From IMG/VR virus record IMGVR_UViG_3300020420_000009, positions 1 to 64,000 of that record: a DNA stretch of 64,000 nucleotides; one strand, given 5' to 3'. Below, piece by piece: positions 1-64,000 of the stretch. Made by a program: the position numbers and the translations under genes. The DNA is from a virus. How positions within the stretch are numbered: position 1 is the first letter of the stretch; each line of letters begins with the position of its first letter. Below the pieces are notes generated by a model. It had not been told where the DNA came from and ran no database searches. It saw nothing but the letters and a program-made list of their open reading frames with translations.

Positions 1-2
1 GT

Positions 3-785
3 AATGGGTTTGCAATAGTTCGTTTCTTACCAACACCAACAGACGAAGAGATGCCTTGGGTGTCTTACTTCGACCATGGTTTTCAAGGCCCTGGCGGTTG
101 GTATATAGAGAAGTCTTTGACTACTCTTAGTAAAAAAGACCCTGTGTCTGAATATAATACTCAGTTATGGAACACTGGGATTGAAGCAAACAAAGACCAA
201 GCAAGGAAACAGAAGCGTAGACTTCATTATGTTTCTAATGTCTATGTGGTTTCAGACCCTAAGAATCCTGCCAACGAAGGTAAAGTATTCAAATATAGAT
301 ACGGTAAAAAAATCTTCGAACAGTTGAAAGAAGCTATCTCACCTCAATTTGAGGACGAGGCTGCAATCAATCCTTTTGACTTGAGAGGAGAAGGTGCTAA
401 CTTCAAAATCAAGATTAGAAAAGTTGACGGTTATTGGAACTATGACAAGTCAGAGTTCGATACACCAGCACCACTTTTTGACGATGAAAATAAGTTAAAT
501 GAGATAAATACTCAAACATATTCATTGTCAGATGTGATATCACCAAATGAGTTCAAGTCTTACGAAGAACTCAAAGAGAAACTAGATAGAGTTCTAGGTC
601 TCACTGGTGGTGTAAGTAATTCTACAGCAGAATCAATTGCAGAAGACCAAGACGAAGTGCCTTGGGCAAATGTAAACACTGAGACTGTTGCAGAAGAACC
701 CGTAATCGCATCAGCAGAAGCTTCAGTTGGTGAAACCGAAGATGACGCGATGGATTACTTTAAGAAGTTAGCTTCAGATAGTTAA
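3..785 (+). CDS. gp32: T4 gp32-like single-stranded DNA-binding protein (5' truncated by window edge)
   Basis: Frame is open from base 3 (NGFAIVRFLP...). Contains HGFQGPGGWYIE, YRYGKKIF, GANFKIKIRKVDGYWNYDKSEF and an acidic tail ending DDAMDYFKKLA. Confidence 0.95.
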   Translation, partial: NGFAIVRFLPTPTDEEMPWVSYFDHGFQGPGGWYIEKSLTTLSKKDPVSEYNTQLWNTGIEANKDQARKQKRRLHYVSNVYVVSDPKNPANEGKVFKYRYGKKIFEQLKEAISPQFEDEAAINPFDLRGEGANFKIKIRKVDGYWNYDKSEFDTPAPLFDDENKLNEINTQTYSLSDVISPNEFKSYEELKEKLDRVLGLTGGVSNSTAESIAEDQDEVPWANVNTETVAEEPVIASAEASVGETEDDAMDYFKKLASDS

Positions 786-794
786 TTTCTAATT

Positions 795-955
795 TGGGGT
801 GGTCGTGTTTTATAATGTGTCTTTGAAACAGACGACCACAACACTAAGACCGTGGAAAACAATGGGGGTGCTTAGTAAGGGAAAGGGAGATAGCAATAGT
901 GCGGGTCTCTCGGTTAAGAACGGGTTGCTGTAAAGCGTGGGGTGACTTAACACTT
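795..955 (+). other. G-rich intergenic segment with four consecutive predicted hairpins (candidate structured RNA or DNA element)
   Basis: Stems gtggtcgt/acgaccac (799-839), actaag/cttagt (843-876), gggagat/gtctctc (885-911) and gttaag/cttaac (913-951, with an inner gct-GTAA-agc). Confidence 0.45.
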
Positions 956-962
956 TATTATT

Positions 963-1844
963 ATGAAGAGTGAATACTACAAAAACATATTACCATTCAA
1001 CGAGAACGAAAGAGTGGTTGACCAATTTGGTTGGAATCCTCAATCAGTAATAACACCAAGTAAAGCTTCTAAGTCTAATTGGGAACACGCATATCTAACT
1101 GCATACGAAGAGAAGAGAGGGATATGTGAAAGACTTCCTAATGGATTAATGATGTCTGAGTTCCATGCTGGTCTAGCAGAGAACTTAATACATTACTGGA
1201 GTATGGTTGGTGATACTATTGTTGACCCTTTTGCTGGAAGATTGACAAGAGCATTTGTCACACAGTCACTAGGAAGACAATACTTTGGATATGATGTTTC
1301 ACCTACAACAGTTCAGAAGGTTAGAGAAGAATTAAAGAGACATGATTTAGATGCAATCATTCACGAAGAAGACGGTTGTGAAATGAATGCAACACCTGAT
1401 GATTTTGCACATATGATTCTTACATGTCCACCATACGGTGACATAGAAAAGTATGAGAGTGCAACAGGTCAGTTATCAGACATAAGAGATTACAAGAAGT
1501 TCTGTGAAAGAATACAAGTATGTGGTGATAACATGCAAAGAGTTTTAGTCCCAGGCGGGTTTTGTGTTTGGGTATGTGGAGACTGGAGAAGAGGTGGAGA
1601 GTATAGACCATTCCATTCTGATTGTATAAATATGTTCACTAAATCGGGACTCATATTACATGATATTATTGTTATGAAGAACGATACTATCTTTGCAGCT
1701 TTACAAATGGGTAAATGTGCAAGTAAAAGATATACCAGTAAGGTTCATGAATTCATTTTAGTATTCAGAAAAGAAGGAGAACTTGTTTCAAGTTCAGATA
1801 AGATTAAAAACAGAGAGGAAGCTCTAGAACAATTTTTTAAATAA
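963..1844 (+). CDS. DNA amino-methyltransferase (N4-C/N6-A family)
   Basis: SAM-binding motif IVDPFAG precedes catalytic-type motif LTCPPY; also RVLVPGG and HEFILVFRK. Confidence 0.85.
1625..1632 (+). promoter_or_regulatory. T4-type late promoter inside the MTase gene, upstream of bS21
   Basis: Exact TATAAATA about 210 nt before the bS21 start. Confidence 0.55.
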
Positions 1845-2092
1845 TGCCAAGTGTAAAACCAAGAATTAATCCGAAGAATAAGAATGTCGAACCATTTGAT
1901 AGAATGCTTCGTAGATTTAAAAAACAATGTGAGAGAGCCAACATTGTGAACGAGGTTCGTGACAGACAATACTATGAAAAACCGAATCAAAAGAAACACA
2001 AAAAGAATCAAGATATTGCACGGAGAAAAAAACTCAATGCAAAACGAGATGCACTCGCACAATCTAGAAGGAAATGGGGCCCACTTGGGTAA
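1844..2092 (+). CDS. rpsU: Phage-encoded ribosomal protein bS21
   Basis: MPSVK...[32 protein letters not shown] matches the S21 signature; basic C-terminus. Confidence 0.92.
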
Positions 2093-2267
2093 AGGTTCGA
2101 AGAGACGACCTCAAGTTGTCTCTGAAAAAAACTTTCAAGAAGCTTGGGATAAGATATTCCCTAGAAAAGTCACACCTAAACATGGACTAACTTCTGTCCA
2201 TAAAGATAAAACCAAATATAATAGAAAGGTATCTAAGCAGGAACTGCTGAAAGACGAGTCCCAGTAG
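2085..2267 (+). CDS. Small basic phage protein (GKGSKRRP...WDKIF family), probable TTG start overlapping the bS21 stop
   Basis: In-frame TTG at 2085 within the 1959..2267 ORF. The downstream part reads like a recurrent small phage peptide; the upstream part is a shadow of bS21. Confidence 0.55.
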
Positions 2268-4197
2268 GTTCGTTGTTTTGTGGATTAGGTCTAGTCTGCA
2301 TGAAAGTATTACTATTATTACTTACATTCTGTTGAAGTGTATTAGTGTTTACTGCAACTTGACCCGCAACCTGTTCTGCAGCTTCTTCTGCTTGGTCTCT
2401 TGAATCTTTAATTCTATCACCAGTCATTCTTTCTCTTTCAGCAAAATATGCATCGACATTGTCGTCTGTTCCAGAGGTTAACATCTCTGGAGATAGGTCG
2501 TCTTCTGTGACACCAAACTTCTTCATGAGTGCAGCGTCCTCTTCTTCTGAAATGTTTCGACCTTGAACAAAATCACTTCTACCTCTTAGTTCTGATTCCA
2601 TTCTAAATGCGTCCATGGTTGCATCGTCTGAAGCTGCTCTATACTCATCTGAACTAACTCCCCCTGTTTGATTAGGGTCAAAGTCACCAACATCTTGTTG
2701 TGCATAAACGAAATTATCCATTTCACCAGCTCTAACTTTTGCAGCCCCTGCGTCTGAGAGTTCTCTATCTGCAATATATTCTTCTCTATCTGCAACTATC
2801 TTATCCATTTGTTCAGACTTCTTATATGATTCATCTCTTCTATCTAAGAGTTCTTGAGAACCAGTTGCATCAAGTTGTTCTTGTTCTTCTATTCTTGCAA
2901 GTTCAGCCTTTTCTAATTCTTTTCTTTTCTTTCTTTTCTCTCTACGAGACATACCGTCAAGTTCACCACTTTCTTCTAGTGCAGCCATTTGTTCTTTTGC
3001 AGATTCTTTTGCTTGGTCTTCTCTTGCTTTTTGTTCTGCCTTTCTTTGTTTGATTTGAGCTAATTCTTCTTCCTCTGCATCAGAAGTTAACCCTAAGAAT
3101 GATTTAATTTTTAAGAATTTTTCTCGTATGAAATCTGATATACCTTGCCATATGTTTGTAAAGAAACCTGTTATCGAACCAATAACAGAAGCAATCTTTT
3201 CTTTCATTGCAGTAAATTTTGCAACTATGAGGTCTTTGTTTTCTATAAACTTATCATAGATAAATTTTGCAGCCAATACAACGGCTGCAACTGCAAGACC
3301 TATTAGTAGTGCAATACCTATGAACGGTGCAGCTGCCAGTAATAATGAGGCACCAGTTGCAATAAGACCACCAACAAATGCAGCCGAGGCAACAATAAAT
3401 GGGCCGATTGCAGCTAAAATACTAACACCCATTGCAAGAAATTGTCTAGCAAGTGTTGTTATTCCAGTCATTAACATTGTAAATCCTGACCTGAGTGCTG
3501 TCACAGCAGTGGTGCCTATGGCTTTAGCTCCAGCAATTATACTTACTTTAAAGTTTTGTATTCCATCAGAGAACTTACCTAACAGACCTTTATCAATTTC
3601 ACCTGATTCTTCGTCTATTTTCTCACCTGTTCCAACAAAGACTTTTTTTAGTTTATCACCTAGGTCTACTTCTTTACCTGTAAAGAACTTTGTAGTTTTT
3701 GCAACTGCTGTATTTGCAAGTTTGAAAGGAGTTGTAAGTATTGTTCCAAAAGCTTGAATAGATTTAGCTGCGTCATCATACATGTCTTGTAAATCAAGAA
3801 GACCCCCAGTCAAGGTTTTCAACGCACTTGAACCTTCACCAAAGATTGAACTATATGACTTTGCAGTTGACTCTACTTCCTTTTCAGCATTTTCAATATA
3901 TTTACTTTTCTCAGTTTTAAAGGTTGCACCAAAACTTGAGAATGCACCTATAAATTCAGACGAGGCTTTGTTGAATGCAGCTTTATTAGCCTCACCACCT
4001 TCTCTGATTTCATTTGCTGTTTGAGTGAGACTTGCACTTTGTTCTTTAGCTGCACTAAGAACACCTGATGCCATATCCTTTAGTTGACCACCTGAGTTTG
4101 CGAGTTGGCTTGCAGAATTCGAAAGTATATCTTTAAATTTACTTCCTGCGTTTGATACATCATTTTCTAATGATGCAGTGATATCTGCTAACGCCAT
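2233..4197 (-). CDS. Tape-measure/gp29-like tail length protein
   Basis: Ala-rich helical protein with a long hydrophobic central segment and charged coiled coil; lies downstream of gp26/gp51. Confidence 0.65.
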   Translation of the reverse strand: MALADITASLENDVSNAGSKFKDILSNSASQLANSGGQLKDMASGVLSAAKEQSASLTQTANEIREGGEANKAAFNKASSEFIGAFSSFGATFKTEKSKYIENAEKEVESTAKSYSSIFGEGSSALKTLTGGLLDLQDMYDDAAKSIQAFGTILTTPFKLANTAVAKTTKFFTGKEVDLGDKLKKVFVGTGEKIDEESGEIDKGLLGKFSDGIQNFKVSIIAGAKAIGTTAVTALRSGFTMLMTGITTLARQFLAMGVSILAAIGPFIVASAAFVGGLIATGASLLLAAAPFIGIALLIGLAVAAVVLAAKFIYDKFIENKDLIVAKFTAMKEKIASVIGSITGFFTNIWQGISDFIREKFLKIKSFLGLTSDAEEEELAQIKQRKAEQKAREDQAKESAKEQMAALEESGELDGMSRREKRKKRKELEKAELARIEEQEQLDATGSQELLDRRDESYKKSEQMDKIVADREEYIADRELSDAGAAKVRAGEMDNFVYAQQDVGDFDPNQTGGVSSDEYRAASDDATMDAFRMESELRGRSDFVQGRNISEEEDAALMKKFGVTEDDLSPEMLTSGTDDNVDAYFAERERMTGDRIKDSRDQAEEAAEQVAGQVAVNTNTLQQNVSNNSNTFMQTRPNPQNNEPTGTRLSAVPA

Positions 4198-4200
4198 TTA

Positions 4201-4407
4201 CTATTCCTCTTCTTCTACAGCTTCTTCAACTAGAACTTCTTTACCGTCTATTCTATCTTGAAGATTTTGAACTTGAGATTCCCAAATTTCAAGTGCATTT
4301 TGATAAGACTGTTTTGCTAATTCTAGCTGTAATTCGTCTAATCCTTCTGCAACTAATTCAGGTTTCATGTTCTGTAGACTTTCCATTTTCTCTACTAAAT
4401 CTGCCAT
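4201..4407 (-). CDS. Small acidic coiled-coil hypothetical protein
   Basis: ORF with a GGAG RBS, tightly packed in the operon. Confidence 0.6.
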   Translation of the reverse strand: MADLVEKMESLQNMKPELVAEGLDELQLELAKQSYQNALEIWESQVQNLQDRIDGKEVLVEEAVEEEE

Positions 4408-4418
4408 GGTTTTTCTCC

Positions 4419-4802
4419 CTATTTTTTGTTGTTATCTGAATCATGTTCCTTGGCTGCACTGTTAACATACAGTCCAAACCAAGCAGCTCCTGCCCCAACT
4501 AGAATTGAAATTAATCCTGATTGTTCCATGGTAGGTGCTTCTAAATCTAGAAACCACATAACCACAAAGTAAATTAAGAATATGTAAACACTTAAAAATG
4601 CTCTTGGCCATATTCTCCATGCATCGACTGCCTTTGCAAGAAATATATATTTCTGCCAAGGATTCTTTTTGTCATCATGTTCTAACTCAAATATCTTTTG
4701 TTTGAGGTCATTGTTTTCTGTCACCATTTCCATAAACTTGCTTAAGTCTATTTCTACTTCATTCCTACTCATGTCACCTGAAAATCTTTCTCTATCTGAC
4801 AT
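4419..4802 (-). CDS. Small two-TM membrane protein (VDAWRIWPR family, holin-like)
   Basis: N-terminal coiled coil followed by two hydrophobic helices; AGGAG RBS. Confidence 0.65.
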   Translation of the reverse strand: MSDRERFSGDMSRNEVEIDLSKFMEMVTENNDLKQKIFELEHDDKKNPWQKYIFLAKAVDAWRIWPRAFLSVYIFLIYFVVMWFLDLEAPTMEQSGLISILVGAGAAWFGLYVNSAAKEHDSDNNKK

Positions 4803-4823
4803 TATTATCTCCTTCTATTAAAA

Positions 4824-5009
4824 TTAACGGTTCTTGCGTTGTCTCGCCTTCTCCTTTTCTTCTTCTAGATGGTTGAGTAGTAAGTTAATGTATATTTCCC
4901 TTTCCCAAGGTATCATATCATCTAACTCCGTTAATGAATACTTGTGGTGTTGCATTAACTGAAAGTTTGTGCTATAATAATTTAGTAGACTATCATGCGA
5001 AAGGGCTAT
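4824..5009 (-). CDS. gp51: gp51-like baseplate hub assembly protein, probably expressed as a -1 frameshift extension of gp26 (internal ATG at 4955)
   Basis: Not in the ORF track. The frame reads IALSHDSLLNYYSTNFQLMQHHKYSLTELDDMIPWEREIYINLLLNHLEEEKEKARQRKNR*. Confidence 0.8.
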   Translation of the reverse strand: MALSHDSLLNYYSTNFQLMQHHKYSLTELDDMIPWEREIYINLLLNHLEEEKEKARQRKNR

Positions 5010-5725
5010 TAAAAAAAATTTTGTAATCCAATTAGATTCTTTTTAATTTCTTTCCCACATAGTTTACAATCAGCAACGACTTCCTTTTCTAATCGCGGTA
5101 TTTCGTTAAAGAACACTGTGACATCTTCTAACTGTTGAACTGTTAAGTTTTCTACAAACTCATGAAGTTCTTTGTCAGTTTGTTCACTAGCTAAATATAC
5201 ATTTTCTGAATCAAATACAGATTGTATACTTCTCTTTAACACTTCAATGGTTTGAGACCCTTGGTCTAAATCATTTAAACCTTGGATATCTTTAACCTTT
5301 GGGTATTTTAATTCAATACCCACTTCATCATTAATCATAATCTTGTTTTCAGGTTCGTCACCCACTACTTCAACATCATCTAAATTAACGACTACTTCAC
5401 CCGACCCTTTCTGGCCACTGCCATCACATTCAGGGTCATTGCAGCCTATACTGATTTTTGCAGTTTCACCAACAGACCTTGCTCTTATTTTAAGGAACAA
5501 ATATTCCATATCAATAAGAGGTAATTCGTTTGGTTCAATCTCTTCAAAAGTCACACTTCTGATTAAATCTTTAACCGCTTCAAATATCTTTGCTTCGTCA
5601 TTCTCTTCCTGTGCAATTAACAACATTTTTTGTTCTTTGACAAGAAAAGGACGATACTTCACTTCCTTTCCGTCACTTGGAAGTATACAACTATACTTCG
5701 GTGCCGTTTGTATTGGTAAAGCCAT
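5009..5725 (-). CDS. gp26: gp26-like baseplate hub assembly chaperone
   Basis: MALP...KYRPFLVKEQKMLL, DMEYLFLKIRARSVGE, CxxC pairs; ends GLQNFF. Confidence 0.9.
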   Translation of the reverse strand: MALPIQTAPKYSCILPSDGKEVKYRPFLVKEQKMLLIAQEENDEAKIFEAVKDLIRSVTFEEIEPNELPLIDMEYLFLKIRARSVGETAKISIGCNDPECDGSGQKGSGEVVVNLDDVEVVGDEPENKIMINDEVGIELKYPKVKDIQGLNDLDQGSQTIEVLKRSIQSVFDSENVYLASEQTDKELHEFVENLTVQQLEDVTVFFNEIPRLEKEVVADCKLCGKEIKKNLIGLQNFF

Positions 5726-5748
5726 AATATATTTCCTCTATCGAGGTG

Positions 5749-6624
5749 TTAACCACCTCTTCTTCTTTCTGTTATAAAGTTGGGATTTATGTCCCGACCT
5801 ATAGTTCCAGCACGAGTTATAAAACTGTCTACTCTAGATAGATTTCTTAATATATCTCCTGCTTTCGAATTAAATCTAGATGCAACCGTGAGACCCTCAA
5901 GAATTGCATCAAACATTCTTCTCCCTTTATTTAGTCCACTCAACGAGAAGTTTCCGTCCAGTGGTTGATTCATTTCTAATTCATTGAATGCTGTTGGATA
6001 CTCAACACTAAAATATCTGTATGACATATCAAAACTAAATTTCATTAAAGTGTTTTCTGATTCTGCATCTAAGTCCATTGAGTCATACGAACTTGGATAA
6101 CATTCATGAAATGTATAAATTAGTGAAGCACTTCCGTCTTTTTTTAGAACATGGATTCTGAATTTACAATCCTGTGCATATTCTTTATAGAATCTCATGA
6201 CACTGTTTCCAGCACTGTTATCTAATTCACTAAATGTATCTATGTTTGAGGAGTGAACCATTTTTAACCATTCCTCTATTATGAATCTATCCATAAATGT
6301 TGGGTCACAGTAAAAACTTAAGTTTACTGAACTTCCATAGTCAACTCCACCTGTAGGGTATTGTCTCTCTGGGCCAAAGGTAGCATAACCAGTTGTCTCT
6401 AATGATTTAGCTGGTAAACTTGCACCATGACATAAGACATTTAATTGGTCTTGGTCTCCTGATATGTTTAAATGTTCTTGAAACATTTTGGGTAAGTTTA
6501 AAAACTCAACAAAGAATCTATTGTTCACCATAGGTGATGCAATCTTAGCTTTTATTCTGTCTATACCTGTGTCTTTTGAATTATAATCTTCTACTGGAAC
6601 TGGGTCTTTATATTTGTTTGCCAT
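5749..6624 (-). CDS. gp54: gp54-like baseplate tail-tube initiator
   Basis: Tube-fold motifs NRFFVEF, LCHGASLPAKSL and YTFHECYPSS; synteny. Confidence 0.75.
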   Translation of the reverse strand: MANKYKDPVPVEDYNSKDTGIDRIKAKIASPMVNNRFFVEFLNLPKMFQEHLNISGDQDQLNVLCHGASLPAKSLETTGYATFGPERQYPTGGVDYGSSVNLSFYCDPTFMDRFIIEEWLKMVHSSNIDTFSELDNSAGNSVMRFYKEYAQDCKFRIHVLKKDGSASLIYTFHECYPSSYDSMDLDAESENTLMKFSFDMSYRYFSVEYPTAFNELEMNQPLDGNFSLSGLNKGRRMFDAILEGLTVASRFNSKAGDILRNLSRVDSFITRAGTIGRDINPNFITERRRGG

Positions 6625-7202
6625 TAAAATTTCTTCCTACTATCTGAATATACTGAATTTGCATTTGCATTTTGGAATCTAGTAGAAGGCAACATAGCCA
6701 CTAAACTAAAATGTTCAGGTAATACCTGACATATCCTACTATCTATATTCGAATACACATATTGTTTTACACATGGTCTTGCACGATTCAAACGACTTAT
6801 ATTTTTTACCATATCATAAACAAGTTTGAATCTAGTGTCTTCGGGTTGGTCTTCATTCTCGTCTAGAAAATCATACATTTCATTTAATAATATTGACCTA
6901 TCTGAGGGTGAAATGTAATGTAGATTCAAACCTAAGAATCCAGTTCCATACCTTTTTAAAACTATTACTAATGGAAAGTAATCCCAGTATTTTAATTTTG
7001 AAGCTGTCTTAGGTAAGTAATGAAACATATACATTCTACCTAGTTCAGGTCTTGCAACAAAATTTTGATTTTCGTTTTGAAGTTGGTCTGAACTTCTTTT
7101 AATATACCTTACATTTTCCCTAAACCATTCTAGAGAATTTAGAGATAAGTCCTCAATATTATCGGGTCTCTCAATTTTGATTTCTTCGAATAAACTTGCC
7201 AT
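6624..7202 (-). CDS. gp2: gp2-like DNA end protector protein
   Basis: GRMYMFHYLPK...LKYWDYFPLV...GFLGLNLHYI...PCVKQY. Confidence 0.9.
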   Translation of the reverse strand: MASLFEEIKIERPDNIEDLSLNSLEWFRENVRYIKRSSDQLQNENQNFVARPELGRMYMFHYLPKTASKLKYWDYFPLVIVLKRYGTGFLGLNLHYISPSDRSILLNEMYDFLDENEDQPEDTRFKLVYDMVKNISRLNRARPCVKQYVYSNIDSRICQVLPEHFSLVAMLPSTRFQNANANSVYSDSRKKF

Positions 7203-7208
7203 TGTCTA

Positions 7209-8030
7209 TTATTTATGATAATTGTTGTATAAAGTGAAGTTTTCTTTTTCAATTATTTTCTTATTAGGCATAAAATCTAGGAAGTGTCTACAGTCTTCTA
7301 CACCAACATGACCTACTATTTTGATATTTGACCCCTTGTCAGTAAATAAATCCTCTAGAATCGGGTCACAGGTGCCTTCTAGGGTGGCTTTCTCGCCACC
7401 AAAACACTTAATAGTCTCTTTAACTTGGCTGTGGAGTTGGTCTCTCTCCTCACCAACATGGACTTCTAACTTATCGTCATACTTTGCAAAGAAAAGAGAC
7501 TCTTCTCTAGGGTATCCGTATAGTTTCCACCAGTCCTCGAAGGATAATTTAGGAAAATCTAACCTATCTCCGATATCCCATACAACAAAATCCTCGTTGC
7601 AATCGGTATATTCTATAGCATGAACTCTAAACTGGCCTGGGTGAGCAAACCAAAACTCTTTTCCTTCTTTTAGAATAGCTTGAGGCACAGAATAGAGACC
7701 TTGAGTCTTTATGTTATGCACTAACCATTGAAGTTTTACCCCATGGAAGAAACAATTCCTATGGTGGTCTTCCATAAACTCAAGAAATTTGCTTTCGTGA
7801 TACTCTAAGTTCCAACCATATAAAAAATATAGTCCATAATAATCTATAACAGTCATTCTATGTTTATCAAGATACATTGCCATGCCGTCATACAGACCTT
7901 CTTCCTTTGCACGGTCAAAGGGTATTAGTTTTGGATTGAACTTTTCGTAGGGTGTAAAGATTTCTTTGACTTCTTCGTCTGTTAACTTTCGTCCTTCATG
8001 GTCTTGGACAAAGACATGTTCCATAGGCAT
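7209..8030 (-). CDS. Hypothetical protein with a ParB/sulfiredoxin-like motif
   Basis: KLQWLVHNIKTQGLYSVPQ...HPGQFR, similar to the N-terminal half of 40895..42556. Confidence 0.55.
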   Translation of the reverse strand: MPMEHVFVQDHEGRKLTDEEVKEIFTPYEKFNPKLIPFDRAKEEGLYDGMAMYLDKHRMTVIDYYGLYFLYGWNLEYHESKFLEFMEDHHRNCFFHGVKLQWLVHNIKTQGLYSVPQAILKEGKEFWFAHPGQFRVHAIEYTDCNEDFVVWDIGDRLDFPKLSFEDWWKLYGYPREESLFFAKYDDKLEVHVGEERDQLHSQVKETIKCFGGEKATLEGTCDPILEDLFTDKGSNIKIVGHVGVEDCRHFLDFMPNKKIIEKENFTLYNNYHK

Positions 8031-8758
8031 TAGTTATAACTCTTAATTTTTAATTCAACTAGCTTTAAATCGTCAGGGGTGTCTACGGATAACCCTTCGT
8101 CTTCTACTTCAATCATTTTTATATTGAATCCGTTCTCTAGATATCTTAACATTTCAACATTCTCTTCTATTTCGTTTTCATGTCTATCCATATGTGGAAA
8201 GACATCTAACATACCTCTCTTATATGCATACAATCCTAATTGTTGATACCTTGATATGGGAAGTCTACTATAATATAATGCATGGTTATCTTTATCCATG
8301 ACAACCTTAACAACATTAGGGTCAGTTAGTTTATATTCTTGGTCAACTCTAACATATGCATTTACAATATCAGTCTCATCGTCAAAGTCTGTAATCATTT
8401 TATCTATGGCTTCAGGATTTATCAAGGGTTCGTCCCCTTGAATGTTTACAAAGATATCTCCGTCCAATAAACTTAAAGCTTTTGCACACCTGTCTGTTCC
8501 AGTTGAACATTCGTCTTCAATAACAATACACCTCATCTCATGTTTTGAACAGTAATTAGATATTCTTGAATCGTCTGTAAGAACTACAACGGTATCAAGT
8601 TCTTTTGACATACATGCACGGTCATATACTCTCTTAATCATAGGTATACCCGATATATCTACAAGAGGTTTACCCTCAAATCTAGTTGAACCCCACCTTG
8701 CTGGTATTAGTCCAACAACAAGTTCAGATTCGTAATCGATTCTAGCGACACTTCGCAT
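8030..8758 (-). CDS. kdsB: 3-deoxy-manno-octulosonate cytidylyltransferase (CMP-Kdo synthetase)-like
   Basis: IPARWGSTRFEGKPL, STGTDR, VNIQGDEPLI, ALYYSRLPI, SVDTPDDL. Confidence 0.9.
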   Translation of the reverse strand: MRSVARIDYESELVVGLIPARWGSTRFEGKPLVDISGIPMIKRVYDRACMSKELDTVVVLTDDSRISNYCSKHEMRCIVIEDECSTGTDRCAKALSLLDGDIFVNIQGDEPLINPEAIDKMITDFDDETDIVNAYVRVDQEYKLTDPNVVKVVMDKDNHALYYSRLPISRYQQLGLYAYKRGMLDVFPHMDRHENEIEENVEMLRYLENGFNIKMIEVEDEGLSVDTPDDLKLVELKIKSYN

Positions 8759-9297
8759 TCAACTTCTCCATAACCATATTTTGCATGTATAAAATCAACA
8801 CCAGCTCTCTTTGCACATTCGTAATCAGTCTGCATGTCTCCTATGTAAACTGTTTCACTTGGTTCTGTATTACAGAATGCCATAGTATATAGTAATTGGT
8901 CGGGAGCTGGTTTACCTCGTAGACCCATTGTGGGTGGACAAACAAAATCGAACTCAGGTAATTGTTCTAAAAGTAAATTAGTTCGTCTTTCACTCTTAGA
9001 AGTGCAAATTGCAGTCTTATAATTTTGTTTTAAGTCGGTAAGTGTATCAAATACACCGTCATATAGGTCTATCATATTTAGATTTTGTTCAGAAGTCTCT
9101 TCATAAGTCGTTTGGACATCTCTAGAGACACCTAATGCGTCCATTATTTGAACAAAAGGTTTTCCAATGTGTTTTTTATATGATTCAAAGGGTGTTTCTA
9201 TATTATGTGTGAGTCTAACTGCGTTCCAAGACAATTTCATGTTAGGTAATGAGTCAATAAGGACTCCGTCTAAATCAAATACTATTAATTTCTTCAC
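8707..9297 (-). CDS. HAD-superfamily phosphatase
   Basis: FDLDGVLIDS motif I, KPAPD and YIGDMQTD. Confidence 0.9.
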   Translation of the reverse strand: MKKLIVFDLDGVLIDSLPNMKLSWNAVRLTHNIETPFESYKKHIGKPFVQIMDALGVSRDVQTTYEETSEQNLNMIDLYDGVFDTLTDLKQNYKTAICTSKSERRTNLLLEQLPEFDFVCPPTMGLRGKPAPDQLLYTMAFCNTEPSETVYIGDMQTDYECAKRAGVDFIHAKYGYGEVECEVSLESITNLNLLLD

Positions 9298-9740
9298 TTT
9301 TTCTTTTTTGGGACTAAATGGTCTTCTGTTAAAATACGAAATCCCATTTTTCGGTCTTTACAGAACTCTTCAGCTGCCTCAAATTTTGCTTGGTTAATTA
9401 TATATGTCAAAACTTTCTGTTTAAACTTCCTAGTCTGTCGTTTTGGCACAGGTGGAGGCTTACATTGAGACTTTGGTTTAACCTCAATGATTTCTCTTAT
9501 TGCTTGACCCTTAGAATTTACATATTTTATGTAAAAATCGGGGAAATACCTATGAATTTTCTTATCAAGAGGCGATTTGTAAGGAATTATGATTTCTTCA
9601 CTTCCCCATTCAACAATACTAGGGTTATTATCACAGTAAACCATGAATCTTCTCTCCCACAAAGACCTATAATAGATTTTTGTAGGGTCTCCCTTGTATT
9701 TTTTGTAATTCTTCGGTTTAAACTTACCACTGTATGACAT
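9294..9740 (-). CDS. gp4: gp4-like head completion nuclease
   Basis: YSGKFKPKNYKKYKGDP, YRSLWE, HRYFPDF and IEVKP. Confidence 0.93.
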   Translation of the reverse strand: MSYSGKFKPKNYKKYKGDPTKIYYRSLWERRFMVYCDNNPSIVEWGSEEIIIPYKSPLDKKIHRYFPDFYIKYVNSKGQAIREIIEVKPKSQCKPPPVPKRQTRKFKQKVLTYIINQAKFEAAEEFCKDRKMGFRILTEDHLVPKKKK

Positions 9741-9777
9741 AAATAGAATTAAAGACCTTTATTTTAGGATATTTATA
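9738..9777. promoter_or_regulatory. Divergent late promoters for the gp4 and gp48 operons
   Basis: CATAAATA on + at 9738-9745 and TATAAATA on - at 9770-9777. Confidence 0.6.
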
Positions 9778-10898
9778 TGCCAAATATTAATAAGTTATTA
9801 AACAAAGTAAACCAAGCCACTCAAGCAATTAAATCAGTCAAGGGAATCAAATCTAAGATTGAAAGTATAGGATATAAGGGTGGAGTCAATACAGAAGAAG
9901 TAGACCAACTACAATCTATTGCAGAAGACAACAGAAGAAAATTAGAAGAGAGAGCAAACCTACTCCAATCACAATTATCATCAGTAAATTCAGGTAAAAA
10001 GAAAACTAAAAAACCACCACCAAAGCCAGACGAGGATTTACAATATCCACTTGATTTAGAAGGTGATAATTATATTGTTTTTACAATGAGAGCAAGAAAA
10101 TCTAGGGGTGGTGATTCAGAAGGTGGTGGAAATTATTTTTCTGATGCAGAACAACTGACACATATTGCACTTTACATTCCTGATGACATTACACAAGCTA
10201 GTGCAGTATCATATAAAGAAGAAGGTGTGGGTTCTTTCCAAAGGGGAATGTCTGATATAAGTAATGCTGAGTTTGGAGGTGGTGCAAAAGTAGATGCAAC
10301 AATAGACACTATCAAAAATGTTGTTGGTGAAATAGGAAATAAAATTATGGGTGGTCTTGGAGGTAGTGCTAGAAACCTCAAACAAGGTATGGCTGTAAAT
10401 CCAATGCAAGAACAAATGTTAGAGGGAGTTGCTTTCAGAGAACATACTTTTGCATATGACTTTTATCCAAAGTCAGAAGAAGAAGCAAAAGTTGTTATGA
10501 ATATAATCAGAACATTTAGACTTGCTTCTCTCCCTGATACATTTGCTTCTTTCGAAGGTGATTCACCTAACGAAAACTTCTTTAATTATCCTAATGTTTT
10601 TGATGTCACTTTAGAAGGCCCTATTGCAGCTCAAGTAGAAGGGTTCTTACCTATGGTTTTAAAAGACATAACTGTAGATACATTCGGAGGAAACTCCAAA
10701 GGATTGATTGCTCAAGAAGAAGAGGGTTCAGGTGATTTAGTTGCATATTATCCAGCTCATAGTAGTATGTCTTTAACCTTCACAGAGATTAGAATATTAA
10801 CTCAAGAAACTTATGATACACATGTTGGTGCAAGGTCTCTTGCTGGTGACTTGACAGGTGGTTCACCAAGTATCTTAGATAATAATACAGGAGGATAA
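9777..10898 (+). CDS. gp48: gp48-like baseplate tail-tube cap
   Basis: LQYPLD, IALYIP, NPMQEQMLEGVAFREHTFAYDFYPKSEEEA, LTFTE. Confidence 0.85.
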   Translation: MPNINKLLNKVNQATQAIKSVKGIKSKIESIGYKGGVNTEEVDQLQSIAEDNRRKLEERANLLQSQLSSVNSGKKKTKKPPPKPDEDLQYPLDLEGDNYIVFTMRARKSRGGDSEGGGNYFSDAEQLTHIALYIPDDITQASAVSYKEEGVGSFQRGMSDISNAEFGGGAKVDATIDTIKNVVGEIGNKIMGGLGGSARNLKQGMAVNPMQEQMLEGVAFREHTFAYDFYPKSEEEAKVVMNIIRTFRLASLPDTFASFEGDSPNENFFNYPNVFDVTLEGPIAAQVEGFLPMVLKDITVDTFGGNSKGLIAQEEEGSGDLVAYYPAHSSMSLTFTEIRILTQETYDTHVGARSLAGDLTGGSPSILDNNTGG

Positions 10899-10899
10899 T

Positions 10900-11643
10900 A
10901 TGGCACAAGAATATTTTAAAAATTTTCCTGAAATGCAATATACCTTATCAGACGGTAAGATTATTACTATTAAAGATTTTTTTAGAAAATCAAAAATAGA
11001 ACAAGAGGCAGTCACAGGGTTAATCGATTATACTCTATATGAATTGCAAGAGGGTGATAGACCCGATACTGTTGCAACAAGGTTATACGGTCAAGGTGAT
11101 TTACACTGGACATTCTATCTTGTAAATGATTTTGATAATTATTTTGACTGGTTTAAAAGTAGTTTAGAGTTTGAAACATATATGGGTAAAAAATATGAAG
11201 GAGTGTATTGTATTGCACCAAACTCTACAGATTTAGTAAACTATTCAAGTGGAGTATCCTATAAGTTTTTATTGGGTGAAACAGTCACGACTTCTGATTC
11301 AGAAGGAATTGTGACAGAGGTTGACCCCCTACATAAAAGATTGGGAATCAAAGTATTAAAAGGAGACTTTCAAACAGGTGTTGTGTCTTCTGCACAATCA
11401 GTAAAAGATACTTCAAATAATCCCATGTCATTTACTCCAACCTCTACAATAGATAAGAAGGACGGAGTTTGTTATTATTATAAAGACGATATAAAGAAAA
11501 ATCAATTTGAGAATGGATACACTGCAAAATCTTTTTATGAGGAAGAATGGGAAAAGAATGAAGAGAAAAGAAAAATAAAAATAATCAAACCTTCTAGAAT
11601 TGGAAAAATTGTATCAGAGTTTGAGCGTGTAATGAAATCATGA
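10900..11643 (+). CDS. gp53: gp53-like baseplate wedge subunit
   Basis: YFKNFP, GDRPDTVATRLYG and NEEKRKIKIIKP. Confidence 0.9.
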   Translation: MAQEYFKNFPEMQYTLSDGKIITIKDFFRKSKIEQEAVTGLIDYTLYELQEGDRPDTVATRLYGQGDLHWTFYLVNDFDNYFDWFKSSLEFETYMGKKYEGVYCIAPNSTDLVNYSSGVSYKFLLGETVTTSDSEGIVTEVDPLHKRLGIKVLKGDFQTGVVSSAQSVKDTSNNPMSFTPTSTIDKKDGVCYYYKDDIKKNQFENGYTAKSFYEEEWEKNEEKRKIKIIKPSRIGKIVSEFERVMKS

Positions 11644-13091
11644 GTGGAAACTATGCAGCGGGTGAATTCTTTATAGATTCATTCACCCTAGTAAATCAAT
11701 ATAACGAATCAATTGACCTCCAGCAAATGGTGAGTAATTTTCAATTGTATGAATCCATATACAATAAATTTGTCACAGGTGAAGTTCATGTTATGGACGG
11801 TTTAAATGTTTTAAAAAACTTTAGAATGACTGGTCAAGAGTTTATAAGAATATCAATCAAACAAAAAGAAGGAACTGATGAAAAGTCAGAAGACCAATTT
11901 TCTATAGATAAAACTTTTAGAGTTTATAAGATAGATAACATTCAGAGACCTCAAGAATTAACACAAACTTTTGTTATGAGAATATGTGACCCTAAAATGT
12001 TTACTGTTCGAAGACAAAGAATAAGTCAAACCCTAAGAGGAAGATACGACCAAATATTACAAAATGTTTTGATAGACTTAGGTAAGTTTAGAATTGGAGA
12101 GTTTGACGCATGGGAACAAACTGTTCCTGAAAACAAACAATTTATTTGTCCTAACTGGACTATATCAGAGTTAATGGATTACATAGTTAACAATTCACAA
12201 ACAGGTGAAACTGGTGCATATAAAAATGGTATGTTCTTTTTTCAAACATTGAATGGTGGATTTAGATTTCAAAGCTTTGACCAAATGTGTAAGTTAGAGT
12301 TTCCAATAGAATTCAATGATAGACCAAAAAATGTGACCGTAGGTAATGAGGAAGAAAATATAAATGCACCTGACGGATTAAACACTACAATTATACATTA
12401 TGAAAAACCACAATTATTTGACACATTACAAGGGACAGTTGGTGGTGCATATGCTTCAACATTAAAGGTATATGACCCAGTAAGAAAATTAGAAGAGGAA
12501 GAGTTATACGATTTAGAGTCAACAATGAATAAGGGTAATCATGTATCGGGTGGGAATCCAATGTTGTATGTGGACGATTATGAAAGAGTATTACAACCAG
12601 GCCTTATAGTTGACCCCGAAGTTTCACCGACCATAGACGAAATATCTGTAGAACTACAACCTACTAAAGAACCTAATACATTAATAATAAACGACTATCA
12701 TTCTATCCACCCTTTTGATAATGCAACAAGTCTAACAGACCCCGAGGTTTTTGAAGCAAGAAAATTAAAAGACAGTGGTATATTACAAAGAAGAGCATTA
12801 TTAGAAATACTACAACAACATAGAATAGTTGTGACAATACCCCTAAGAACAGATTTATCAGCAGGTTTAATTATAAAACTAAATATCAAGTCACCTGAAT
12901 TAGCAGGAGACGGTGTGATAGAAGATAAAGTAAACGACAATAGATATCTGATAACAGACTTGTCTATAACAGCTGACCCTTTAACAAAAAGAGGTGTTTG
13001 TCATTTAGAATGTGTAAAAGAAAGTTATGCAACAAAAATTGAAACCTTTGAACCCCTTACACAATCACCTTCAGCTGAGGATATAAGTTAA
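11640..13091 (+). CDS. Baseplate hub protein (gp27-like)
   Basis: Lies between gp53 and gp5; LYESIYNKFVTG, FICPNW, FFFQTLNGGFRF. Confidence 0.7.
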   Translation: MSGNYAAGEFFIDSFTLVNQYNESIDLQQMVSNFQLYESIYNKFVTGEVHVMDGLNVLKNFRMTGQEFIRISIKQKEGTDEKSEDQFSIDKTFRVYKIDNIQRPQELTQTFVMRICDPKMFTVRRQRISQTLRGRYDQILQNVLIDLGKFRIGEFDAWEQTVPENKQFICPNWTISELMDYIVNNSQTGETGAYKNGMFFFQTLNGGFRFQSFDQMCKLEFPIEFNDRPKNVTVGNEEENINAPDGLNTTIIHYEKPQLFDTLQGTVGGAYASTLKVYDPVRKLEEEELYDLESTMNKGNHVSGGNPMLYVDDYERVLQPGLIVDPEVSPTIDEISVELQPTKEPNTLIINDYHSIHPFDNATSLTDPEVFEARKLKDSGILQRRALLEILQQHRIVVTIPLRTDLSAGLIIKLNIKSPELAGDGVIEDKVNDNRYLITDLSITADPLTKRGVCHLECVKESYATKIETFEPLTQSPSAEDIS

Positions 13092-14266
13092 TGGAATATT
13101 TTTACGGAGTAGTCGAAGATAGACAAGACCCATTAAAGATTGGAAGAGTTCGTGTTCGTATACATGGTATTCATACAGACGAAAAGATTCTAATTGCAAC
13201 ACCCGATTTACCATGGTGTCAAGTTATATTACCTACAACCTCTGCTGGTCTTTCGGGATTAGGAACAGGTCATGGACTCGTAGAAGGGTCTACGGTATTT
13301 GGATATTTTAGAGACAAAGCAAAACAAGACCCAATAGTATTAGGAGTATCAGCAGGTATCCCACAAGCAGGATATAAAGAATCTATAACAGACGAACTTA
13401 TTACTAGGTCAGTAGAGAAAGGATTCAATGACCCAAGACAATTAACAGTTGCAGATTATGACGATACACCTGACGGCCCAAACCCAGTTCAAGATTCTAG
13501 AAGAGGTTTCGGTCTTTCTACTGCAATGGATACTGCACCAAAGACACCAAAGTCTATAACTGTAAATTATGATGCAACAGGTTCTACAATAGAAGAACTT
13601 ACACTTACAAAAGAAATGTTGCCTTACTATCCTTTGTATACAGACGATTCAGATTACTCAACCCTTGCAAGAGGTTCAGTGTTAGACCACAAAGTATCTG
13701 ATAAGGTGACTGGATTTTTAGATTCTGTAGCTGCACCTGTGTATCCATATAATAAAGTTTATCAATCAGAATCAGGTCATGTATTTCAAGTAGACGATAC
13801 ACCAACAAAAGAAAGAATAGATTTACACCATAGGTCAGGAACATTTCATGAGATTCACCCTGACGGCTCACAAGTTTCTAGAATTGTAAACGACAAGTAT
13901 GAGATAGTTGCAAAAGACGATAAAGTTTTTATAGCTGGAAATGCAGACTTAACAGTAGAAAAAGGTAATGTGACTATCAATGTAAATACAGGAAATGTAA
14001 TTGCAAATGTCATGAAAGGAACAACAGATATAACTTCGGAAGGAAAGATAACAATAACAGGTAAAAATACAACAGAGATTATCTCAGATACAACAGTCAA
14101 AGGAACATTACATGTGACTGGAGCTCAAACAAATGATTCAACGATTCATGCGAAAGGAGATATTTCAACTGACGCTGGAAATGCACCAACACTTGCAACA
14201 CACAAACACAAAACTAAGTTAGTTAAGTCAGGAACTTCTACAAAGACTTCTGAAAAAGGTGAATAG
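13091..14266 (+). CDS. gp5: gp5-like baseplate spike (OB fold plus beta-helix, no lysozyme domain)
   Basis: FYGVVEDRQDPLKIGRVRVR, YPYNKVYQSESGH, HRSGTFHEIHPDG and a terminal HKH metal motif. Confidence 0.9.
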   Translation: MEYFYGVVEDRQDPLKIGRVRVRIHGIHTDEKILIATPDLPWCQVILPTTSAGLSGLGTGHGLVEGSTVFGYFRDKAKQDPIVLGVSAGIPQAGYKESITDELITRSVEKGFNDPRQLTVADYDDTPDGPNPVQDSRRGFGLSTAMDTAPKTPKSITVNYDATGSTIEELTLTKEMLPYYPLYTDDSDYSTLARGSVLDHKVSDKVTGFLDSVAAPVYPYNKVYQSESGHVFQVDDTPTKERIDLHHRSGTFHEIHPDGSQVSRIVNDKYEIVAKDDKVFIAGNADLTVEKGNVTINVNTGNVIANVMKGTTDITSEGKITITGKNTTEIISDTTVKGTLHVTGAQTNDSTIHAKGDISTDAGNAPTLATHKHKTKLVKSGTSTKTSEKGE

Positions 14267-14270
14267 GTTG

Positions 14271-14278
14271 TATAAATA
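14271..14278 (+). promoter_or_regulatory. T4-type late promoter
   Basis: TATAAATA just before gp25. Confidence 0.75.
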
Positions 14279-14283
14279 GTATT

Positions 14284-14700
14284 ATGGTCGACTATGTAGT
14301 TAATAAAAGTAAGAATGTTGCAATCAAGGAAGCATACAAAGACCTTGATATAAATTTCTTGGCACACCCCATTACTGGTGATGTCACGACTAAGACAGAT
14401 TCAGACGCAGTTAAAAGAGCAGTAAAAAATATTGTTCTTACTAACTATTATGAAAGACCTTTCAAACCAAGTTTAGGTGGAAACATTCGAGGTTTACTTT
14501 TCGAATTAGATACCGATAGAAAATTAAATAGAGCAAGGAAAAGACTTGCAGAAACAATTTCAGATTTGGAACCAAGAGTCGAAAATGTCAGATGTAAATT
14601 TGATACTTCGGGTAATAGTCTCAATGTTGTTATCTTTTATAACATTAAAAATGGTATAACAGGACAAGAAGTTGAATTCAATATAACAAGGGCACGATAA
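14284..14700 (+). CDS. gp25: gp25-like baseplate wedge subunit
   Basis: YKDLDINF, AVKRAVKNIVLTNYYERPFKP, EPRV. Confidence 0.93.
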   Translation: MVDYVVNKSKNVAIKEAYKDLDINFLAHPITGDVTTKTDSDAVKRAVKNIVLTNYYERPFKPSLGGNIRGLLFELDTDRKLNRARKRLAETISDLEPRVENVRCKFDTSGNSLNVVIFYNIKNGITGQEVEFNITRAR

Positions 14701-16574
14701 TGGCAGTAAACAGTTCACAAATAAATGTCACAGATTTAGACTTTGACAATATATCAGATAACCTTAAGAACTATCTTAAAGGACAAGAAATTTTTAAAGA
14801 CTATAATTTTGAAGGTGCAACACTTTCAATTCTTATAGACTTACTTGCATATGCTTCACACATAGGTGCAGTCAATACAAACATAGCAGCTTCAGAGTTG
14901 TTCTTAGATTCAGCACAAATAAGAAAGAATGTTGTGTCCCGTGCAAAGGATTTAGGATTTACTCCAGCTTCTGAAACAGCTTCTTCTGCAAATATGACTA
15001 TGGTCGTAAATAATGTAAGAAGTGCAGACGGTTCAGTTCCTTCTATAACTTCTATGATTATGCCTAGAGGAACTATCTTTAGAACAAATTATGAAGGAAG
15101 TAATTATGAGTTTGTCACTGCAAGTTCATATACACCAACCGTAGATTCAAATAAGTTTACATATTCAAATGTAGAATTAGTTCAAGGAACTTATTCTCAA
15201 GACCAATTTATAAATGATAATCAAATCAAGAATGCAAAATATGTTTTATCAAATTCAAGAGTAGATAAAAACAGAATGACTGTCACTGTTAATTCAGGTG
15301 GAACAAGTTCTTCATATGCATTGTCTACAGATATATCAACAATTACAACTACCTCAAAAGTTTATTACACTCAAGAAAATGAAGACGGATATTTAGAAAT
15401 ATATTTTGGTGACGGAACACTTGGTGCAAAACTATTAGACGGAGATATAATAACAGTTGACTATGTTATAGTTGACGATACTCACGCTGACGGTGCAAAT
15501 AGATTTACTCAAGTATCTGCAATCAACGGATTCTCTGATTCTTCAATTGTAGTATCTGCAAATGCTTCAGGTGGTGCAGAAAAAGAAAGTATGGAATCAA
15601 TCAAATTCAAAGCAACAAAATTCTATACTTCACAAAATAGATTAGTCACATTAAATGACTACAAAGCAAAAGTTCAAGAATACTATCCGAATGCAGATGC
15701 AGTTGCAGTGTGGGGTGGAGAAGATAACAACCCACCTCAATATGGTAAAGTATTCATTGCATTAAAACCACAAAATGCAGACTACTTATCAGAGACAGAA
15801 AAAAGTTCTGTTTTAAGTAATCTAAATAAATTAAATATGTTGACAGTTCGTCCACAAATAGTAGACGCAGATATTGTAAAGATATTAATATCCTCAACAT
15901 TCAAATACAATCCAAGTTTAACCACATTGACAGGTGGTGAACTTGAAACATTGGTAAAAAATACTATTGTGAAGTTCGATACAGACAATCTAAATGGGTT
16001 CGATGCAATCTTTAGACATTCGAATCTAACTAAAACTATTGACGAATCAGATAGTTCTATTTTATCAAACACAACAAACATACGATTGAAGAAAAAATTA
16101 AAACCAACCATTTCTTCAAACGCAAAAGGTTATACAGTTTCTTTAGGTAATGCATTATACAATCCACATTCAGGACACAATACTGAAAGTGGTGGTATTA
16201 CCCAAACAACAGGCTTTTATGTCCAAGGAGACTCCGTCAATATAAATTATTTTGACGATGACGGTAAAGGTGTCTTAAGAAGATACTACTTATCAGGGTC
16301 GACTAGGATTTATCAGGATAGTGCAGCTGGAACAGTAGATTATTCCACTGGACTAATTACTATCAATGCTATCACTTTAACCTCTACGGTTAATACTGAT
16401 ACTTCGATAGACTTCACAGTTATACCTTCGGGTCTAGATGTTGTTGCAGAGAGAGGCAATCTAATTGACATCTCTGTTGACGATATTAAAACAACTGGTG
16501 AAGTAGACACCATTGCAAGTGGTGAATCGAGTGCTGGTGTAGGTTTTAATACAACCTCTACCAGTTCATATTAA
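14700..16574 (+). CDS. gp6: gp6-like baseplate wedge subunit
   Basis: LDFDNISDNLKNYL, DYNFEG, ELFLDSA, SQNRLVTLNDY, WGGEDNNPPQYGKVFI. Confidence 0.93.
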   Translation: MAVNSSQINVTDLDFDNISDNLKNYLKGQEIFKDYNFEGATLSILIDLLAYASHIGAVNTNIAASELFLDSAQIRKNVVSRAKDLGFTPASETASSANMTMVVNNVRSADGSVPSITSMIMPRGTIFRTNYEGSNYEFVTASSYTPTVDSNKFTYSNVELVQGTYSQDQFINDNQIKNAKYVLSNSRVDKNRMTVTVNSGGTSSSYALSTDISTITTTSKVYYTQENEDGYLEIYFGDGTLGAKLLDGDIITVDYVIVDDTHADGANRFTQVSAINGFSDSSIVVSANASGGAEKESMESIKFKATKFYTSQNRLVTLNDYKAKVQEYYPNADAVAVWGGEDNNPPQYGKVFIALKPQNADYLSETEKSSVLSNLNKLNMLTVRPQIVDADIVKILISSTFKYNPSLTTLTGGELETLVKNTIVKFDTDNLNGFDAIFRHSNLTKTIDESDSSILSNTTNIRLKKKLKPTISSNAKGYTVSLGNALYNPHSGHNTESGGITQTTGFYVQGDSVNINYFDDDGKGVLRRYYLSGSTRIYQDSAAGTVDYSTGLITINAITLTSTVNTDTSIDFTVIPSGLDVVAERGNLIDISVDDIKTTGEVDTIASGESSAGVGFNTTSTSSY

Positions 16575-16645
16575 TAAAATGTATAAAGTGGTCGGGAGTC
16601 CCCCGAGTAGTTTCCCATTCAATTGGATTATAGGAGGAAAAGAGA

Positions 16646-17113
16646 ATGGCAGATAAGAAAATAACGGCTTTGACCGTAATGAATAAGTCAGAAGTTGGTG
16701 CAGCCGACATTCTGCATGTTGTAGACGACCCAAGTGGGTCACCTGTAAATAAAAGACTTGCAATTTCAAGTCTTTTCGAAGCAATTCCAACTCACTTGGC
16801 AATTAACGATGTTAATGTCGTGACTGCAAACGGTTCGATTGCAGACGGTGGTATTATTGCAGCTGACGCTGATTCAGTATCAGCAGACCTTGCATTATCA
16901 TTACCTGATTCAAGTGATACAGGCGAAATAAAAATCGTTGTTGCTTCAACAGAACCAGCAGGTTCACATAATGTTGTTATAACACCTACAACTTTAGCAG
17001 GTCACTCAACTATTACATTGAGCACAATTGGTGAATCAGTGGTATTAGTATGGGCAGGCTCTTCTAACGGTGGATGGCATATTCTTGCTAACAACGGAGC
17101 AGTAATTGCTTAA
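16646..17113 (+). CDS. Small virion structural protein with an N-terminal ADKKITAL motif
   Basis: Strong AGGAGG RBS; beta-rich C-terminus (ESVVLVW...GWHIL); inserted between gp6 and gp7. Confidence 0.65.
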
Positions 17114-17119
17114 TAAGAT

Positions 17120-20100
17120 ATGGCAAAGAACTTTGAGATAGACAGGTTAACGGATAGATTACCAAATCTATTACCCGACTTCGTCATGGACGAAGCACCA
17201 GTCTTTGAGCAGTTCTTAAAAGCATACTTCGAATTCCTTGAGACAGAGATATTAACTCTCTCGTCTCAAGGTGATTTGGACGAAATTTTATTAGAAGACG
17301 GACAAGGTTTTCTATTAGTAGAAGAAAAGACTGTAGAACCAACTCCCGATGTATCGACATCGAGACTTCTACATGAACAAGCAAAAACTCCTTTTGAAGT
17401 AGGAGATTATATTGTAGGTTCAAAGACTGGTTCAGTCGCAGAAATTAAAATAATAAATGGTAATACATTTTATATTGAAACCATATCAGGAAATGGTTTT
17501 GATAGTGGAGAAACAGTCTCCAAAAGATATAGAAGAGACTTAGGAGAAGAAACACAAACAGGTGTAGTCTCTACTTACAAACACAATACAATCCTTGCAA
17601 ACAATCAATTATTAAATTATTCTGATGTCGATAATACAACAGAAGAGTTTTTAGATTATTTCCAAAAAGATTTTATTCCGTCACTAGACATTGACGATAC
17701 AAAAGACGCAAGGTTAACAATCAAGAACATAGGTGACTTATACCAAAAGAAAGGAACAGCTGAGTCACTACAATTTTTATTAAGAGTTTTATTTGGTCAA
17801 GACGCAGAGATTACATATCCGATAGACCAAACTATATTTGCTTCAGAGTCAGATTACAGTGACAAGAGAAGACTTACAGTTGTAATGGATAATGTAAACA
17901 CCCTACCCTCTGCAACAGATAAAATAATTCAATATCAAGACGATGGAGTCACAACTCTTGCTGAAGCAATTGTTGAAAATATATTTGAAATAAATGCTGT
18001 TAATGGACAATACTCATTAGAAATATCTAATAATCATTTTGGAACATTTGAAGAAGAGAGACCATGCAATCTAGTTGATAGAGATGGAGTCACAACAGTA
18101 AGTGCAAGAGTTAAAGGTATATTAAGTGATATACTTGAAACAGAATCTTCTATATACATGGCACAGGAAGATAATGATAGTATATTATTAGAACCACCAG
18201 CACTTTCAGGTAATATAACAGTCACAACCAGTTCTACTGCACTTGTAGGTGCAAGTTCAAAATTCTTAAGAGAACTTTCAGTTGGTGATGTGATATCTTA
18301 CAAGGTTGGAAGCACAACTTATACAGATACTATTGCAAGTATAACTGATGATAATAATGCAGTCTTAACTGCAAGTGGTAGTGCAGCTGCAAGTAATGTC
18401 ACCTACTATAATAATTCAATATCAGGAGGACTGTTATTAGAAGAACAATCTTTCGGTTCTATGTATTCTCTTAATGACCCACTATTCTTTGAAGGTGGTA
18501 AAGGAGATAGGAATGAACTAAATGCAAAAGGTGTTATTGACGGTCTTAAGAAAGGTGGTGTAGAAAAAATATACATTGAAGACGGTGGAACAGGATATAA
18601 CGGAGGTGATATTCTTGTTTTTGATAATTCAGGTGCAGACGGAAACGCTGCAGAGGGTGTTATTGGTGCAATAGAAGATGTTGTTATACTAGAAAATAGA
18701 ACAGATATAGGACAGTTTGAAATAACTGCAACAGCAGGTCAAACAATTTTCAATGGCATAGACAATAACGGTAAAAGAATATTCTTCAATGATAATAGTG
18801 TAAGAGTATTTGTAAACGGTGTAGAGAAAACACCTTATACTGATTACACATTCAAAAATGATAGAGTCACATTTACAAGTGGACAAACATCAGGTCACCT
18901 AATAGAAATATACACAGACTTTAACCACCTATTAATGGAAGACGGAGATAGAATACAATTATCTACTACAGATTCTAAAATTAGAAACACAACAATAACA
19001 TCGCCAGGAACAGGTTATACAAAATTACCTCAAGTATTTCCAGGCGGATACATTTACTTAAGTGACCTATCAGGTTATTCAGTAGGTGAGGTAGTGACTG
19101 GTGGAACTTCAAGTGCAACAGCAGTTGTAGTTAGAAAAGAAGAAAAAGACGGTAAGAAAAGATTAGTAGTAAAAAGAAGGTCAACAGACTCAAATCAATT
19201 TACAACAGCAGGTGAACTTATAACTGGTGGAACAAGTGGGACTGCAAGAACAGCTGACTTAATTAAGGTATCTAGTGGAACAGGTGCAAAACTTTTTGCA
19301 TATTCAGACGAGATTGGTGGTGTAGGACATATAAATGTAAAAGACCAAGGATTCAATTTCAAAGAGAATCCAGCATTGTCTAGTTTATCACATTACAAAG
19401 CTTTGATTACCGCTCCTACTGCTTCACTTACAGCAGATTTAACATTTACAGGAAGGATAACAGGTTCAACAGGTAAAGTAATTTCTTTTGACCCTAATAC
19501 TCAAGTATTAACATTTACAAATCTAGACGGACACTTCTTAGATAATGAGCAAGTATTATTCAATAGTGTAGATACATTTAAAGTTTTAAAATTCAATCCT
19601 TATCAAGCAAGAGGTAAATTAGGTGGTGAGGGTATTATTGAAAGACAACTATTGACAGACAAAGGAACAATAGATTCTTCTGCTGTAAATGTCCAAGACG
19701 GTTTTGTATATCAATCACATTCATATATTGTTAAGGTTGGAGAATCCATTAACAAATGGAGGTCTGTAGTTAAAGACCTTGTTCACCCTTCGGGTCATAT
19801 ATTCTTTGGTGAGGTTGCAATTAAACAATTCGTAAACCCATTTGATTCAATTATACTTGATAGTGGAGAACCTAGAAACGAAGTAGGAATTGAAACAGAA
19901 ACAAGGTTTAATTTTATACCAACTATAATAATGCAAGCCTTCCCAACATATCATTTTGATTTAGAAGGTGCTGATTCACTTTACAGAGATGACGAATCTA
20001 ATATTATTATGGAAGACGGATTCCATTTAATACTAGAAGAAGCTCCTGATATAAATGCAATCACAGAGTTCCTCACAACATTAATGTTATATACAAATGC

Positions 20101-21379
20101 TTCAGACTTAAATACTGCATTAATAGTTCACCAACCATTTAATGAATCCTCTATAGGTTCAACAACACCAACAATAGCAGGTGGCGCAGATATTGTATTA
20201 CCTAACAACCATGGATTAAGTCCTTCTTCATTAGGAGAAAACTTCAAACAGAGAACATTCAATATTGAAATGATTAAGAGTGTTGTTGATGCAAAAGTTA
20301 GAAAAACAACAAGAACAATTACAAATCCTGATAGACAAGGTAAAGATGTATCAGTTGAGAATAACGGAAGTCAAAATGTTTATAAGATAAATGGATTAAG
20401 ACAATCTTCTCTAGTATTACAAAGAGGATTTACATATGACTTCGGTTATCCAAATTCTCACCCACTAAGATTCTCAACAACATCAGACGGAACACATAAT
20501 AGTGGTAGTGCATATACAACAGGTGTAGTGACAAGCACATATGTCACCAGTATAACAGTTGATTCAAATACACCAAACACTTTATATTATTATTGTCAAA
20601 ATCATAGTGGTATGGGTGGACAGGTCACTGTAGTGGATAATAATAGAAACACAACAATTAGTATAGACAATGTAAATAATCCTTCTCACAGTCCATATGA
20701 GAGACGAGCAGAGTTATATCGTATGGCAGAATCAGGTATAGTATTACCAGTGGTTCAAATGGAAGAAGAGAGTATTGTATTGGAAACAGGTGGTCTCATG
20801 CAATTGGAAGCTGAACATTCACATTTCAGAATGGAAGCACCTTTTGGAGACGGACTTGGTGGGACATTTATAACGGAGGACGGATTCAATTTAACATTAG
20901 AAGACGGTTCCTTTATGTCCGAACCTCTAGGAAGTATATTATCGGAGAGAGTTATTACTCTTCACCAAGCTTCTTTAATGACAGAAGATAACTTCCAAAT
21001 AACATTAGAGGACGGAGGAGTTATGTTAGACGAGTCAACTCAAGGTTCTACATTAACTTCATATGCACCTATGAGTTATAAAATAGGTGACATAAATAAT
21101 CTTGTAAACCAAAATATTTACAAGATATCTCATTACTTGTTGGACGAAGCTGTATCAGATGATGCATTTGAAGACCACATAGTATTAGAGGACGGGTATG
21201 GTTCAGTATTATTAGAAGATTCAGACCCAAGTGGATTGACATTTAATTCATTACAAAGCTTATTGCCAAGCATAAGAATGAAGAATTTTGATATCCAAAG
21301 TAAGAAAAGAAGTAGTATAGCACATAGTGCATATGTAAAATCATCAAAAATAACGAATTCTACATTGAGTTCTTTATAA
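17120..21379 (+). CDS. gp7: gp7-like baseplate wedge initiator with inserted domains
   Basis: FLKAYFEFLE, LYQKKGTAES, YQSHSYIVK...LVHPSGHIFFGE; lies between gp6 and gp8. Confidence 0.8.
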   Translation: MAKNFEIDRLTDRLPNLLPDFVMDEAPVFEQFLKAYFEFLETEILTLSSQGDLDEILLEDGQGFLLVEEKTVEPTPDVSTSRLLHEQAKTPFEVGDYIVGSKTGSVAEIKIINGNTFYIETISGNGFDSGETVSKRYRRDLGEETQTGVVSTYKHNTILANNQLLNYSDVDNTTEEFLDYFQKDFIPSLDIDDTKDARLTIKNIGDLYQKKGTAESLQFLLRVLFGQDAEITYPIDQTIFASESDYSDKRRLTVVMDNVNTLPSATDKIIQYQDDGVTTLAEAIVENIFEINAVNGQYSLEISNNHFGTFEEERPCNLVDRDGVTTVSARVKGILSDILETESSIYMAQEDNDSILLEPPALSGNITVTTSSTALVGASSKFLRELSVGDVISYKVGSTTYTDTIASITDDNNAVLTASGSAAASNVTYYNNSISGGLLLEEQSFGSMYSLNDPLFFEGGKGDRNELNAKGVIDGLKKGGVEKIYIEDGGTGYNGGDILVFDNSGADGNAAEGVIGAIEDVVILENRTDIGQFEITATAGQTIFNGIDNNGKRIFFNDNSVRVFVNGVEKTPYTDYTFKNDRVTFTSGQTSGHLIEIYTDFNHLLMEDGDRIQLSTTDSKIRNTTITSPGTGYTKLPQVFPGGYIYLSDLSGYSVGEVVTGGTSSATAVVVRKEEKDGKKRLVVKRRSTDSNQFTTAGELITGGTSGTARTADLIKVSSGTGAKLFAYSDEIGGVGHINVKDQGFNFKENPALSSLSHYKALITAPTASLTADLTFTGRITGSTGKVISFDPNTQVLTFTNLDGHFLDNEQVLFNSVDTFKVLKFNPYQARGKLGGEGIIERQLLTDKGTIDSSAVNVQDGFVYQSHSYIVKVGESINKWRSVVKDLVHPSGHIFFGEVAIKQFVNPFDSIILDSGEPRNEVGIETETRFNFIPTIIMQAFPTYHFDLEGADSLYRDDESNIIMEDGFHLILEEAPDINAITEFLTTLMLYTNASDLNTALIVHQPFNESSIGSTTPTIAGGADIVLPNNHGLSPSSLGENFKQRTFNIEMIKSVVDAKVRKTTRTITNPDRQGKDVSVENNGSQNVYKINGLRQSSLVLQRGFTYDFGYPNSHPLRFSTTSDGTHNSGSAYTTGVVTSTYVTSITVDSNTPNTLYYYCQNHSGMGGQVTVVDNNRNTTISIDNVNNPSHSPYERRAELYRMAESGIVLPVVQMEEESIVLETGGLMQLEAEHSHFRMEAPFGDGLGGTFITEDGFNLTLEDGSFMSEPLGSILSERVITLHQASLMTEDNFQITLEDGGVMLDESTQGSTLTSYAPMSYKIGDINNLVNQNIYKISHYLLDEAVSDDAFEDHIVLEDGYGSVLLEDSDPSGLTFNSLQSLLPSIRMKNFDIQSKKRSSIAHSAYVKSSKITNSTLSSL

Positions 21380-21393
21380 ATAGTATATAAATA
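21375..21393 (+). promoter_or_regulatory. Tandem late promoters
   Basis: TATAAATA at 21375 and 21386, before gp8. Confidence 0.75.
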
Positions 21394-21412
21394 CCAATAA
21401 CGGAGATTTAAA

Positions 21413-22855
21413 ATGGCAGCAATTATAACCGAAAAGTTTAGAACACATAGTGCTAAACAATTCATAGAAGACTTTGGGGAATCAGCTTCCTCAACATACA
21501 TGTTCATAGGGAAATCTTTCCCATGGACAGACGACACGGCACCACCTTCACCAGCAAATTCAGTAAGTGAAGAAATGGATGCATATTCAGATATGGTCGC
21601 AATGAAGAAAGTATCTAATTCAGATGTTTCTCATGCACTAACACGAAGAAATTGGGATACTACTCAAAATACAATTTACGACCAGTATGACCACGAAATA
21701 TCAGCTTCTTCAACTTCGAATGCAAGTTCCTCTAGTAATCTATACGATTCAAATTTTTATGTAATAACAGACGAATATAATGTCTACAAATGCATTAGAA
21801 CTGGTATGGACGAAAATGGAGTTTTAAAGAAGTCAACAGTCAAACCGACAGGAACAAGTTCAACTACTTTAGTTGCAACCAGTGATACTGGAACTGCTGT
21901 TGGACGAGGTTATCTTTGGAAGTATATGTATACTGTATCAGCTGCCGATACAATTAAATTTACTACTTCTGATTTTATGCCCGTTAAAACTATTGGTGCA
22001 AAGACTCAATTAGGTGGAGTTTCAGATGATGGAAGTTCACAATGGAATGTTGAATCTGACGCAATAGACGGTGGTATTTTACATGTTAAAGTTGTAAGTG
22101 GTGGAGCTGGTTATACAGCCTCTACAGATTTTGCATCGACAGCAATTAATGGTGACGGTTCTTCTGCACAATGCACAGTTCATACAAATGCATCAGGACA
22201 GGTTTCACATGTCACAGTCACAAACAATGGAACTGCATATCGAAGAGCAACAATTAATATTGACGGTATCTCAGGAATCGGAACTCCTTCAACAAGTGCA
22301 GTGGTCACTCCAATCATATCACCTTTATATGGACACGGTGCAAACCCAGTTGAAGAACTAGGTGGAAATCTTGTCATGGTAAACTCAAGACTTGAGTTTG
22401 CAGAAGGTTCAGGTGACTTTCCAACAGATAATGATTTTAGACGAATAGGTTTAATCCAAGACCCATTCTCTAGTGGAACTACAGTTGCAACAGACGCTAA
22501 CTATGCAGCTTATCACAAAATGACATTGTCATCTGTCACAGGTCTTTCAGTAGACGACATTATCCGTGATGCGAATGCAGACGGAGCTGGTGTGGCAGTT
22601 TCTAGAATTGTATCAATAACTGGAAATGTAGTTTCTCATATTCCCCAAGCAAATAGTGGTGGAACATATGTAGACTTCTCAGCAACAGATACAGTTTATC
22701 AAGGGAGTTCAAGTATCGGAACAGTAAGTTCAGTTGATTCTACATTCCCTGAAATAGTAAAATACTCAGGTAATATCATGTATGTCGAAAATAGGGGTGC
22801 AGTGACAAGAGCTGCAGACCAAATCGAGGATATTAAACTGATTATTCAGATGTAA
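21413..22855 (+). CDS. gp8: gp8-like baseplate wedge subunit
   Basis: MAAIITEKFR, YNVYKC, YLWKYMYT, GHGANPVEELG, NDFRRIG, QIEDIKLII. Confidence 0.9.
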   Translation: MAAIITEKFRTHSAKQFIEDFGESASSTYMFIGKSFPWTDDTAPPSPANSVSEEMDAYSDMVAMKKVSNSDVSHALTRRNWDTTQNTIYDQYDHEISASSTSNASSSSNLYDSNFYVITDEYNVYKCIRTGMDENGVLKKSTVKPTGTSSTTLVATSDTGTAVGRGYLWKYMYTVSAADTIKFTTSDFMPVKTIGAKTQLGGVSDDGSSQWNVESDAIDGGILHVKVVSGGAGYTASTDFASTAINGDGSSAQCTVHTNASGQVSHVTVTNNGTAYRRATINIDGISGIGTPSTSAVVTPIISPLYGHGANPVEELGGNLVMVNSRLEFAEGSGDFPTDNDFRRIGLIQDPFSSGTTVATDANYAAYHKMTLSSVTGLSVDDIIRDANADGAGVAVSRIVSITGNVVSHIPQANSGGTYVDFSATDTVYQGSSSIGTVSSVDSTFPEIVKYSGNIMYVENRGAVTRAADQIEDIKLIIQM

Positions 22856-22888
22856 TTAGATTACATCTTAACAACATAAGAGTAAAAT

Positions 22889-25800
22889 ATGGCAGAGAAG
22901 ACTGATTTAAACATATCACCCTATTACGATGATTATTCGGAATCAAAACAGTTTCATAAACTGTTATACAGAGCTGGTCGTCCTTTACAAGCAAGGGAAC
23001 TAACACAAACACAATCTGTATTACAAAATCAAATAGAAAGGTTTGGTGACCATTTCTTCAAAGAAGGTTCAATTGTCACTGGAGCCCAGTCAGATATTGA
23101 CTTTGATTTATATTTTGTTAAAGTTTTAGCTGCAAATCCAAATTCAAGTGGTGACGCTGCAGTCGAATCATATAGAACTTCTTACCATGGTCAGTTTATA
23201 AAAGGACAAACAACAGGTGTTGTTGCAAAAGTAATCAATTCAGACGCAGAAACAAGCACAGATTACATAACTCTTTATGTTAGATTAGAAAGACAAGGAA
23301 CTGATACTAGCAATTCCTTTGCATTTAGTGGAGACGAGACTCTAGTTAAGTGTGGATTCGATTCAAGTGGAGCAGTATCAGAAGATTCAACAAGTAATAA
23401 CGATTTTAAAGTTGCACCTACTTCAACTACTCCAGTTGGAAGAACTTCTATTGCAAATATATCAGAAGGTGTAGTATTTTGTAGAGGATTCTTTGTAAAA
23501 GTAGAAGCTCAACAGTTAGTTTTAGAAAAATATAACCCAAAACCTTCATATAGAGTTGGTCTTGCAATCAAAGAAGAGTTTATATCGGTTGCAGAGGATA
23601 GTTCTCTATACGATAATGCACAGGGAACTTCAAACGAGAATGCAGCTGGTGCTGATAGACTCAAATTTTCATTAACTCTATCAAAATATTCACTTACTTC
23701 AACAGAAGACGCAAACTTTATAGAAATAGTTAGAGTTAATCAAGGTCAGATTGAACTTCATACCAATCGACCAATGTATACAGAGATTGAAAACACTCTT
23801 GCACGAAGAACTTTCGATGCAAATGGTGACTTCATAGTAAATCAGTTTACACATAGTCTAAGAGAACACTTAGACGACTCAACAAACAGAGGTTTTTATC
23901 TCAAAGCAAATGGTGGTGACGAATCTAAATTTGTATTCCAAGTATCGCCAGGAAAAGCATATGTCAAAGGATATGAGATTGATAAAATTGGAACTTCAAA
24001 TCTTAATATCAAAAAAGCAAGACAATCAGTCACATTAAATACTGCAAATACTCCAACTAGGTTAGGACAATATATCAAAATCAAAAATGGTTTTGGATTC
24101 CCTGACTTTGGTAATGAAAGTGGTAGTTCAGGTATAGTTCCATTTGCAATATGTAAATTATTCCCAAGTGTCACAGCAGTAGCAGGAACACTAAACAGTG
24201 AAGACCATATTGGTTTTGCAAGAGTTAGACACATAGACAATTACGGAACTACTAATGATAATACAGGTTTATATCTCTTTGATATAAAAATGTTTACTAA
24301 ATTAAAAGCAGGTGGTTCAATTACTAATTCAAATGTTGGTGATAAGGTCACAGGGTCACTTTCAGGTGCAACAGGTATCATAGGTCATGTCAACGGTGCA
24401 AACATGTATGTTCATGATGTTGTAGGAACATTTGTGCATAATGATGTAATTACATCAGAAGGTGACGGAACTGCAACATTCACTGTAGTCGGAGAAAACT
24501 TTAGAGGCATTGCAGACCAAGTTAGAACATTTAACATAGACAGAGTTAGAGGTATAGGACAAGAAAGAAGTGGTTCAGGTGATGCAGACTTTACAGCAGA
24601 TGCAGTTGCAGACGGTGATAACACATTAACAGGAAGTGTATCAATTGCAGCCAATGGTAATATCACTGGTTTTGGAACAAGATTTACAGCTGAACTTAAA
24701 GAAGGTGATATCATTATAGACGGTAGTGGAAATGAACAAGTAATTTCTGCCGTCACAGATTCAGTCACAGCTCAAACAGTTGCTTCAAGTGGGGTCGGTG
24801 CGTTTAGTGTTAACCCTTCTGCAACAAGACGAAGAGTTAAAATATTTGACCAAGACCAAGCAGTATCAATATATTCATGGCCAAGAGATTTTATTAAGAG
24901 TCATACACCTGATAGAATAACTATCAGAAGACAAAAAGTAATTTCAGTATCAAGTAGTAAAGTCACAATCACAACAGGGACAGGTGAAACTTTCTCAACA
25001 GTTGACAGAGATAACTTCCAATTATCAATCATAAATTTAGACGGTAATTCAGGTGGTGGAAATGTATTAGGTGCAGAATTAGATTTTGCAAGTGCGCCTC
25101 CAAGTGCTTCTAACCTCGGTGGTGGAGGACAACAAATACAATTCTCTACTACTGCTTCAGACGGTGTAAAATATCTAGTATCATATACAGTTATTGACGA
25201 TTCTCCTGAACATAGAAATAAAGTTTTAAACAGGTCTCGTTGTGCAATTGTAAACACTGCTTATGTCGCAGGTGCTTCTGATTACGGAACATGTTATGAT
25301 AATAAAGATATATCACTAGGTGTTGCAGATGTATTAAAGGTTCGTGCAATATATGAGGGTATCGGAGGTTCAACACCTTTACCTCCAAGTGGTAGATTAG
25401 GTGGTGCTGGATATTCAGGAACAGACTTTGTAAGAGACGAAGTAATCATAGGTCAAACATCAGGTGCCCAAGCAAGAATTATTAAATATGCAAATTCAGG
25501 TGCAACATTTTTCTATTACTTAAACGACTTTGTATTTACAAGTGGAGAAACAGCTGTAGGACAAACTACAAATGCAAGTGCAGCTATCGACCAAATAACA
25601 ACAGGTTCAGATAATATCACAGCAAGATATTTCTTTGACGATGGTCAGAGAGACGGTTTTTATGATATTGCAAAAATTACATTGAAGCCTGGTGAACCTA
25701 CACCAAACAATTCAATTCTTATAGTCTTTGATAACTTTACTTCAAATGGTGGTGAGTTTTATGATGTAAATTCATACACAGACGCAGGTTTAGACTATAA

Positions 25801-28800
25801 AGAAATACCAGTATATACACCAAACAGAATAGATATGGGTGGATTAGAACCTGATGGTGAATACGAACTATCAGATGCAGTAGACTATAGACCTACAGTT
25901 GCACAATTATATTCAGATTCAAACTTCTCTACTGCAAATCCCGACCCTCAGAGTCCAGCTAATATATCAACTGGATTAAGTGGTGACCCATTCAAATACG
26001 AAAACAAGGTATTCACAGGAACAGGTTCAGCTGCATTAGATACACCTATGAAAGGTGGTGCAACAGTTGGAGACATAGAGTTCTATACTTCAAGAATAGA
26101 TAGAATCTATTTAGGTAAAGACGGATTATTTGAAATATCAACAGGTATCCCGTCTATATCACCAACTAGACCTAAGGCAATTGACGATTCAATCGAAATG
26201 TTTGAATTGTTCATTCCAGCATATACAAAAAAATTAGAAAATATTAGAGTAAGAAGTTTTGACCATAGAAGATACACTATGAAAGATATAGGTCGTATCA
26301 ATAACAGAGTCACAAATTTAGAAAGAGTCACTTCATTATCTCTATTAGAAAAAGATACACAATCAAAACAAATATTAGATGCAGACGGATTCGATAGGTT
26401 TAAATCAGGTTTCTTAGTAGATAACTTTAGAGGTCATAAGATTGGTGATGTTAACCACCCCGATTATAAATGTGGTATAGACACAAAAATGGGTATGTTA
26501 AGACCTCAAAACATGCAACAATTCTTTGATTTGAATTTAGATACAACAAATTCAACAAATTATCAACAGACTGGTGACTTAATTACTTTACCATTCTCAG
26601 AAGTAAACTATATCAATCAAGATAAAGCTTCAAGACATATTAATGTTAACCCATATCATGTCTTTGCATTTATTGGTAATGTAAAACTAACGCCAGGCAC
26701 AGACATATGGAATGATACAGAAAGACTACCTGATGTCAGAGTTAATAGAGAAGGAAACTTTGACGCTGTTAGAGCGTCAACAGGTAATGCATTAGGAACA
26801 GTTTGGAACTCATGGCAATCTACATGGGTTGGAGAACCTTCAACTGTATCAACAGAAGTTCAATCAACATCATCAGGTTCATGGTCAGGAGACCCAGCTC
26901 AAGGTGGTCAATGGCAATCAGGTCAAGAGGTCACTAGAGAAATTACAGAGTCACCTGAAATACAAACAAGAACAGGTATCTCAACAAGTGTTGTCGAAGA
27001 CTTTGTAGAAACAAGAAACGATAGAATAGTATCTGTTTCAATTATTCCTTTCATGAGAGCAAGGACTATTGAAGTAGACGCAACAAATTTAAAACCAAAC
27101 ACAAACCATTTCTTCTTCTTTGACGGAATTAGAGTTGATAAGTTTGTGAGACCACAAGCATCTGCATATTCACAGGACGGTGGAACTACAGTTTCTTCCA
27201 ATTTAAAATCAGATGGTAATGGTAGATTAAGAGGATTCTTTGAATTACCAAATACTGAAACTCAAAGATTCCCTACAGGACAAAGAGAGTTAAAATTAAC
27301 CTCTTCATTCCATAACTTGTCTAATCCACCAAGTTCAGGTTCAGCAGTATACCAAGCTCAAGGATTATTGTCAAGTTCACAAACAGAAATTGTTTCAACA
27401 AGAAATGGAAGAGTTATAACACAATTAGTAGAAGGTGAAAGACAAATACAAAGGAGAGGTGAAAGATTAAATATATCTCCAGTAGATAATAACCCACCTG
27501 CTATACCTATTGATACAATACCAATTGCTGAACCTATAGTAGCAGACCCAATAATTGCATTCCCAATAGAGGTGCCAGAACCACCAGCAATACCAACTCC
27601 TGAATTACCTAGTGTATTAGATTTCAGAATTGGTTCAAGATTAGAAAGAGGTTGGGGAGACCCACTTGCACAATCATTCTTATGTGAAGCAAGTGGAGGT
27701 ATGTTTATATCTTCTGTAGATGTATTCTTCCAAGCAAAAGATACCCACATGCCTGTTTCTGTAGAAATAAGAAACATGGTGAATGGATATCCAGGCCAAA
27801 TAGTATTACCTTTCTCAACAGTCACAAAGAATCCAAGTGATGTAAATATATCTGCTGACGGTTCGACTGCAACAACATTCTCATTCGAATCACCAGTATA
27901 TGTTGAAGAAAAGAAAGAGTATGCATTAATAGTATACTCAAACTCAAACGAATACGAACAATGGATATCAAGAATGGGTGAAACTGATTTAATATCAGGA
28001 CAACAAATTTCAGGACAACCATACGCAGGTTCACTATTCTTATCACAGAATGCTTCAACTTGGACTGCTGAACAGACAGACGATATGAAGTTTACTATGA
28101 AAATATGTAAATTTGATACTACAAAGATACCAGCTATTCATTTTGAAAACAAAGACCTTGAAATGGATACATTAGGAAAGAACCCATTATTAACAACATC
28201 AGGAAGTAATACTGTTAAAGTATCTGCATACAATCATGGTTTATATGACCCGAGTTCAAATGTAAAAATCTCAGGTGTCGTTGGTGATAGAGTAGGTTCT
28301 GTATTAGAAGTAGGAAGTCCAAACATATCAGGTTCACCTAGTGATAGCACATATACATCACAAACTGCTGATTCCACAACAGGAAGTGGAACAGGTATGA
28401 TAATAAATGTAGAAATAGCAAGTGGTGCAATAGGAACAACAACTGGTATAAGAATTGTAAACCCAGGCCAAGGATATGCAGCTGGTGATACAGTCACATT
28501 TGATGACTTTGACGGTGGAACAGCTGATTTAACAGTCACAGTTGTGACAATTGGTGATACTTTAGGAGGTATTCCAGTAAATGCAATTGGTGGTAGTTCA
28601 GAAATCACATATGGTGATGCTTCAAATGACGGTGTATCAAATATAGGTATCGATTCATTTAATGTTGCACCTAACTTAACAAATTTTATTGCAAATAGTA
28701 AATTAGTAAGTGGATATACTGCATTAGAATCAACAACAGGTGGTGGTTCAGCAGTCAAAGTTTCTAGAAACTATATCTTCGATGCATTACATACAATGAT

Positions 28801-29560
28801 TCCTTCAACACAGGTTGGAAGTTGTAAAGTGGTATCAAGTATTAATACAACTGCAATGAAATCGGTAGAAGGATTTATAAGTTCAGGTGATACAGTTTAC
28901 AATAGAAGAACAACAAATAACTTTATTACATTAAATGACAATACTTTCTTAGACGCTCCAGGCATAGTTGCTTCAGTGGTCAATGAAACAAATAAAATGC
29001 AATCACAAAGGTCATTTAGATTGATAACACAAATGTTATCTAGAAATCCAAATATATCACCAGTGATAGATGTAGGAACTATTGGTTGTATTGCAATATC
29101 AAACAGAATTAATAATATAGATAGTCAAGCTGGTAAGAAACTAGACGGAACATTAACTTCATTACCAACAGACATTACATTTATACCTTCAACAGAACCC
29201 GAAGGTGACCAAAATGCATTTATATATGTGACAAGAAAGGTAAATCTCAAAACTCCAGCAACTTCAATCAAGGTTATTGCAGATAACTTTAGACCACCAA
29301 CAACTGAATTGAAGTATATGTATAAGATTGTCAAGACAGATGAACAAACACCTTTAGACGATATTGGTTTTGAATTCTTTAATACAGACGGTTCACCCGA
29401 TGTTGCAGTTGAAAATGATTCAAGAAACTTTAAGGAATATGAATATACAGTAAATGATTTACCCGAGTTCTCTTCCGTTATAATTAAAATTGTAGGTCAA
29501 GGAACCAACTCTAGTGTAATACCAATGGTATCTGCATTGAGAGTCATGGCATTAGCATAA
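22889..29560 (+). CDS. Large virion structural protein (DUF4815/VrlC-like)
   Basis: LNISPYYDDY...RPLQARELTQ, APGADR-like AAGADRL, DRFKSGFLVDNF, DPLAQSF. Confidence 0.85.
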   Translation: MAEKTDLNISPYYDDYSESKQFHKLLYRAGRPLQARELTQTQSVLQNQIERFGDHFFKEGSIVTGAQSDIDFDLYFVKVLAANPNSSGDAAVESYRTSYHGQFIKGQTTGVVAKVINSDAETSTDYITLYVRLERQGTDTSNSFAFSGDETLVKCGFDSSGAVSEDSTSNNDFKVAPTSTTPVGRTSIANISEGVVFCRGFFVKVEAQQLVLEKYNPKPSYRVGLAIKEEFISVAEDSSLYDNAQGTSNENAAGADRLKFSLTLSKYSLTSTEDANFIEIVRVNQGQIELHTNRPMYTEIENTLARRTFDANGDFIVNQFTHSLREHLDDSTNRGFYLKANGGDESKFVFQVSPGKAYVKGYEIDKIGTSNLNIKKARQSVTLNTANTPTRLGQYIKIKNGFGFPDFGNESGSSGIVPFAICKLFPSVTAVAGTLNSEDHIGFARVRHIDNYGTTNDNTGLYLFDIKMFTKLKAGGSITNSNVGDKVTGSLSGATGIIGHVNGANMYVHDVVGTFVHNDVITSEGDGTATFTVVGENFRGIADQVRTFNIDRVRGIGQERSGSGDADFTADAVADGDNTLTGSVSIAANGNITGFGTRFTAELKEGDIIIDGSGNEQVISAVTDSVTAQTVASSGVGAFSVNPSATRRRVKIFDQDQAVSIYSWPRDFIKSHTPDRITIRRQKVISVSSSKVTITTGTGETFSTVDRDNFQLSIINLDGNSGGGNVLGAELDFASAPPSASNLGGGGQQIQFSTTASDGVKYLVSYTVIDDSPEHRNKVLNRSRCAIVNTAYVAGASDYGTCYDNKDISLGVADVLKVRAIYEGIGGSTPLPPSGRLGGAGYSGTDFVRDEVIIGQTSGAQARIIKYANSGATFFYYLNDFVFTSGETAVGQTTNASAAIDQITTGSDNITARYFFDDGQRDGFYDIAKITLKPGEPTPNNSILIVFDNFTSNGGEFYDVNSYTDAGLDYKEIPVYTPNRIDMGGLEPDGEYELSDAVDYRPTVAQLYSDSNFSTANPDPQSPANISTGLSGDPFKYENKVFTGTGSAALDTPMKGGATVGDIEFYTSRIDRIYLGKDGLFEISTGIPSISPTRPKAIDDSIEMFELFIPAYTKKLENIRVRSFDHRRYTMKDIGRINNRVTNLERVTSLSLLEKDTQSKQILDADGFDRFKSGFLVDNFRGHKIGDVNHPDYKCGIDTKMGMLRPQNMQQFFDLNLDTTNSTNYQQTGDLITLPFSEVNYINQDKASRHINVNPYHVFAFIGNVKLTPGTDIWNDTERLPDVRVNREGNFDAVRASTGNALGTVWNSWQSTWVGEPSTVSTEVQSTSSGSWSGDPAQGGQWQSGQEVTREITESPEIQTRTGISTSVVEDFVETRNDRIVSVSIIPFMRARTIEVDATNLKPNTNHFFFFDGIRVDKFVRPQASAYSQDGGTTVSSNLKSDGNGRLRGFFELPNTETQRFPTGQRELKLTSSFHNLSNPPSSGSAVYQAQGLLSSSQTEIVSTRNGRVITQLVEGERQIQRRGERLNISPVDNNPPAIPIDTIPIAEPIVADPIIAFPIEVPEPPAIPTPELPSVLDFRIGSRLERGWGDPLAQSFLCEASGGMFISSVDVFFQAKDTHMPVSVEIRNMVNGYPGQIVLPFSTVTKNPSDVNISADGSTATTFSFESPVYVEEKKEYALIVYSNSNEYEQWISRMGETDLISGQQISGQPYAGSLFLSQNASTWTAEQTDDMKFTMKICKFDTTKIPAIHFENKDLEMDTLGKNPLLTTSGSNTVKVSAYNHGLYDPSSNVKISGVVGDRVGSVLEVGSPNISGSPSDSTYTSQTADSTTGSGTGMIINVEIASGAIGTTTGIRIVNPGQGYAAGDTVTFDDFDGGTADLTVTVVTIGDTLGGIPVNAIGGSSEITYGDASNDGVSNIGIDSFNVAPNLTNFIANSKLVSGYTALESTTGGGSAVKVSRNYIFDALHTMIPSTQVGSCKVVSSINTTAMKSVEGFISSGDTVYNRRTTNNFITLNDNTFLDAPGIVASVVNETNKMQSQRSFRLITQMLSRNPNISPVIDVGTIGCIAISNRINNIDSQAGKKLDGTLTSLPTDITFIPSTEPEGDQNAFIYVTRKVNLKTPATSIKVIADNFRPPTTELKYMYKIVKTDEQTPLDDIGFEFFNTDGSPDVAVENDSRNFKEYEYTVNDLPEFSSVIIKIVGQGTNSSVIPMVSALRVMALA

Positions 29561-29769
29561 TGGCAGATTTAAAGGTAGAAGGACATACTCACTTAGTTAG
29601 AGACGAGGAGTCCCATGCAATTATCAATACTGATGTTGAACAGTATAGATTAACAATGAGACGAAGAGAAGTTATGAGAAGTCAACGAGAAGACATAAAT
29701 AATTTAAAGAATGAGTTAGGTGATATAAAAGGACTATTGAAGGAACTTATAGAGAAGACACATGGCTAA
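29560..29769 (+). CDS. Conserved small coiled-coil protein of T4-like marine phages
   Basis: KVEGHTHLVRDEESHAIINTD...INNLKNELGDIKGLL. Confidence 0.75.
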   Translation: MADLKVEGHTHLVRDEESHAIINTDVEQYRLTMRRREVMRSQREDINNLKNELGDIKGLLKELIEKTHG

Positions 29770-31024
29770 TACAGTAAATGATAACAATACTTTAAACGAA
29801 TTTAGAAGTTCGTATAACACACTTGCAAATGAAGTGGGAACACTTACAGGTTTAAGAGGGTCATTAAAAAGTCCAAATACATTAGTAGATGCAATCAATG
29901 TCATTGAAGATAAAACATTCTTCTTTCAACAATTTGAATATGTTGCAACAGCTGGACAACAAGCATTCTCAGGTGCAGACTCAAATGGAAATGTTTTACA
30001 ATACAGACAAGGTAAAATACAAGTATATCTAAACGGAGTTCACCTTGTAGAAGGTGGGTCAGGAACAGCAGGTTATTCTGCACAGAACTTTGTATCACCA
30101 TTCCATACTGGTATATTAGTTAACGGTGCTACAAGTGCAAATGATGTTCTTACAATATATGCATATACTGGTTCTGCAACAGGAGTCGCTGCAGACGGTG
30201 GTGGCGGTGGAGGTAAGTTTACCGAAACAGCTGCAAATACAATCTACAATACTAATTCAGCAGGAGTGATTCTAAATGGAACATTAGCTGCAGCCACCTC
30301 ATTACAATCAGGATACCAAATACAGAATGAGGGTAATACTTTTATAAATGGTAATGTTAAAATAGATACAGGACATACCTTTGAGTCACCTTCCATGACA
30401 GACGGAACTGCAACAATTACAGGTGGAGTTGGAACAGGATTTAGTTCTATAACTTCAACAAGTTTTGTTGGTAATATAACAGGTAATGTCGTTGGAGATG
30501 TCACTGGTAATGTATCAGGAAGTGCTGGAACAGTATCTTCAATAACATCACATAATATTGAAAACTTAAGTAATGTCGATAATTCCACACCGTCAGACGG
30601 ACAAATATTAGTATATAATGCAAGTGGAAGTAAATATGTCCCAACAAACCAACAAACATCTGATACAGTCACAGAGGGTGGAACTAATCTCTATTTTACA
30701 GGAGAGAGAGTATTAGATTATCTATCAGGAACTACTACAGGTGGTGAAGGATTAATCGGTGGAACAGGTATATCTTTGTCATATGATGATGACAATAATC
30801 AATTGACTATTAACGGTTCTGCACAATATGGTAATTCAGATGTTCAATCATACTTAAGTGGTGGAGCTGGACTTGCAATGAGTGGTTCAGGTGCATTTAG
30901 TGTGAATACTTCAAACGGAGTGAAAATCGATGGTGACGATGTCGAATTAGATTATGAAATAGTATCTTCTGCACCAACTGGTGTCGGCTCGACAAGCGTA
31001 GGTCACCTTTGGTTAGTAGTATGA
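29762..31024 (+). CDS. Fibre/adaptor protein ending in a GHLW motif
   Basis: Gly/Ser/Thr-rich; contains an ATAGQ...VYLNGV domain and TDxxxEGxxNLYFT repeat; C-terminus SAPTGVGSTSVGHLWLVV. Confidence 0.7.
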   Translation: MANTVNDNNTLNEFRSSYNTLANEVGTLTGLRGSLKSPNTLVDAINVIEDKTFFFQQFEYVATAGQQAFSGADSNGNVLQYRQGKIQVYLNGVHLVEGGSGTAGYSAQNFVSPFHTGILVNGATSANDVLTIYAYTGSATGVAADGGGGGGKFTETAANTIYNTNSAGVILNGTLAAATSLQSGYQIQNEGNTFINGNVKIDTGHTFESPSMTDGTATITGGVGTGFSSITSTSFVGNITGNVVGDVTGNVSGSAGTVSSITSHNIENLSNVDNSTPSDGQILVYNASGSKYVPTNQQTSDTVTEGGTNLYFTGERVLDYLSGTTTGGEGLIGGTGISLSYDDDNNQLTINGSAQYGNSDVQSYLSGGAGLAMSGSGAFSVNTSNGVKIDGDDVELDYEIVSSAPTGVGSTSVGHLWLVV

Positions 31025-31025
31025 T

Positions 31026-32621
31026 ATGGCTGATGAAATATACATAAATCAAGGTTCCCAAGTTCAACAACCCTATCAGGGACAGATTGCCTATCAAGCA
31101 TTTGAAACAACTCAAAGAACTACACAACTTGGAGTAAACAGACAAGGACAACAACCTTTTCCTTTTATTGCTCAAAGTCCTTTTACATATAGAAACCCTG
31201 TTAATCAGCAACAACCTAATATTAGAGATGGACAGAACCCATTTACATATACAAGACAAGGTCAGTCACCGTTTACATACGACCACCAATCACCCTTTAC
31301 ATATAATAGTCAAAATGTTGCTAAGCAATCTTCGTATATTGCAAATGCACAACAACCATATCCGTATATTGCAAATGTTCAAGAACCTAATATCAGAAAT
31401 GCACAAACTACTATTCAAAATGTAAGTAAACAAAGTCCTTTTACATATGATTATCAATCGCCAGGCACTACACCTGTTCAAGGACAACAACCAGTAATTA
31501 GAGATAAACAAATAACTTACGGGAATAATGCAACAGGTCAAAGACCTCTTGCTCAAGGTGGGGTTCAAGCACCAAATAATATTCAAACACCATTTACATA
31601 TCAACATTTACAACCAAGAATGGGTGGATATCAAACTATACCTCAAGCATATCCAGGCCGATTCTATGATGATGATTCGCCAGGCTTTGCAACATATCAA
31701 TATCAGGTTCCAATTATTGCTCAGGCGAGACAACCAAGTCAATTCCAAGCAGCTAATGTGCAAACTCCAACTCCAGCAATTGCAAATTCACAGGCACCAT
31801 ATCCGTATATTGGTCAAGCACAACATTTAACATTTTATTTTAGTCCTAATACTGGTGAGGATTATCCATACAGAACACCAACACAAGCACAGGCTCAAGG
31901 AAGAACACCTTCTACATATCAAGTGCAGGCTAGAACACCGTCATTTACAACACAACAACCGTATCCTTACATACAATATTCTCAAGGCCCTACTACATAT
32001 GAACATAGGTCTCCGTTTACATATCAAACACCGACACAGGAACCTAATATTAGAGATGCAAGACAACCTGTAATATATCAACACCAACAACCAAGCACAT
32101 ATGATTATCAATCACCTAATACATATGCAAGACAAGGACAGACTCCTTTCACATATACTGCAAGACAACCTGTGATATATCAGAATGTTGGTGCAAGCGC
32201 ACAAGAACCAAACATTAGGTCAGGACAACAACCTTATCCATATATTGCACAGGGTAGACAACCATTTACATATAATTATAGGTCACCTTCAACATATCAG
32301 AGTCCTGTAAGTGGGCAACAACCAATTAATTCAACTGGTAGAAATCCATTTCCTTATATACACCAACAACCACAACCGTATATTTACAATTCACCATATA
32401 TTGCAAGACAACCATATACTACAACTAGAAATATAGGTGCTGTTGCAAAAGTTAAAGGTATATTTGTAAATAATCAAGGTGTAGTTGCAAAAGCACAAGA
32501 AGTATATGTGAATGCACCTCAAGGATTAGAAAAAGTTCACCAAGCAGTTCCAAATGCACAATTCTTAAAAGGAACAGAAGGTGACGGTGGACAAACACCA
32601 TATCAACCTGGCCCCGGCTAA
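31026..32621 (+). CDS. Gln/Pro/Tyr-rich repeat fibre protein 1
   Basis: Repeats QQPYPYIA, QEPNIR and QSPFTY; C-terminal VKGIFVNNQG...EVYVN module. Confidence 0.75.
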   Translation: MADEIYINQGSQVQQPYQGQIAYQAFETTQRTTQLGVNRQGQQPFPFIAQSPFTYRNPVNQQQPNIRDGQNPFTYTRQGQSPFTYDHQSPFTYNSQNVAKQSSYIANAQQPYPYIANVQEPNIRNAQTTIQNVSKQSPFTYDYQSPGTTPVQGQQPVIRDKQITYGNNATGQRPLAQGGVQAPNNIQTPFTYQHLQPRMGGYQTIPQAYPGRFYDDDSPGFATYQYQVPIIAQARQPSQFQAANVQTPTPAIANSQAPYPYIGQAQHLTFYFSPNTGEDYPYRTPTQAQAQGRTPSTYQVQARTPSFTTQQPYPYIQYSQGPTTYEHRSPFTYQTPTQEPNIRDARQPVIYQHQQPSTYDYQSPNTYARQGQTPFTYTARQPVIYQNVGASAQEPNIRSGQQPYPYIAQGRQPFTYNYRSPSTYQSPVSGQQPINSTGRNPFPYIHQQPQPYIYNSPYIARQPYTTTRNIGAVAKVKGIFVNNQGVVAKAQEVYVNAPQGLEKVHQAVPNAQFLKGTEGDGGQTPYQPGPG

Positions 32622-32628
32622 TAAAATA

Positions 32629-32636
32629 TATAAATA
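32629..32636 (+). promoter_or_regulatory. T4-type late promoter
   Basis: TATAAATA. Confidence 0.75.
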
Positions 32637-32641
32637 GTTTT

Positions 32642-32974
32642 ATGGCTATTATTGCAAACTTATTCATTGACCAAGGAACAGATTTTTCTATTACGGTAGA
32701 TGTGACTGATTCAGCGGGAACAGCATTAAATCTTACAGGATATTCTGCAGCTGCACAAATCAGAAAGACATATAGTTCTTCAACTGCCTCTGCAACATTC
32801 ACAACAAATATTGCAGCTGCAACTGGACAAGTGACTTTAAGTTTGACAGATACCGAAACTACTAATTTAGAAGCAGGTCGGTATGTATATGACCTAAATA
32901 TAAATAGTTCAGGTGGTCAAAAGACTAGAGTAGTCGAAGGACAAGCAACAGTGACCCCAGGCGTGACGAGGTAA
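32642..32974 (+). CDS. Small virion structural protein (BppU N-terminal-like)
   Basis: NLFIDQGTDF...LNLTGYSAAAQIRK...GRYVYD...RVVEGQATVTPGVT. Confidence 0.75.
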   Translation: MAIIANLFIDQGTDFSITVDVTDSAGTALNLTGYSAAAQIRKTYSSSTASATFTTNIAAATGQVTLSLTDTETTNLEAGRYVYDLNINSSGGQKTRVVEGQATVTPGVTR

Positions 32975-32976
32975 GT

Positions 32977-33189
32977 ATGGCAACAATTAAAGCAAGAGTA
33001 TTAAACAACAGTAATATCAGAGCAAAACAGGTCGCAATCGGTAATACCGATACGGTGAACTTATCAACAAAATCTATACAAGAACTTTCAGATGTCAATG
33101 CAACAGAGACAGATAAAGGAGTTCTTCAATATAACGCTTCTACAGATAAGTGGGAAACCACTAATGTTTTAGACGGCGGAACATTCTAA
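32977..33189 (+). CDS. Small fibre adaptor ending DGGTF
   Basis: LSDVN...GVLQYNASTDKW fibre repeat; C-terminus VLDGGTF. Confidence 0.7.
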   Translation: MATIKARVLNNSNIRAKQVAIGNTDTVNLSTKSIQELSDVNATETDKGVLQYNASTDKWETTNVLDGGTF

Positions 33190-33192
33190 AAG

Positions 33193-33305
33193 TATAAATA
33201 CTTATACAATCAAGGTGTCATTCAGTGAGACACGACCCTCATAGTGAGAGGATTGGTATATTATAATCTTTCTCGAATAGTGCAGAGAAAAATTTGCAAA
33301 TTTTT
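33193..33305 (+). promoter_or_regulatory. Late promoter followed by a structured 5' leader with three AGUG-loop hairpins
   Basis: TATAAATA at 33193-33200; gtgtc-attcagtga-gacac, cctc-atagtga-gagg and tttctc-gaatagtgca-gagaaa; closing stem tatacaatc/gattggtata. Confidence 0.6.
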
Positions 33306-33337
33306 AATATAAACAACTATTTTTTCAGGAGAAAAAA

Positions 33338-34774
33338 ATGGCAACAGTAATTCAGATTAAACGAAGCACAGGAGTGTCCGCCCCCGCAGTCTCAGACTTG
33401 TCGGAAGGCGAATTAGCTTATGTGCAAGATAGGTCTAATTCGGGTGCTGGAGCAAAACTTTACATAGAATCCGTAGATTCTGATAATTCAACTCCATTGA
33501 TTCATGCAATCGGTGGTAAATACTTTACTGATATTTTATCAGGTTCAACTGCAACACCAGCCAACTTTAAAGTTGGTAATAGTGCAACGCAGGGAGCTGA
33601 GATTCAGTTATTAGAAGATTCAGATAACGGTTCACATTATGTTGCATTGAAAGCACCTAACAGTGTGGCTGGAAATGTGACATTAACCTTGCCGGGCGCA
33701 GACGGTTCTAATGGACAAGTTTTGGGAACAGACGGAAGTGGAACCCTATCATTTATTTCGACAACCTCGACTCTTGCTGGTGCGTCAGACACAGATATAT
33801 CCTCACCTAGTGGTGGACATATCCTAGTCTACGATGGAAGTAATTCCTTCGACAATGTCGCAGTATCAGGAGACGCAACAATTGCATCTAACGGTGCATT
33901 AACAATAGCAAACACTGCTGTGGAAACAGCAATGATTGCAAATGACGCAGTCACACTAGACAAGATTGCAGATGCAGTTATCATTACAGAAGGAGAAGGT
34001 ATTTCTTCTAATGATGTGGACACAGGATTCCCAACAGCAGCTGCAGTTAAAGATTATGTTGATTCACAGGACACTGCTCAAGACTTGGATTTCCAAGCTG
34101 ATTCAGGTGGTGCCTTATCAATTGATTTAGACAGTGAAACCATGGTATTTGCTGGAACAGCAAATGAGATTACAACAACTGCATCAGGTAATACCGTCAC
34201 AATCGGTATGCCAGATAATGTCACTATCGCAGGAAACCTAACAGTAAGTGGAACAACTACTACAGTTAACTCTACAACAGTTAGTATTGCTGACCCAGTT
34301 TTTGAAATTGGTGACGATAGTTCAGACGACAACCTAGACAGAGGTATTAAATTCAAATACAACAGTTCAGGTGCAAAAGTTGGTTTCTTCGGTTTCGATG
34401 ATTCAACAGGTAAGTTCATAGCATTAGGAGCTGCAACAGACTCTTCTTCAACATTCTCAGGAACAGCATTAGGTGCAGTTTTTGGTGGATTAGAAGCTTC
34501 AGGTCTTGCTCTTTCAGGTTCTATTACTTCTATTGACGGGTCTGCTCCAACAGCAGGTCAGTTGTTAATTGGTCACGGTTCAAACGGTGACTTTGCAGCT
34601 GGAACCCTAACAGCAGGAGAAGGTATAGATGTGACTAATGCAGACGGTAGTATCACAATCGCAGGTGAAGATGCATCAACCTCTAATAAAGGTATAGCAA
34701 GTTTTGCAAGTGCAAACTTTACAGTGAGTAGTGGTGCAGTATCAATAACTGCTATTGACGGCGGAACATTTTAA
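33338..34774 (+). CDS. Fibre protein with an Mtd_N-like N-terminus and C-terminal DGGTF
   Basis: [10 protein letters not shown]...LSEGELAY; [16 protein letters not shown] module; ends IDGGTF; AGGAG RBS. Confidence 0.75.
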
Positions 34775-34800
34775 TTAACCGTTTATAGGAGGAAAACGAT

Positions 34801-35628
34801 ATGGCAACTCAGATACAGTTTAAGCGTTCATCAACTCAGAATGAAGTGCCCGCAACAAGTGATTTAGCACTTGGTGAAGTGGCAATCAATACCTATCATG
34901 GTAGAATGTATACAGAGAAAAATGATGGAAGTGCAGCTATAGTTCAGATTGGGTCTAACCCAACTTCACTAACTGTTAATGATGCATATTCTTTTCCAAC
35001 CGCTGACGGTTCTAGTGGTCAAGTCTTAAAAACTGACGGTTCAGGAACATTAAGTTTCGGAGCTGCAAGTAGTGGAGCTGGTATATCTATTTTTAAATAT
35101 ACTATATCTTCAAACACTACTTCGATAACTGGTAATGACGATGACGGAAACTCTCTATCCTACACAGTAGGTTCAGAGCAAGTTTACCTCAACGGTGTTA
35201 AACTGGTTGACGCAGGAACAGACTATACTGCCACAAATACATCAACCGTCACTTTGGCACAGAATGCTATAAGTGGAGATGTAGTAGAAGTTGTATCCGT
35301 GACTGCAACTGATTTAGTTCAAGGGAACTATACAGAAAGTTCATTCTCGGCAACAACTGCAAACCAAGTATTATCAGCAAACGCGGTTGCCAATAAGGCA
35401 ATCAAGTATGTGATAGTCGCAACACATGCTTCTGCAGGCACACATGCTTGTGAAGTGTTAATAGTAAACAATGGAAGTAATTCATATTTCGTTCAATACG
35501 GTGATGTGATTTCAAGTTCCAGTTTGTTTTCACTGAGTTCAGATATTAATTCAGGAAACATGAGATTACTCATTACTCCAGTTAATACAAATACTACAGT
35601 GGATACATTCCAAATCAGACTTACATAG
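34801..35628 (+). CDS. Fibre adaptor: Mtd_N-like N-terminus, VYLNGV domain and C-terminal beta-sandwich
   Basis: MATQIQFKRS...LALGEVAINT; VYLNGVKL...DYTATN; KYVIVA...EVLIV...QYG. Confidence 0.7.
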   Translation: MATQIQFKRSSTQNEVPATSDLALGEVAINTYHGRMYTEKNDGSAAIVQIGSNPTSLTVNDAYSFPTADGSSGQVLKTDGSGTLSFGAASSGAGISIFKYTISSNTTSITGNDDDGNSLSYTVGSEQVYLNGVKLVDAGTDYTATNTSTVTLAQNAISGDVVEVVSVTATDLVQGNYTESSFSATTANQVLSANAVANKAIKYVIVATHASAGTHACEVLIVNNGSNSYFVQYGDVISSSSLFSLSSDINSGNMRLLITPVNTNTTVDTFQIRLT

Positions 35629-35638
35629 GGGGATATAA

Positions 35639-36049
35639 ATGGCAATAACTAAAGCTTTTAAACTTGCAGAACTTATCCGACATATAGAGTATGATTCTAC
35701 AGACGATGTAATTAAAACGAGTAAACCAACTCAAGATAAAAATACAAAGAAAGGAAGTGATACTAAAACTTCTACTTCTCAATTTAGTCTTGATACATTT
35801 GCTCATGCAACCTACAGGGCTGCAAGATACATAGTTGCAATGTCAGAAGGAACTAATTTCCATTCTACTGAAATCATGTTGATTCATGACGGAACAACAG
35901 TGACAATCACACAGTATGGTATACTCAAGGATACTACACTTGCCACATTTGATGCAGACATTAATGGCTCAAATGTTAGACTATTATGCACTCCTGCTTC
36001 TACAAACTCGACAGTAATCAAGTTTGACAGAACAGTAGTGGACGCATAA
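35639..36049 (+). CDS. Virion structural protein, paralogous to the C-terminal domain of the preceding gene
   Basis: LDTF...YRAARYIV...HSTEIMLIHDGT...TQYG...VRLL; N-terminus MAITKAFKLA. Confidence 0.7.
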   Translation: MAITKAFKLAELIRHIEYDSTDDVIKTSKPTQDKNTKKGSDTKTSTSQFSLDTFAHATYRAARYIVAMSEGTNFHSTEIMLIHDGTTVTITQYGILKDTTLATFDADINGSNVRLLCTPASTNSTVIKFDRTVVDA

Positions 36050-36055
36050 GTTCTT

Positions 36056-36082
36056 AAGGGGGTCAATCGACCCCCTTTTTTT
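36056..36082 (+). terminator. Rho-independent terminator
   Basis: aagggggtc-aatc-gaccccctt followed by a T run. Confidence 0.85.
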
Positions 36083-36152
36083 CATATTTCTTTTTTCTTT
36101 AGACACCCCAATCTCATAAATAATCAAGTAAAACTTAAATTGAGGACACTAA

Positions 36153-36413
36153 ATGGCAACTACAAATACTTTTGTTATTGAATACGGGATAAGTGTCGGG
36201 TCAACAGAGGTTATCAATAGCTCAGGTAAATTACAAGCGAGTGCAATCAGCACTCTAGATACGGATAATCTTTCAGAGGGTTCGACAAATCAATATTTCA
36301 CGAATGCAAGAGCAAGAGGAGCAATCTCACTTGCAAGTGGAGAAACTAATTTATCATATAATTCTTCAAATGGAGAATTGAGTTTGCCAACAGTTAATGG
36401 AGGCTCGTTCTAA
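36153..36413 (+). CDS. Small fibre adaptor ending NGGSF
   Basis: N-terminus paralogous to the next gene (FVIEYGISVGSTEVINSSG); one TDNLSEGSTNQYFTNARAR repeat. Confidence 0.7.
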   Translation: MATTNTFVIEYGISVGSTEVINSSGKLQASAISTLDTDNLSEGSTNQYFTNARARGAISLASGETNLSYNSSNGELSLPTVNGGSF

Positions 36414-38641
36414 TGGCAGATGTAAACTTTAAAATTAAAAATGGTCTATCCGTAGGGGATACCGAGGTATTAGACAGCTCAGGTGATTTAACTGCAGCTG
36501 CATTCGGAACTGCAGCCCTAGAAAAAATAGATGACCAAGTAAACTCTTTACTAACAGCAGGTTCAGGAATATCATTATCATATGATGATTCAGCAGGAAC
36601 ATTAACAGTCACGAGAGACGCAGAGACAGGAGACATTGAAGGAGTCACTGCTGGAGACGGACTTTCAGGTGGTGGAACAAGTGGAACAGTATCACTTGCA
36701 TTAGACCTAAACGAATTAACAGCTGCAACAGTAGATGTATCTGCCGATAGTATACCATTCATAGATGGCACTGCAACAAGAAAAGAAAGTATTTCAGATT
36801 TAGTATCAGGAATGGCTGGAACAAATTTAACTGCAAGTTCAGGAACATTAGGAATTGCAGATTCAGTTATTAGAGGAAAGATTAGTGCAAGTGGAGATTT
36901 ATCATATAACTCTTCAACTGGTGTAATATCATTTACAAATGACGCTGGTGACATAGAAAGTGTTGTTGCTGGTTCAGGTTTAACAGGCGGTGGCACATCA
37001 GGAGATGTCACACTAAATGTTATAGGTGGTGACGGTATTACTGCAAATGCAAACGATATTGCATTATCTTCATCAGTTGCAGGCGACAATCTTTCATATA
37101 GTTCAGGTGTCCTAGCAGTAGAACAAAATTTAACAAATTCTTCTGCACCATATTATCATAGGTCAATAGTCACCGTATCAAGTGGTAAATTCTTATTTGA
37201 CGGTCAATCGTCCTCACAAGCTTTAAGACTAACACCAAATGTAGTCTATAGATTTGACCAATCAGATAGTTCAAACGGTTCACACCCATTAAGATTCTCT
37301 GAATCAGCAGACGGTTCAGAAATGACAGACGGTTATTTAATCTATAACAAAGTTGGAACTCCAGGCTCTAGTGGTTCATATACAGAAGTTGCATTCGACC
37401 AAGAATCAAACAATCCTATGTATTTCTACTGTTCAAATCACAGTGGAATGGGTAATACAGTTATACTTGGTGGTGCAGAGAATACAGATTCATTAGACGA
37501 AGGTTCGAGTAATCTTTATCATACCACTGCAAGAGCAAGAGCAGCTATAAGTGCTGGTGGTGACTTATCATACAACAGCACAACTGGTGTAATGAGTTTC
37601 ACAAACGATGCTGGAGACATATCATCAGTCGTTGCTGGAGACGGTTTAACAGGTGGTGGAACAACAGGAGATGTCACACTTGCAGTTCAAGTAGATGATA
37701 GTTCTATAGAAACAGATTCAGATACATTAAGAGTAAAAGCAAGTGGTATAACAAATGCCATGTTAGCAGGTTCGATTGCAAATGATAAACTTGCTGGTTC
37801 GATTGCAAACGCAAAACTTGCAAATAGTTCTATAACTCTAAACTCTAATACAGTTGCATTAGGTAATTCACTTACATTAGATACAGACGATATCGGTGAG
37901 GGTTCAAGTGCCCAATATCATACAACAGAAAGAGTTCAAGATGTAGTTGGAGCTCAGATTGCAACTAATGGTTCACATACAAATATTACTGCAAGTTATG
38001 ACGACGCTGGAGACGGTGCAGTCGACTTATCAATCACAGATGCAGTAATCAGAGGTAAAATATCTGTCACAGATTCAGGTGGAGACGGTTCACTTGCATA
38101 TAATAACTCTACTGGTGTAATAACATATACTGGCCCAAGTGCTTCAGAAGTAAGAGCTCACATAAGTGCTGGAACTGGTGTAGGATTCTCAGGTGGTGCA
38201 GTTAGTATTGGACAGGCAGTTGGAACAAGTGATAATGTGACCTTTAACAATTTGGTTGTAGGTGGAAACCTAACAGTCAGTGGAACTACTTCAACAGTTA
38301 GTTCTACAAATACAACAATTTCAGATGCACTTATAGAATTAGGAAATGGAACATCAGGTTCTCCTTCAAATGACGCAGGTTTGGTTATTGAAAGAGGAAG
38401 TTCAGATAATGTGTTTATAGGTTGGGACGAAAGTGCAGACGCAATCACATTCGGAACAGGTTCATTTACTGGTGCTTCAACAGGTAATTTAACAATTACC
38501 CCAAGTGCAGTTAACACTGGTGCAGTCACAATTACAAATGCAACAAATAATGGTGGAACTGCAAGAAACATATATCAGTCAACCTCTGCACCTAGTGGTT
38601 CAGACGGAGCAGTTGGTGATTTATGGATTCTATACTCCTAA
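36413..38641 (+). CDS. Long fibre protein with a cupredoxin-like insert, ending GDLW
   Basis: GDIxxVxAGxGLxGGG repeats; HPLRFS...YFYCSNHSGMG; C-terminus SAPSGSDGAVGDLWILYS. Confidence 0.75.
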   Translation: MADVNFKIKNGLSVGDTEVLDSSGDLTAAAFGTAALEKIDDQVNSLLTAGSGISLSYDDSAGTLTVTRDAETGDIEGVTAGDGLSGGGTSGTVSLALDLNELTAATVDVSADSIPFIDGTATRKESISDLVSGMAGTNLTASSGTLGIADSVIRGKISASGDLSYNSSTGVISFTNDAGDIESVVAGSGLTGGGTSGDVTLNVIGGDGITANANDIALSSSVAGDNLSYSSGVLAVEQNLTNSSAPYYHRSIVTVSSGKFLFDGQSSSQALRLTPNVVYRFDQSDSSNGSHPLRFSESADGSEMTDGYLIYNKVGTPGSSGSYTEVAFDQESNNPMYFYCSNHSGMGNTVILGGAENTDSLDEGSSNLYHTTARARAAISAGGDLSYNSTTGVMSFTNDAGDISSVVAGDGLTGGGTTGDVTLAVQVDDSSIETDSDTLRVKASGITNAMLAGSIANDKLAGSIANAKLANSSITLNSNTVALGNSLTLDTDDIGEGSSAQYHTTERVQDVVGAQIATNGSHTNITASYDDAGDGAVDLSITDAVIRGKISVTDSGGDGSLAYNNSTGVITYTGPSASEVRAHISAGTGVGFSGGAVSIGQAVGTSDNVTFNNLVVGGNLTVSGTTSTVSSTNTTISDALIELGNGTSGSPSNDAGLVIERGSSDNVFIGWDESADAITFGTGSFTGASTGNLTITPSAVNTGAVTITNATNNGGTARNIYQSTSAPSGSDGAVGDLWILYS

Positions 38642-38667
38642 TAAATAGGAGACATACAGGATAATTT

Positions 38668-40071
38668 ATGGCGTCAGGTTCACAGAAAGTTAAAACCCCA
38701 TCAGGTTGGAATGCAACTCAAGGTGCATGGGTCAAGACAGGCCCGTCTACTTGGAAAGCAGTTGACCAAATTTATATTAAAGCTCCAGGCGGGTGGAATA
38801 ATGCTTCAGGTCAAGAGGCAGTGCAACAACCTTATCCATATATTGCACAGGGTGGTTCTCCATATATTGCAAATGCACAGAACCCATATCCCTATATTGC
38901 AAATGCACAGGAACCAAACATTAGGTCAGCACAACAACCTTATCCTTACATTGCAGACGGTGGGTCACCTTATATTGCAAATGGACAGGAACCTAATATT
39001 AGAAACCAACAGGAACCAAATATTCGTTCTGCACAGCAACCGTATCCATATATTGCAAATGCACAGGAACCTAATATAAGAAACAGACAAAATCCGTTTA
39101 CATACGACCATAGGTCACCTTTTACATATAATCACAGAAGTCCTTTTACATATGACCATAGGTCACCTTTTACATATCGTAATCCGTTTACTTACAATCA
39201 TAGGTCACCATTTACATATAACTATAGGTCACCGTTTACATACAGAAGTCCTGTGAGTGCTCAGGAACCTAATATTAGGAATGGACAGAACCCATTTACA
39301 TATCCAGCAAATATTCAACAACCGAATATTCGTTCTGCACAACAACCGTTTACATATCCAGCAAATATTCAACAACCAAATATTAGGAGTGCTCAACAAC
39401 CGTTCACATATCCTGCGAATATTCAGCAACCTAATATAAGAGACGCTAGGACACCGTTTACCTATCATGCAAGACAGCCGGGCAGTGCAAGACAACCAGT
39501 TCCTTTCTCATATCAAAGTCCATATATCGGAACTGCAAGACAACCAGTTTACTACCCAGGCGGTGGTTCACCAGGCTTCGGTGGTGGTTGTTTCGCAATG
39601 GGAACTATGATATGGATGAGCGACAATACATACAGACCAATCGAAACTATAGAAATTGGAATGTCAGTAATGACATTCGGAGAATCAATAGAGGTTGGAG
39701 TGGTCGAAGAACTTATGCAGCCTAGAGTGTGTGGGTTATACGATATAGAAGTCAACGGTAAAATTACTGGTGTGACTGGAGGACACCCATTCTTAGTTCA
39801 AGATAAAGGGTGGTGTGTTATAAACATGGAAGACTGGGAGCAAGAAGTTGCTGACGGTGTTGCTTGGGGTGGAGAAGTCTCAGGTGTAATTGAAGAGGGT
39901 GATATCCTTGTAGATTCATTATCATTGATTTTAAATAATCAATCGAATGCAAAGGTATCTAATATTAACAAATTGGAAGGAGAACATGAGGTCTATCACT
40001 TGGCTCGTGTAAGTGATAATGCGAACTTCTTTGCAAATGACTTTGTAGTCCATAACTTACAGAAGAGATAA
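38668..40071 (+). CDS. Gln/Pro/Tyr-rich repeat fibre protein 2, N-terminal half, with a C-terminal Hint domain
   Basis: N-terminal WVK...WK...IYIK...GW module; repeats; GGG|CFAMGT...TGGHPF...VYHL...NFFANDFVVHN. Confidence 0.85.
   Translation: MASGSQKVKTPSGWNATQGAWVKTGPSTWKAVDQIYIKAPGGWNNASGQEAVQQPYPYIAQGGSPYIANAQNPYPYIANAQEPNIRSAQQPYPYIADGGSPYIANGQEPNIRNQQEPNIRSAQQPYPYIANAQEPNIRNRQNPFTYDHRSPFTYNHRSPFTYDHRSPFTYRNPFTYNHRSPFTYNYRSPFTYRSPVSAQEPNIRNGQNPFTYPANIQQPNIRSAQQPFTYPANIQQPNIRSAQQPFTYPANIQQPNIRDARTPFTYHARQPGSARQPVPFSYQSPYIGTARQPVYYPGGGSPGFGGGCFAMGTMIWMSDNTYRPIETIEIGMSVMTFGESIEVGVVEELMQPRVCGLYDIEVNGKITGVTGGHPFLVQDKGWCVINMEDWEQEVADGVAWGGEVSGVIEEGDILVDSLSLILNNQSNAKVSNINKLEGEHEVYHLARVSDNANFFANDFVVHNLQKR
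39589..40056 (+). other. Hint (intein-like) autoprocessing domain, 156 aa, no endonuclease
   Basis: Block A Cys1 (CFAMGT), block B TxxH (TGGH), block F (VYHL...NFFAN), block G HN; the +1 residue is Leu. Confidence 0.88.
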
Positions 40072-40072
40072 T

Positions 40073-40867
40073 ATGCCATTTTATCAAAGTGTATATGCAA
40101 CTCAAGCAAGACAACCAGTTCCTGCGAGTTATCAGAGCCCATACGGAACTCAGAATCCTTACATTGCAAATGCAAGACAACCGTTTACCTATAATTATAG
40201 GTCACCGTTTACATATCAAGCACCTGCTAGAAACCCTTTCACTTATCATTATAGGTCACCCTTTACATATCAAGCACCCGCTAGAAACCCTTTCACCTAT
40301 AATTACAGGTCACCATTCACCTATCAGGCACCTGCGAGACAGCCTTTTACTTATCACTATAGGTCACCGTTCACTTATAGAAATCCAGTATCAGCACAAG
40401 AACCAAATATCAGGTCAGCACAACAACCGAATATTAGAGATGCACAATCACCAAGTAATGCACAACAACCTACTATTAAGTCAGCACAAGAACCAAACAT
40501 TAGGTCAGCACAGGAACCTAATATTAGGGACGCAAGACAACCTTCTACATATGATTATCGTTCACCTTCAACATACGAAAGACAGGGTCAAACACCTTTC
40601 ACATATGACCATAGGTCACCTTTAACATATTCACATAGAAGTCCGTTTACATATAGTAATCAGAACCCTACAACTTATGCAAGACAGGGTCAGACACCAT
40701 TTACTTACAACTATAGAAGTCCTTCGACATATGCAAGACAAGGTCAGACACCTACTACATACAGTAATCAAAACCCGACTACTTATGCAAGACAAGGTAG
40801 AACACCAGTTATTAGGTGGGACGGAGTCTTACAACAACAATGGCCTGGAACACCGATATCTAGTTAA
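40073..40867 (+). CDS. Gln/Pro/Tyr-rich repeat fibre protein 2, C-terminal half
   Basis: Same repeat vocabulary (RSPFTY, QEPNIR, RQGQTPFTY); starts 1 nt after the upstream stop (TAATATG). Confidence 0.8.
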   Translation: MPFYQSVYATQARQPVPASYQSPYGTQNPYIANARQPFTYNYRSPFTYQAPARNPFTYHYRSPFTYQAPARNPFTYNYRSPFTYQAPARQPFTYHYRSPFTYRNPVSAQEPNIRSAQQPNIRDAQSPSNAQQPTIKSAQEPNIRSAQEPNIRDARQPSTYDYRSPSTYERQGQTPFTYDHRSPLTYSHRSPFTYSNQNPTTYARQGQTPFTYNYRSPSTYARQGQTPTTYSNQNPTTYARQGRTPVIRWDGVLQQQWPGTPISS

Positions 40868-40894
40868 TTTTAGTCAACTAAATACATTTATATT

Positions 40895-42556
40895 ATGGAT
40901 ACTTTTGAATATATACAAACCCTAGACCGAGCAAAAGAGTTATTCAAACCCTATACTTCTTATGAGGATATGCCTACAAAGCAAGTTCAATTAGGTCAAC
41001 TCCCTGTTCCAAAACATAGAAAAGATACAGACGAAACAGAAGAAGTGTGGAGATACATTATAGATGAATGTATGCCTCCAATTAGATTAGTCACTTGGAA
41101 AGATATAAAACCTTTAATGGATAGTAAAGAGATTATGTCATGGGGTGGATTAGACCACAACGCATATCAATACTTAAATTATCTACATAAAGGTTGGACA
41201 GAAGAAAATAGACCCGACCACCCTCTCAAAGGTGGTTCTATGGATTATATGAATGCAGACGGTGAATACGAATGTCTTACTCAACCTACAATAAAAACAG
41301 CTTATGATAGGATAAAGTTTGCAGACAAATATGGATATGTAGAAGGAACTCAAGAATATGAAGACTTAATGAATGGAGTTATAGATATAACTCTTGATTC
41401 TGAAAAAGAAAATACAATATGTTCTATTTACTATCACGCTGCAAAAGCTCATTGGTTAATAAATGATATACAAAAGAATGGTCTCTGGCAACCTATTCAA
41501 GGTCTTACACACTACACAGGAAATCCAGGCGGTAAACATTCTTTATCTATACACCCTGGCTCAATGAGAAGTAGGTCTTTTCAATCAATGGATTATCCCG
41601 ATAATACTTGTCTTGTCACTGATTATAGTAATTGTTTTCCTAATCACCCTCGTTTAAGTATGGAAAATATAAGAGATTATTGGTTCTCTCTAATACCTAA
41701 AGAGGGTAGAAATGTAAATGCAATTTATACAGACCAAAGAAAAATAGAGTTTAGTCCCTCTTTAGTTCAAGGTGGTGGAACTGATTTTAGAAAATATGTT
41801 TATGCATATAATAAGAAAGTGACAAAGTTATGTAAAAAGAAACCTTTAAACATATACATTGGTTATGATTCTTCTCACGATAATATTATACATGAAGTTT
41901 GTGAAAAGTCAATACATGATAGCATAGAAAGGTCAAAAAGTAAAGGCGCAGGAGCGGATTACTTTAACGATTTTGAAATAGAAACTAAATTACTTGACAT
42001 AAGCAAAATAAAAGATTATAATAGAGACTATGCAAATCAATCTACTGAATTTACATATAGTAGATTTTTAATTCCATATCTAGAAAACTATGAGGGGTTT
42101 AGTATCTTTATAGATAATGATTACATATGGAAGAGAACTCCTTTACCATTTTTCTATTTTCTTGACCCCGACCATGCTGTTGCTTGTGTGCAATATGATT
42201 TTGAACACCATGACAGTGTAAAAATGGGTGGAGAAGTAAATATATCATATCCTAAAAAACTATGGTCTAGTATGATGATATTTAATAATGGACACGAAGA
42301 TTGTAAAAAGTTAACACCCGAAGTTGTTAATAATCAGTCAGGTAAATATTTACATCAGTTTGAATGGACAGATAAAATTAGTAAAATACCTCATGGAAAA
42401 ATTGCAACAGAAGGATTTGAAACAGAATGTCTTGATTCACACCATGCAGTCCATTATACAAGGGGTGGGCCATGGATAAAAGGCATGGATTGTTCAAACA
42501 TAAATATGTTAGAACAATTTTATAAAGTGAAAAGCACCTTGCCAACAAACAAATAA
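40895..42556 (+). CDS. Glycosyltransferase (GT-A, GT8-like) fused to an N-terminal ParB/Srx-like domain
   Basis: IYIGYDS, QSTEFTYSRFLIPYL, FIDND, YPKKLWSSMMIFN, HYTRGGPW. Confidence 0.85.
   Translation: MDTFEYIQTLDRAKELFKPYTSYEDMPTKQVQLGQLPVPKHRKDTDETEEVWRYIIDECMPPIRLVTWKDIKPLMDSKEIMSWGGLDHNAYQYLNYLHKGWTEENRPDHPLKGGSMDYMNADGEYECLTQPTIKTAYDRIKFADKYGYVEGTQEYEDLMNGVIDITLDSEKENTICSIYYHAAKAHWLINDIQKNGLWQPIQGLTHYTGNPGGKHSLSIHPGSMRSRSFQSMDYPDNTCLVTDYSNCFPNHPRLSMENIRDYWFSLIPKEGRNVNAIYTDQRKIEFSPSLVQGGGTDFRKYVYAYNKKVTKLCKKKPLNIYIGYDSSHDNIIHEVCEKSIHDSIERSKSKGAGADYFNDFEIETKLLDISKIKDYNRDYANQSTEFTYSRFLIPYLENYEGFSIFIDNDYIWKRTPLPFFYFLDPDHAVACVQYDFEHHDSVKMGGEVNISYPKKLWSSMMIFNNGHEDCKKLTPEVVNNQSGKYLHQFEWTDKISKIPHGKIATEGFETECLDSHHAVHYTRGGPWIKGMDCSNINMLEQFYKVKSTLPTNK
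41994..42022 (+). promoter_or_regulatory. Perfect sigma70 consensus promoter inside the glycosyltransferase gene
   Basis: TTGACA-17 nt-TATAAT. Confidence 0.55.
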
Positions 42557-42567
42557 TATGGTATACT
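42539..42567 (+). promoter_or_regulatory. Sigma70-type promoter with extended -10
   Basis: TTGCCA-17 nt-TATACT with TGn; directly before the 42578 start. Confidence 0.6.
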
Positions 42568-42577
42568 GGAGATTATT

Positions 42578-43153
42578 ATGAATGCATTAACTTATTGTGA
42601 GTTTGGAAATCTACAAATTAGAAAACCAAACGGATTAGAATATCGATTTGAAAATGTCGATAAGCCTGAATTAGGTTTTGATTATGAGGTTTTAATATAC
42701 GACCAAATAGAAGTCAAAGTATTAAAATGGGAAGAAGGAAAACCTTTAGAAGAACAGGAAACATTACCTTTATCTGAGACAGATAGAGATAGTATTGAAA
42801 AATATATTTCAAATTCAGAACCACCTATGGGTGTAAATTTGAATAATCAATTTATCGGTGAAATTAATAGAGCTGCACGAGAGAATATACAATTACAATC
42901 ACAGAAACATGGTTTTGATGATTTCTTTGAATGTATATATGCTGGAAGAGAAGGTTCTGCTCACCCTTATAGGTCAGACGCAAGACGAGTATTAGAATAT
43001 GCAGATGCAACTAATAATGTTCTTGACGGTCTTTTCAGAGAAATATCTGTCACTAGAGAAGATACTTTAAAACCTATAGAAGAATATCTTTTGGCTTTAC
43101 CTACTCCCTCAAATTTGAAGGACGGAGGATTTAATGCCGAACATAAACTTTGA
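42578..43153 (+). CDS. Hypothetical protein, C-terminus resembling tail-fibre assembly proteins
   Basis: QKHGFDDFFECIYA...PYRSDARRV...PIEEYLLALP pattern. Confidence 0.5.
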   Translation: MNALTYCEFGNLQIRKPNGLEYRFENVDKPELGFDYEVLIYDQIEVKVLKWEEGKPLEEQETLPLSETDRDSIEKYISNSEPPMGVNLNNQFIGEINRAARENIQLQSQKHGFDDFFECIYAGREGSAHPYRSDARRVLEYADATNNVLDGLFREISVTREDTLKPIEEYLLALPTPSNLKDGGFNAEHKL

Positions 43154-43871
43154 TTCAATCGAACAGGTTGATTTAGACTCACCTTTTTATATTACCGAGG
43201 CACCTCTTGGTAATAAAATATATGTAATAGACAATTATCTTGATTCGTCTCTACACCATGCAATAGACCAATACCTAAATCACTCTACCTCATGGTTAAA
43301 AGGTAATGAGGTTAGTGGTGGAAAGGGAAGAGGTGGATTACCTAATCACCAACTATGGGGAGCTTCATATTTTAGAGGAAGAGATATTGGTGACGGCAGA
43401 AAAGAAAAAGTTATATGTGAATCTCATAGACATGGTATCCCTCATTTAATGAATTGGTTTGATAGAAAGATTAGAACAGATTTTGGTTTTGAATGGGTTA
43501 GGTTTCAGTATATGGGAACTAATTCACAAACACATGGTTTAGACGGAAGTAGTCATTCAGATTGTAGTCCTCATGATAATTATAATCTCTCTTTTTTATA
43601 TTACACTAATACCTTTTGGAATGATAATTGGGGTGGTGATTTGAGATTTTACGATAGACATGTTCCTACAGGTGCAAGAGAATTAATGAACAAATATGAA
43701 ATAGGAAGAGTTGCATTCAAACCAAATAGGTTATTAATGTTTGACGGAAGAATAGAACATGGTGCAGAATCCCCTTCTAAAGAAGCAAGATATATAGATA
43801 GGAAGTCTATCGTTTTGAGAGGAGACGAGATTAGACTATTAGACGAGAAACAAAGATATGCCAACTGTTGA
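43134..43871 (+). CDS. 2OG-Fe(II) oxygenase (prolyl-hydroxylase-like)
   Basis: HSD iron motif, WGGDLRFY, FKPNRLLMFDGRIEH, RKS. Confidence 0.88.
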   Translation: MPNINFDSIEQVDLDSPFYITEAPLGNKIYVIDNYLDSSLHHAIDQYLNHSTSWLKGNEVSGGKGRGGLPNHQLWGASYFRGRDIGDGRKEKVICESHRHGIPHLMNWFDRKIRTDFGFEWVRFQYMGTNSQTHGLDGSSHSDCSPHDNYNLSFLYYTNTFWNDNWGGDLRFYDRHVPTGARELMNKYEIGRVAFKPNRLLMFDGRIEHGAESPSKEARYIDRKSIVLRGDEIRLLDEKQRYANC

Positions 43872-44802
43872 ATTTAGAACATATAATCCCGAAGCTTTTC
43901 AAAGATTTAAACCAGTCGTTGCAAAAAGTTATATGCCAGAATGGTGGAAGACTGCAAAGATTAAAATAGACCATAGAGGTTTAGCTGCTCAAACTATAAG
44001 GTCTTGTCCAGCAATGGACGATTATTTAAAAACTGGTTGGTATATTATTACTGCATGTGACATTCCTGTTATGAATGGTGAAACTTGGGATTGGCCAGAC
44101 GGTGGAGAAAGTTTTACAACAAGAGTAGAAAACTTAGACGGAACTGATAATTTACAATATTCTCCAACTCACCCAGCTGCACAGTTTCAAGATTCATTTG
44201 AATATATGGGTGACGAAGGGCCTGTAAAAGATGCATTCAAAATGGGAAATTTTTGGAACATAACTACACCTCCAGGCTATTCAGTTTTTTTCATAGACCC
44301 ATTCTTATTTCAAAATAAATTTTTTGCAGTATGGCAAGGTATAATTGATACAGATACTTTTAACTTAGGTATGGATAACGCACAAATTATTTTTTATCCA
44401 AAGGTAAATCATTCTTTTGTGATACCAAAAGGAACTCCTATATTACAAATAGTTCCTTTTAAAAGAGACGAGTGGAAGTCAACATTTATATACGGTAAAT
44501 CTAAAGATTGGTATAACACACATGGTGTAGTAGAAGAGTCAATGCAAAAATGGCAAAAGGATTTTGGTTTACAAGACCCTTATACAGGACAAACTGTGCC
44601 AGTCGAAGATAGATTAAATATCGGTGGATATAGAAAGGCTGGGTTTAAAAGTAATAAAGCTACTTTATATAATGAAGGTGACAATCCACCACCTGAATGT
44701 CCTATGCATAGAAAAGAAGAGGTTCAGTTGGAAATGGATTTTAAAGAAAAACAAAGAAGTATGACAGACTTAAATTGGGACGGACATGAAGAAAGGGATT
44801 AG
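43858..44802 (+). CDS. Conserved phage protein of oxygenase clusters (dUTPase-like/DUF6065-like)
   Basis: PEWWK, TIRSCPAMDDY, WNITTPPGYS, GIIDTD, IPKGTPILQIVPFKR. Confidence 0.7.
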   Translation: MPTVEFRTYNPEAFQRFKPVVAKSYMPEWWKTAKIKIDHRGLAAQTIRSCPAMDDYLKTGWYIITACDIPVMNGETWDWPDGGESFTTRVENLDGTDNLQYSPTHPAAQFQDSFEYMGDEGPVKDAFKMGNFWNITTPPGYSVFFIDPFLFQNKFFAVWQGIIDTDTFNLGMDNAQIIFYPKVNHSFVIPKGTPILQIVPFKRDEWKSTFIYGKSKDWYNTHGVVEESMQKWQKDFGLQDPYTGQTVPVEDRLNIGGYRKAGFKSNKATLYNEGDNPPPECPMHRKEEVQLEMDFKEKQRSMTDLNWDGHEERD

Positions 44803-45475
44803 ATTATTATTTCCAACCATTGTATACGAGGAGAACCTTGTAGAAAGTGGAAGGATTACAGCAGAACATTGTGGTATTTTAAAAGATGCAATAGACGGAA
44901 TGAGAAAGAATGACCCAGTAGGTCGACAAATATCAAATGCATATACAGGTTGGCAATCTAATGACGGTTGTGAATCCAACCCAGCTTTTAGTAAGTTAAT
45001 GAGAATATTGAGAGATATTTTTAATAATGAAATAGGTGGGTTCCATGGTATTGATAGAGGAAGAGTTCAGATATCTGTAGGTAATTGTTGGGCAAATGTA
45101 AATGACCACCTTGCATGGAATAGACCTCATTTACATAATGGTTGTTGGTATAGTGGTGCTTTTTATGTGCATTCAGAAGGAGACGAAGGTTCATTTATTG
45201 CAGTTAATACAGACCCCAAAGTTGTAGCTGATTATCCCCCTAACGCAAGGTCAATAGAGAGTTGGGAAGTAAAACCAGTGACAGGTAGTTTAATTTTGTT
45301 TCCGAGTGCTATGATGCATATGGTTGAACCTAATAGAACACATAAAGATAGATACTCTATTTCATTTAATGTGAATACAGATAGGATAGGACACCAAAGA
45401 GAACACCAAGTTAAAAGAATAGATGAAGATTGGAACTTATTTAATTTAGACGAAGATTTTGAATTGACTAAGTAA
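44786..45475 (+). CDS. 2OG-Fe(II) oxygenase (TIGR02466-like)
   Basis: LFPT, GWQS, WANVN...NRPHLH...SGAFYV, LILFPSAMMHMV, RYSISFN. Confidence 0.88.
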   Translation: MKKGIRLLFPTIVYEENLVESGRITAEHCGILKDAIDGMRKNDPVGRQISNAYTGWQSNDGCESNPAFSKLMRILRDIFNNEIGGFHGIDRGRVQISVGNCWANVNDHLAWNRPHLHNGCWYSGAFYVHSEGDEGSFIAVNTDPKVVADYPPNARSIESWEVKPVTGSLILFPSAMMHMVEPNRTHKDRYSISFNVNTDRIGHQREHQVKRIDEDWNLFNLDEDFELTK

Positions 45476-45492
45476 TTTTCATAAATAAGTGT

Positions 45493-45753
45493 ATGGAAAT
45501 CACTATATCACCTTACATTCTGTGGAACCTCGTAATGACAATTGTCATTTTACCGTTAGGTTTTCTCATTAGAAATCTTCTTTCAGAACAAAAAAGATTA
45601 GATATTCTTGTTAATAAAACAAGAGAAGAGATAGCAAAAGACTATGTCACTAGAGAACAAATAGAAGCAGATTTCGACAAACTTATGGCCTCTATCAATA
45701 AAATTGATGAGAAGTTAGACCGTTTACAATCTAAAACTTATTTCCAAGAATAG
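45493..45753 (+). CDS. Small membrane-anchored coiled-coil protein
   Basis: N-terminal TM segment; TREEIAKDYVTR...KIDEKLDRL. Confidence 0.7.
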   Translation: MEITISPYILWNLVMTIVILPLGFLIRNLLSEQKRLDILVNKTREEIAKDYVTREQIEADFDKLMASINKIDEKLDRLQSKTYFQE

Positions 45754-45759
45754 AATAAG

Positions 45760-45767
45760 TATAAATA
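45760..45767 (+). promoter_or_regulatory. T4-type late promoter
   Basis: TATAAATA before gp13. Confidence 0.75.
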
Positions 45768-45792
45768 GTAGTATAAACAGGATTATACTATT

Positions 45793-46608
45793 ATGGCAAT
45801 ACCAAACTCTAAAACTACACTTAAAGAATACATAAAGAGAAAACTGGGAGCTCCAGTTTTAGAAATTAATGTAGACGATGACCAGTTTGACGATAGGTTA
45901 GACGAAGCAATTCAATACTTCCAAGAGTATCATTATGACGGTTCTATGCGTGTTTATCTGAAACACAAACTAACTTCAGCAAATTTAGCAACTATGAAGA
46001 CAAACGAAACCTTCATAGAAAGTTCAGCTGGAACACATGATTACAATAATCAAGAAGTTCAACAACAAAAAAATTACATAGTATTACCTGAGTTTGTATT
46101 AGCAGTAAATAGAATCTTTCCGTTCAATGATAAAAGTAATCTTAATATGTTTGACCTTAGATATCAATTAAGGTTAAACGATTTATATGACCTAACCTCA
46201 ACAAACATATTACATTATGAAATGGTTCAACAACATATTTCTATGATGGATATGATATTGACAGGTCAAACTCCTATCAGATATAAACAAAATATGAATA
46301 GATTATATCTAGATGCAGATATCGAATCATTCTCAGCAGACGAATACATAATCATAGAGTGTCATAGAAAAATAGACCCAACAGATTTTACAGATATATT
46401 TAACGATATGTGGTTAAAAAGATATGCAACTGCATTAGTTAAGTATCAATGGTCAGAGAATTTATCTAAATTTGACGGTATTGCATTGCCAGGCGGAGTG
46501 ACATTGAGTGCAGCTGAAATGAAATCTCAAGCACAAGAGGAAATAACAAAATTAGAAGAAGAATCTAGACTGAATTATGAACTTCCAGTTATGGATTTAA
46601 TGGGATAA
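45793..46608 (+). CDS. gp13: gp13 neck protein
   Basis: LGAPVLEINVDDDQ, YHYDG, WLKRYATALVKYQW, LPGGVTL. Confidence 0.93.
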   Translation: MAIPNSKTTLKEYIKRKLGAPVLEINVDDDQFDDRLDEAIQYFQEYHYDGSMRVYLKHKLTSANLATMKTNETFIESSAGTHDYNNQEVQQQKNYIVLPEFVLAVNRIFPFNDKSNLNMFDLRYQLRLNDLYDLTSTNILHYEMVQQHISMMDMILTGQTPIRYKQNMNRLYLDADIESFSADEYIIIECHRKIDPTDFTDIFNDMWLKRYATALVKYQWSENLSKFDGIALPGGVTLSAAEMKSQAQEEITKLEEESRLNYELPVMDLMG

Positions 46609-46612
46609 GTAA

Positions 46613-47473
46613 ATGCCTACAAATGTATATTTTAACCATGCTGTTAACACAGAACAACACCTATATGAAGATTTAGTTGTTGAGTCTTTACGATTCTATG
46701 GTCATGATGTTTTATATCTTCCTAGACAGATTATAGAGGAAGATACTATTTTCACAGAAGATGTTCAATCTAGATATGGTGACGCATATTCTGTTGAAAT
46801 GTATTTAGAAAACACAGAAGGATTTGAAGGTGAAGGAGATTTAGTTTCAAAATTTGGTGTTCAAATTCAAGAAGAAGCTTCTTTTATAATCAGTTTAAGA
46901 ACATGGGAAAGATTTATTTCTCTTGATTCTAACCTTGCAACTTCATTAAGACCTAACGAGGGTGATTTAATTTATTTTCCTTTGTCAGGTTCTATGTTTG
47001 AGATTAGATTCGTAGAAGACCAAGACCCATTCTTTCAATTAGGAAAACTATTTGTTTTCAAACTAAAATGTTCATTGTTCGAATACAGTGGAGAAGATTT
47101 CGATACTGGAACAGCTGCAGACTTAGTAGAAGCAGACCAAGCTTACACAATAGAAATGACTATGAATACTGGTTCAGGAGACTATACAATCGGAGAGAAT
47201 GTGAAAGCTACAATCAGTGGAACAGAATATACTGTTGGTGAAGTATTACAATGGAACTCATCTACAAGAGTTCTTACAATCAAAGATAACACACGAACTC
47301 TATCTATTGGTGATACAATAGTCGGTGAGACTTCAACAACTTCAAGAACTATTCAGACTATCACAGATGTATTAACATTTAATAATCTATCCTCTGCACA
47401 GAACAAGGAGTTTGAAGATAAGGATACAAGTTATCTTGACCTATCTGAAATCAATCCGTTTGGAGAACCATAA
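46613..47473 (+). CDS. gp14: gp14 neck protein
   Basis: EQHLYEDLVVESLRFYG, RPNEGDLIYFP, PFFQLGK, EINPFGE. Confidence 0.93.
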   Translation: MPTNVYFNHAVNTEQHLYEDLVVESLRFYGHDVLYLPRQIIEEDTIFTEDVQSRYGDAYSVEMYLENTEGFEGEGDLVSKFGVQIQEEASFIISLRTWERFISLDSNLATSLRPNEGDLIYFPLSGSMFEIRFVEDQDPFFQLGKLFVFKLKCSLFEYSGEDFDTGTAADLVEADQAYTIEMTMNTGSGDYTIGENVKATISGTEYTVGEVLQWNSSTRVLTIKDNTRTLSIGDTIVGETSTTSRTIQTITDVLTFNNLSSAQNKEFEDKDTSYLDLSEINPFGEP

Positions 47474-48528
47474 TGTTTGGAACTTTTTTTTACAATGAAA
47501 CTATCAAGAGGTCGATTTCAGTTTTCGGAACTTTGTTTAATCAAATCTATACCAGTAAAATACAAGCTGACGGAACTGTTTTATCTAAAAATTTAGTCCC
47601 GATTTCATATGGGCCTAAACAAAAGTTTCTACTAAGATTACAAGACGATTTAAAAGCAAGAGACGGAAGTGTGACTTCTATATCTTTACCTCGTATGGCT
47701 TTTGAAATGTCAGGACTAGAATACGATTCAACAAGACAACAAAACAAATTAATTAGAACAAGTAAAACTTCTCTAGAAACTTCTGATGTAGGGAAGAGAG
47801 GATTCCAATATCAACCAGCACCTTATAATCTAACATTCACATTGTCTATACTTGCAAAGAATGTTATAGATGCAATTCAAATAGTAGAACAAATACTTCC
47901 ATATTTCCAACCTGAATATACAGTCACAATGAAGTTAGTTGATTCTATGACAGAAACTAGAGATGTTCCTATTACTTTAAATAGTGTTTCAATGGAAGAC
48001 CAGTATGAAGGAACATTTGAAGAAAGAAGAGTTATAGAATATACTTTAGAATTTACTATGAAAACATACTTCTTCGGCCCTGTATATACAGGAGAAGTTA
48101 TTAAGAATGTTATTGAAAGAGATTATATTAATACAGATTTACAACCTGGCTTCACTACTTCACAAATAGAGGGAAGTGGTTTGGTCAAAGAAGTTAAACA
48201 TTATGAACCTGCGTTTGGTCAATCTAATACTAATGCAGTTTCTAATTCTACAAATATAACATTCTCAAGTGCAATAAATAGTAGTATAAGTGTAGGAGAC
48301 GAAGTGTTTGGAACAAACTTAACAACAAATCCAACTGTTTCGTCAATTGCAAGTAATAAATTATCATTAGACTTGAGTAATGCAATAACAATTACAGCTG
48401 GAACAACTTTAAAATTTGTTGGTTCAGTTCAACCAAGTGATACATTTGTTGTTGCAGAAACAGTGACATTTTATGATGAAGGTGTGACCTCTACATATTC
48501 AGAGGACAGAACCAGTGATAGTAGTTAA
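47473..48528 (+). CDS. gp15: gp15 tail sheath stabiliser/terminator
   Basis: FGTLFN, VPISYGPKQKF, LPRMAFE, QIVEQILPYFQP. Confidence 0.93.
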   Translation: MFGTFFYNETIKRSISVFGTLFNQIYTSKIQADGTVLSKNLVPISYGPKQKFLLRLQDDLKARDGSVTSISLPRMAFEMSGLEYDSTRQQNKLIRTSKTSLETSDVGKRGFQYQPAPYNLTFTLSILAKNVIDAIQIVEQILPYFQPEYTVTMKLVDSMTETRDVPITLNSVSMEDQYEGTFEERRVIEYTLEFTMKTYFFGPVYTGEVIKNVIERDYINTDLQPGFTTSQIEGSGLVKEVKHYEPAFGQSNTNAVSNSTNITFSSAINSSISVGDEVFGTNLTTNPTVSSIASNKLSLDLSNAITITAGTTLKFVGSVQPSDTFVVAETVTFYDEGVTSTYSEDRTSDSS

Positions 48529-48530
48529 TT

Positions 48531-48929
48531 ATGGCAAAAGAAATAGACGAAAAATTAGATAATCTTCTAGATATCAGTTCTGATATCAAACAAGAAACGA
48601 AGTTAGTTAAAGTTCCACAAAGAACAGAGAACATTGAAACTGACTACAAATATGCCCGTGAGAACCTCTATAACCTCGTAGAACGAGGACAAGACGCCAT
48701 AGACGGCATACTAGAACTATCCAAGGAAACAGAACACCCTCGTGCATATGAGGTTGCTGGTCAATTGATAAAAACTGTATCTGAAACAGCAGAGAAACTT
48801 ATCGATATACAAAAGAAATTAAAGGATTTAGAAAAAGAGGATAGTTCTATCAAGACTCAACACAACCATTTATATGTCGGTTCGACAAGTGAGTTGCAAA
48901 AGTTCTTGAAGAAAAGTAAAGATGAATAG
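48531..48929 (+). CDS. gp16: gp16 terminase small subunit
   Basis: DYKYARENL, HPRAYEVAGQLIK, VGSTSELQK. Confidence 0.93.
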   Translation: MAKEIDEKLDNLLDISSDIKQETKLVKVPQRTENIETDYKYARENLYNLVERGQDAIDGILELSKETEHPRAYEVAGQLIKTVSETAEKLIDIQKKLKDLEKEDSSIKTQHNHLYVGSTSELQKFLKKSKDE

Positions 48930-49821
48930 TGTTGAATCATACTTACAAAGATTAAAACAAGAAGTAGAAAACGATAAATGTCCTATTGCACCTATTCATG
49001 TGGACGAAGCACACCCAGCTTGGTTTATGTCAGTTGAAGCCTTAGGTAGAAGAGCAGGTGGATACTGGAGAATGTTCAAAGACTCACAGAGACAAAGAGC
49101 TTATGCAAACTTTCTAGCAGAAAATGCAGAAGGAAAAGTAGTATGTGATTTAGGTTGTGGGCCAGGAGCATTATTATATCTTGCAGAGTATTTTGGTGCA
49201 AAGAAATGTATCGGTATAGAACAACAGTTTCACCCAGTAGTATATCTAAGAGGAAGATTTAAACATTGGAATATAATACAGGGAGACTTTACAGAAGTAG
49301 ATTGGCCTGAAGCAGATATCTATATTCACGAAATGATTGCAAATAATGTATATGAAGAAGGACTTATAAGTTTGTGTGACGCTGCTAAAGAAAGAGGTGT
49401 CTACGATAAGTTATATCCAAATACAGTTAGACTATACGATATCACAATGAAAGAAGATAAGGATTTTTTAACTACAGATGGAGGCCCGATAGAGACTTAT
49501 ACGGAGGCCTTTTTAGACCGTATGACACCTATATTAGAAGGTAAGAGACAAGTAAGACAAAGATTTTTTGATTATAAAGATTGTCTAGAAGACATATCAC
49601 AAATATACAGTGGTGATTTTTACGGTGGATTACAATACGAATTCCATGGTGACCATAGTGAAGATTCATATTGTGGTTGGGAAGTAGGATTTAACCACAA
49701 ACATTTGTTTAGTAATTTTAGAGAACCAACTCATTGGGCTTTAACAAAGTATTGGGATTTCCATAATAAGTGGGAAGATTCACCTAATCCTTTTGCAATG
49801 TCAGAGGACAATTATGGTTAA
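48922..49821 (+). CDS. Class I SAM-dependent methyltransferase, PRMT-like
   Basis: MFKDSQRQRAY, VVCDLGCGPG, GAKKCIGIE, DIYIHEMIANNVYEEG, LYP. Confidence 0.8.
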   Translation: MNSVESYLQRLKQEVENDKCPIAPIHVDEAHPAWFMSVEALGRRAGGYWRMFKDSQRQRAYANFLAENAEGKVVCDLGCGPGALLYLAEYFGAKKCIGIEQQFHPVVYLRGRFKHWNIIQGDFTEVDWPEADIYIHEMIANNVYEEGLISLCDAAKERGVYDKLYPNTVRLYDITMKEDKDFLTTDGGPIETYTEAFLDRMTPILEGKRQVRQRFFDYKDCLEDISQIYSGDFYGGLQYEFHGDHSEDSYCGWEVGFNHKHLFSNFREPTHWALTKYWDFHNKWEDSPNPFAMSEDNYG

Positions 49822-51418
49822 ACCAACTAACGAAGGATATCTAGGAAACACCCTCATAAAAAGAGCTGGTGTTGATACTGCTTATACTTCTGAACAAATG
49901 GAGGAATATCTTAAATGTTCCAAAGACCCAGCACATTTCATAGAGAATTATACACAGATTATATCTCTTGATGAAGGTATGGTTCCATTTAAACTTCGTG
50001 GTTATCAAGAAGAACTTATAAATTTTTATAATGAAAATAGATTCAATGTAGTTCTTGCAAGTAGACAGAGTGGTAAGTCAATTACTTCATGTGCATATTT
50101 ACTATGGTATCTATTATTTCACCCCGAAGTCACAGTGGCAGTTCTTGCAAACAAAGGTGCAATTGCAAGAGAAATGATTGCAAGAGTCGTGACCATGTTA
50201 GAGTCCGTTCCATTCTTTTTACAACCTGGCGTTAAGATTCTTAACAAAGGGTCGATAGAATTTTCAAATGATTCGAAAGTAGTTGCAGCTGCAACAAGTT
50301 CAAGTTCGATTCGTGGTATGTCAATCAATTTACTATACTTGGACGAGTTTGCATTCGTGGACGATGCAGAGACATTCTATACTGCAACATATCCCGTTAT
50401 TACCTCGGGTAAAGATTCAAAGGTTATTATAACCTCAACTGCAAATGGTGTGGGTAATATGTTCCATAAGATATATGAAAGTGCAGTTCATGAACAGTCA
50501 GAATACAAAAGCTTTATAATAAACTGGTATGATGTGCCGGGCCGTGATGAGAAATGGAAGGAAATGACCATTGCTAACACCTCAGAGGCACAGTTTGAAC
50601 AGGAGTATGGTAATAGTTTCTTAGGAACAGGTAATACATTAATTAATTCAAATACATTATTAGGAATGATGGCAGTAGACCCCGAGTGGTCAAAAGAGGG
50701 TATAAGTCTATATGAGAAACCTATAGAAGGACATAACTATGTTTGCACAGTAGATGTTGCAAAAGGAAGAGGTATGGATTACTCAACTTTCAGTATATTT
50801 GATGTGACAAGTAAACCTTTTAAACAAGTTTGCACATTTAGAGATGACATGATAAGTCCCATGCTGTTTCCTGATATTATAAATAAGTATGCAAGACCTT
50901 ATAATGAGGCTCTTGTAATAATAGAGAATAATGCAGAAGGTGGAATTGTTGCAACTCAGTTGCATTATGATATAGAGTATCCTAATGTTTTCACTCAAGG
51001 ACAATTGAAAGCAGAAGATATAGGTATATCGGTCAATAAAAAAATTAAGAGGATAGGTTGTTCTACTCTAAAAGAATTACTAGAGGAGAACCGATTAACC
51101 GTAATAGACCGACCTACTATAACAGAGCTTATGACTTTTGTCAATAAAGGTAATTCTTTTGAAGCAGACAGAGGATATCATGACGATATGGTTATGAATT
51201 TAGTATTATTTTCATGGTTTATAACAACCGACTACTTTTATCATTTAACTGATACACAGGTAAAAGACTTATTGTATGCAGAACAACAGAAAATGATAGA
51301 AGACGATTTACTCCCAGCGGGAGTTTTTGGGGGACAAAAACCCGAAGAACAGAGTTTTGTAGATGATAAGGGTGACCGTTGGTTCTCAAATTCAAATGAT
51401 GTGGAGATTAAATGGTAA
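49814..51418 (+). CDS. gp17: gp17 terminase large subunit
   Basis: YLGN, SRQSGKS Walker A, LYLDEFAF, TSTANG, HDDMVM; start taken at MVKPT. Confidence 0.96.
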   Translation: MVKPTNEGYLGNTLIKRAGVDTAYTSEQMEEYLKCSKDPAHFIENYTQIISLDEGMVPFKLRGYQEELINFYNENRFNVVLASRQSGKSITSCAYLLWYLLFHPEVTVAVLANKGAIAREMIARVVTMLESVPFFLQPGVKILNKGSIEFSNDSKVVAAATSSSSIRGMSINLLYLDEFAFVDDAETFYTATYPVITSGKDSKVIITSTANGVGNMFHKIYESAVHEQSEYKSFIINWYDVPGRDEKWKEMTIANTSEAQFEQEYGNSFLGTGNTLINSNTLLGMMAVDPEWSKEGISLYEKPIEGHNYVCTVDVAKGRGMDYSTFSIFDVTSKPFKQVCTFRDDMISPMLFPDIINKYARPYNEALVIIENNAEGGIVATQLHYDIEYPNVFTQGQLKAEDIGISVNKKIKRIGCSTLKELLEENRLTVIDRPTITELMTFVNKGNSFEADRGYHDDMVMNLVLFSWFITTDYFYHLTDTQVKDLLYAEQQKMIEDDLLPAGVFGGQKPEEQSFVDDKGDRWFSNSNDVEIKW

Positions 51419-51437
51419 TTGTTAGGGAAGGTTTGGT

Positions 51438-51445
51438 TATAAATA
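51438..51445 (+). promoter_or_regulatory. T4-type late promoter
   Basis: TATAAATA before gp18. Confidence 0.8.
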
Positions 51446-51483
51446 AAACAGTAAACAACTTTTTACATTAACAGGAGAAAAGT

Positions 51484-53454
51484 ATGGCATTTCAAGTATC
51501 ACCAGGCGTTCAGGTCAAAGAAATAGACTTGACAAATGTTGTGCCTGCAGTTTCCAGTGTCACTGGAGCATTCGCGGGTGCATTTCGATGGGGCCCTGTT
51601 GATGAAGTAGTATCGGTTTCAGACGCTGTTGGTTTAGTAGACCACTTCTACTCACCTGCTAACACAGACGCAGGTGCAGAAGACTTCTATGCAGCAGAAA
51701 GTTTCTTAAGATATGGTTCATCACTCAAAGTTGTTCGTGTTGCAAGTGCAACAACCTATAATGCAAATTCAGGTTCAGATACCGACGCAAGTATCAAAAA
51801 CCTAGATGCTTACCAATCAGGTTTTGAGAATGGTGGAGCTGCTGCAGTTGTAGGTTCGTGGACTGCAAAATACCCAGGCGCACTAGGTAATTCATTAAAA
51901 GTATCAGTATGTGCAAGTTCAGATGCATACTTCAACGATAATGTGACTACTCTAAGTGCAAACGAAGCTGTGGGTCAGACAGTTATATCAGTCACTTCCG
52001 AAGCAGGATTCCAAATCAGAGACATAGTTAGATTTGGGTCTAATGTTCAAGAATACAGAGTGACTGCTACTGCAACAGGAACTATAACCATCGAAGCTTT
52101 AAACAAACCAGCAGGAACAGGTTTAGTCGCTGCAGCAAGTAGTGGAGACCAAGTTCACAGATATTGGGAGTTTTATCAACAGTTCGAAAAAGCTCCAGGC
52201 ACATCTGCATCAGCATCAGCTGCTTCAGGAAGTGCAGACGAAATTCATGTAGTGGTTGTAGACGAAGACGGAGCAATATCAGGAAAACAACACGAAGTTC
52301 TAGAAACTTACGGATTTGTTTCAAGTGCTTCAGACGCAAAAGATTCACAGGGTGGGTCTAACTACTACAAACAAGTAATTAACAATCAATCCAAATGGAT
52401 ATGGTGGACAGGTCATAGCACCTCAACTCATGCAGCTACAAATAGTGTGACAACACACGCTGCTTCAGGGTCAGTTGCTTTCGGAAGACCTTCTGCACCA
52501 ATTAACACTTCACTTGCAGACGGTGCTGACGGAGGTCAACACACAGCAGGGCAGAAGTATGGTGCATATGTAGACCTATTCGGAGATAGTGAGACACAAG
52601 ATGTTTCATTCTTAATTGTAGGTTCAACTAGAACAGACAATTCAAATGAGGCAGACCACAACACTATTGTTAATCAAATTATACAAGTAGCAGAAAGTCG
52701 AAAAGATTGTATGGTTGTTGCTTCACCTAAGAAAGTATCAGTCGTTAATGTTGCATCAGAATCAGCTCAATCAGTAAATGTGATTGCTGACTTCGCAAGT
52801 GTGACAAGTTCTTCATATGCAGTATTAGACTCAGGTTGGGTCTATCAATATGACAGATATAACGATAAGTATTGTTGGGTGCCAGGCAATGGTCACACAG
52901 CAGGAATTATGGCAAGAAGTGACTTACTAAGAGACCCATGGTTCTCACCAGCAGGATTCTCTAGAGGTCAATACTTGGGTATAAATAAACTTGCATTCAA
53001 CCCATCACAAGCGTCTAGAGACGACTTATACAGTGCAAGAATCAACCCAATCGTCACATTCCCAGGCCAAGGAACAATCCTTTTCGGAGACAAAACTGCA
53101 TTATCAACACCTTCAGCATTCGATAGAATCAATGTAAGAAGGTTGTTCATAGTCTTAGAGAAAGCAATTTCAACAGCTGCAAAAGCACAACTCTTTGAAT
53201 TCAACGATGCATTCACTAGAGCACAGTTTAGAGCTGCAGTAGAACCTTTCTTAAGAGATGTTAAGAACAGAAGGGGTCTAGTAGACTTCTCAGTATTATG
53301 TGATGAGACTAACAACACTGATACTGTAATAGATAGAAACGAATTCGTATGTTCTATCTTTGTGAAACCTGCTAGAAGTATTAACTTTATCACTCTCAAC
53401 TTTGTGGCTGCAAGGTCAGGAGTAGAGTTTGAAGAAATCTACGGAGCAGTTTAA
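51484..53454 (+). CDS. gp18: gp18 tail sheath protein
   Basis: SPGVQVKEIDLT, WFSPAG, FDRINVRRLF, KPARSINFITLNF. Confidence 0.96.
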   Translation: MAFQVSPGVQVKEIDLTNVVPAVSSVTGAFAGAFRWGPVDEVVSVSDAVGLVDHFYSPANTDAGAEDFYAAESFLRYGSSLKVVRVASATTYNANSGSDTDASIKNLDAYQSGFENGGAAAVVGSWTAKYPGALGNSLKVSVCASSDAYFNDNVTTLSANEAVGQTVISVTSEAGFQIRDIVRFGSNVQEYRVTATATGTITIEALNKPAGTGLVAAASSGDQVHRYWEFYQQFEKAPGTSASASAASGSADEIHVVVVDEDGAISGKQHEVLETYGFVSSASDAKDSQGGSNYYKQVINNQSKWIWWTGHSTSTHAATNSVTTHAASGSVAFGRPSAPINTSLADGADGGQHTAGQKYGAYVDLFGDSETQDVSFLIVGSTRTDNSNEADHNTIVNQIIQVAESRKDCMVVASPKKVSVVNVASESAQSVNVIADFASVTSSSYAVLDSGWVYQYDRYNDKYCWVPGNGHTAGIMARSDLLRDPWFSPAGFSRGQYLGINKLAFNPSQASRDDLYSARINPIVTFPGQGTILFGDKTALSTPSAFDRINVRRLFIVLEKAISTAAKAQLFEFNDAFTRAQFRAAVEPFLRDVKNRRGLVDFSVLCDETNNTDTVIDRNEFVCSIFVKPARSINFITLNFVAARSGVEFEEIYGAV

Positions 53455-53464
53455 GGAGTAAAGA

Positions 53465-53962
53465 ATGGCAACAATAGATGAATTTAAAGCACAATTAATC
53501 GGTGGAGGCCCAAGACCTAACCGATTTAAAGTTTTCATTCCTCGTAGTGGTAATAGGATTGAATTCCTATGTAAAGCTGCACAGGTTCCAGCTGCTACCC
53601 TAGGTGAGATTTTAGTTCCTTTCAGAGGACACAATCTTAAATTAGCGGGAGACAGAACATTTGAAGATTGGTCAGTGACCATAATCAATGATTCAGAATT
53701 TTCTGCTAGGTCAGCATTAGAAGCTTGGCAACAAGACATTCAAGAGCTTGATTCAGGTGTAGGTATGGCAAGTAATGATTACTTACTATCTAGAGCTTTT
53801 GTGGAACAATTAGGTAAAGATGACTCAGTCCTTGCAAGATATGAATTCTTCAACATGTTCCCTAAAAACATCGCTGCTATCGACTTAAATTACGAAACAG
53901 TAGATGCATTAGAGGAGTTTACAGTTGACTTCACATATTCGCATTGGGAAAGAGTCGTTTAA
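53465..53962 (+). CDS. gp19: gp19 tail tube protein
   Basis: GGGPRPNRF, FLCKAAQVP, AGDRTFEDW, EEFTVDF. Confidence 0.95.
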   Translation: MATIDEFKAQLIGGGPRPNRFKVFIPRSGNRIEFLCKAAQVPAATLGEILVPFRGHNLKLAGDRTFEDWSVTIINDSEFSARSALEAWQQDIQELDSGVGMASNDYLLSRAFVEQLGKDDSVLARYEFFNMFPKNIAAIDLNYETVDALEEFTVDFTYSHWERVV

Positions 53963-54007
53963 AACTTTAAGTGAAAAGACTCCTTTTAGGGGAGACTAAA
54001 TAATATT

Positions 54008-55540
54008 ATGGAAATATTTGGGTTTGAAATAACTCGTAAGAAAGACGAGTTAAGAGTCAAGGAGACACAGACTGCAAAGTCATTTGTGCCTCCTGTTGAC
54101 GATGATGGCACTCCCGTCATTCAACAACAAGCTGGGTATATATCTGGCGGAGCATATGGTGCGTATGTTGATATGGAAGGTGGTATCAAGAATGAGGCAG
54201 AACTCATTCGTAGATACCGTGAGATATCATTAGTCCCCGAATGTGACTCTGCGATAGAAGATATCGTAAATGAGTGTATCACTGCTGATGTTTCAGATAA
54301 GATTGTGACACTCGATTTAAGAGATGTAAAACTCTCTGATAGTATCAAAACAAAGATACATAACGAGTTCAATCATATCTTATCCTTAATGAAGTTCAAT
54401 CAGAACTCTCATGAAATATTCAGAAAGTGGTATGTAGATGGAAGAATATACTTCCATAAGGTCGTTGATAGCAAACGACCTAATTTAGGTGTGGTAGATT
54501 TAAGAATCATTGACCCACTTAAGATAAAGAAGGTTAGGAATGTCGAGAAAGGTAAAGACCCTAAGACAGGTATAGAAAGAGTAGAGAAGATTGAAGAGTT
54601 CTATGTCTTTAACGACAAAGGATTTGACAAGTCTAGTGCAACAGACGGTAATGTCGTAAGAATTGCACCTGAGGCCGTCTCATACACTACTAGTGGCCTT
54701 CTAGACTACACAAAGAATGTTGTAGTCGGGTATCTGCATAAGGCATTGAAGACTGCAAACCAGTTATCAATGATGGAAGATGCACTTGTTATCTATAGGA
54801 TTTCAAGGGCTCCTGAAAGAAGAATCTTCTATATTGATGTTGGAAACTTGCCAAAGGCAAAAGCAGAACAATACTTATCAGATGTAATGAACAAGTATAG
54901 AAATAAACTTGTTTACAATGCACAGACAGGTGAAATCAAAGATGATAGAAAACACATGTCTATGCTTGAAGATTTTTGGTTGCCTAGAAGAGAAGGTGGT
55001 CGTGGAACAGAGATTACTACACTTCCAGGCGGACAGAACCTTGCAGATATTGACGATATAGAATACTTCAAGAAGAAACTATATCAGTCATTAAATGTGC
55101 CTGCAACGAGATTAGAAGCAGAAAATGGATTCAATATGGGTCGTGCTTCAGAAATCTCAAGAGACGAACTTAAATTTAATAAGTTCACTCAAAGATTACA
55201 GGCTAAGTTTGCAAGAACATTTATAGATATCCTTAAGACACAATTAGTTCTTAAGAATGTTGTAAATGGGGAGGAGTATGATAAGATAAAAGACTTCTTC
55301 TACTTTGATTTTGCAACTGACAACCATTTTACAGAGTTGAAAGATGCAGAAATTTTAAGAGAGAGGTTAGATACTCTCGGTGCAATAGGTGATTATGTAG
55401 GTAAATACTATTCAAATGAATATGTTAGAAAGTATATCCTACACCAGTCGGAAGACGAAATCAAAGTCATTGACCAACAGATACAAGACGAAGGTGGTGA
55501 CGAAGGTGGAGAAGAAGACGATAGCTTTGGAGGCTTTTAG
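54008..55540 (+). CDS. gp20: gp20 portal protein
   Basis: WYVDGR, IYRISRAPERRIFYIDVGNLPK, EDFWLPRREGGRGTEI. Confidence 0.97.
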   Translation: MEIFGFEITRKKDELRVKETQTAKSFVPPVDDDGTPVIQQQAGYISGGAYGAYVDMEGGIKNEAELIRRYREISLVPECDSAIEDIVNECITADVSDKIVTLDLRDVKLSDSIKTKIHNEFNHILSLMKFNQNSHEIFRKWYVDGRIYFHKVVDSKRPNLGVVDLRIIDPLKIKKVRNVEKGKDPKTGIERVEKIEEFYVFNDKGFDKSSATDGNVVRIAPEAVSYTTSGLLDYTKNVVVGYLHKALKTANQLSMMEDALVIYRISRAPERRIFYIDVGNLPKAKAEQYLSDVMNKYRNKLVYNAQTGEIKDDRKHMSMLEDFWLPRREGGRGTEITTLPGGQNLADIDDIEYFKKKLYQSLNVPATRLEAENGFNMGRASEISRDELKFNKFTQRLQAKFARTFIDILKTQLVLKNVVNGEEYDKIKDFFYFDFATDNHFTELKDAEILRERLDTLGAIGDYVGKYYSNEYVRKYILHQSEDEIKVIDQQIQDEGGDEGGEEDDSFGGF

Positions 55541-55542
55541 AA

Positions 55543-55722
55543 ATGAGTAAGATAGCAGATAAGATAGTAGATAGTATAGAAGCAGGGAAACTTGAACAAG
55601 CAAAGAGTGAAATCTTTGACGGTATCAAGGAGAAAGCTGCAGAAACAGTAGACATGAAAAGAGTCGAACAGTCTGTGAATTGGATGAACAATAATACTAC
55701 TACAGGTGAAGTAGAAAAGTGA
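55543..55722 (+). CDS. Small prohead core protein (gp67-like position)
   Basis: 59-aa ORF missed by the track: MSKIADKIVDSIEAGKLEQAKSEIFDGIKEKAAETVDMKR... Confidence 0.65.
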   Translation: MSKIADKIVDSIEAGKLEQAKSEIFDGIKEKAAETVDMKRVEQSVNWMNNNTTTGEVEK

Positions 55723-56012
55723 GAACCTTTTCTGAAATATCTCAAGAGTTGCATGAAGCAAAATTCATGATACCCTTGGGACACACAGAACTTAAAAGAG
55801 AAATCTTTTCGGTTGGTGGAGACAATATAAATATTGTATACACACAATGTGAAGAAGGTATAACAGTATTCTTAAACGGACAAGAAATACAAGAAACCTT
55901 CGAGGACGGAGAGTCCTTAAAAGTCGGTATGAATACAGTGAAGAATATGTTAAGAGACATGTCCGAAGAAGGTATATCGATAGAGGAAATAACAAATGAA
56001 ATTAATTTCTGA
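55719..56012 (+). CDS. Hypothetical head-module protein
   Basis: GTGA overlap with the upstream stop; lies between the portal and protease genes. Confidence 0.6.
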   Translation: MRTFSEISQELHEAKFMIPLGHTELKREIFSVGGDNINIVYTQCEEGITVFLNGQEIQETFEDGESLKVGMNTVKNMLRDMSEEGISIEEITNEINF

Positions 56013-56649
56013 ATTTAATGACTACGGAGTTCAACCCGTAATAGTCGAAGAAAACGAGAACGGTAAAAAAGATTATTTTATCGAGGGTATCTTTATGCAA
56101 TCAGAGATTAAAAATCGAAATGGTCGTATATACCCAAAAGAAGTTATACAGAACGAAGTAAAAAGATATAATAAAGAGTTCGTTCAAAAAGATAGAGCAT
56201 TCGGAGAGTTAGGACACCCCGAAGGGCCAACAATCAATTTAGACAAAGTATCCCATTTAATTACGAAATTAGAAGAAGATGGAAACAATTTCGTTGGGAG
56301 AGCAAAGATTTTATCAACACCAAACGGTCAAATAGTAAAAAATTTGATAGACGATGGTGCCAAACTAGGTGTATCCTCTAGAGGTCTAGGTTCACTAGAA
56401 TCAAAAGGAAACGCACAGTATGTAAAAGACGATTTTCAACTTGCAACAGCAGGAGATATCGTCGCAGACCCCTCTGCACCTGAGGCTTTCGTAGAAGGCA
56501 TTATGGAAGGAGTAGAGTGGATATATGAAAACGGTAGATTGAAAGCATATGAAATCGACCAAATGCAGAAGGATTTAAAGTCTGCTAGGTTGCATAAACT
56601 TCAAGAAACCAAATTGAATCTATGGAAAAGGTTTGTTGAAAGCCTTTAG
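55996..56649 (+). CDS. gp21: gp21 prohead protease
   Basis: KNRNGRIYP, GELGHP, GVSSRGLGS, DIVADPSAP. Confidence 0.96.
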   Translation: MKLISEFNDYGVQPVIVEENENGKKDYFIEGIFMQSEIKNRNGRIYPKEVIQNEVKRYNKEFVQKDRAFGELGHPEGPTINLDKVSHLITKLEEDGNNFVGRAKILSTPNGQIVKNLIDDGAKLGVSSRGLGSLESKGNAQYVKDDFQLATAGDIVADPSAPEAFVEGIMEGVEWIYENGRLKAYEIDQMQKDLKSARLHKLQETKLNLWKRFVESL

Positions 56650-56651
56650 CA

Positions 56652-56659
56652 TATAAATA
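56652..56659 (+). promoter_or_regulatory. T4-type late promoter
   Basis: TATAAATA before gp22. Confidence 0.8.
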
Positions 56660-56687
56660 AAAAAGTAATCATAAACAGGAGAAATTT

Positions 56688-58064
56688 ATGTCAGATTTAG
56701 AAAACCAAGTGGAAAACACCGAAGAAGTGCTTGACGAAGTTAAGCAACCTCATGACGGTGCAGAACAGGGCGATAAATCTGCTGTTAAACAAGGTTCATC
56801 CGATGCCGAGAAAATTGAATCCGGCAAGGCTGAAGTCGTCAAGCCTGAAGAAAATCCTGTTGACAAAGCCGTAGCATCTGTTAAAGCTGCTGAGAAAGCC
56901 CCTTCAAATGAAGGTGACGCTCAGAAGAAAGGTGCAGCACCTGCTGAAAAAGGTGACAAACTCAAAGAAGGAGAAGAGGAGTCTAAAGTAGACGAATCAA
57001 CTGTTTCCAAGATGGAAAATATCAAGGCAGTAGTCGACAAGATGAAAGGTCTCGACAAGGCAAGTATAAAAGAAATGCTTGCATCATTGTCAGAAGAGGA
57101 CGAAGAGGTCGATGAATCCTTGACTAAAGCAGAAGTCGCAAGAAAAGTAGTAGAAAGTTTAAAAGCAATGTCTCAAGAAGATGTCGCTAAATTCGTAGAA
57201 GGATACGGAATGGAAGACGAAGAAGAGGACGAAGATGAAGATGAAGAACATGAAGAGTCCAAAAATGTCAAAGAAGAATCCGTAGACGAAGAAACTTCTG
57301 CTGAACTCGAATCTTCCCTAGTAGAGATAGAAATAGATGACGACCTATCTAAAATCTCAGAAGCACTAGAACTATCAGAAGAGAATTCAGAAAAAGCAAA
57401 AACAATCTTCAAAGCTGCTGTCACAAGCAAAGTTGAAGAGATTAAAGAACAACTGGAATCTCAATATTCAGAAGAATTAAAAACCTCGGTAGAAAAAGTT
57501 AAAGGTGACCTTTCGGAAGCTGTAGACAAGTATCTATCATATGTTGCTGAGGAGTGGTCGAAAGAAAACGAACTCGCAATAGAAAGAGGTTTGAGGTCAG
57601 AAATGACAGAAAACTTTATCGAAGGATTAAAAACATTGTTCGTAGAACATTATGTTGAAGTTCCCGAAGATAAGTATAATGTTGTTGATGAACTCGCAAA
57701 TCGTCTCGAAGAGATGGAATCAAAACTCGACAACGAAGTCAGTAGAAATATGGACATCACAGAAGAGTTAGGTTCAATCAAGAGAGATAATGTTGTGAGA
57801 CAAGCAGGTGAAGACCTAACTGAATCACAACGAGAAAAATTGACATCACTATCTAAAGGGATAGACTTTACAGACGAAGCAGATTTCGAAGAGAAAGTTG
57901 CAGAAATCAAAGAAGCTTATTTCTCTGTAGACGGTGAGTCTATTGCCGAGGAAACCAAGCAAGAAGAAGGAACTGGAGACTTTGCTTCTAACGAAGAAAA
58001 AGTTTTAGACCCTTCAATTGCTAGGTATTCCGAAGCTTTAACTAAACTAAAACCATTAGGTTAA
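56688..58064 (+). CDS. gp22: gp22 prohead scaffold
   Basis: Acidic coiled coil; KAKTIFKAAV, VDKYLSYVAEEW, FIEGLKTLFVEHY. Confidence 0.92.
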   Translation: MSDLENQVENTEEVLDEVKQPHDGAEQGDKSAVKQGSSDAEKIESGKAEVVKPEENPVDKAVASVKAAEKAPSNEGDAQKKGAAPAEKGDKLKEGEEESKVDESTVSKMENIKAVVDKMKGLDKASIKEMLASLSEEDEEVDESLTKAEVARKVVESLKAMSQEDVAKFVEGYGMEDEEEDEDEDEEHEESKNVKEESVDEETSAELESSLVEIEIDDDLSKISEALELSEENSEKAKTIFKAAVTSKVEEIKEQLESQYSEELKTSVEKVKGDLSEAVDKYLSYVAEEWSKENELAIERGLRSEMTENFIEGLKTLFVEHYVEVPEDKYNVVDELANRLEEMESKLDNEVSRNMDITEELGSIKRDNVVRQAGEDLTESQREKLTSLSKGIDFTDEADFEEKVAEIKEAYFSVDGESIAEETKQEEGTGDFASNEEKVLDPSIARYSEALTKLKPLG

Positions 58065-58084
58065 TTTAAAGGGGAAACTGTAAA

Positions 58085-59389
58085 ATGTTTTTATCAGAAA
58101 ACTTACAAGAGAAGTGGGAGCCAATTCTAGAACACTCCGATTTACCAAAAATCGAAGACAACTACAAGAAGGCAGTCACAGCAGTAATACTTGAAAACCA
58201 AGAAAAAGCTCTAAACGAAGACAGAGCTGCTCTTGAGGAAGCTGCACCTTTAAACTCTACTGGTAGCTCAATATCTAACTGGGATCCGATTTTAATATCC
58301 CTAGTTCGAAGAGCTATGCCAAATCTCGTTGCTTACGACATTTGCGGTGTTCAACCAATGACAGGCCCTACAGGTCTTATCTTTGCTATGAAAGCAAGAT
58401 ACAATGACTACCCAACAGAAACAAGACTGAACAACTCAGAAGCTTTATTTAATGAAGCTCGTTCAGACTATTCAGGTAGTGCAGACCCAACAGCAGGCCC
58501 AGCAGGTTCCGACCCAATCGGTGACCCGTTTGATACATCTTCACCTTCATACTCAAGCACAACTGGTGCTGGTATGTCTACTGCATCAGCAGAGAGCTTA
58601 GGTGATGGAGCCTCAAACCATTTTGCACAGATGTCTTTCACTATTGAGAAAGCAACTGTCACAGCGAAATCAAGAGCACTCAAAGCAGAGTATACATTAG
58701 AATTAGCACAAGACCTCAAAGCAATCCACGGTCTTGATGCAGAATCAGAACTAGCAAATATTCTTTCATCAGAAATTCTTGCTGAAATCAACAGAGAAGT
58801 TGTAAGAAATGTTAATTTACAAGCTAAAACAGGTGCGTCAGCAACTGCTTCTAGTGGAACATTTAACTTAGATGTTGATGCAAACGGAAGATGGTCTGTA
58901 GAGAAATTCAAAGGTTTATTATTCCAAATTGAAAGAGAATCAAATGTAATTGCAAAAGAAACAAGAAGGGGTAAAGGAAACTTTATTCTTTGTTCTTCTG
59001 ATGTTGCATCTGCACTTTCAATGGCAGGCGTGTTAGATTACACTCCAGCTCTTAACACTAACATCAATGTTGATGACACAGGTAATACATTTGCTGGTGT
59101 CTTAAACGGAAGAGTAAAGGTCTACATTGACCCTTATGCATCTGTTGACTACATGACAGTTGGTTATAGAGGAAGTAATCCTTATGACGCAGGTATGTTC
59201 TATTGCCCATATGTTCCACTACAAATGGTGAGAGCAGTTGGCGAAAACACTTTCCAACCAAAAATCGGTTTCAAAACTAGATATGGTATGGTATCTAATC
59301 CATTCGTAGGTTCAACACCTTCTGACGGTTTAGCAAGTGCTGGAACAAACTTCTACTACAGAAAAATGGCTGTTAGCAATATTCTGTAA
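58085..59389 (+). CDS. gp23: gp23 major capsid protein
   Basis: LVRRAMPNL, GVQPMTGPTGLIFAM, KSRALKAEY, FQPKIGFKTRYG. Confidence 0.97.
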   Translation: MFLSENLQEKWEPILEHSDLPKIEDNYKKAVTAVILENQEKALNEDRAALEEAAPLNSTGSSISNWDPILISLVRRAMPNLVAYDICGVQPMTGPTGLIFAMKARYNDYPTETRLNNSEALFNEARSDYSGSADPTAGPAGSDPIGDPFDTSSPSYSSTTGAGMSTASAESLGDGASNHFAQMSFTIEKATVTAKSRALKAEYTLELAQDLKAIHGLDAESELANILSSEILAEINREVVRNVNLQAKTGASATASSGTFNLDVDANGRWSVEKFKGLLFQIERESNVIAKETRRGKGNFILCSSDVASALSMAGVLDYTPALNTNINVDDTGNTFAGVLNGRVKVYIDPYASVDYMTVGYRGSNPYDAGMFYCPYVPLQMVRAVGENTFQPKIGFKTRYGMVSNPFVGSTPSDGLASAGTNFYYRKMAVSNIL

Positions 59390-59408
59390 TCGAATTCAAT
59401 TTCGAATT

Positions 59409-59437
59409 AAAAACCCTCCGATTGGAGGGTTTTTTTT
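59409..59437. terminator. Bidirectional rho-independent terminator after gp23
   Basis: aaaaaccctcc-gatt-ggagggtttttttt. Confidence 0.88.
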
Positions 59438-59543
59438 ATCTCAAATTTAACTTTTTGAGGGAGAGAACAATTTCTGTTAATTCGTCAATCTTCTCTTCTA
59501 CTCTTTTGATTTGATATTGAACTTCAAAAATTTCATTTTCCAT
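59436..59543 (-). CDS. 35-aa coiled-coil peptide
   Basis: AAGGAG RBS; MENEIFEVQYQIKRVEEKIDELTEIVLSLKKLNLR*. Confidence 0.5.
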   Translation of the reverse strand: MENEIFEVQYQIKRVEEKIDELTEIVLSLKKLNLR

Positions 59544-59544
59544 A

Positions 59545-59766
59545 TTAACACTCCTTACCATATTCAAGAGTTTCACCTGTCATAGGGTCAAGACCTACAA
59601 ACTCAATTAAGAATCTAGTCTTAAGGTCTTCAACGAATCTCTTTTTGTTTTTTGTAAATTCATACCACCCGTCTTTGGTGATACCTTCTTCGAAGTCAAA
59701 GAACTTTTGAAGTCCTTCTTCGTATTTGTTTTCTGCATAAGCATTTGCAAGTTTGAAATAATTCAT
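59545..59766 (-). CDS. Small hypothetical protein (probably early), start at MNYFK
   Basis: AAGGAGG RBS before ATG at 59766; upstream TTGATA-16 nt-TATAAT at about 59813-59840. Confidence 0.65.
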   Translation of the reverse strand: MNYFKLANAYAENKYEEGLQKFFDFEEGITKDGWYEFTKNKKRFVEDLKTRFLIEFVGLDPMTGETLEYGKEC

Positions 59767-59931
59767 TTTTACCTCCTTGGTTTTTTGTTTCATTTCTTTT
59801 TTCATCATGTATATTATACCCAATGTGCAAAAAATATCAAATTTTTAAAAATCTATGGCACACAAATGTCACATAAGGGGTAGCAGTAGCAAGGGTTTTA
59901 TCTTAATGCCAAATAATCGGCCTTTTTTGGC

Positions 59932-59939
59932 TATAAATA
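59932..59939 (+). promoter_or_regulatory. T4-type late promoter in front of the riboswitch
   Basis: TATAAATA. Confidence 0.75.
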
Positions 59940-59946
59940 TATTATA

Positions 59947-60007
59947 ATCGTTCATTCACTCTAAATGTAGCAGTGAACGGAAGTAGGCATGGGGCCGAAG
60001 GAACGCA
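59947..60007 (+). ncRNA. Glutamine riboswitch (glnA RNA motif class)
   Basis: P1 cgttc/gaacg, P2 ttcact/agtgaa, conserved CGGAAGTA, P3 ggc/gcc and GAAGGAACGC 3' end. Confidence 0.85.
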
Positions 60008-60040
60008 TTTTTGTTCAACATTTAAAAACGGAGAATGGAA

Positions 60041-60163
60041 ATGGCAAAACAAGATAAGGCTGACCTCAAGTTAGTATATCGTGGAACTCCTCACAATGGT
60101 GTTTCAGTTAAGTCCAAACCACTGGCCAAAGGTATATACCGTGGTCAGAAGTGGTCTGCTTAA
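60041..60163 (+). CDS. 40-aa DUF4278-like peptide with two YRG motifs
   Basis: MAKQDKADLKLVYRGTPHNGVSVKSKPLAKGIYRGQKWSA*; GGAG RBS; below the ORF-track cutoff. Confidence 0.8.
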   Translation: MAKQDKADLKLVYRGTPHNGVSVKSKPLAKGIYRGQKWSA

Positions 60164-60176
60164 TAACATATATACT

Positions 60177-60227
60177 ATAGTCGAAAGGCAAGGGGGGTCT
60201 GGCATGTCAGATACCCCCGTCTACTAT
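60177..60227 (+). promoter_or_regulatory. Long GC-rich hairpin in the leader of the next gene
   Basis: atagt...aggc-aa-gggggg-tctg-gcatgt-caga-taccccc-gtct-actat; no U tract follows. Confidence 0.5.
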
Positions 60228-60261
60228 TAACACACACATGCAAAACACACAGGAGAAAAAT

Positions 60262-60477
60262 ATGTCTCAAGGAAAATCAGGGTTCGAAATCAGAGCCGAC
60301 TTACTCAATCAAGCACAAGGTCTATTAGAAGGAAATATCTATAGAACCAATGAGGCGATTGGTATTCATAATGATAACTTTCCAAACGATAAGAAACCAT
60401 TAGGTGACCAGTTTGTGTCTACAGAAGAAGTAATATCTACTGCAAGACAGTTGAACGAGTTTGTAAACGAGAAATAA
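60262..60477 (+). CDS. Conserved small phage protein (SGFEIRADLL family)
   Basis: AC-rich leader and AGGAG RBS; ...EEVISTARQLNEFV. Confidence 0.75.
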   Translation: MSQGKSGFEIRADLLNQAQGLLEGNIYRTNEAIGIHNDNFPNDKKPLGDQFVSTEEVISTARQLNEFVNEK

Positions 60478-60490
60478 CCTAAATAGTTAT

Positions 60491-61027
60491 ATGACAACTA
60501 TTAATAAATCATTATTAAGTAAGAATAATTTCAGACTTCTCATAGATAAAGTTCCAAATGTAGAATTTTTTGTGAAGTCTGTTAATATTCCAGGCCTTCA
60601 GTTTACTGAAACTGTTGCAGCTGCTGGTATTGGTTTAGATGCATTCTTTCCAGGCGATAAGATTTCGTTTGAAGCATTGAGTGTATCGTTTTTAGTTGAC
60701 GAAGATTTACAAAACTTCAAGGAAATATTTGACTGGATGGATTCTATTGTTCCAGTTTCAGACCCGTCTGATTTTAAACACTATGTGTCTGCAAAATCGA
60801 CAACTACAGGTGAATCAAGTGCAATTGATAATGACTTGAATCAGTATTCGGATATAACATTGGTCACAAATACTAATAAAAATATCCCTAATAAATACTT
60901 TAGATTCCATGATGCATTCCCTATATCCTTGAGTGGTATAGAATTGGAATCAGGTGCAGACGGTGAAACCGTCATTGCAACTGTGGAATTTAGATTTACA
61001 TATTACGACATAGAATCCACTTCCTAA
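60491..61027 (+). CDS. gp3: gp3-like tail completion protein
   Basis: PNVEFFVKSVNIPG, FLVDEDLQNFKEIFDW, FHDAFPISLSG. Confidence 0.9.
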   Translation: MTTINKSLLSKNNFRLLIDKVPNVEFFVKSVNIPGLQFTETVAAAGIGLDAFFPGDKISFEALSVSFLVDEDLQNFKEIFDWMDSIVPVSDPSDFKHYVSAKSTTTGESSAIDNDLNQYSDITLVTNTNKNIPNKYFRFHDAFPISLSGIELESGADGETVIATVEFRFTYYDIESTS

Positions 61028-61055
61028 AACCACACTTTTGTGATATAATTATATT

Positions 61056-61499
61056 ATGACTTTAGAAGATTTAAAAGCAGAATGGAAAAGTGATTGTGAA
61101 ATTGACGATATCGAACTAGATAAGTCGTCTCTTGAAATCCCTAAACTACATGCAAAGTATTCAGAATATTTGACTGACGCTGTTGTTGCACAAAAAAATA
61201 TACAGTTTCAGTATAATACATTACTTAAAGACAAATGGTTATGGTTCAATGGTAAAATGGACGAAAACAGAATCAAAGAACTTGGTTGGTCAGACGACCC
61301 CTTTGACGGTCTTAAGATTATGAAAAACGATATGCAAGTATTTTTCAATGCAGATACAGACTTACAAAAATTATCTGCACAATTAGAACTTGCAAATATT
61401 AGAATAAACTTTCTCAAAGAGTGTATGCAAAATATCACTTGGAGACACCAAACAATTAAGAATACAATCGACTGGCGTAAGTTCATGGCGGGTTCATAA
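61056..61499 (+). CDS. uvsY: UvsY recombination mediator
   Basis: WKSDCEID...SLEIPKLHAKY...IKNTIDWRKFMAG; TGnTATAAT at 61041-61049. Confidence 0.92.
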   Translation: MTLEDLKAEWKSDCEIDDIELDKSSLEIPKLHAKYSEYLTDAVVAQKNIQFQYNTLLKDKWLWFNGKMDENRIKELGWSDDPFDGLKIMKNDMQVFFNADTDLQKLSAQLELANIRINFLKECMQNITWRHQTIKNTIDWRKFMAGS

Positions 61500-62176
61500 T
61501 GCTTTACAACAACTATTGCAGTATCACACCAAACTTTTTATCACAACAAGATATAGATTATATACATGGTTATTCAACTAATCTTGAAACTATAGATGCA
61601 AAGATTGGTTTTAAGAATGCAGATAGAGATTCACAGAGTGGTGACGGTAATACAGATAATAAAATAAGACAATCAACAAATAAATGGTTAGACCACAATG
61701 ACCCTAATTTTGACCAAGACTTAAAAAGAAAAATCTTTGACGGTATGATGGCTGCAAATCAAATGTCAGGTTGGAATTATGATATCAATGAAATGGAACA
61801 ATGGCAGTATACTTATTATAAACACCAACCCGATTTACCTACAGGTGATTTCTATACATGGCATACAGACGCAGGTGCAGAGCCATATCCAAATGGACAG
61901 ATAAGAAAGTTATCTGCTTCAATTCAATTGTCAGACCCAAATGATTATGAGGGTGGACATTTTCAGTGGATAGAAACTACAAGAGCTTTTGATAATTTAA
62001 AGTTTCAATCACAAATAATTCACTCAGACGACCTAGTTCAGACTGCACCTTTTAGTGGGAAAGAACTTGGTTCTCTATTGGTGTTCCCTTCATGGTTGCA
62101 CCACCAAGTGACACCCGTGACTAGAGGAGTCAGACAATCTCTAGTGATATGGAATACAGGATGGCCTCTGAAATAA
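61499..62176 (+). CDS. 2OG-Fe(II) oxygenase (PKHD-type hydroxylase-like)
   Basis: YTWHTD, RKLSASIQLSDPNDYEGG, FPSWLHHQVTPVTRGVRQSLV. Confidence 0.9.
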   Translation: MLYNNYCSITPNFLSQQDIDYIHGYSTNLETIDAKIGFKNADRDSQSGDGNTDNKIRQSTNKWLDHNDPNFDQDLKRKIFDGMMAANQMSGWNYDINEMEQWQYTYYKHQPDLPTGDFYTWHTDAGAEPYPNGQIRKLSASIQLSDPNDYEGGHFQWIETTRAFDNLKFQSQIIHSDDLVQTAPFSGKELGSLLVFPSWLHHQVTPVTRGVRQSLVIWNTGWPLK

Positions 62177-63582
62177 TTCTCAAGAAGATTGACGAAGTCT
62201 TCATGCAAGTTCAATGTGATGACGGTCTGGCAAGAGACCTCTTCGATTTCTTTTCGTTTACAGTTCCTAATGCAAAGTTTATGCCTTCGGTAAAGAATAG
62301 GTATTGGGACGGTAAGGTTCGTCTATTCTCAATCAAAACAAATAAAATTTACATAGGATTACTTCCATATGTAGACGAGTTTTGTAGAGAAAGAGGATAT
62401 GATATTATAGGTATAAATGATATCATTGGTAATAAAGAGAGACAACCTAACGAAGAGTTTATAGAAGAATTAGGTTTACCTTTTGAACCTAGAGATTATC
62501 AATTAGAAGCATTCAGAACTGCTGTGCAATACGGCAGACAACTATTACTCTCACCAACTGCAAGTGGTAAGTCACTTATCATTTATTTACTTGCAAGATA
62601 TTACAACAAGAAAACTGTTATAATTGTTCCTACAACTTCATTAGTAGAACAAATGACAAAGGATTTTAAAGATTATGGATATGATAAAAAGATTTGTAAA
62701 ATTTATTCGGGTCAGCCTGTATTTGATTCGGACATTACGATTACGACATGGCAGTCATTTAGTAAGGCTCCTAAGAATGTCTTGGAATCTTTCGAGGTCG
62801 TCTTCGGGGACGAAGCCCACCTCTTCAAGGCAACAGTCCTCAAAGGAATCCTTGAAAAAATGAAAAAGACTGCAATTAGATTTGGGACTACTGGAACTTT
62901 AGACGGTTCAGAGTGTCATAGATTGCAACTTGAAGGTATGTTTGGCCCAGTCAAAAAGGTCATAAGCACAAAACAATTAATGGACGAAGGAACAATTGCA
63001 AATTTATCCATAGATTGTGTCATACTAAGTCACACCAAACAAAAGAAATTGTCATACCAAGAAGAAATGGATTACCTTGTTTCTAATGATGCAAGAAATA
63101 TGTTTATTGTAAATCTTGTTAGAAGTCTAAAAGGTAATACTTTATGTTTATTTCAATATGTAGAAAAACATGGTGCAAAATTATTTGATATAATGTCTAA
63201 TACAGACATGGGTGGTAATTTACATTATGTGTATGGTGGAACAGACACAGAGGACAGAGAAGCTGTTAGAGAGATTGTAGAGAATAATAAGGACGATACT
63301 ATCCTTGCATCATATGGAACCTTCTCTACAGGTGTGAATATTAAAAGAATAGACAATATAGTATTTGCAAGTCCTTCTAAATCTAAGATACGGAACCTAC
63401 AATCGATTGGTAGGGGTCTTCGTAAGGTAGAAGGTAAAAGTAAAATGAGATTGTTTGACATTGCAGACGATTTGCAATATGATAATTATACTCTTGGTCA
63501 CCTCAAAGACCGTATAAATATATACAACGAGGAAAGATTCCAATATGAAATCAAACAATTCGAATTAAATGACAACACCTAA
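62161..63582 (+). CDS. uvsW: UvsW DNA helicase
   Basis: PRDYQ, SPTASGKS, DEAH, GTTGT, LQSIGRGLR. Confidence 0.95.
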   Translation: MASEIILKKIDEVFMQVQCDDGLARDLFDFFSFTVPNAKFMPSVKNRYWDGKVRLFSIKTNKIYIGLLPYVDEFCRERGYDIIGINDIIGNKERQPNEEFIEELGLPFEPRDYQLEAFRTAVQYGRQLLLSPTASGKSLIIYLLARYYNKKTVIIVPTTSLVEQMTKDFKDYGYDKKICKIYSGQPVFDSDITITTWQSFSKAPKNVLESFEVVFGDEAHLFKATVLKGILEKMKKTAIRFGTTGTLDGSECHRLQLEGMFGPVKKVISTKQLMDEGTIANLSIDCVILSHTKQKKLSYQEEMDYLVSNDARNMFIVNLVRSLKGNTLCLFQYVEKHGAKLFDIMSNTDMGGNLHYVYGGTDTEDREAVREIVENNKDDTILASYGTFSTGVNIKRIDNIVFASPSKSKIRNLQSIGRGLRKVEGKSKMRLFDIADDLQYDNYTLGHLKDRINIYNEERFQYEIKQFELNDNT

Positions 63583-64000
63583 AGACTTAATACCACAAAG
63601 ATACGAAGTTCTAAAATTAAGAACTGGTTCTGAAATTGTTGGAATGGTTAGAGACACAGAACAAGGTGTCGAAATAACCTTACCTATGATTTGTCAATTA
63701 GAAGTCGTTCCCGATAAAAGTGCAACTCTTGCTACTTTTTACCCATACTCACCTTTGAGTTCTGACCCAACAGTTCAAATACCTTATGATTTAATTGCAC
63801 ATAGAAATACTATGAATGACCAGTTTGTAAATTTCTATGACGAGGCAAGTTCAAAATGGTTTGACATGGTTGAGAATAAAAAGATACCATTGGTGACGAA
63901 TCCTAAAACAGCTCATAGAGATTATATCAAAAGAGTCGTTGACGAATTAATGAATGCAACAGGTGGCCCAATCACAGAAAGAGAAGAAAGAATGTTGAGA
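63569..64000 (+). CDS. Conserved Sm-like-fold hypothetical protein after uvsW (3' truncated)
   Basis: MTTPKDLIPQRYEVLKLRTGSEIVG...; open to the window end. Confidence 0.65.
   Translation, partial: MTTPKDLIPQRYEVLKLRTGSEIVGMVRDTEQGVEITLPMICQLEVVPDKSATLATFYPYSPLSSDPTVQIPYDLIAHRNTMNDQFVNFYDEASSKWFDMVENKKIPLVTNPKTAHRDYIKRVVDELMNATGGPITEREERMLR

Follow-up and report, generated by a model that had tools for sequence, protein, structure and literature searches.

What kind of structure is encoded by two abutting marine phage genes whose Gln/Pro/Tyr-rich repeats run in mirror order? The genes, here called A and B, lie in the window (the whole 64,000-nucleotide stretch analysed, taken from IMG/VR record IMGVR_UViG_3300020420_000009), and their source is an uncultured marine T4-like myovirus. 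They are found downstream of VrlC and before genes matching PHROG tail-fibre families, a region that is a 'host recognition cluster' in the terms of PMC7029224, and this location in a tail-fibre module is the one expected of tail-fibre genes. The neighbourhood is syntenic in 74–77 of 80 related loci. The two genes have no match among 50,697 phage records and are known from no isolate, and in Melnitz the stretch examined downstream of the VrlC homologue holds no Q/P/Y-rich ORF; the family is nevertheless widespread, with 420 protein clusters in marine metagenomes (E ≤ 0.001). The parts of the two genes are as follows, in window coordinates.

38668..40071, + strand, gene A, an ORF of 467 aa comprising base module, shaft arm, Gly-rich overhang, Hint domain and tail
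38668..38823, + strand, Trp-rich N-terminal module of A (residues 1–52), the putative virion-proximal base
38824..39558, + strand, shaft arm of A (residues 53–297), 30 units of 6, 8 or 10 residues, the last of 9
39559..39588, + strand, Gly-rich overhang GGGSPGFGGG (A residues 298–307), past the start of B in register
39589..40056, + strand, predicted BIL-type Hint domain, Cys308–Asn463 (CF...TGGHP...VVHN), from Pfam, AF2 and Foldseek
40057..40071, + strand, tail LQKR and stop codon; the +1 residue is Leu, with no Cys, Ser or Thr
40073..40867, + strand, gene B, an ORF of 264 aa, the putative return arm
40109..40798, + strand, shaft arm of B (residues 13–242), 28 units, a length mirror of A and of opposite type
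40799..40864, + strand, conserved C-terminal motif of B, RTPVIRWDGVLQQQWPGTPISS, the putative base partner of the A N-terminal module

Each unit of the A shaft begins [Q/R/G]-x-Pro: residues 53–140 hold QQPYPYIANA/QEPNIRSA units and residues 141–192 RSPFTY units, after which come two copies of PANIQQPNIRSAQQPFTY and then the variant PANIQQPNIRDARTPFTY. Gene B runs from three APAR[NQ]PFTYxYRSPFTYQ units through an EPNIRSA block to RSPFTY/ARQGQTPFTY units. The first-pass annotation had described this vocabulary of A-type, B-type and 18-residue units, and both the units and their order are present as it stated, with exact coordinates. It had also read the pair as the two halves of one hairpin needle; the ATG of B lies 1 nt past the stop of A in a different frame, so that two polypeptides are encoded, and between the repeat halves stand the 160 residues of Hint domain and tail (A 308–467) that it had missed. 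The ends away from the junction are conserved, the A N-terminal module having 32 invariant columns and a mean column identity of 86% in 13 homologues, while R248, W249, D250, W257, P258 and P261 of the B motif are invariant in 19; in antiparallel register these two elements lie opposite each other.

The mirror order of A and B greatly exceeds what chance would give. In the window, the unit lengths of A read backwards equal those of B in 28 of 28 facing pairs and PFTY-type units stand opposite PNIR/PYIA-type units in 23 of 28, figures that take the QAPA stretch into the preceding unit (an untuned parse gave 22/28). Likewise, 29 of 31 anchor prolines of A pair with an anchor proline of B at a constant sum of 300, the anchor and unit-type patterns having been defined after inspection of the sequences. 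Among relatives, reversed A fits B better than forward A by unit-length series in all 52 unique gene pairs, and the mirror fit exceeds all 200 unit-order shuffles in 50 of these, although such pairs are not independent events because relatives share ancestry, and their contigs are metagenome assemblies in which tandem repeats can collapse. Perfect or near-perfect mirrors occur (40/40, 35/35, 44/44 and 68/69 units), as do pairs with every anchor proline on a single constant sum (41/41, 70/70 and 45/45); in 16 of 50 pairs fewer than 90% of anchors fall on one sum. The best mirror match of an arm is its own partner in 29 of 42 architectures, with a mean mirror score of 0.78 for own versus 0.44 for non-own partners. 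Of 1391 facing unit pairs in the relatives, 1147 set F-type against N/Y-type, 11 are like with like and 233 involve an untyped unit. Together with the 52 of 52 preference for mirror over parallel order, this supports the earlier proposal that A-type would face B-type on folding back, with the two arms running antiparallel.

It could be argued that the two proteins are intrinsically disordered whiskers or elastic linkers, and that the mirror is a side effect of repeat origin and not of pairing. The Gln/Pro/Tyr-rich composition would suit such a reading, as would AF2 confidence near 30 (pLDDT) throughout the repeats and the failure of the repeat proteins to match any Pfam or PHROG family. Tandem duplication, however, yields direct and not mirrored order, and inverted DNA homology between A and B is lacking: 4 short minus-strand HSPs stand against 84 plus-strand, and 7 shared 8-mers are inverted versus 154 direct, so the mirror order is not a DNA artefact. 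The mirror is moreover kept across lineages that differ in unit order and range from 22 to 70 units, and even spacing of 99% of prolines is not expected of disorder. We consider this explanation highly improbable.

How might the two chains pair? Even spacing accounts for 99.2% of 1676 proline intervals in A and 97.6% of 1709 in B. Summed side-chain volume varies least in the register two residues off Pro–Pro (variance 1643, versus 2135–3441 in 16 other registers), and mutual information is highest there (1.62 bits). At the register i+j=298, each Pro is opposite Q/R of the partner motif and large residues are opposite small ones. This register and the all-even proline spacing point to beta-strand pairing, which might produce a single ribbon of two strands or several of these bundled together; a paired arm of ~245 residues would then measure roughly 80 nm if extended.

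The lengths of the two arms also vary together. Arm spans of A and B correlate at r=0.965 (n=42 architectures), and first blocks measure 87/89, 125/127, 197/194, 53/55 and 163/165 in A/B. The first-pass annotation had proposed that paired repeat expansion sets fibre length, and when insertions and deletions were compared the correlation agreed with it, while the changes between sister pairs agreed only in part: 10 of the 16 sister pairs on a tree of flanking genes differ in length, and in four of these 10 the change is confined to one gene or goes in opposite directions (−36/+18, −19/0, 0/+44, −17/0). In all four discordant pairs the phages are almost identical. Across the 10 sister pairs the raw correlation is −0.17, a value driven by one row in which the length of A wrongly includes the Hint domain. 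These comparisons support a length that would be set by paired expansion of both arms.

Equal half lengths would likewise give the length correlation if A and B each formed a rod of its own (for example a parallel trimer), the rods being joined end to end and folding at a knee to give the mirror. T4-type fibres are indeed half-fibres joined at a hinge (PMC6957217), and the variable junction elements fall exactly at the A/B junction. Such an arrangement is nevertheless hard to reconcile with unit-by-unit equality of 6/8/10 lengths, which would call for contact along the whole length, or with the near-absolute type complementarity and the size-complementary residue register, and it would put the conserved ends (the A N-terminal module and the B C-terminal motif) at opposite ends of the fibre. 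We therefore think it unlikely.

The best explanation, to which we give a probability of about 0.7, is that the two genes encode the paired arms of a single long tail fibre, an antiparallel zipper with the Hint domain at its tip. The chains, made from abutting genes, would zip antiparallel, so that the virion-proximal base consists of the Trp-rich N-terminal module of A together with the RWDG...W end of B, and the C-end of A meets the N-end of B at the distal tip, where the GGGSPGFGGG overhang would provide both the tip loop and the end of the N-extein. At this junction the relatives have a Hint domain, a globular domain with a small ORF, or nothing at all. Where the Hint is present, A would be made with this C-terminal BIL-type domain, which would then excise itself from the tip, and fibre length would evolve as insertions and deletions in one gene are matched in the other. 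We found no published description of a two-chain, mirror-coded fibre design.

A single-chain protein encoded upstream, fibre 1, offers a second view of the design.

31026..32621, + strand, fibre 1, an ORF of 531 aa, a single-chain Gln/Pro/Tyr repeat protein
31026..31049, + strand, N-terminal strand MADEIYIN, a conserved base element, invariant in 9/9 aligned homologues
31623..31880, + strand, degenerate centre (~residues 200–285), the putative turn, with the fold centre near 242
32427..32570, + strand, C-terminal non-repeat module AKVKGIFVN...EVYVN...EKVHQAVPNAQF, conserved in 9/9 homologues

Fibre 1 had been said to use the same repeat vocabulary in one chain, and its similarity to B (E 4.5e-22) and to A (E 2.9e-17) confirms this. 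Ten pairs of anchor prolines lie on a constant sum of 485 (centre 242.5), which 1 of 500 shuffles matched, and 7 of 9 fused homologues have a self-mirror that no more than 3 of 500 shuffles attain. Only the central region has proline intervals that are irregular and odd. In 10 of the 12 related loci examined, two neighbouring genes take the place of this single ORF, and in one such split relative (L162) 19 of 20 units are mirrored. In the fold-back register MADEIYIN, an AF2 strand at residues 4–9, is opposite KVKGIFVN of the C-terminal module, for which AF2 gives strands at 478–506 (pLDDT 57–68). Structure prediction, which had been suggested as a check, thus returned strands at the ends; the hairpin itself did not appear, the repeats being modelled as unstructured, near 30, for a mean pLDDT of 33.4. 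We read fibre 1 from its sequence as a one-chain version of the A/B design that would fold back near residue 242. Homology of its C-terminal module with the N-terminal module of A is not supported (hhalign probability 0.6%, E 0.09), and neither is the suggestion that the xVK...VYV module is circularly permuted between the two fibres.

The end of gene A carries a complete BIL-type Hint domain (GGG|CF...HN) that had been overlooked, placed at the variable junction of the fibre gene pair within the host recognition cluster. Its Pfam score is under the cut-off (PF14890, 31.5 bits versus 35.8), and the AF2 model is confident (pLDDT 91.4), with BIL2 6TMM as top Foldseek match (E 2.5e-9, TM 0.77–0.80), 2LWY at E 1.2e-7, and 54 PDB entries matched at E ≤ 0.001, those listed all being inteins, BIL or hedgehog; identity to solved BILs is 20–22%. 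BIL domains are found in hypervariable, non-conserved proteins (PMC7765530). With its modelled HINT fold, Cys, block-B His, terminal His-Asn and hypervariable site, the domain has the characters of an A-type BIL. Two other assignments were discarded. A class 1 splicing intein does not agree with Leu at +1, a stop after 4 residues, and a gene B with its own start in another frame; across 10 related loci with a Hint, A and B are separated by −1 to 18 nt. A hedgehog/Hog domain shares the Gly|Cys-Phe start site (GGG|CF), but here only 4 residues follow, there is no sterol-recognition region and His-Asn is present; hedgehog 1AT0 ranks 20th in Foldseek (TM 0.56).

The Hint domain is predicted most likely to form a thioester at Gly307|Cys308 and to remove itself from the tip, and its acyl group may go to the Lys that is conserved in its short tail, or to water. 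BIL2, from the Tetrahymena BUBL1 locus, forms a Lys isopeptide (PMC8616854). Alternatively, the domain could be a decaying selfish mini-intein at the end of gene A, its role limited to self-removal or its presence merely tolerated: an endonuclease domain is absent, the surrounding gene cluster is hypervariable, and 44 of 56 unique entries are classed without a Hint while their architecture is otherwise alike. This reading, which we hold to be doubtful, is weakened by conservation at the active site, where the catalytic Cys and the block-B His (His-Pro) are invariant in 10 of 10 copies and 9 of the 10 have HN, at 22–88% identity to the window copy; across 55 Hint-bearing homologues the C-terminal His-Asn is found in all and GGG before Cys in 48. 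The Hint never splits a conserved site, and Cys, Ser or Thr is at +1 in 1 of 37 distinct tails of the relatives. All 37 tails contain Lys, even though Lys makes up 0.23% of the shafts, and 4–15 residues follow the Hint across this phage and its relatives. The kept Cys, His and Asn and the tail Lys suggest that the chemistry is under selection and not decaying. A bolder version, in which a two-letter unit code (PFTY-type against PNIR/PYIA-type) sets the register of a sequence-addressed protein duplex for hundreds of residues, in the manner of base pairing in nucleic acids, and the Hint thioester welds A, through its C-terminal Gly, to the N-terminal amine of B so that the hairpin is covalently closed, strikes us as improbable.

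If the A and B chains zip by this rule, they would represent a new way to build a long protein rod, in which a simple code of complementary repeats, evolving through matched indels, specifies register and length. Such a code would be a natural template for length-programmable heterodimeric fibres in protein engineering, and would account for the way in which these abundant uncultured myoviruses of the sea adjust how far their host-recognition fibres extend. The tip variants (bare, globular domain with small ORF, or self-cutting Hint) would mark the likely receptor-facing end, and the Hint variant would offer a first phage-fibre setting for BIL-type thioester chemistry.

Among known systems, the nearest for the fibre is the gp37 needle of the T4 long-tail-fibre tip, domains D10–D11 (PDB 2XGF). 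There the chain goes out to the distal tip and back, D11 (residues 882–1009) being an insertion in D10 so that both chain ends lie at the rod base, and the needle is a homotrimer of one chain, ~130 residues long, with seven His-bound iron atoms (PMC6957217). The A/B fibre is similarly from a T4-type phage and is read as running out and back with both ends at the base. It differs in being made from two genes, in arms of ~245 residues (up to ~530 in relatives) and in its heterotypic unit code, and no H-x-H, the iron-binding motif found on both strands of such a needle, was seen on inspection of A, B or fibre 1, nor any sequence similarity to gp37.

For the Hint, the closest are BIL2 and the A-type BILs (2LWY, 6TMM/6Y75), with which it shares the predicted HINT fold, N-terminal Cys, block-B His, His-Asn and lack of a +1 nucleophile, as well as a hypervariable host protein, an N-extein ending Gly-Gly and a Lys in every tail; unlike the solved BILs, it occupies what would be the tip of a fibre arm in a phage and is followed by only 4–15 residues. 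Phage tailspikes and fibres such as K1F endosialidase and T5 pb1 carry self-cleaving C-terminal intramolecular chaperones, in which a Ser-Lys type protease acts on parallel homotrimers. The Hint resembles these as a C-terminal fibre domain made with the protein and predicted to remove itself, and is unlike them in its fold and its thioester chemistry. Finally, the streptococcal antigen I/II stalk is a single chain in which an alpha-helix is wound with a polyproline helix. As in the proposed A/B fibre, two distinct repeat regions run antiparallel over a long distance, with the tip at the turn and the ends at the base; the A/B fibre is set apart by its two chains, by an even proline spacing suggestive of beta pairing, and by a code of unit length and type.

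The two adjacent genes that the first-pass annotation joined as 'fibre 2', here called A and B, encode 6-, 8- and 10-residue repeat units opening with [Q/R]-x-Pro, and their sequences strongly support a reading in which the two proteins would pair in antiparallel fashion and lengthen by paired repeat expansion. The ORF positions of that annotation are exact, for A and B as for the separate fibre 1 gene, and its repeat vocabulary and block order were recovered as it gave them, the fibre 1 repeats being shared with B (E 4.5e-22) and with A (E 2.9e-17). Its account of fibre 2 captures the repeats but omits the 160 residues at the C-terminal end of A, which form a non-repeat Hint domain (a putative self-cutting domain of BIL type). 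The ATG of B lies 1 base after the A stop codon, in another frame.

Repeat-fibre genes and neighbouring features of the window
22889-29560: VrlC homologue, 2223 aa
31026-32621: fibre 1, 531 aa
32642-32974: 110-aa ORF, after fibre 1 and ahead of the following fibre genes
38668-40071: gene A, 467 aa
40073-40867: gene B, 264 aa
40895-44802: conserved block downstream of B, proteins of 553, 191, 245 and 314 aa
38711-39079, 40089-40625, 39229-39495 (opposite strand) and others: long ORFs over the repeat genes, in other frames or on the opposite strand

The parent record spans 129.7 kb at an estimated completeness of 71%, and the window is its first 64 kb. The nearest relatives of the VrlC homologue are Methylophilales phage Melnitz (36.9% identity), Pelagibacter phages Mosig and HTVC008M, and cyanomyophages, and on that basis the source is an uncultured marine T4-like myovirus. 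The repeat genes lie directly downstream of VrlC, amid genes matching PHROG tail-fibre families; the stretch from VrlC to the neck gene is a hypervariable 'host recognition cluster' in pelagimyophages and cyanomyophages, according to PMC7029224. The 110-aa ORF after fibre 1 hits phrog_1084 (E 3.8e-31) and also, at E 1.8e-25, phrog_3304 ('L-shaped tail fiber protein assembly'), and is similar to a Melnitz gene annotated 'tail fiber'. Within the block after B, the 553-aa protein belongs to phrog_28018, of unknown function, and the 245-aa protein is a 2OG-Fe(II) oxygenase (PF13640, 33.9 bits; cut-off 27), a homologue of which is found in 51/51 unique related loci with at least 3.2 kb downstream of B; this putative fibre-modifying enzyme might act on the proline-rich fibre. 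The long ORFs that overlie the repeat genes, whether in another frame or antisense, are, as far as can be told, by-products of the repeats and not separate genes.

IMG/VR scanned with A and with fibre 1 yielded 80 and 74 loci, respectively, and the de-duplicated set comprises 56 entries including the window. Three entries are without a complete B, L063 was left out of most counts (its Hint was mis-parsed), and six Hint-bearing loci (L012-14, L018, L019, L021) fall outside the A-start pattern and were seen only in the comparison of Hint-locus layouts. L023 was left out of some counts, as its B looks frameshifted and may be a pseudogene or an assembly error; its 318-nt A-B gap (L023:6599-6916) holds repeat-coding sequence in another frame. 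A and B are two adjacent genes in nearly all related loci, and a fused A-B protein was rejected, both end motifs occurring together in 0/120 homologues among the matches listed and in none of the ORFs of the 80 loci. Fibre 1, B and the repeat part of A have no Pfam or PHROGs match, and no functional name is attached to any of the 120 homologous proteins among the matches listed. Searches of 50,697 phage records with the region, A and the A N-module (megablast, tblastn; a low-complexity filter may mask repeats) found no match, and the stretch of Melnitz examined downstream of its VrlC homologue holds no Q/P/Y-rich ORF.

The outer ends of the pair are conserved: the N-module, a Trp-rich start of A, has 32 invariant columns (13 sequences), and B closes in ...RTPVxRWDGxLxQxWPxTPxxS. 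The variable spot is the junction between the C-terminal end of A and the N-terminal end of B (the predicted 'tip'), which takes three forms.

Forms of the A/B junction
Form 1: short Gly-rich end
Form 2: Hint domain
Form 3: globular domain of ~140 residues, then a small ORF of 86-100 aa, then B

The third form (for example L047:6001-8722, L068:4547-8621 and L081:5535-8581) resembles a receptor-binding tip accompanied by a chaperone or adaptor; for these globular domains, and for the small ORFs lying between A and B, Pfam gave no meaningful match.

The mirror order shows in unit lengths. Each unit opens with a [Q/R/G...]-x-P motif, whose Pro was taken as the anchor. Anchor-to-anchor distances are almost only 8, 6 or 10 residues; of 1676 intervals in A, 99.2% are even, as are 97.6% of the 1709 intervals counted in B. 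Beta strands have a 2-residue periodicity, polyproline a 3-residue and coiled coils a 7-residue one; since the anchor spacing is even, its geometry would fit a beta strand, not polyproline or a coiled coil. The interval series of A reversed equals that of B read forward (40/40 in L016, 35/35 in L067, 68/69 in L068, 44/44 in L081, 22/22 in L088), and the antiparallel order proposed in the first-pass annotation is supported by a mirror match exceeding the parallel one in 52/52 unique A/B pairs, a count obtained with anchor and unit patterns set after inspecting the data and from relatives that share ancestry and are thus not independent. For 50 of these 52 pairs the mirror is better than all 200 shuffles of the A unit order, and facing anchor positions sum to a constant for 41/41, 70/70 and 45/45 A anchors in three examples. 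An untuned parse of the window gives equal lengths in 22/28 unit pairs, and joining the QAPA stretch to the preceding unit leaves 29/31 A anchors partnered and 28/28 unit pairs of equal length; taken by itself, a coarse comparison of block types separates the two orders only weakly in the window (0.78 for antiparallel vs 0.67 for parallel).

In 29/42 distinct unit architectures A finds its best mirror match in its own B, with a mean mirror score over the 42 of 0.78 for own vs 0.44 for others, and across the same architectures the spans of the A and B arms are correlated (r=0.965). The first block of A and the last block of B measure 87/89 residues in the window, and 125/127, 53/55, 163/165 and 197/194 in further cases. 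An inverted DNA repeat was rejected as the source of the mirror, with 84 plus-strand and 4 tiny minus-strand blastn matches of A vs B, 154 vs 7 shared 8-mers, and palindromes of only 16-17 nt; tandem duplication yields direct, not mirrored, order.

Facing units are complementary in type. Among the 34/50 unique pairs in which a single sum takes in 90% or more of the anchors, a PFTY-type unit stands opposite a PNIR- or PYIA-type unit in 1147/1391 unit pairs and like stands opposite like in 11/1391, while 233 include an untyped unit. In the window, types are complementary in 23/28 unit pairs; the exceptions include three composite 10-residue pairs, PFTY+PANI opposite PFTY+QAPA, where antiparallel pairing sets the PFTY half of each opposite the PANI or QAPA half of the other. 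The remaining two, closest to the predicted tip, are RQPGSA/QSPYGT and the nearly identical RQPVPFSY/RQPVPASY. When 17 antiparallel registers were scanned, the one 2 residues off Pro-on-Pro stood out: its summed side-chain volume varies least (variance 1643 vs 2135-3441), its mutual information is the highest (1.62 bits), and it places Pro opposite the Q/R of the partner motif and Tyr/Phe opposite Ala/Gly. The window's register (i+j=298) sets the C-terminal motif of B against A residues ~33-52 and lets the A segment GGGSPGFGGG (298-307) project beyond the point where B begins.

The check proposed in the first-pass annotation, whether indels in one half are compensated in the other, gave a mixed result among sister pairs. 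On a tree built from the conserved gene after B (53/53 entries) there are 16 such pairs, of which 10 differ in length: four changed by matching amounts (A/B: -36/-34 for the window vs L009, +45/+46, +18/+18, and -105/-110 for L063/L075 with the L063 Hint length subtracted), two differ by 1 residue, and four changed in one gene or in opposite directions. With the L063 Hint counted, the correlation of A and B length changes is -0.17. The four mismatched pairs (L017/L020, L026/L045, L049/L055 and L057/L058) are almost identical phages (flank distance 0.000-0.042), and the mismatches may be either recent variants still lacking compensation or repeats that collapsed in metagenome assembly.

Two features go beyond the first-pass annotation: a Hint domain sitting at the predicted turn, and the nature of fibre 1 as a putative single-chain form of the design. 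First, the 160 C-terminal residues of A, directly preceded by ...GGG, run CFAMGT...TGGHP...VVHN, followed by LQKR and a stop. The Pfam score is sub-threshold (PF14890, 31.5 bits; cut-off 35.8). An AF2 model from 10 sequences has a pLDDT of 91.4, and its best PDB match is Tetrahymena BIL2 (6TMM, E 2.5e-9, TM 0.77-0.80), followed by the C. thermocellum BIL domain (2LWY) and then mini-inteins, with hedgehog 20th; the best solved match to the primary sequence is 2LWY (E 0.063). All 10 sequences keep the Cys and the block-B His-Pro, and 9/10 have His-Asn. Among the matches listed, 55/120 homologues carry the Hint; His-Asn plus a tail of 4-15 residues closes 55/55 of these, and GGG directly precedes the Cys in 48/55. 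Only 1/37 distinct tails has Cys, Ser or Thr at +1, and 37/37 contain Lys, a residue that accounts for 0.23% of shafts but 4.6% of the Hint and tail together. This set of features agrees with the description of A-type BIL domains in PMC7765530, and does not fit a splicing intein or Hog domain. The idea that A and B are one gene carrying a true intein and disrupted by a frameshift was rejected, a short tail and stop following the Hint in the window and in 10 related loci. In that layout comparison (the window and 10 distinct related loci, from 14 fetched), B has its own start with a gap of -1 to 18 nt after A, in a frame that varies.

The BIL2 thioester passes to a Lys amine, yielding an isopeptide (PMC8616854, section 2.4). 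Given this precedent and the conserved tail Lys, it is plausible that the Hint would transfer its acyl group to that Lys in the same manner, while the thioester could instead undergo simple hydrolysis or be attacked by the N-terminal amine of B. The Hint of L063 (L063:6814-7263) keeps the Cys and block-B His, has VDS... in place of VHN and a tail without Lys, and may be a copy that cleaves only at its N-terminal end.

Second, fibre 1 mirrors itself. A unit-by-unit fold scan of this protein gave no signal above shuffles because degenerate units break the series; a constant-sum test, which tolerates lost anchors, puts 10 anchor pairs on sum 485, a result equalled in 1/500 shuffles. The fold centre falls at ~residue 242, with MADEIYIN opposite KVKGIFVN of the C-terminal module. 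A comparable or stronger self-mirror occurs in 6/8 other fused homologues (five at 0/500 shuffles, one at 3/500); that of L089 is weaker (15/500) and L093 has none. In 10/12 related loci examined (L097, L099, L110, L111, L113, L116, L118, L121, L141 and L162), two neighbouring genes take the place of fibre 1, the first with a MADEIYIN-like start and a globular C-terminal domain, the second ending in ...VYVN...EKIHQSVP, the C-terminal module of fibre 1 in the window. The mirror in these split loci is clear only in L162 (19/20 vs parallel 12/15) and weak in the others. Because of its self-mirror and this two-gene state, fibre 1 would be best read as a fused single-chain form of the A/B design. 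A circular permutation relating the A N-module to the fibre 1 C-terminal module, as first suggested, found no backing in hhalign (probability 0.6%, E 0.09, 22 columns).

AF2 modelling of fibre 1 (9 sequences) gave a pLDDT of 33.4, with moderate confidence only for residues 4-9, a strand at the N-terminus, and for residues 478-506 in the C-terminal module, and the predicted complex of A(1-306) and B scored 0.00 with a partner pLDDT <50. A literature search, mostly outside subscription journals and supplements, found no published account of these repeat proteins, and their repeat peptide words gave one unrelated match only. The nearest described architecture to A/B is the T4 gp37 needle, in which D11 is an out-and-back insertion within D10 (PMC6957217). 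Unlike A and B, the gp37 needle is built from a single chain, forms an iron-binding homotrimer, and is several-fold shorter than the A/B arms.

Follow-up and report, generated by a model that had tools for sequence, protein, structure and literature searches.

Organization of the locus

The window analysed here is a 64,000-nt stretch of DNA (positions 1 to 64,000 of IMG/VR record IMGVR_UViG_3300020420_000009) from an uncultured, marine, T4-like phage. Two adjacent genes in it, ORF1 and ORF2, encode Q/P/Y repeat proteins (Table 1). Sequence and translation confirmed the layout given in an initial annotation of this DNA: ORF1 consists of an N-terminal module of ~50 aa, Q/P/Y repeats, a Hint domain and a terminal LQKR, and ORF2 starts one base past the ORF1 TAA in a different frame and continues the repeats. 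The part of ORF1 upstream of the Hint domain (anchor module plus repeats) is 307 aa long and ends in GGG; its Q/P/Y region has neither Lys nor Cys beyond residue 50. Around the Hint domain the protein reads ...YYPGGGSPGFGGG/CFAMGT...TGGHP...FVVHN/LQKR-stop, and an endonuclease insert is absent.

Table 1. Features of the ORF1/ORF2 locus and related genes in the window
Feature	Coordinates	Strand	Description
ORF1	38668..40071	+	467 aa; an anchor module and a repeat shaft, followed by poly-Gly, the Hint domain, a 4-aa tail and the stop; homologues P0001-P0004 and 80 loci
Conserved N-terminal module of ORF1	38668..38820	+	~51 aa, MASGSQKVKTPSGW...; 80-90% identical across relatives
Q/P/Y repeat region of ORF1	38821..39588	+	Precedes Cys308; last residues ...YYPGGGSPGFGGG
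Hint domain	39589..40056	+	Cys308 to Asn463, 156 aa; type-A-BIL-like; block B TGGH; terminal His-Asn
ORF1 tail	40057..40071	+	Leu-Gln-Lys-Arg and TAA; +1 residue Leu, a non-nucleophile; similar to Hint-less sister ends (HQQK)
ORF2	40073..40867	+	Repeat protein, 264 aa, MPFYQS... to ...RQGRTPVIRWDGVLQQQWPGTPISS; partner of ORF1 with or without Hint
Paralogous single-chain repeat protein	31026..32621	+	531 aa; YPG...SPGF motif at residue 209
Glycosyltransferase-like neighbour	40895..42556	+	553 aa; kept downstream of the pair in 78 loci

The TAA-T-ATG junction, raised earlier as a possible assembly error, is not one. The DNA run X7, which belongs to a different study, and X2 both yielded contigs that spanned positions 40068-40075 with 0 differences, as did the RNA-library contig X17. 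Together with X15, X17 overlaps parts of the Hint domain and the junction, a coverage that is not proof of transcription. The stop-then-start arrangement was seen again in independent assemblies (e.g. L002 and L036), and the stretch is present in metagenome runs of at least six studies. Searches of public phage genomes gave no match to ORF1 (blastn, tblastn) or to its 61-aa N-terminal module (tblastn), with a low-complexity filter that may mask repeats; thus, no cultured relative of the ORF1 gene is known. ORF1, ORF2, the paralogue and the Hint domain taken alone were all without a PHROGs family, and Pfam gave neither a match for ORF2 nor a family for the repeat shaft of ORF1.

The Hint domain of ORF1 and its closest known relatives

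The Hint domain of ORF1 is a genuine, complete, intein-like member of the Hint superfamily. In the HMM check proposed by the initial annotation, the Pfam Intein_splicing model matched the window copy with an E-value of 1.7e-7 (31.6 bits, under the curated cut-off of 35.8) and recovered 18 of 19 Hint homologues, the best at 1.5e-12. A profile built from these homologues, which are distinct sequences with 30-87% identity to the window copy, was then compared with solved structures; it ranked BIL2 first (6TMM/6Y75, 1.5e-15), followed by the BIL of C. thermocellum (2LWY, 1.7e-12) and then mini-inteins. Structure comparison gave a similar order. With the AF2 model of the domain (pLDDT 89.8, pTM 0.86), the top five Foldseek matches were four BIL2 chains and 2LWY (TM 0.67-0.74), with mini-inteins also among the top. 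At E<=1e-3 the PDB gave 58 matches; among the matches listed, every one was a Hint-fold protein. BILs therefore rank first by both profile and fold, with DnaB mini-inteins only a few orders of magnitude behind. The label 'type A' BIL is best taken as a probable assignment, since it comes mainly from the His-Asn and the absent +1 nucleophile and the margin between BIL and mini-intein is modest.

Just 11 alignment columns are invariant across the 19 homologues. They include Gly-1, Cys1, Phe2, the block-B His-Pro and the terminal His-Asn (columns H165 and N166), and the invariant positions other than catalytic residues are only a few glycines and one Trp. A Thr or Ser lies three residues ahead of the block-B His, and Gly-1 is preceded by runs of Gly. 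Both junction reactions appear to be under selection, because Gly-1, Cys1, His-Pro and His-Asn do not vary across the homologues. The +1 residue is Leu464 in the window copy, and across the 19 homologues and P0001-P0004 this position is occupied by L, M, R, G, F or Y, never by Cys, Ser or Thr; canonical class-1 splicing is therefore excluded. Profile, fold and alignment agree in this respect with the earlier description of a Hint domain with Cys1, T-x-x-H and HN and no +1 nucleophile.

Several other classes were considered and rejected. A canonical class-1 intein would need the missing +1 residue for trans-esterification. A split intein or fractured gene does not fit, as blocks A to G all lie inside ORF1 and ORF2 matches nothing in Pfam. 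A Hedgehog-type domain or type-B BIL (N-cleavage only) was set aside on the presence and invariance of the block G His-Asn. The Pfam PT-HINT (pretoxin Hint) model did match 9 of the 19 members, among several overlapping Hint models, but only 4-29 aa follow the Hint domain, where that class has a C-terminal toxin domain to be released.

Type-A BILs have the His-Asn and lack the +1 nucleophile; aminolytic splicing is possible in them and cleavage dominates, according to the available text of PMC4031507 (which cites Amitai 2003 and Dassa 2004, and Aranko 2013 for 2LWY). The phage domain shares with these BILs the Hint fold, Cys1, the block-B T-x-x-H, the C-terminal His-Asn, the absence of a +1 Cys/Ser/Thr and of an endonuclease, and a carrier that is a variable non-housekeeping protein; its match to 2LWY has a profile E of 1.7e-12 and a Foldseek E of 8.5e-8. 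It differs in that the carrier is a phage virion-module repeat protein, in which activity is predicted only, and in that the C-flank is just 4-29 aa (4 here) and is the protein's end. Because this flank is so small and terminal, the products of 'splicing' and 'cleavage' would be nearly alike.

The best match overall, BIL2 of Tetrahymena thermophila BUBL1 (6TMM, 6Y75; profile 1.5e-15, fold E 2.3e-9, TM 0.73-0.74), likewise has glycines of the N-flank right before Cys1 and a lysine in the C-flank, but its flanks are ubiquitin-like, in contrast to the repeat shaft and 4-aa tail of the phage protein, and sequence identity is 20-21%. As described in the available text of PMC8616854, BIL2 forms a K(epsilon-NH2)-to-C-terminus isopeptide between the N-flank and a lysine, and ubl4 was joined to ubl5 and Ras. 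Canonical class-1 mini-inteins (Ssp/Npu DnaB, gp41-1) resemble the phage domain in size, fold, Cys1, T-x-x-H and His-Asn, and also in a precise presence or absence among alleles that recalls an intein empty site; in contrast to them, it lacks the +1 nucleophile in all 19 homologues and does not sit at a conserved essential-enzyme site.

Hedgehog/Hog domains and type-B BILs also are C-terminal Hint domains able to free the N-terminal part via a thioester. Hedgehog autoprocessing domains are not known to have the terminal His-Asn, which is invariant in the phage domain, and Hedgehog (1AT0) is also a poorer match in fold (TM 0.52). Among the proteins recovered with the profile, the closest sequence relatives beyond the ORF1 family are multi-Hint metagenome proteins (P0005, P0008, P0012, P0025), in which a Gly-run precedes Cys-Phe and the His-Asn is followed by Lys or Gly; they differ in having 2-8 tandem Hint copies and no Q/P/Y repeats.

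Presence and absence of the Hint domain among related loci

Using the N-terminal module, we gathered 166 related loci from IMG/VR and analysed the best 80. The Hint domain is optional in the ORF1 family: among the best 80 of the 166 loci, 25 have it, 35 have ORF1 and ORF2 without it, 17 carry another end domain of 145-162 aa at the same position, and 3 are ended by contig ends. In the loci of this other class a small ORF sits between ORF1 and ORF2, and a Pfam search of these end domains and small ORFs gave no match. One further locus, L003, was put aside as an ordinary intein, a DNA ligase interrupted by an insert with an intein-resembling C-terminal end. Two others, L004 and L005, gave weak partial matches of 40-46% identity over about 40 residues.

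Aligned Hint-bearing ends read ...PGGGSPGFGGG[Hint]LQKR and ...SPGLPTGHG[Hint]MQKR, and aligned Hint-less ends read ...PGGGSPGHQQK and ...GPGLPQHQQK. On a tree of the glycosyltransferase-like neighbour gene, the clade of the window places Hint-bearing members (the window, L002, L036, L041 and L062) beside Hint-less ones (L011, L012, L039 and L048). The Hint label changes 6 times on this tree, with at least 4 changes forced by well-supported branches, compared to a mean of 20.1 after shuffling (0 of 500 shuffles were as low). Identity between Hint domains also follows that between neighbour genes (Mantel r=0.89, 0 of 2000 permutations). These patterns suggest that the domain has been inherited mostly vertically.

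All 19 Hint tails contain Lys, while 29 of the 35 Hint-less ends do not; in raw rows this is 27/27 against 6/35 (with 16 other-class rows of the 78 excluded from the count), an association that comes down to just three contrasts that are independent (p 0.5 in a sign test). A purely selfish insert accounts neither for this difference nor for a Hint domain that is always at one site.

The two-gene layout is independent of the Hint domain

The initial annotation took ORF1 and ORF2 for halves of a single ancestral fibre gene, split midway by insertion of the Hint domain, which would be there to handle the break. The position of the domain at the ORF1/ORF2 boundary in the window agrees with this proposal, and a 38-nt stretch ahead of it shares 79% identity with a stretch at the ORF2 start (family D9). 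No long identical DNA repeat flanks the Hint domain, the best ORF1/ORF2 direct repeats being 78-80% identical. The related loci speak against the proposal. The pair exists without the Hint domain in 35 of the best 80; the gene order is reversed in L077, where an ORF2-like gene lies upstream of a Hint-bearing ORF1; a small ORF separates the genes in the other class; and no fused ORF1-ORF2 gene occurs among the best 80 of the 166 loci. Since related phages share the two-gene layout without it, the Hint domain neither created the split nor is required for it. Across these loci its occurrence is sporadic and has no relation to the split, the very pattern that the initial annotation had named as contrary to its own reading.

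The argument from the paralogue at 31026 held in part. Its motif YPGRFYDDDSPGF is present at residue 209 of 531, but that this is a point homologous to the break lacked statistical support: the last 45 aa of ORF1 and the first 45 aa of ORF2 aligned best at paralogue residues 373-421, off the motif, and the ORF1-end alignment scored 68 against a best shuffle of 65. A gene split by the Hint domain is extremely improbable. Overall, the initial observation was partly confirmed and its interpretation partly supported.

The lengths of the two proteins give a further view of the pairing. In all 18 Hint-bearing loci, the part of ORF1 before Cys1 is 37-45 aa longer than ORF2 (r=0.9997, slope 1.00); for 17 of the 21 Hint-less loci, the complete ORF1 has an excess of 44-49 aa over ORF2. 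The regression left out duplicate loci, L007 and L031/L054 (in each of which an ATG-only script mis-called ORF2), L077, the 3 contig-end loci and all other-class loci. Despite its swapped gene order, L077 agrees with the rule (232 and 190 aa). Because the length of ORF1 minus Hint tracks that of ORF2, the Hint domain is extra to a conserved design. The tight rule points to a two-chain fibre design, apparently an undescribed one. Complex prediction for ORF1 (alignment A2) and ORF2 (A3) scored 0.00 in both runs, with the partner's fold uncertain, a result that argues neither for nor against a complex. A dot-plot for mirrored repeat order showed matches in blocks, with a position correlation of -0.098 and no clean anti-diagonal.

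Predicted processing of ORF1

Taking these results together, we consider it probable that ORF1 and ORF2 belong to a fibre-like virion structure as two distinct repeat proteins, ancestral and matched in length, and that ORF1 carries an optional, self-excising, type-A-BIL-like Hint domain. The chemistry and products that we infer for it follow the type-A BIL scheme. The domain follows the poly-Gly stretch that closes the repeat region and precedes a tail of 4 aa that includes Lys. Gly307-Cys308 would first undergo an N-to-S acyl shift to a thioester, and cyclisation of Asn463 would sever the tail. The thioester could then be resolved by water, and this cleavage alone would leave the ...GGG C-terminus foreseen in the initial annotation; alternatively, it could be resolved by an amine of the freed tail, either the alpha-amine or, as in BIL2, the Lys epsilon-amine, to give ...GGG-LQKR. 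In both outcomes the Hint domain would be gone, and mature ORF1 would resemble its Hint-less sister alleles (...PGGGSPG-HQQK).

Self-removal is not the sole precedent, as BIL2, the nearest relative with a solved structure, catalyses conjugation. The domain could act as a built-in ligase, in which an amine on another molecule, in place of water or the tail, takes over the Gly307 thioester and the ORF1 end becomes covalently attached, comparable to the action of Tetrahymena BIL2 on lysines. For this use, already suggested in the initial annotation, the BIL2 isopeptide is a real precedent (available text of PMC8616854). Candidate acceptors are the ORF2 N-terminus, which would be Pro2 once Met is removed, a lysine in some virion protein and a nucleophile at the host surface. 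We regard such a ligase as unlikely. In its favour, both profile and fold point first to BIL2, the reported conjugator (PMC8616854, in its available text), Gly-1 is invariant and follows Gly runs, and the end of ORF1 is modular, as the Hint site is that of the 145-162-aa terminal domain in 17 of the best 80 loci. ORF1 and ORF2 are also length-matched partners, and 12 of 18 aligned ORF2s start with Met-Pro. However, the pair works unligated, with ORF2 N-termini and the length rule unchanged in Hint-less relatives, and ORF2 is encoded upstream of ORF1 in L077. The invariant terminal Asn and the tails resembling Hint-less ends would better suit self-religation. Moreover, the other-class end domains and small ORFs have no separately encoded homologue in the phage's own 129.7-kb record (71% complete), where tblastn gave chance matches only (E>0.3), and neither the dot-plot nor the tip alignments established that the ORF1 C-terminus lies beside the ORF2 N-terminus (antiparallel). 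In its most far-reaching form, the ligase reading would make the domain an ATP-independent, single-turnover fibre ligase at the modular end of ORF1, transferring the C-terminal Gly from the thioester to a lysine or N-terminal amine, whether of ORF2, of another protein in the virion or of a molecule on the host surface; this seems quite unlikely.

Some tailspikes have autocleaving C-terminal intramolecular chaperones. By likeness to these, the Hint domain might be kept, temporarily or permanently, as a bulky end, with processing conditional on assembly; it could control pairing or register with ORF2, or form a distal knob. Its position, at which other relatives have their end domains of 145-162 aa, and its co-inheritance with the locus across deep divergence fit such a role, as does the Zn-dependent switching of the block-B His described for BIL2 (available text of PMC8616854). 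Nevertheless, an assembly checkpoint of this kind is very unlikely: a conserved binding surface is not in evidence, since beyond the catalytic residues only a few glycines and a single Trp are invariant, and Hint-less relatives assemble without the domain.

Significance of an optional Hint domain in a phage fibre module

BIL domains occur in variable bacterial surface and toxin proteins and in ciliate polyubiquitin-like loci. In our literature search, we found no paper placing a BIL domain in a phage fibre-module protein; PMC3556154 and PMC5259590, in their available text, concern terminase or RNR inteins and not fibres. This lineage of abundant marine T4-like phages holds natural Hint-plus and Hint-minus alleles of one protein. 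It offers a clean system for the role of a nucleophile-less Hint domain at a protein's end, whether it cleaves, religates a 4-aa tail or conjugates, and whether it is selfish or useful. If the domain did act as a ligase, phages would have an equivalent of Tetrahymena BIL2, which dispenses ubiquitin, and conjugation would provide a new route to ATP-free covalent bonds in the virion.

ORF1 ends in a non-canonical Hint domain

The near-terminal Hint domain of ORF1, the first of two adjacent Q/P/Y repeat-protein genes, starts at Cys308, is 156 aa long, lacks an endonuclease insert and is the only copy in the 129.7-kb record. Past the repeats, ORF1 ends ...YYPGGGSPGFGGG/CFAMGT...VTGGHP...FVVHN/LQKR-stop. 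The window copy alone matched Pfam Intein_splicing at 31.6 bits (E 1.7e-7), under the cut-off of 35.8 bits, and matched Hom_end_hint, Vint and Hint_2 more weakly. Among 19 distinct homologues (30-87% identical to the window copy), Pfam matches were found to Intein_splicing in 18, Hint in 17, Vint in 17, PT-HINT in nine and Hint_2 in three. Compared with solved structures, the profile of these homologues was closest to Tetrahymena BUBL1 BIL2, a bacterial-intein-like (BIL) domain (6TMM/6Y75; 1.5e-15), followed by the C. thermocellum BIL (2LWY; 1.7e-12) and then DnaB and other mini-inteins. Foldseek with an AF2 model (pLDDT 89.8, pTM 0.86) likewise placed BIL2 top (E 2.3e-9, TM 0.73-0.74), followed by 2LWY and DnaB mini-inteins, with Hedgehog lower. 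Pfam, the profile-to-structure matches and the AF2 and Foldseek results thus agree that the Hint domain described in the initial annotation is real.

Only 11 alignment columns were invariant, among them Gly-1 (the residue before Cys1), Cys1, Phe2, the block-B His-Pro and the terminal His-Asn. The +1 residue, directly after the terminal Asn, was L, M, R, G, F or Y and never C/S/T, confirming that the domain is non-canonical, as had been proposed.

Features of the window and of related viral loci
Feature	Position	Description
ORF1	38668-40071	467 aa; conserved ~50-aa N-terminal module, then Q/P/Y repeats, Hint, LQKR-stop
Stretch before Hint	39487-39524	38 nt; encodes ARQPVPFSYQSPY
ORF2	40073-40867	264 aa, MPFYQS...; repeats of same kinds as ORF1
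Stretch at ORF2 start	40106-40143	encodes ARQPVPASYQSPY
Glycosyltransferase-like gene and further ORFs	40895-44802	next in window, glycosyltransferase-like gene first
Reversed locus	L077:5420-7203	ORF2-like gene (190 aa) directly upstream of Hint-bearing ORF1 (400 aa)
Locus with other end domain	L013:6001-10172	N-terminal module and repeat shaft as in ORF1
Interrupted gene	L003:8183-10906	insert in DNA-ligase-like gene

The junction is genuine, and Hint did not cause the split

A single base separates the ORF1 TAA from the ORF2 start, and the two frames differ. Contigs from sequencing runs X7 (another study) and X2 bridged the junction with 0 differences, as did a contig from X17, an RNA library, which by itself is no sign of transcription. 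Six runs from 3 studies contained the whole stretch and another 8 contained at least 78% of it, and the stop-then-start layout recurs in independent IMG/VR assemblies. The bridging contigs and independent assemblies rule against an assembly error at the TAA-T-ATG junction, which is no artefact; the observation first described was largely borne out. Because ORF2 lies in frame +1 relative to ORF1 in the window and +2 in the related locus L002, fusion of the two by a conserved frameshift or by read-through is unlikely. The 38-nt stretches just before Hint and at the ORF2 start are 79% identical, and the junction-facing ends of both chains are therefore alike.

Related loci were gathered from IMG/VR with the 61-aa N-terminal module of ORF1 (166 relatives, best 80 kept) and classified by walking ORF1 and its neighbours, locus by locus. 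ORF1 ended with Hint and a short tail in 25 of the 80 loci. In 35, it stopped shortly past a Gly-rich stretch (e.g. ...PGGGSPGHQQK, ...NSPNPFEP or ...PGEEP) and ORF2 followed. Another 17 had a 145-162-aa non-repeat end domain, with an ORF of 86-100 aa between ORF1 and an ORF2-like gene, and contig ends cut the remaining three. No fused ORF1-ORF2 gene was present among the best 80 of the 166 relatives. In L077, gene order was reversed, with the glycosyltransferase-like gene after ORF1. The initial annotation had held that Hint split one fibre gene at its midpoint. Given 35 Hint-less pairs, no fusion and the reversed L077, Hint is instead a sporadic insertion that has nothing to do with the split and is not its cause, the outcome that the annotation had itself set against its reading. 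Its argument that the paralogue at 31026 marks a homologous point was not supported.

The 17 loci with another end domain comprised L013, L023, L033, L067 and duplicates; their end domains and small ORFs formed at least 3 unrelated sequence groups and matched no Pfam family.

The two chains match in length

In 18 distinct Hint-bearing loci, ORF1 before Cys1 exceeded ORF2 by 37-45 aa (r 0.9997, slope 1.0007, offset about 41 aa); the compared loci are kin, so p-values overstate independence, but the ORF2 range is nonetheless wide (206-562 aa). Whole ORF1 exceeded ORF2 by 44-49 aa in 17 of 21 distinct Hint-less loci (r 0.981; outliers -43, 27, 28 and 89 aa). For 6 of the 7 loci compared in the other-end-domain class, the repeat part of ORF1 was longer than ORF2 by 30-31 aa. 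The rule survived an intervening small ORF as well as the swapped gene order of L077, which was outside the count (232 vs 190 aa). Such near-perfect covariation implies that the two chains are obliged to match in length and supports their pairing; a mirrored order of repeats between the chains was looked for and not confirmed. Hint is thus an addition to a conserved design of two chains, and the ORF1 C-terminus is a modular end carrying nothing, Hint or a globular domain.

Hint is an old, optional insert

On a tree of the neighbouring glycosyltransferase-like gene (78 rows), the window's clade places Hint-bearing loci (the window, L002, L036, L041, L062) beside Hint-less ones (L011, L012, L039, L048). 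The Hint-bearing ends ...PGGGSPGFGGG[Hint]LQKR, ...GGGSPGLPTGHG[Hint]MQKR and ...PGGGRGGG[Hint]RQQK line up with the Hint-less ends ...PGGGSPGHQQK and ...SGPGLPQHQQK; Hint thus behaves as an insert near the ORF1 end. The Hint label required 6 changes on the tree, at least 4 of them forced by well-supported branches, compared with a mean of 20.1 for shuffled labels (0/500 as low as 6). The other-end-domain class formed one clade. Pairwise Hint identity followed neighbour-gene identity (Mantel r 0.89, 0/2000 permutations; median 36% vs 50%). Hint is therefore old in the lineage; it has mostly passed down together with the locus, with several gains or losses along the way. In 78 loci, this glycosyltransferase-like gene comes after the two repeat-protein genes.

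Proposed chemistry

For BILs, which lack the +1 nucleophile, PMC4031507 gives a proposed route in which a thioester forms at the N-terminus, Asn cyclisation cuts at the C-terminus and the amino group that this frees on the C-flank attacks the thioester; block G is missing from type-B BILs. The invariant His-Asn suggests that a C-terminal reaction is under selection, as it would be pointless if N-terminal cleavage alone mattered, only a short tail following Hint. We favour self-removal, in which Hint would excise itself with some religation of the tail by its alpha-amine or a Lys epsilon-amine, because His-Asn is invariant and the tails resemble Hint-less allele ends. Hydrolysis would alternatively yield a ...GGG end.

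An unproven alternative is that Hint acts as a ligase, joining the ORF1 end to another molecule such as ORF2 or a separately encoded end domain. BIL2, the best structural relative, is reported in PMC8616854 to link the C-terminus of its ubiquitin-like N-flank to a lysine through an isopeptide bond, and to conjugate this flank to ubl5 and Ras. Lys was present in 19/19 Hint tails, and the repeat regions are almost Lys-free; it occurred in the last 8 residues of 6/35 Hint-less rows, an association with Hint that comprises 3 independent contrasts only. However, Hint-less phages manage without ligation to ORF2, ORF2 N-termini are alike between classes and the L077 order is reversed, while no separately encoded end domain was found in the phage's own record (71% complete).

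Relatives and setting of the domain

A Hint profile search matched 40,020 proteins at E<=1e-3, of which 285 reached E<=1e-30. Besides ORF1-family fragments, the top matches were unnamed metagenome proteins with 2-8 tandem Hint copies joined as ...His-Asn-Lys/Gly-run-Cys-Phe..., so the Gly-run/Cys-Phe and His-Asn-Lys habit is common to a wider BIL-like group. Four such library proteins (P0005, P0008, P0012, P0025) carry 2-8 Hint/BIL domains directly in tandem, with His-Asn-Lys or Gly-run joints, and one opens with a signal-peptide-like segment and is rich in Cys in its N-terminal part. On another viral contig, the L003 insert has a C-terminal motif (DNANFFANG..HNC) resembling that of the fibre Hint, and a separate 300-aa ORF inside it may be a homing endonuclease.

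The upstream VrlC/DUF4815 baseplate-type protein (2223 aa) is closest to that of Methylophilales phage Melnitz (35.8% identity) and next to those of T4-like cyanomyophages, and partial matches of the glycosyltransferase-like neighbour include Pelagibacter phage Mosig. These similarities make the phage an uncultured marine myophage of the T4-like kind. In a search mostly outside subscription journals, no published description of a Hint/BIL domain in a phage fibre protein was found, which is the setting seen here; hits on inteins concerned those of terminase and RNR. As an optional insert close to the end of a phage fibre-module protein, the BIL-type Hint occupies a setting that may be new for this type of domain.
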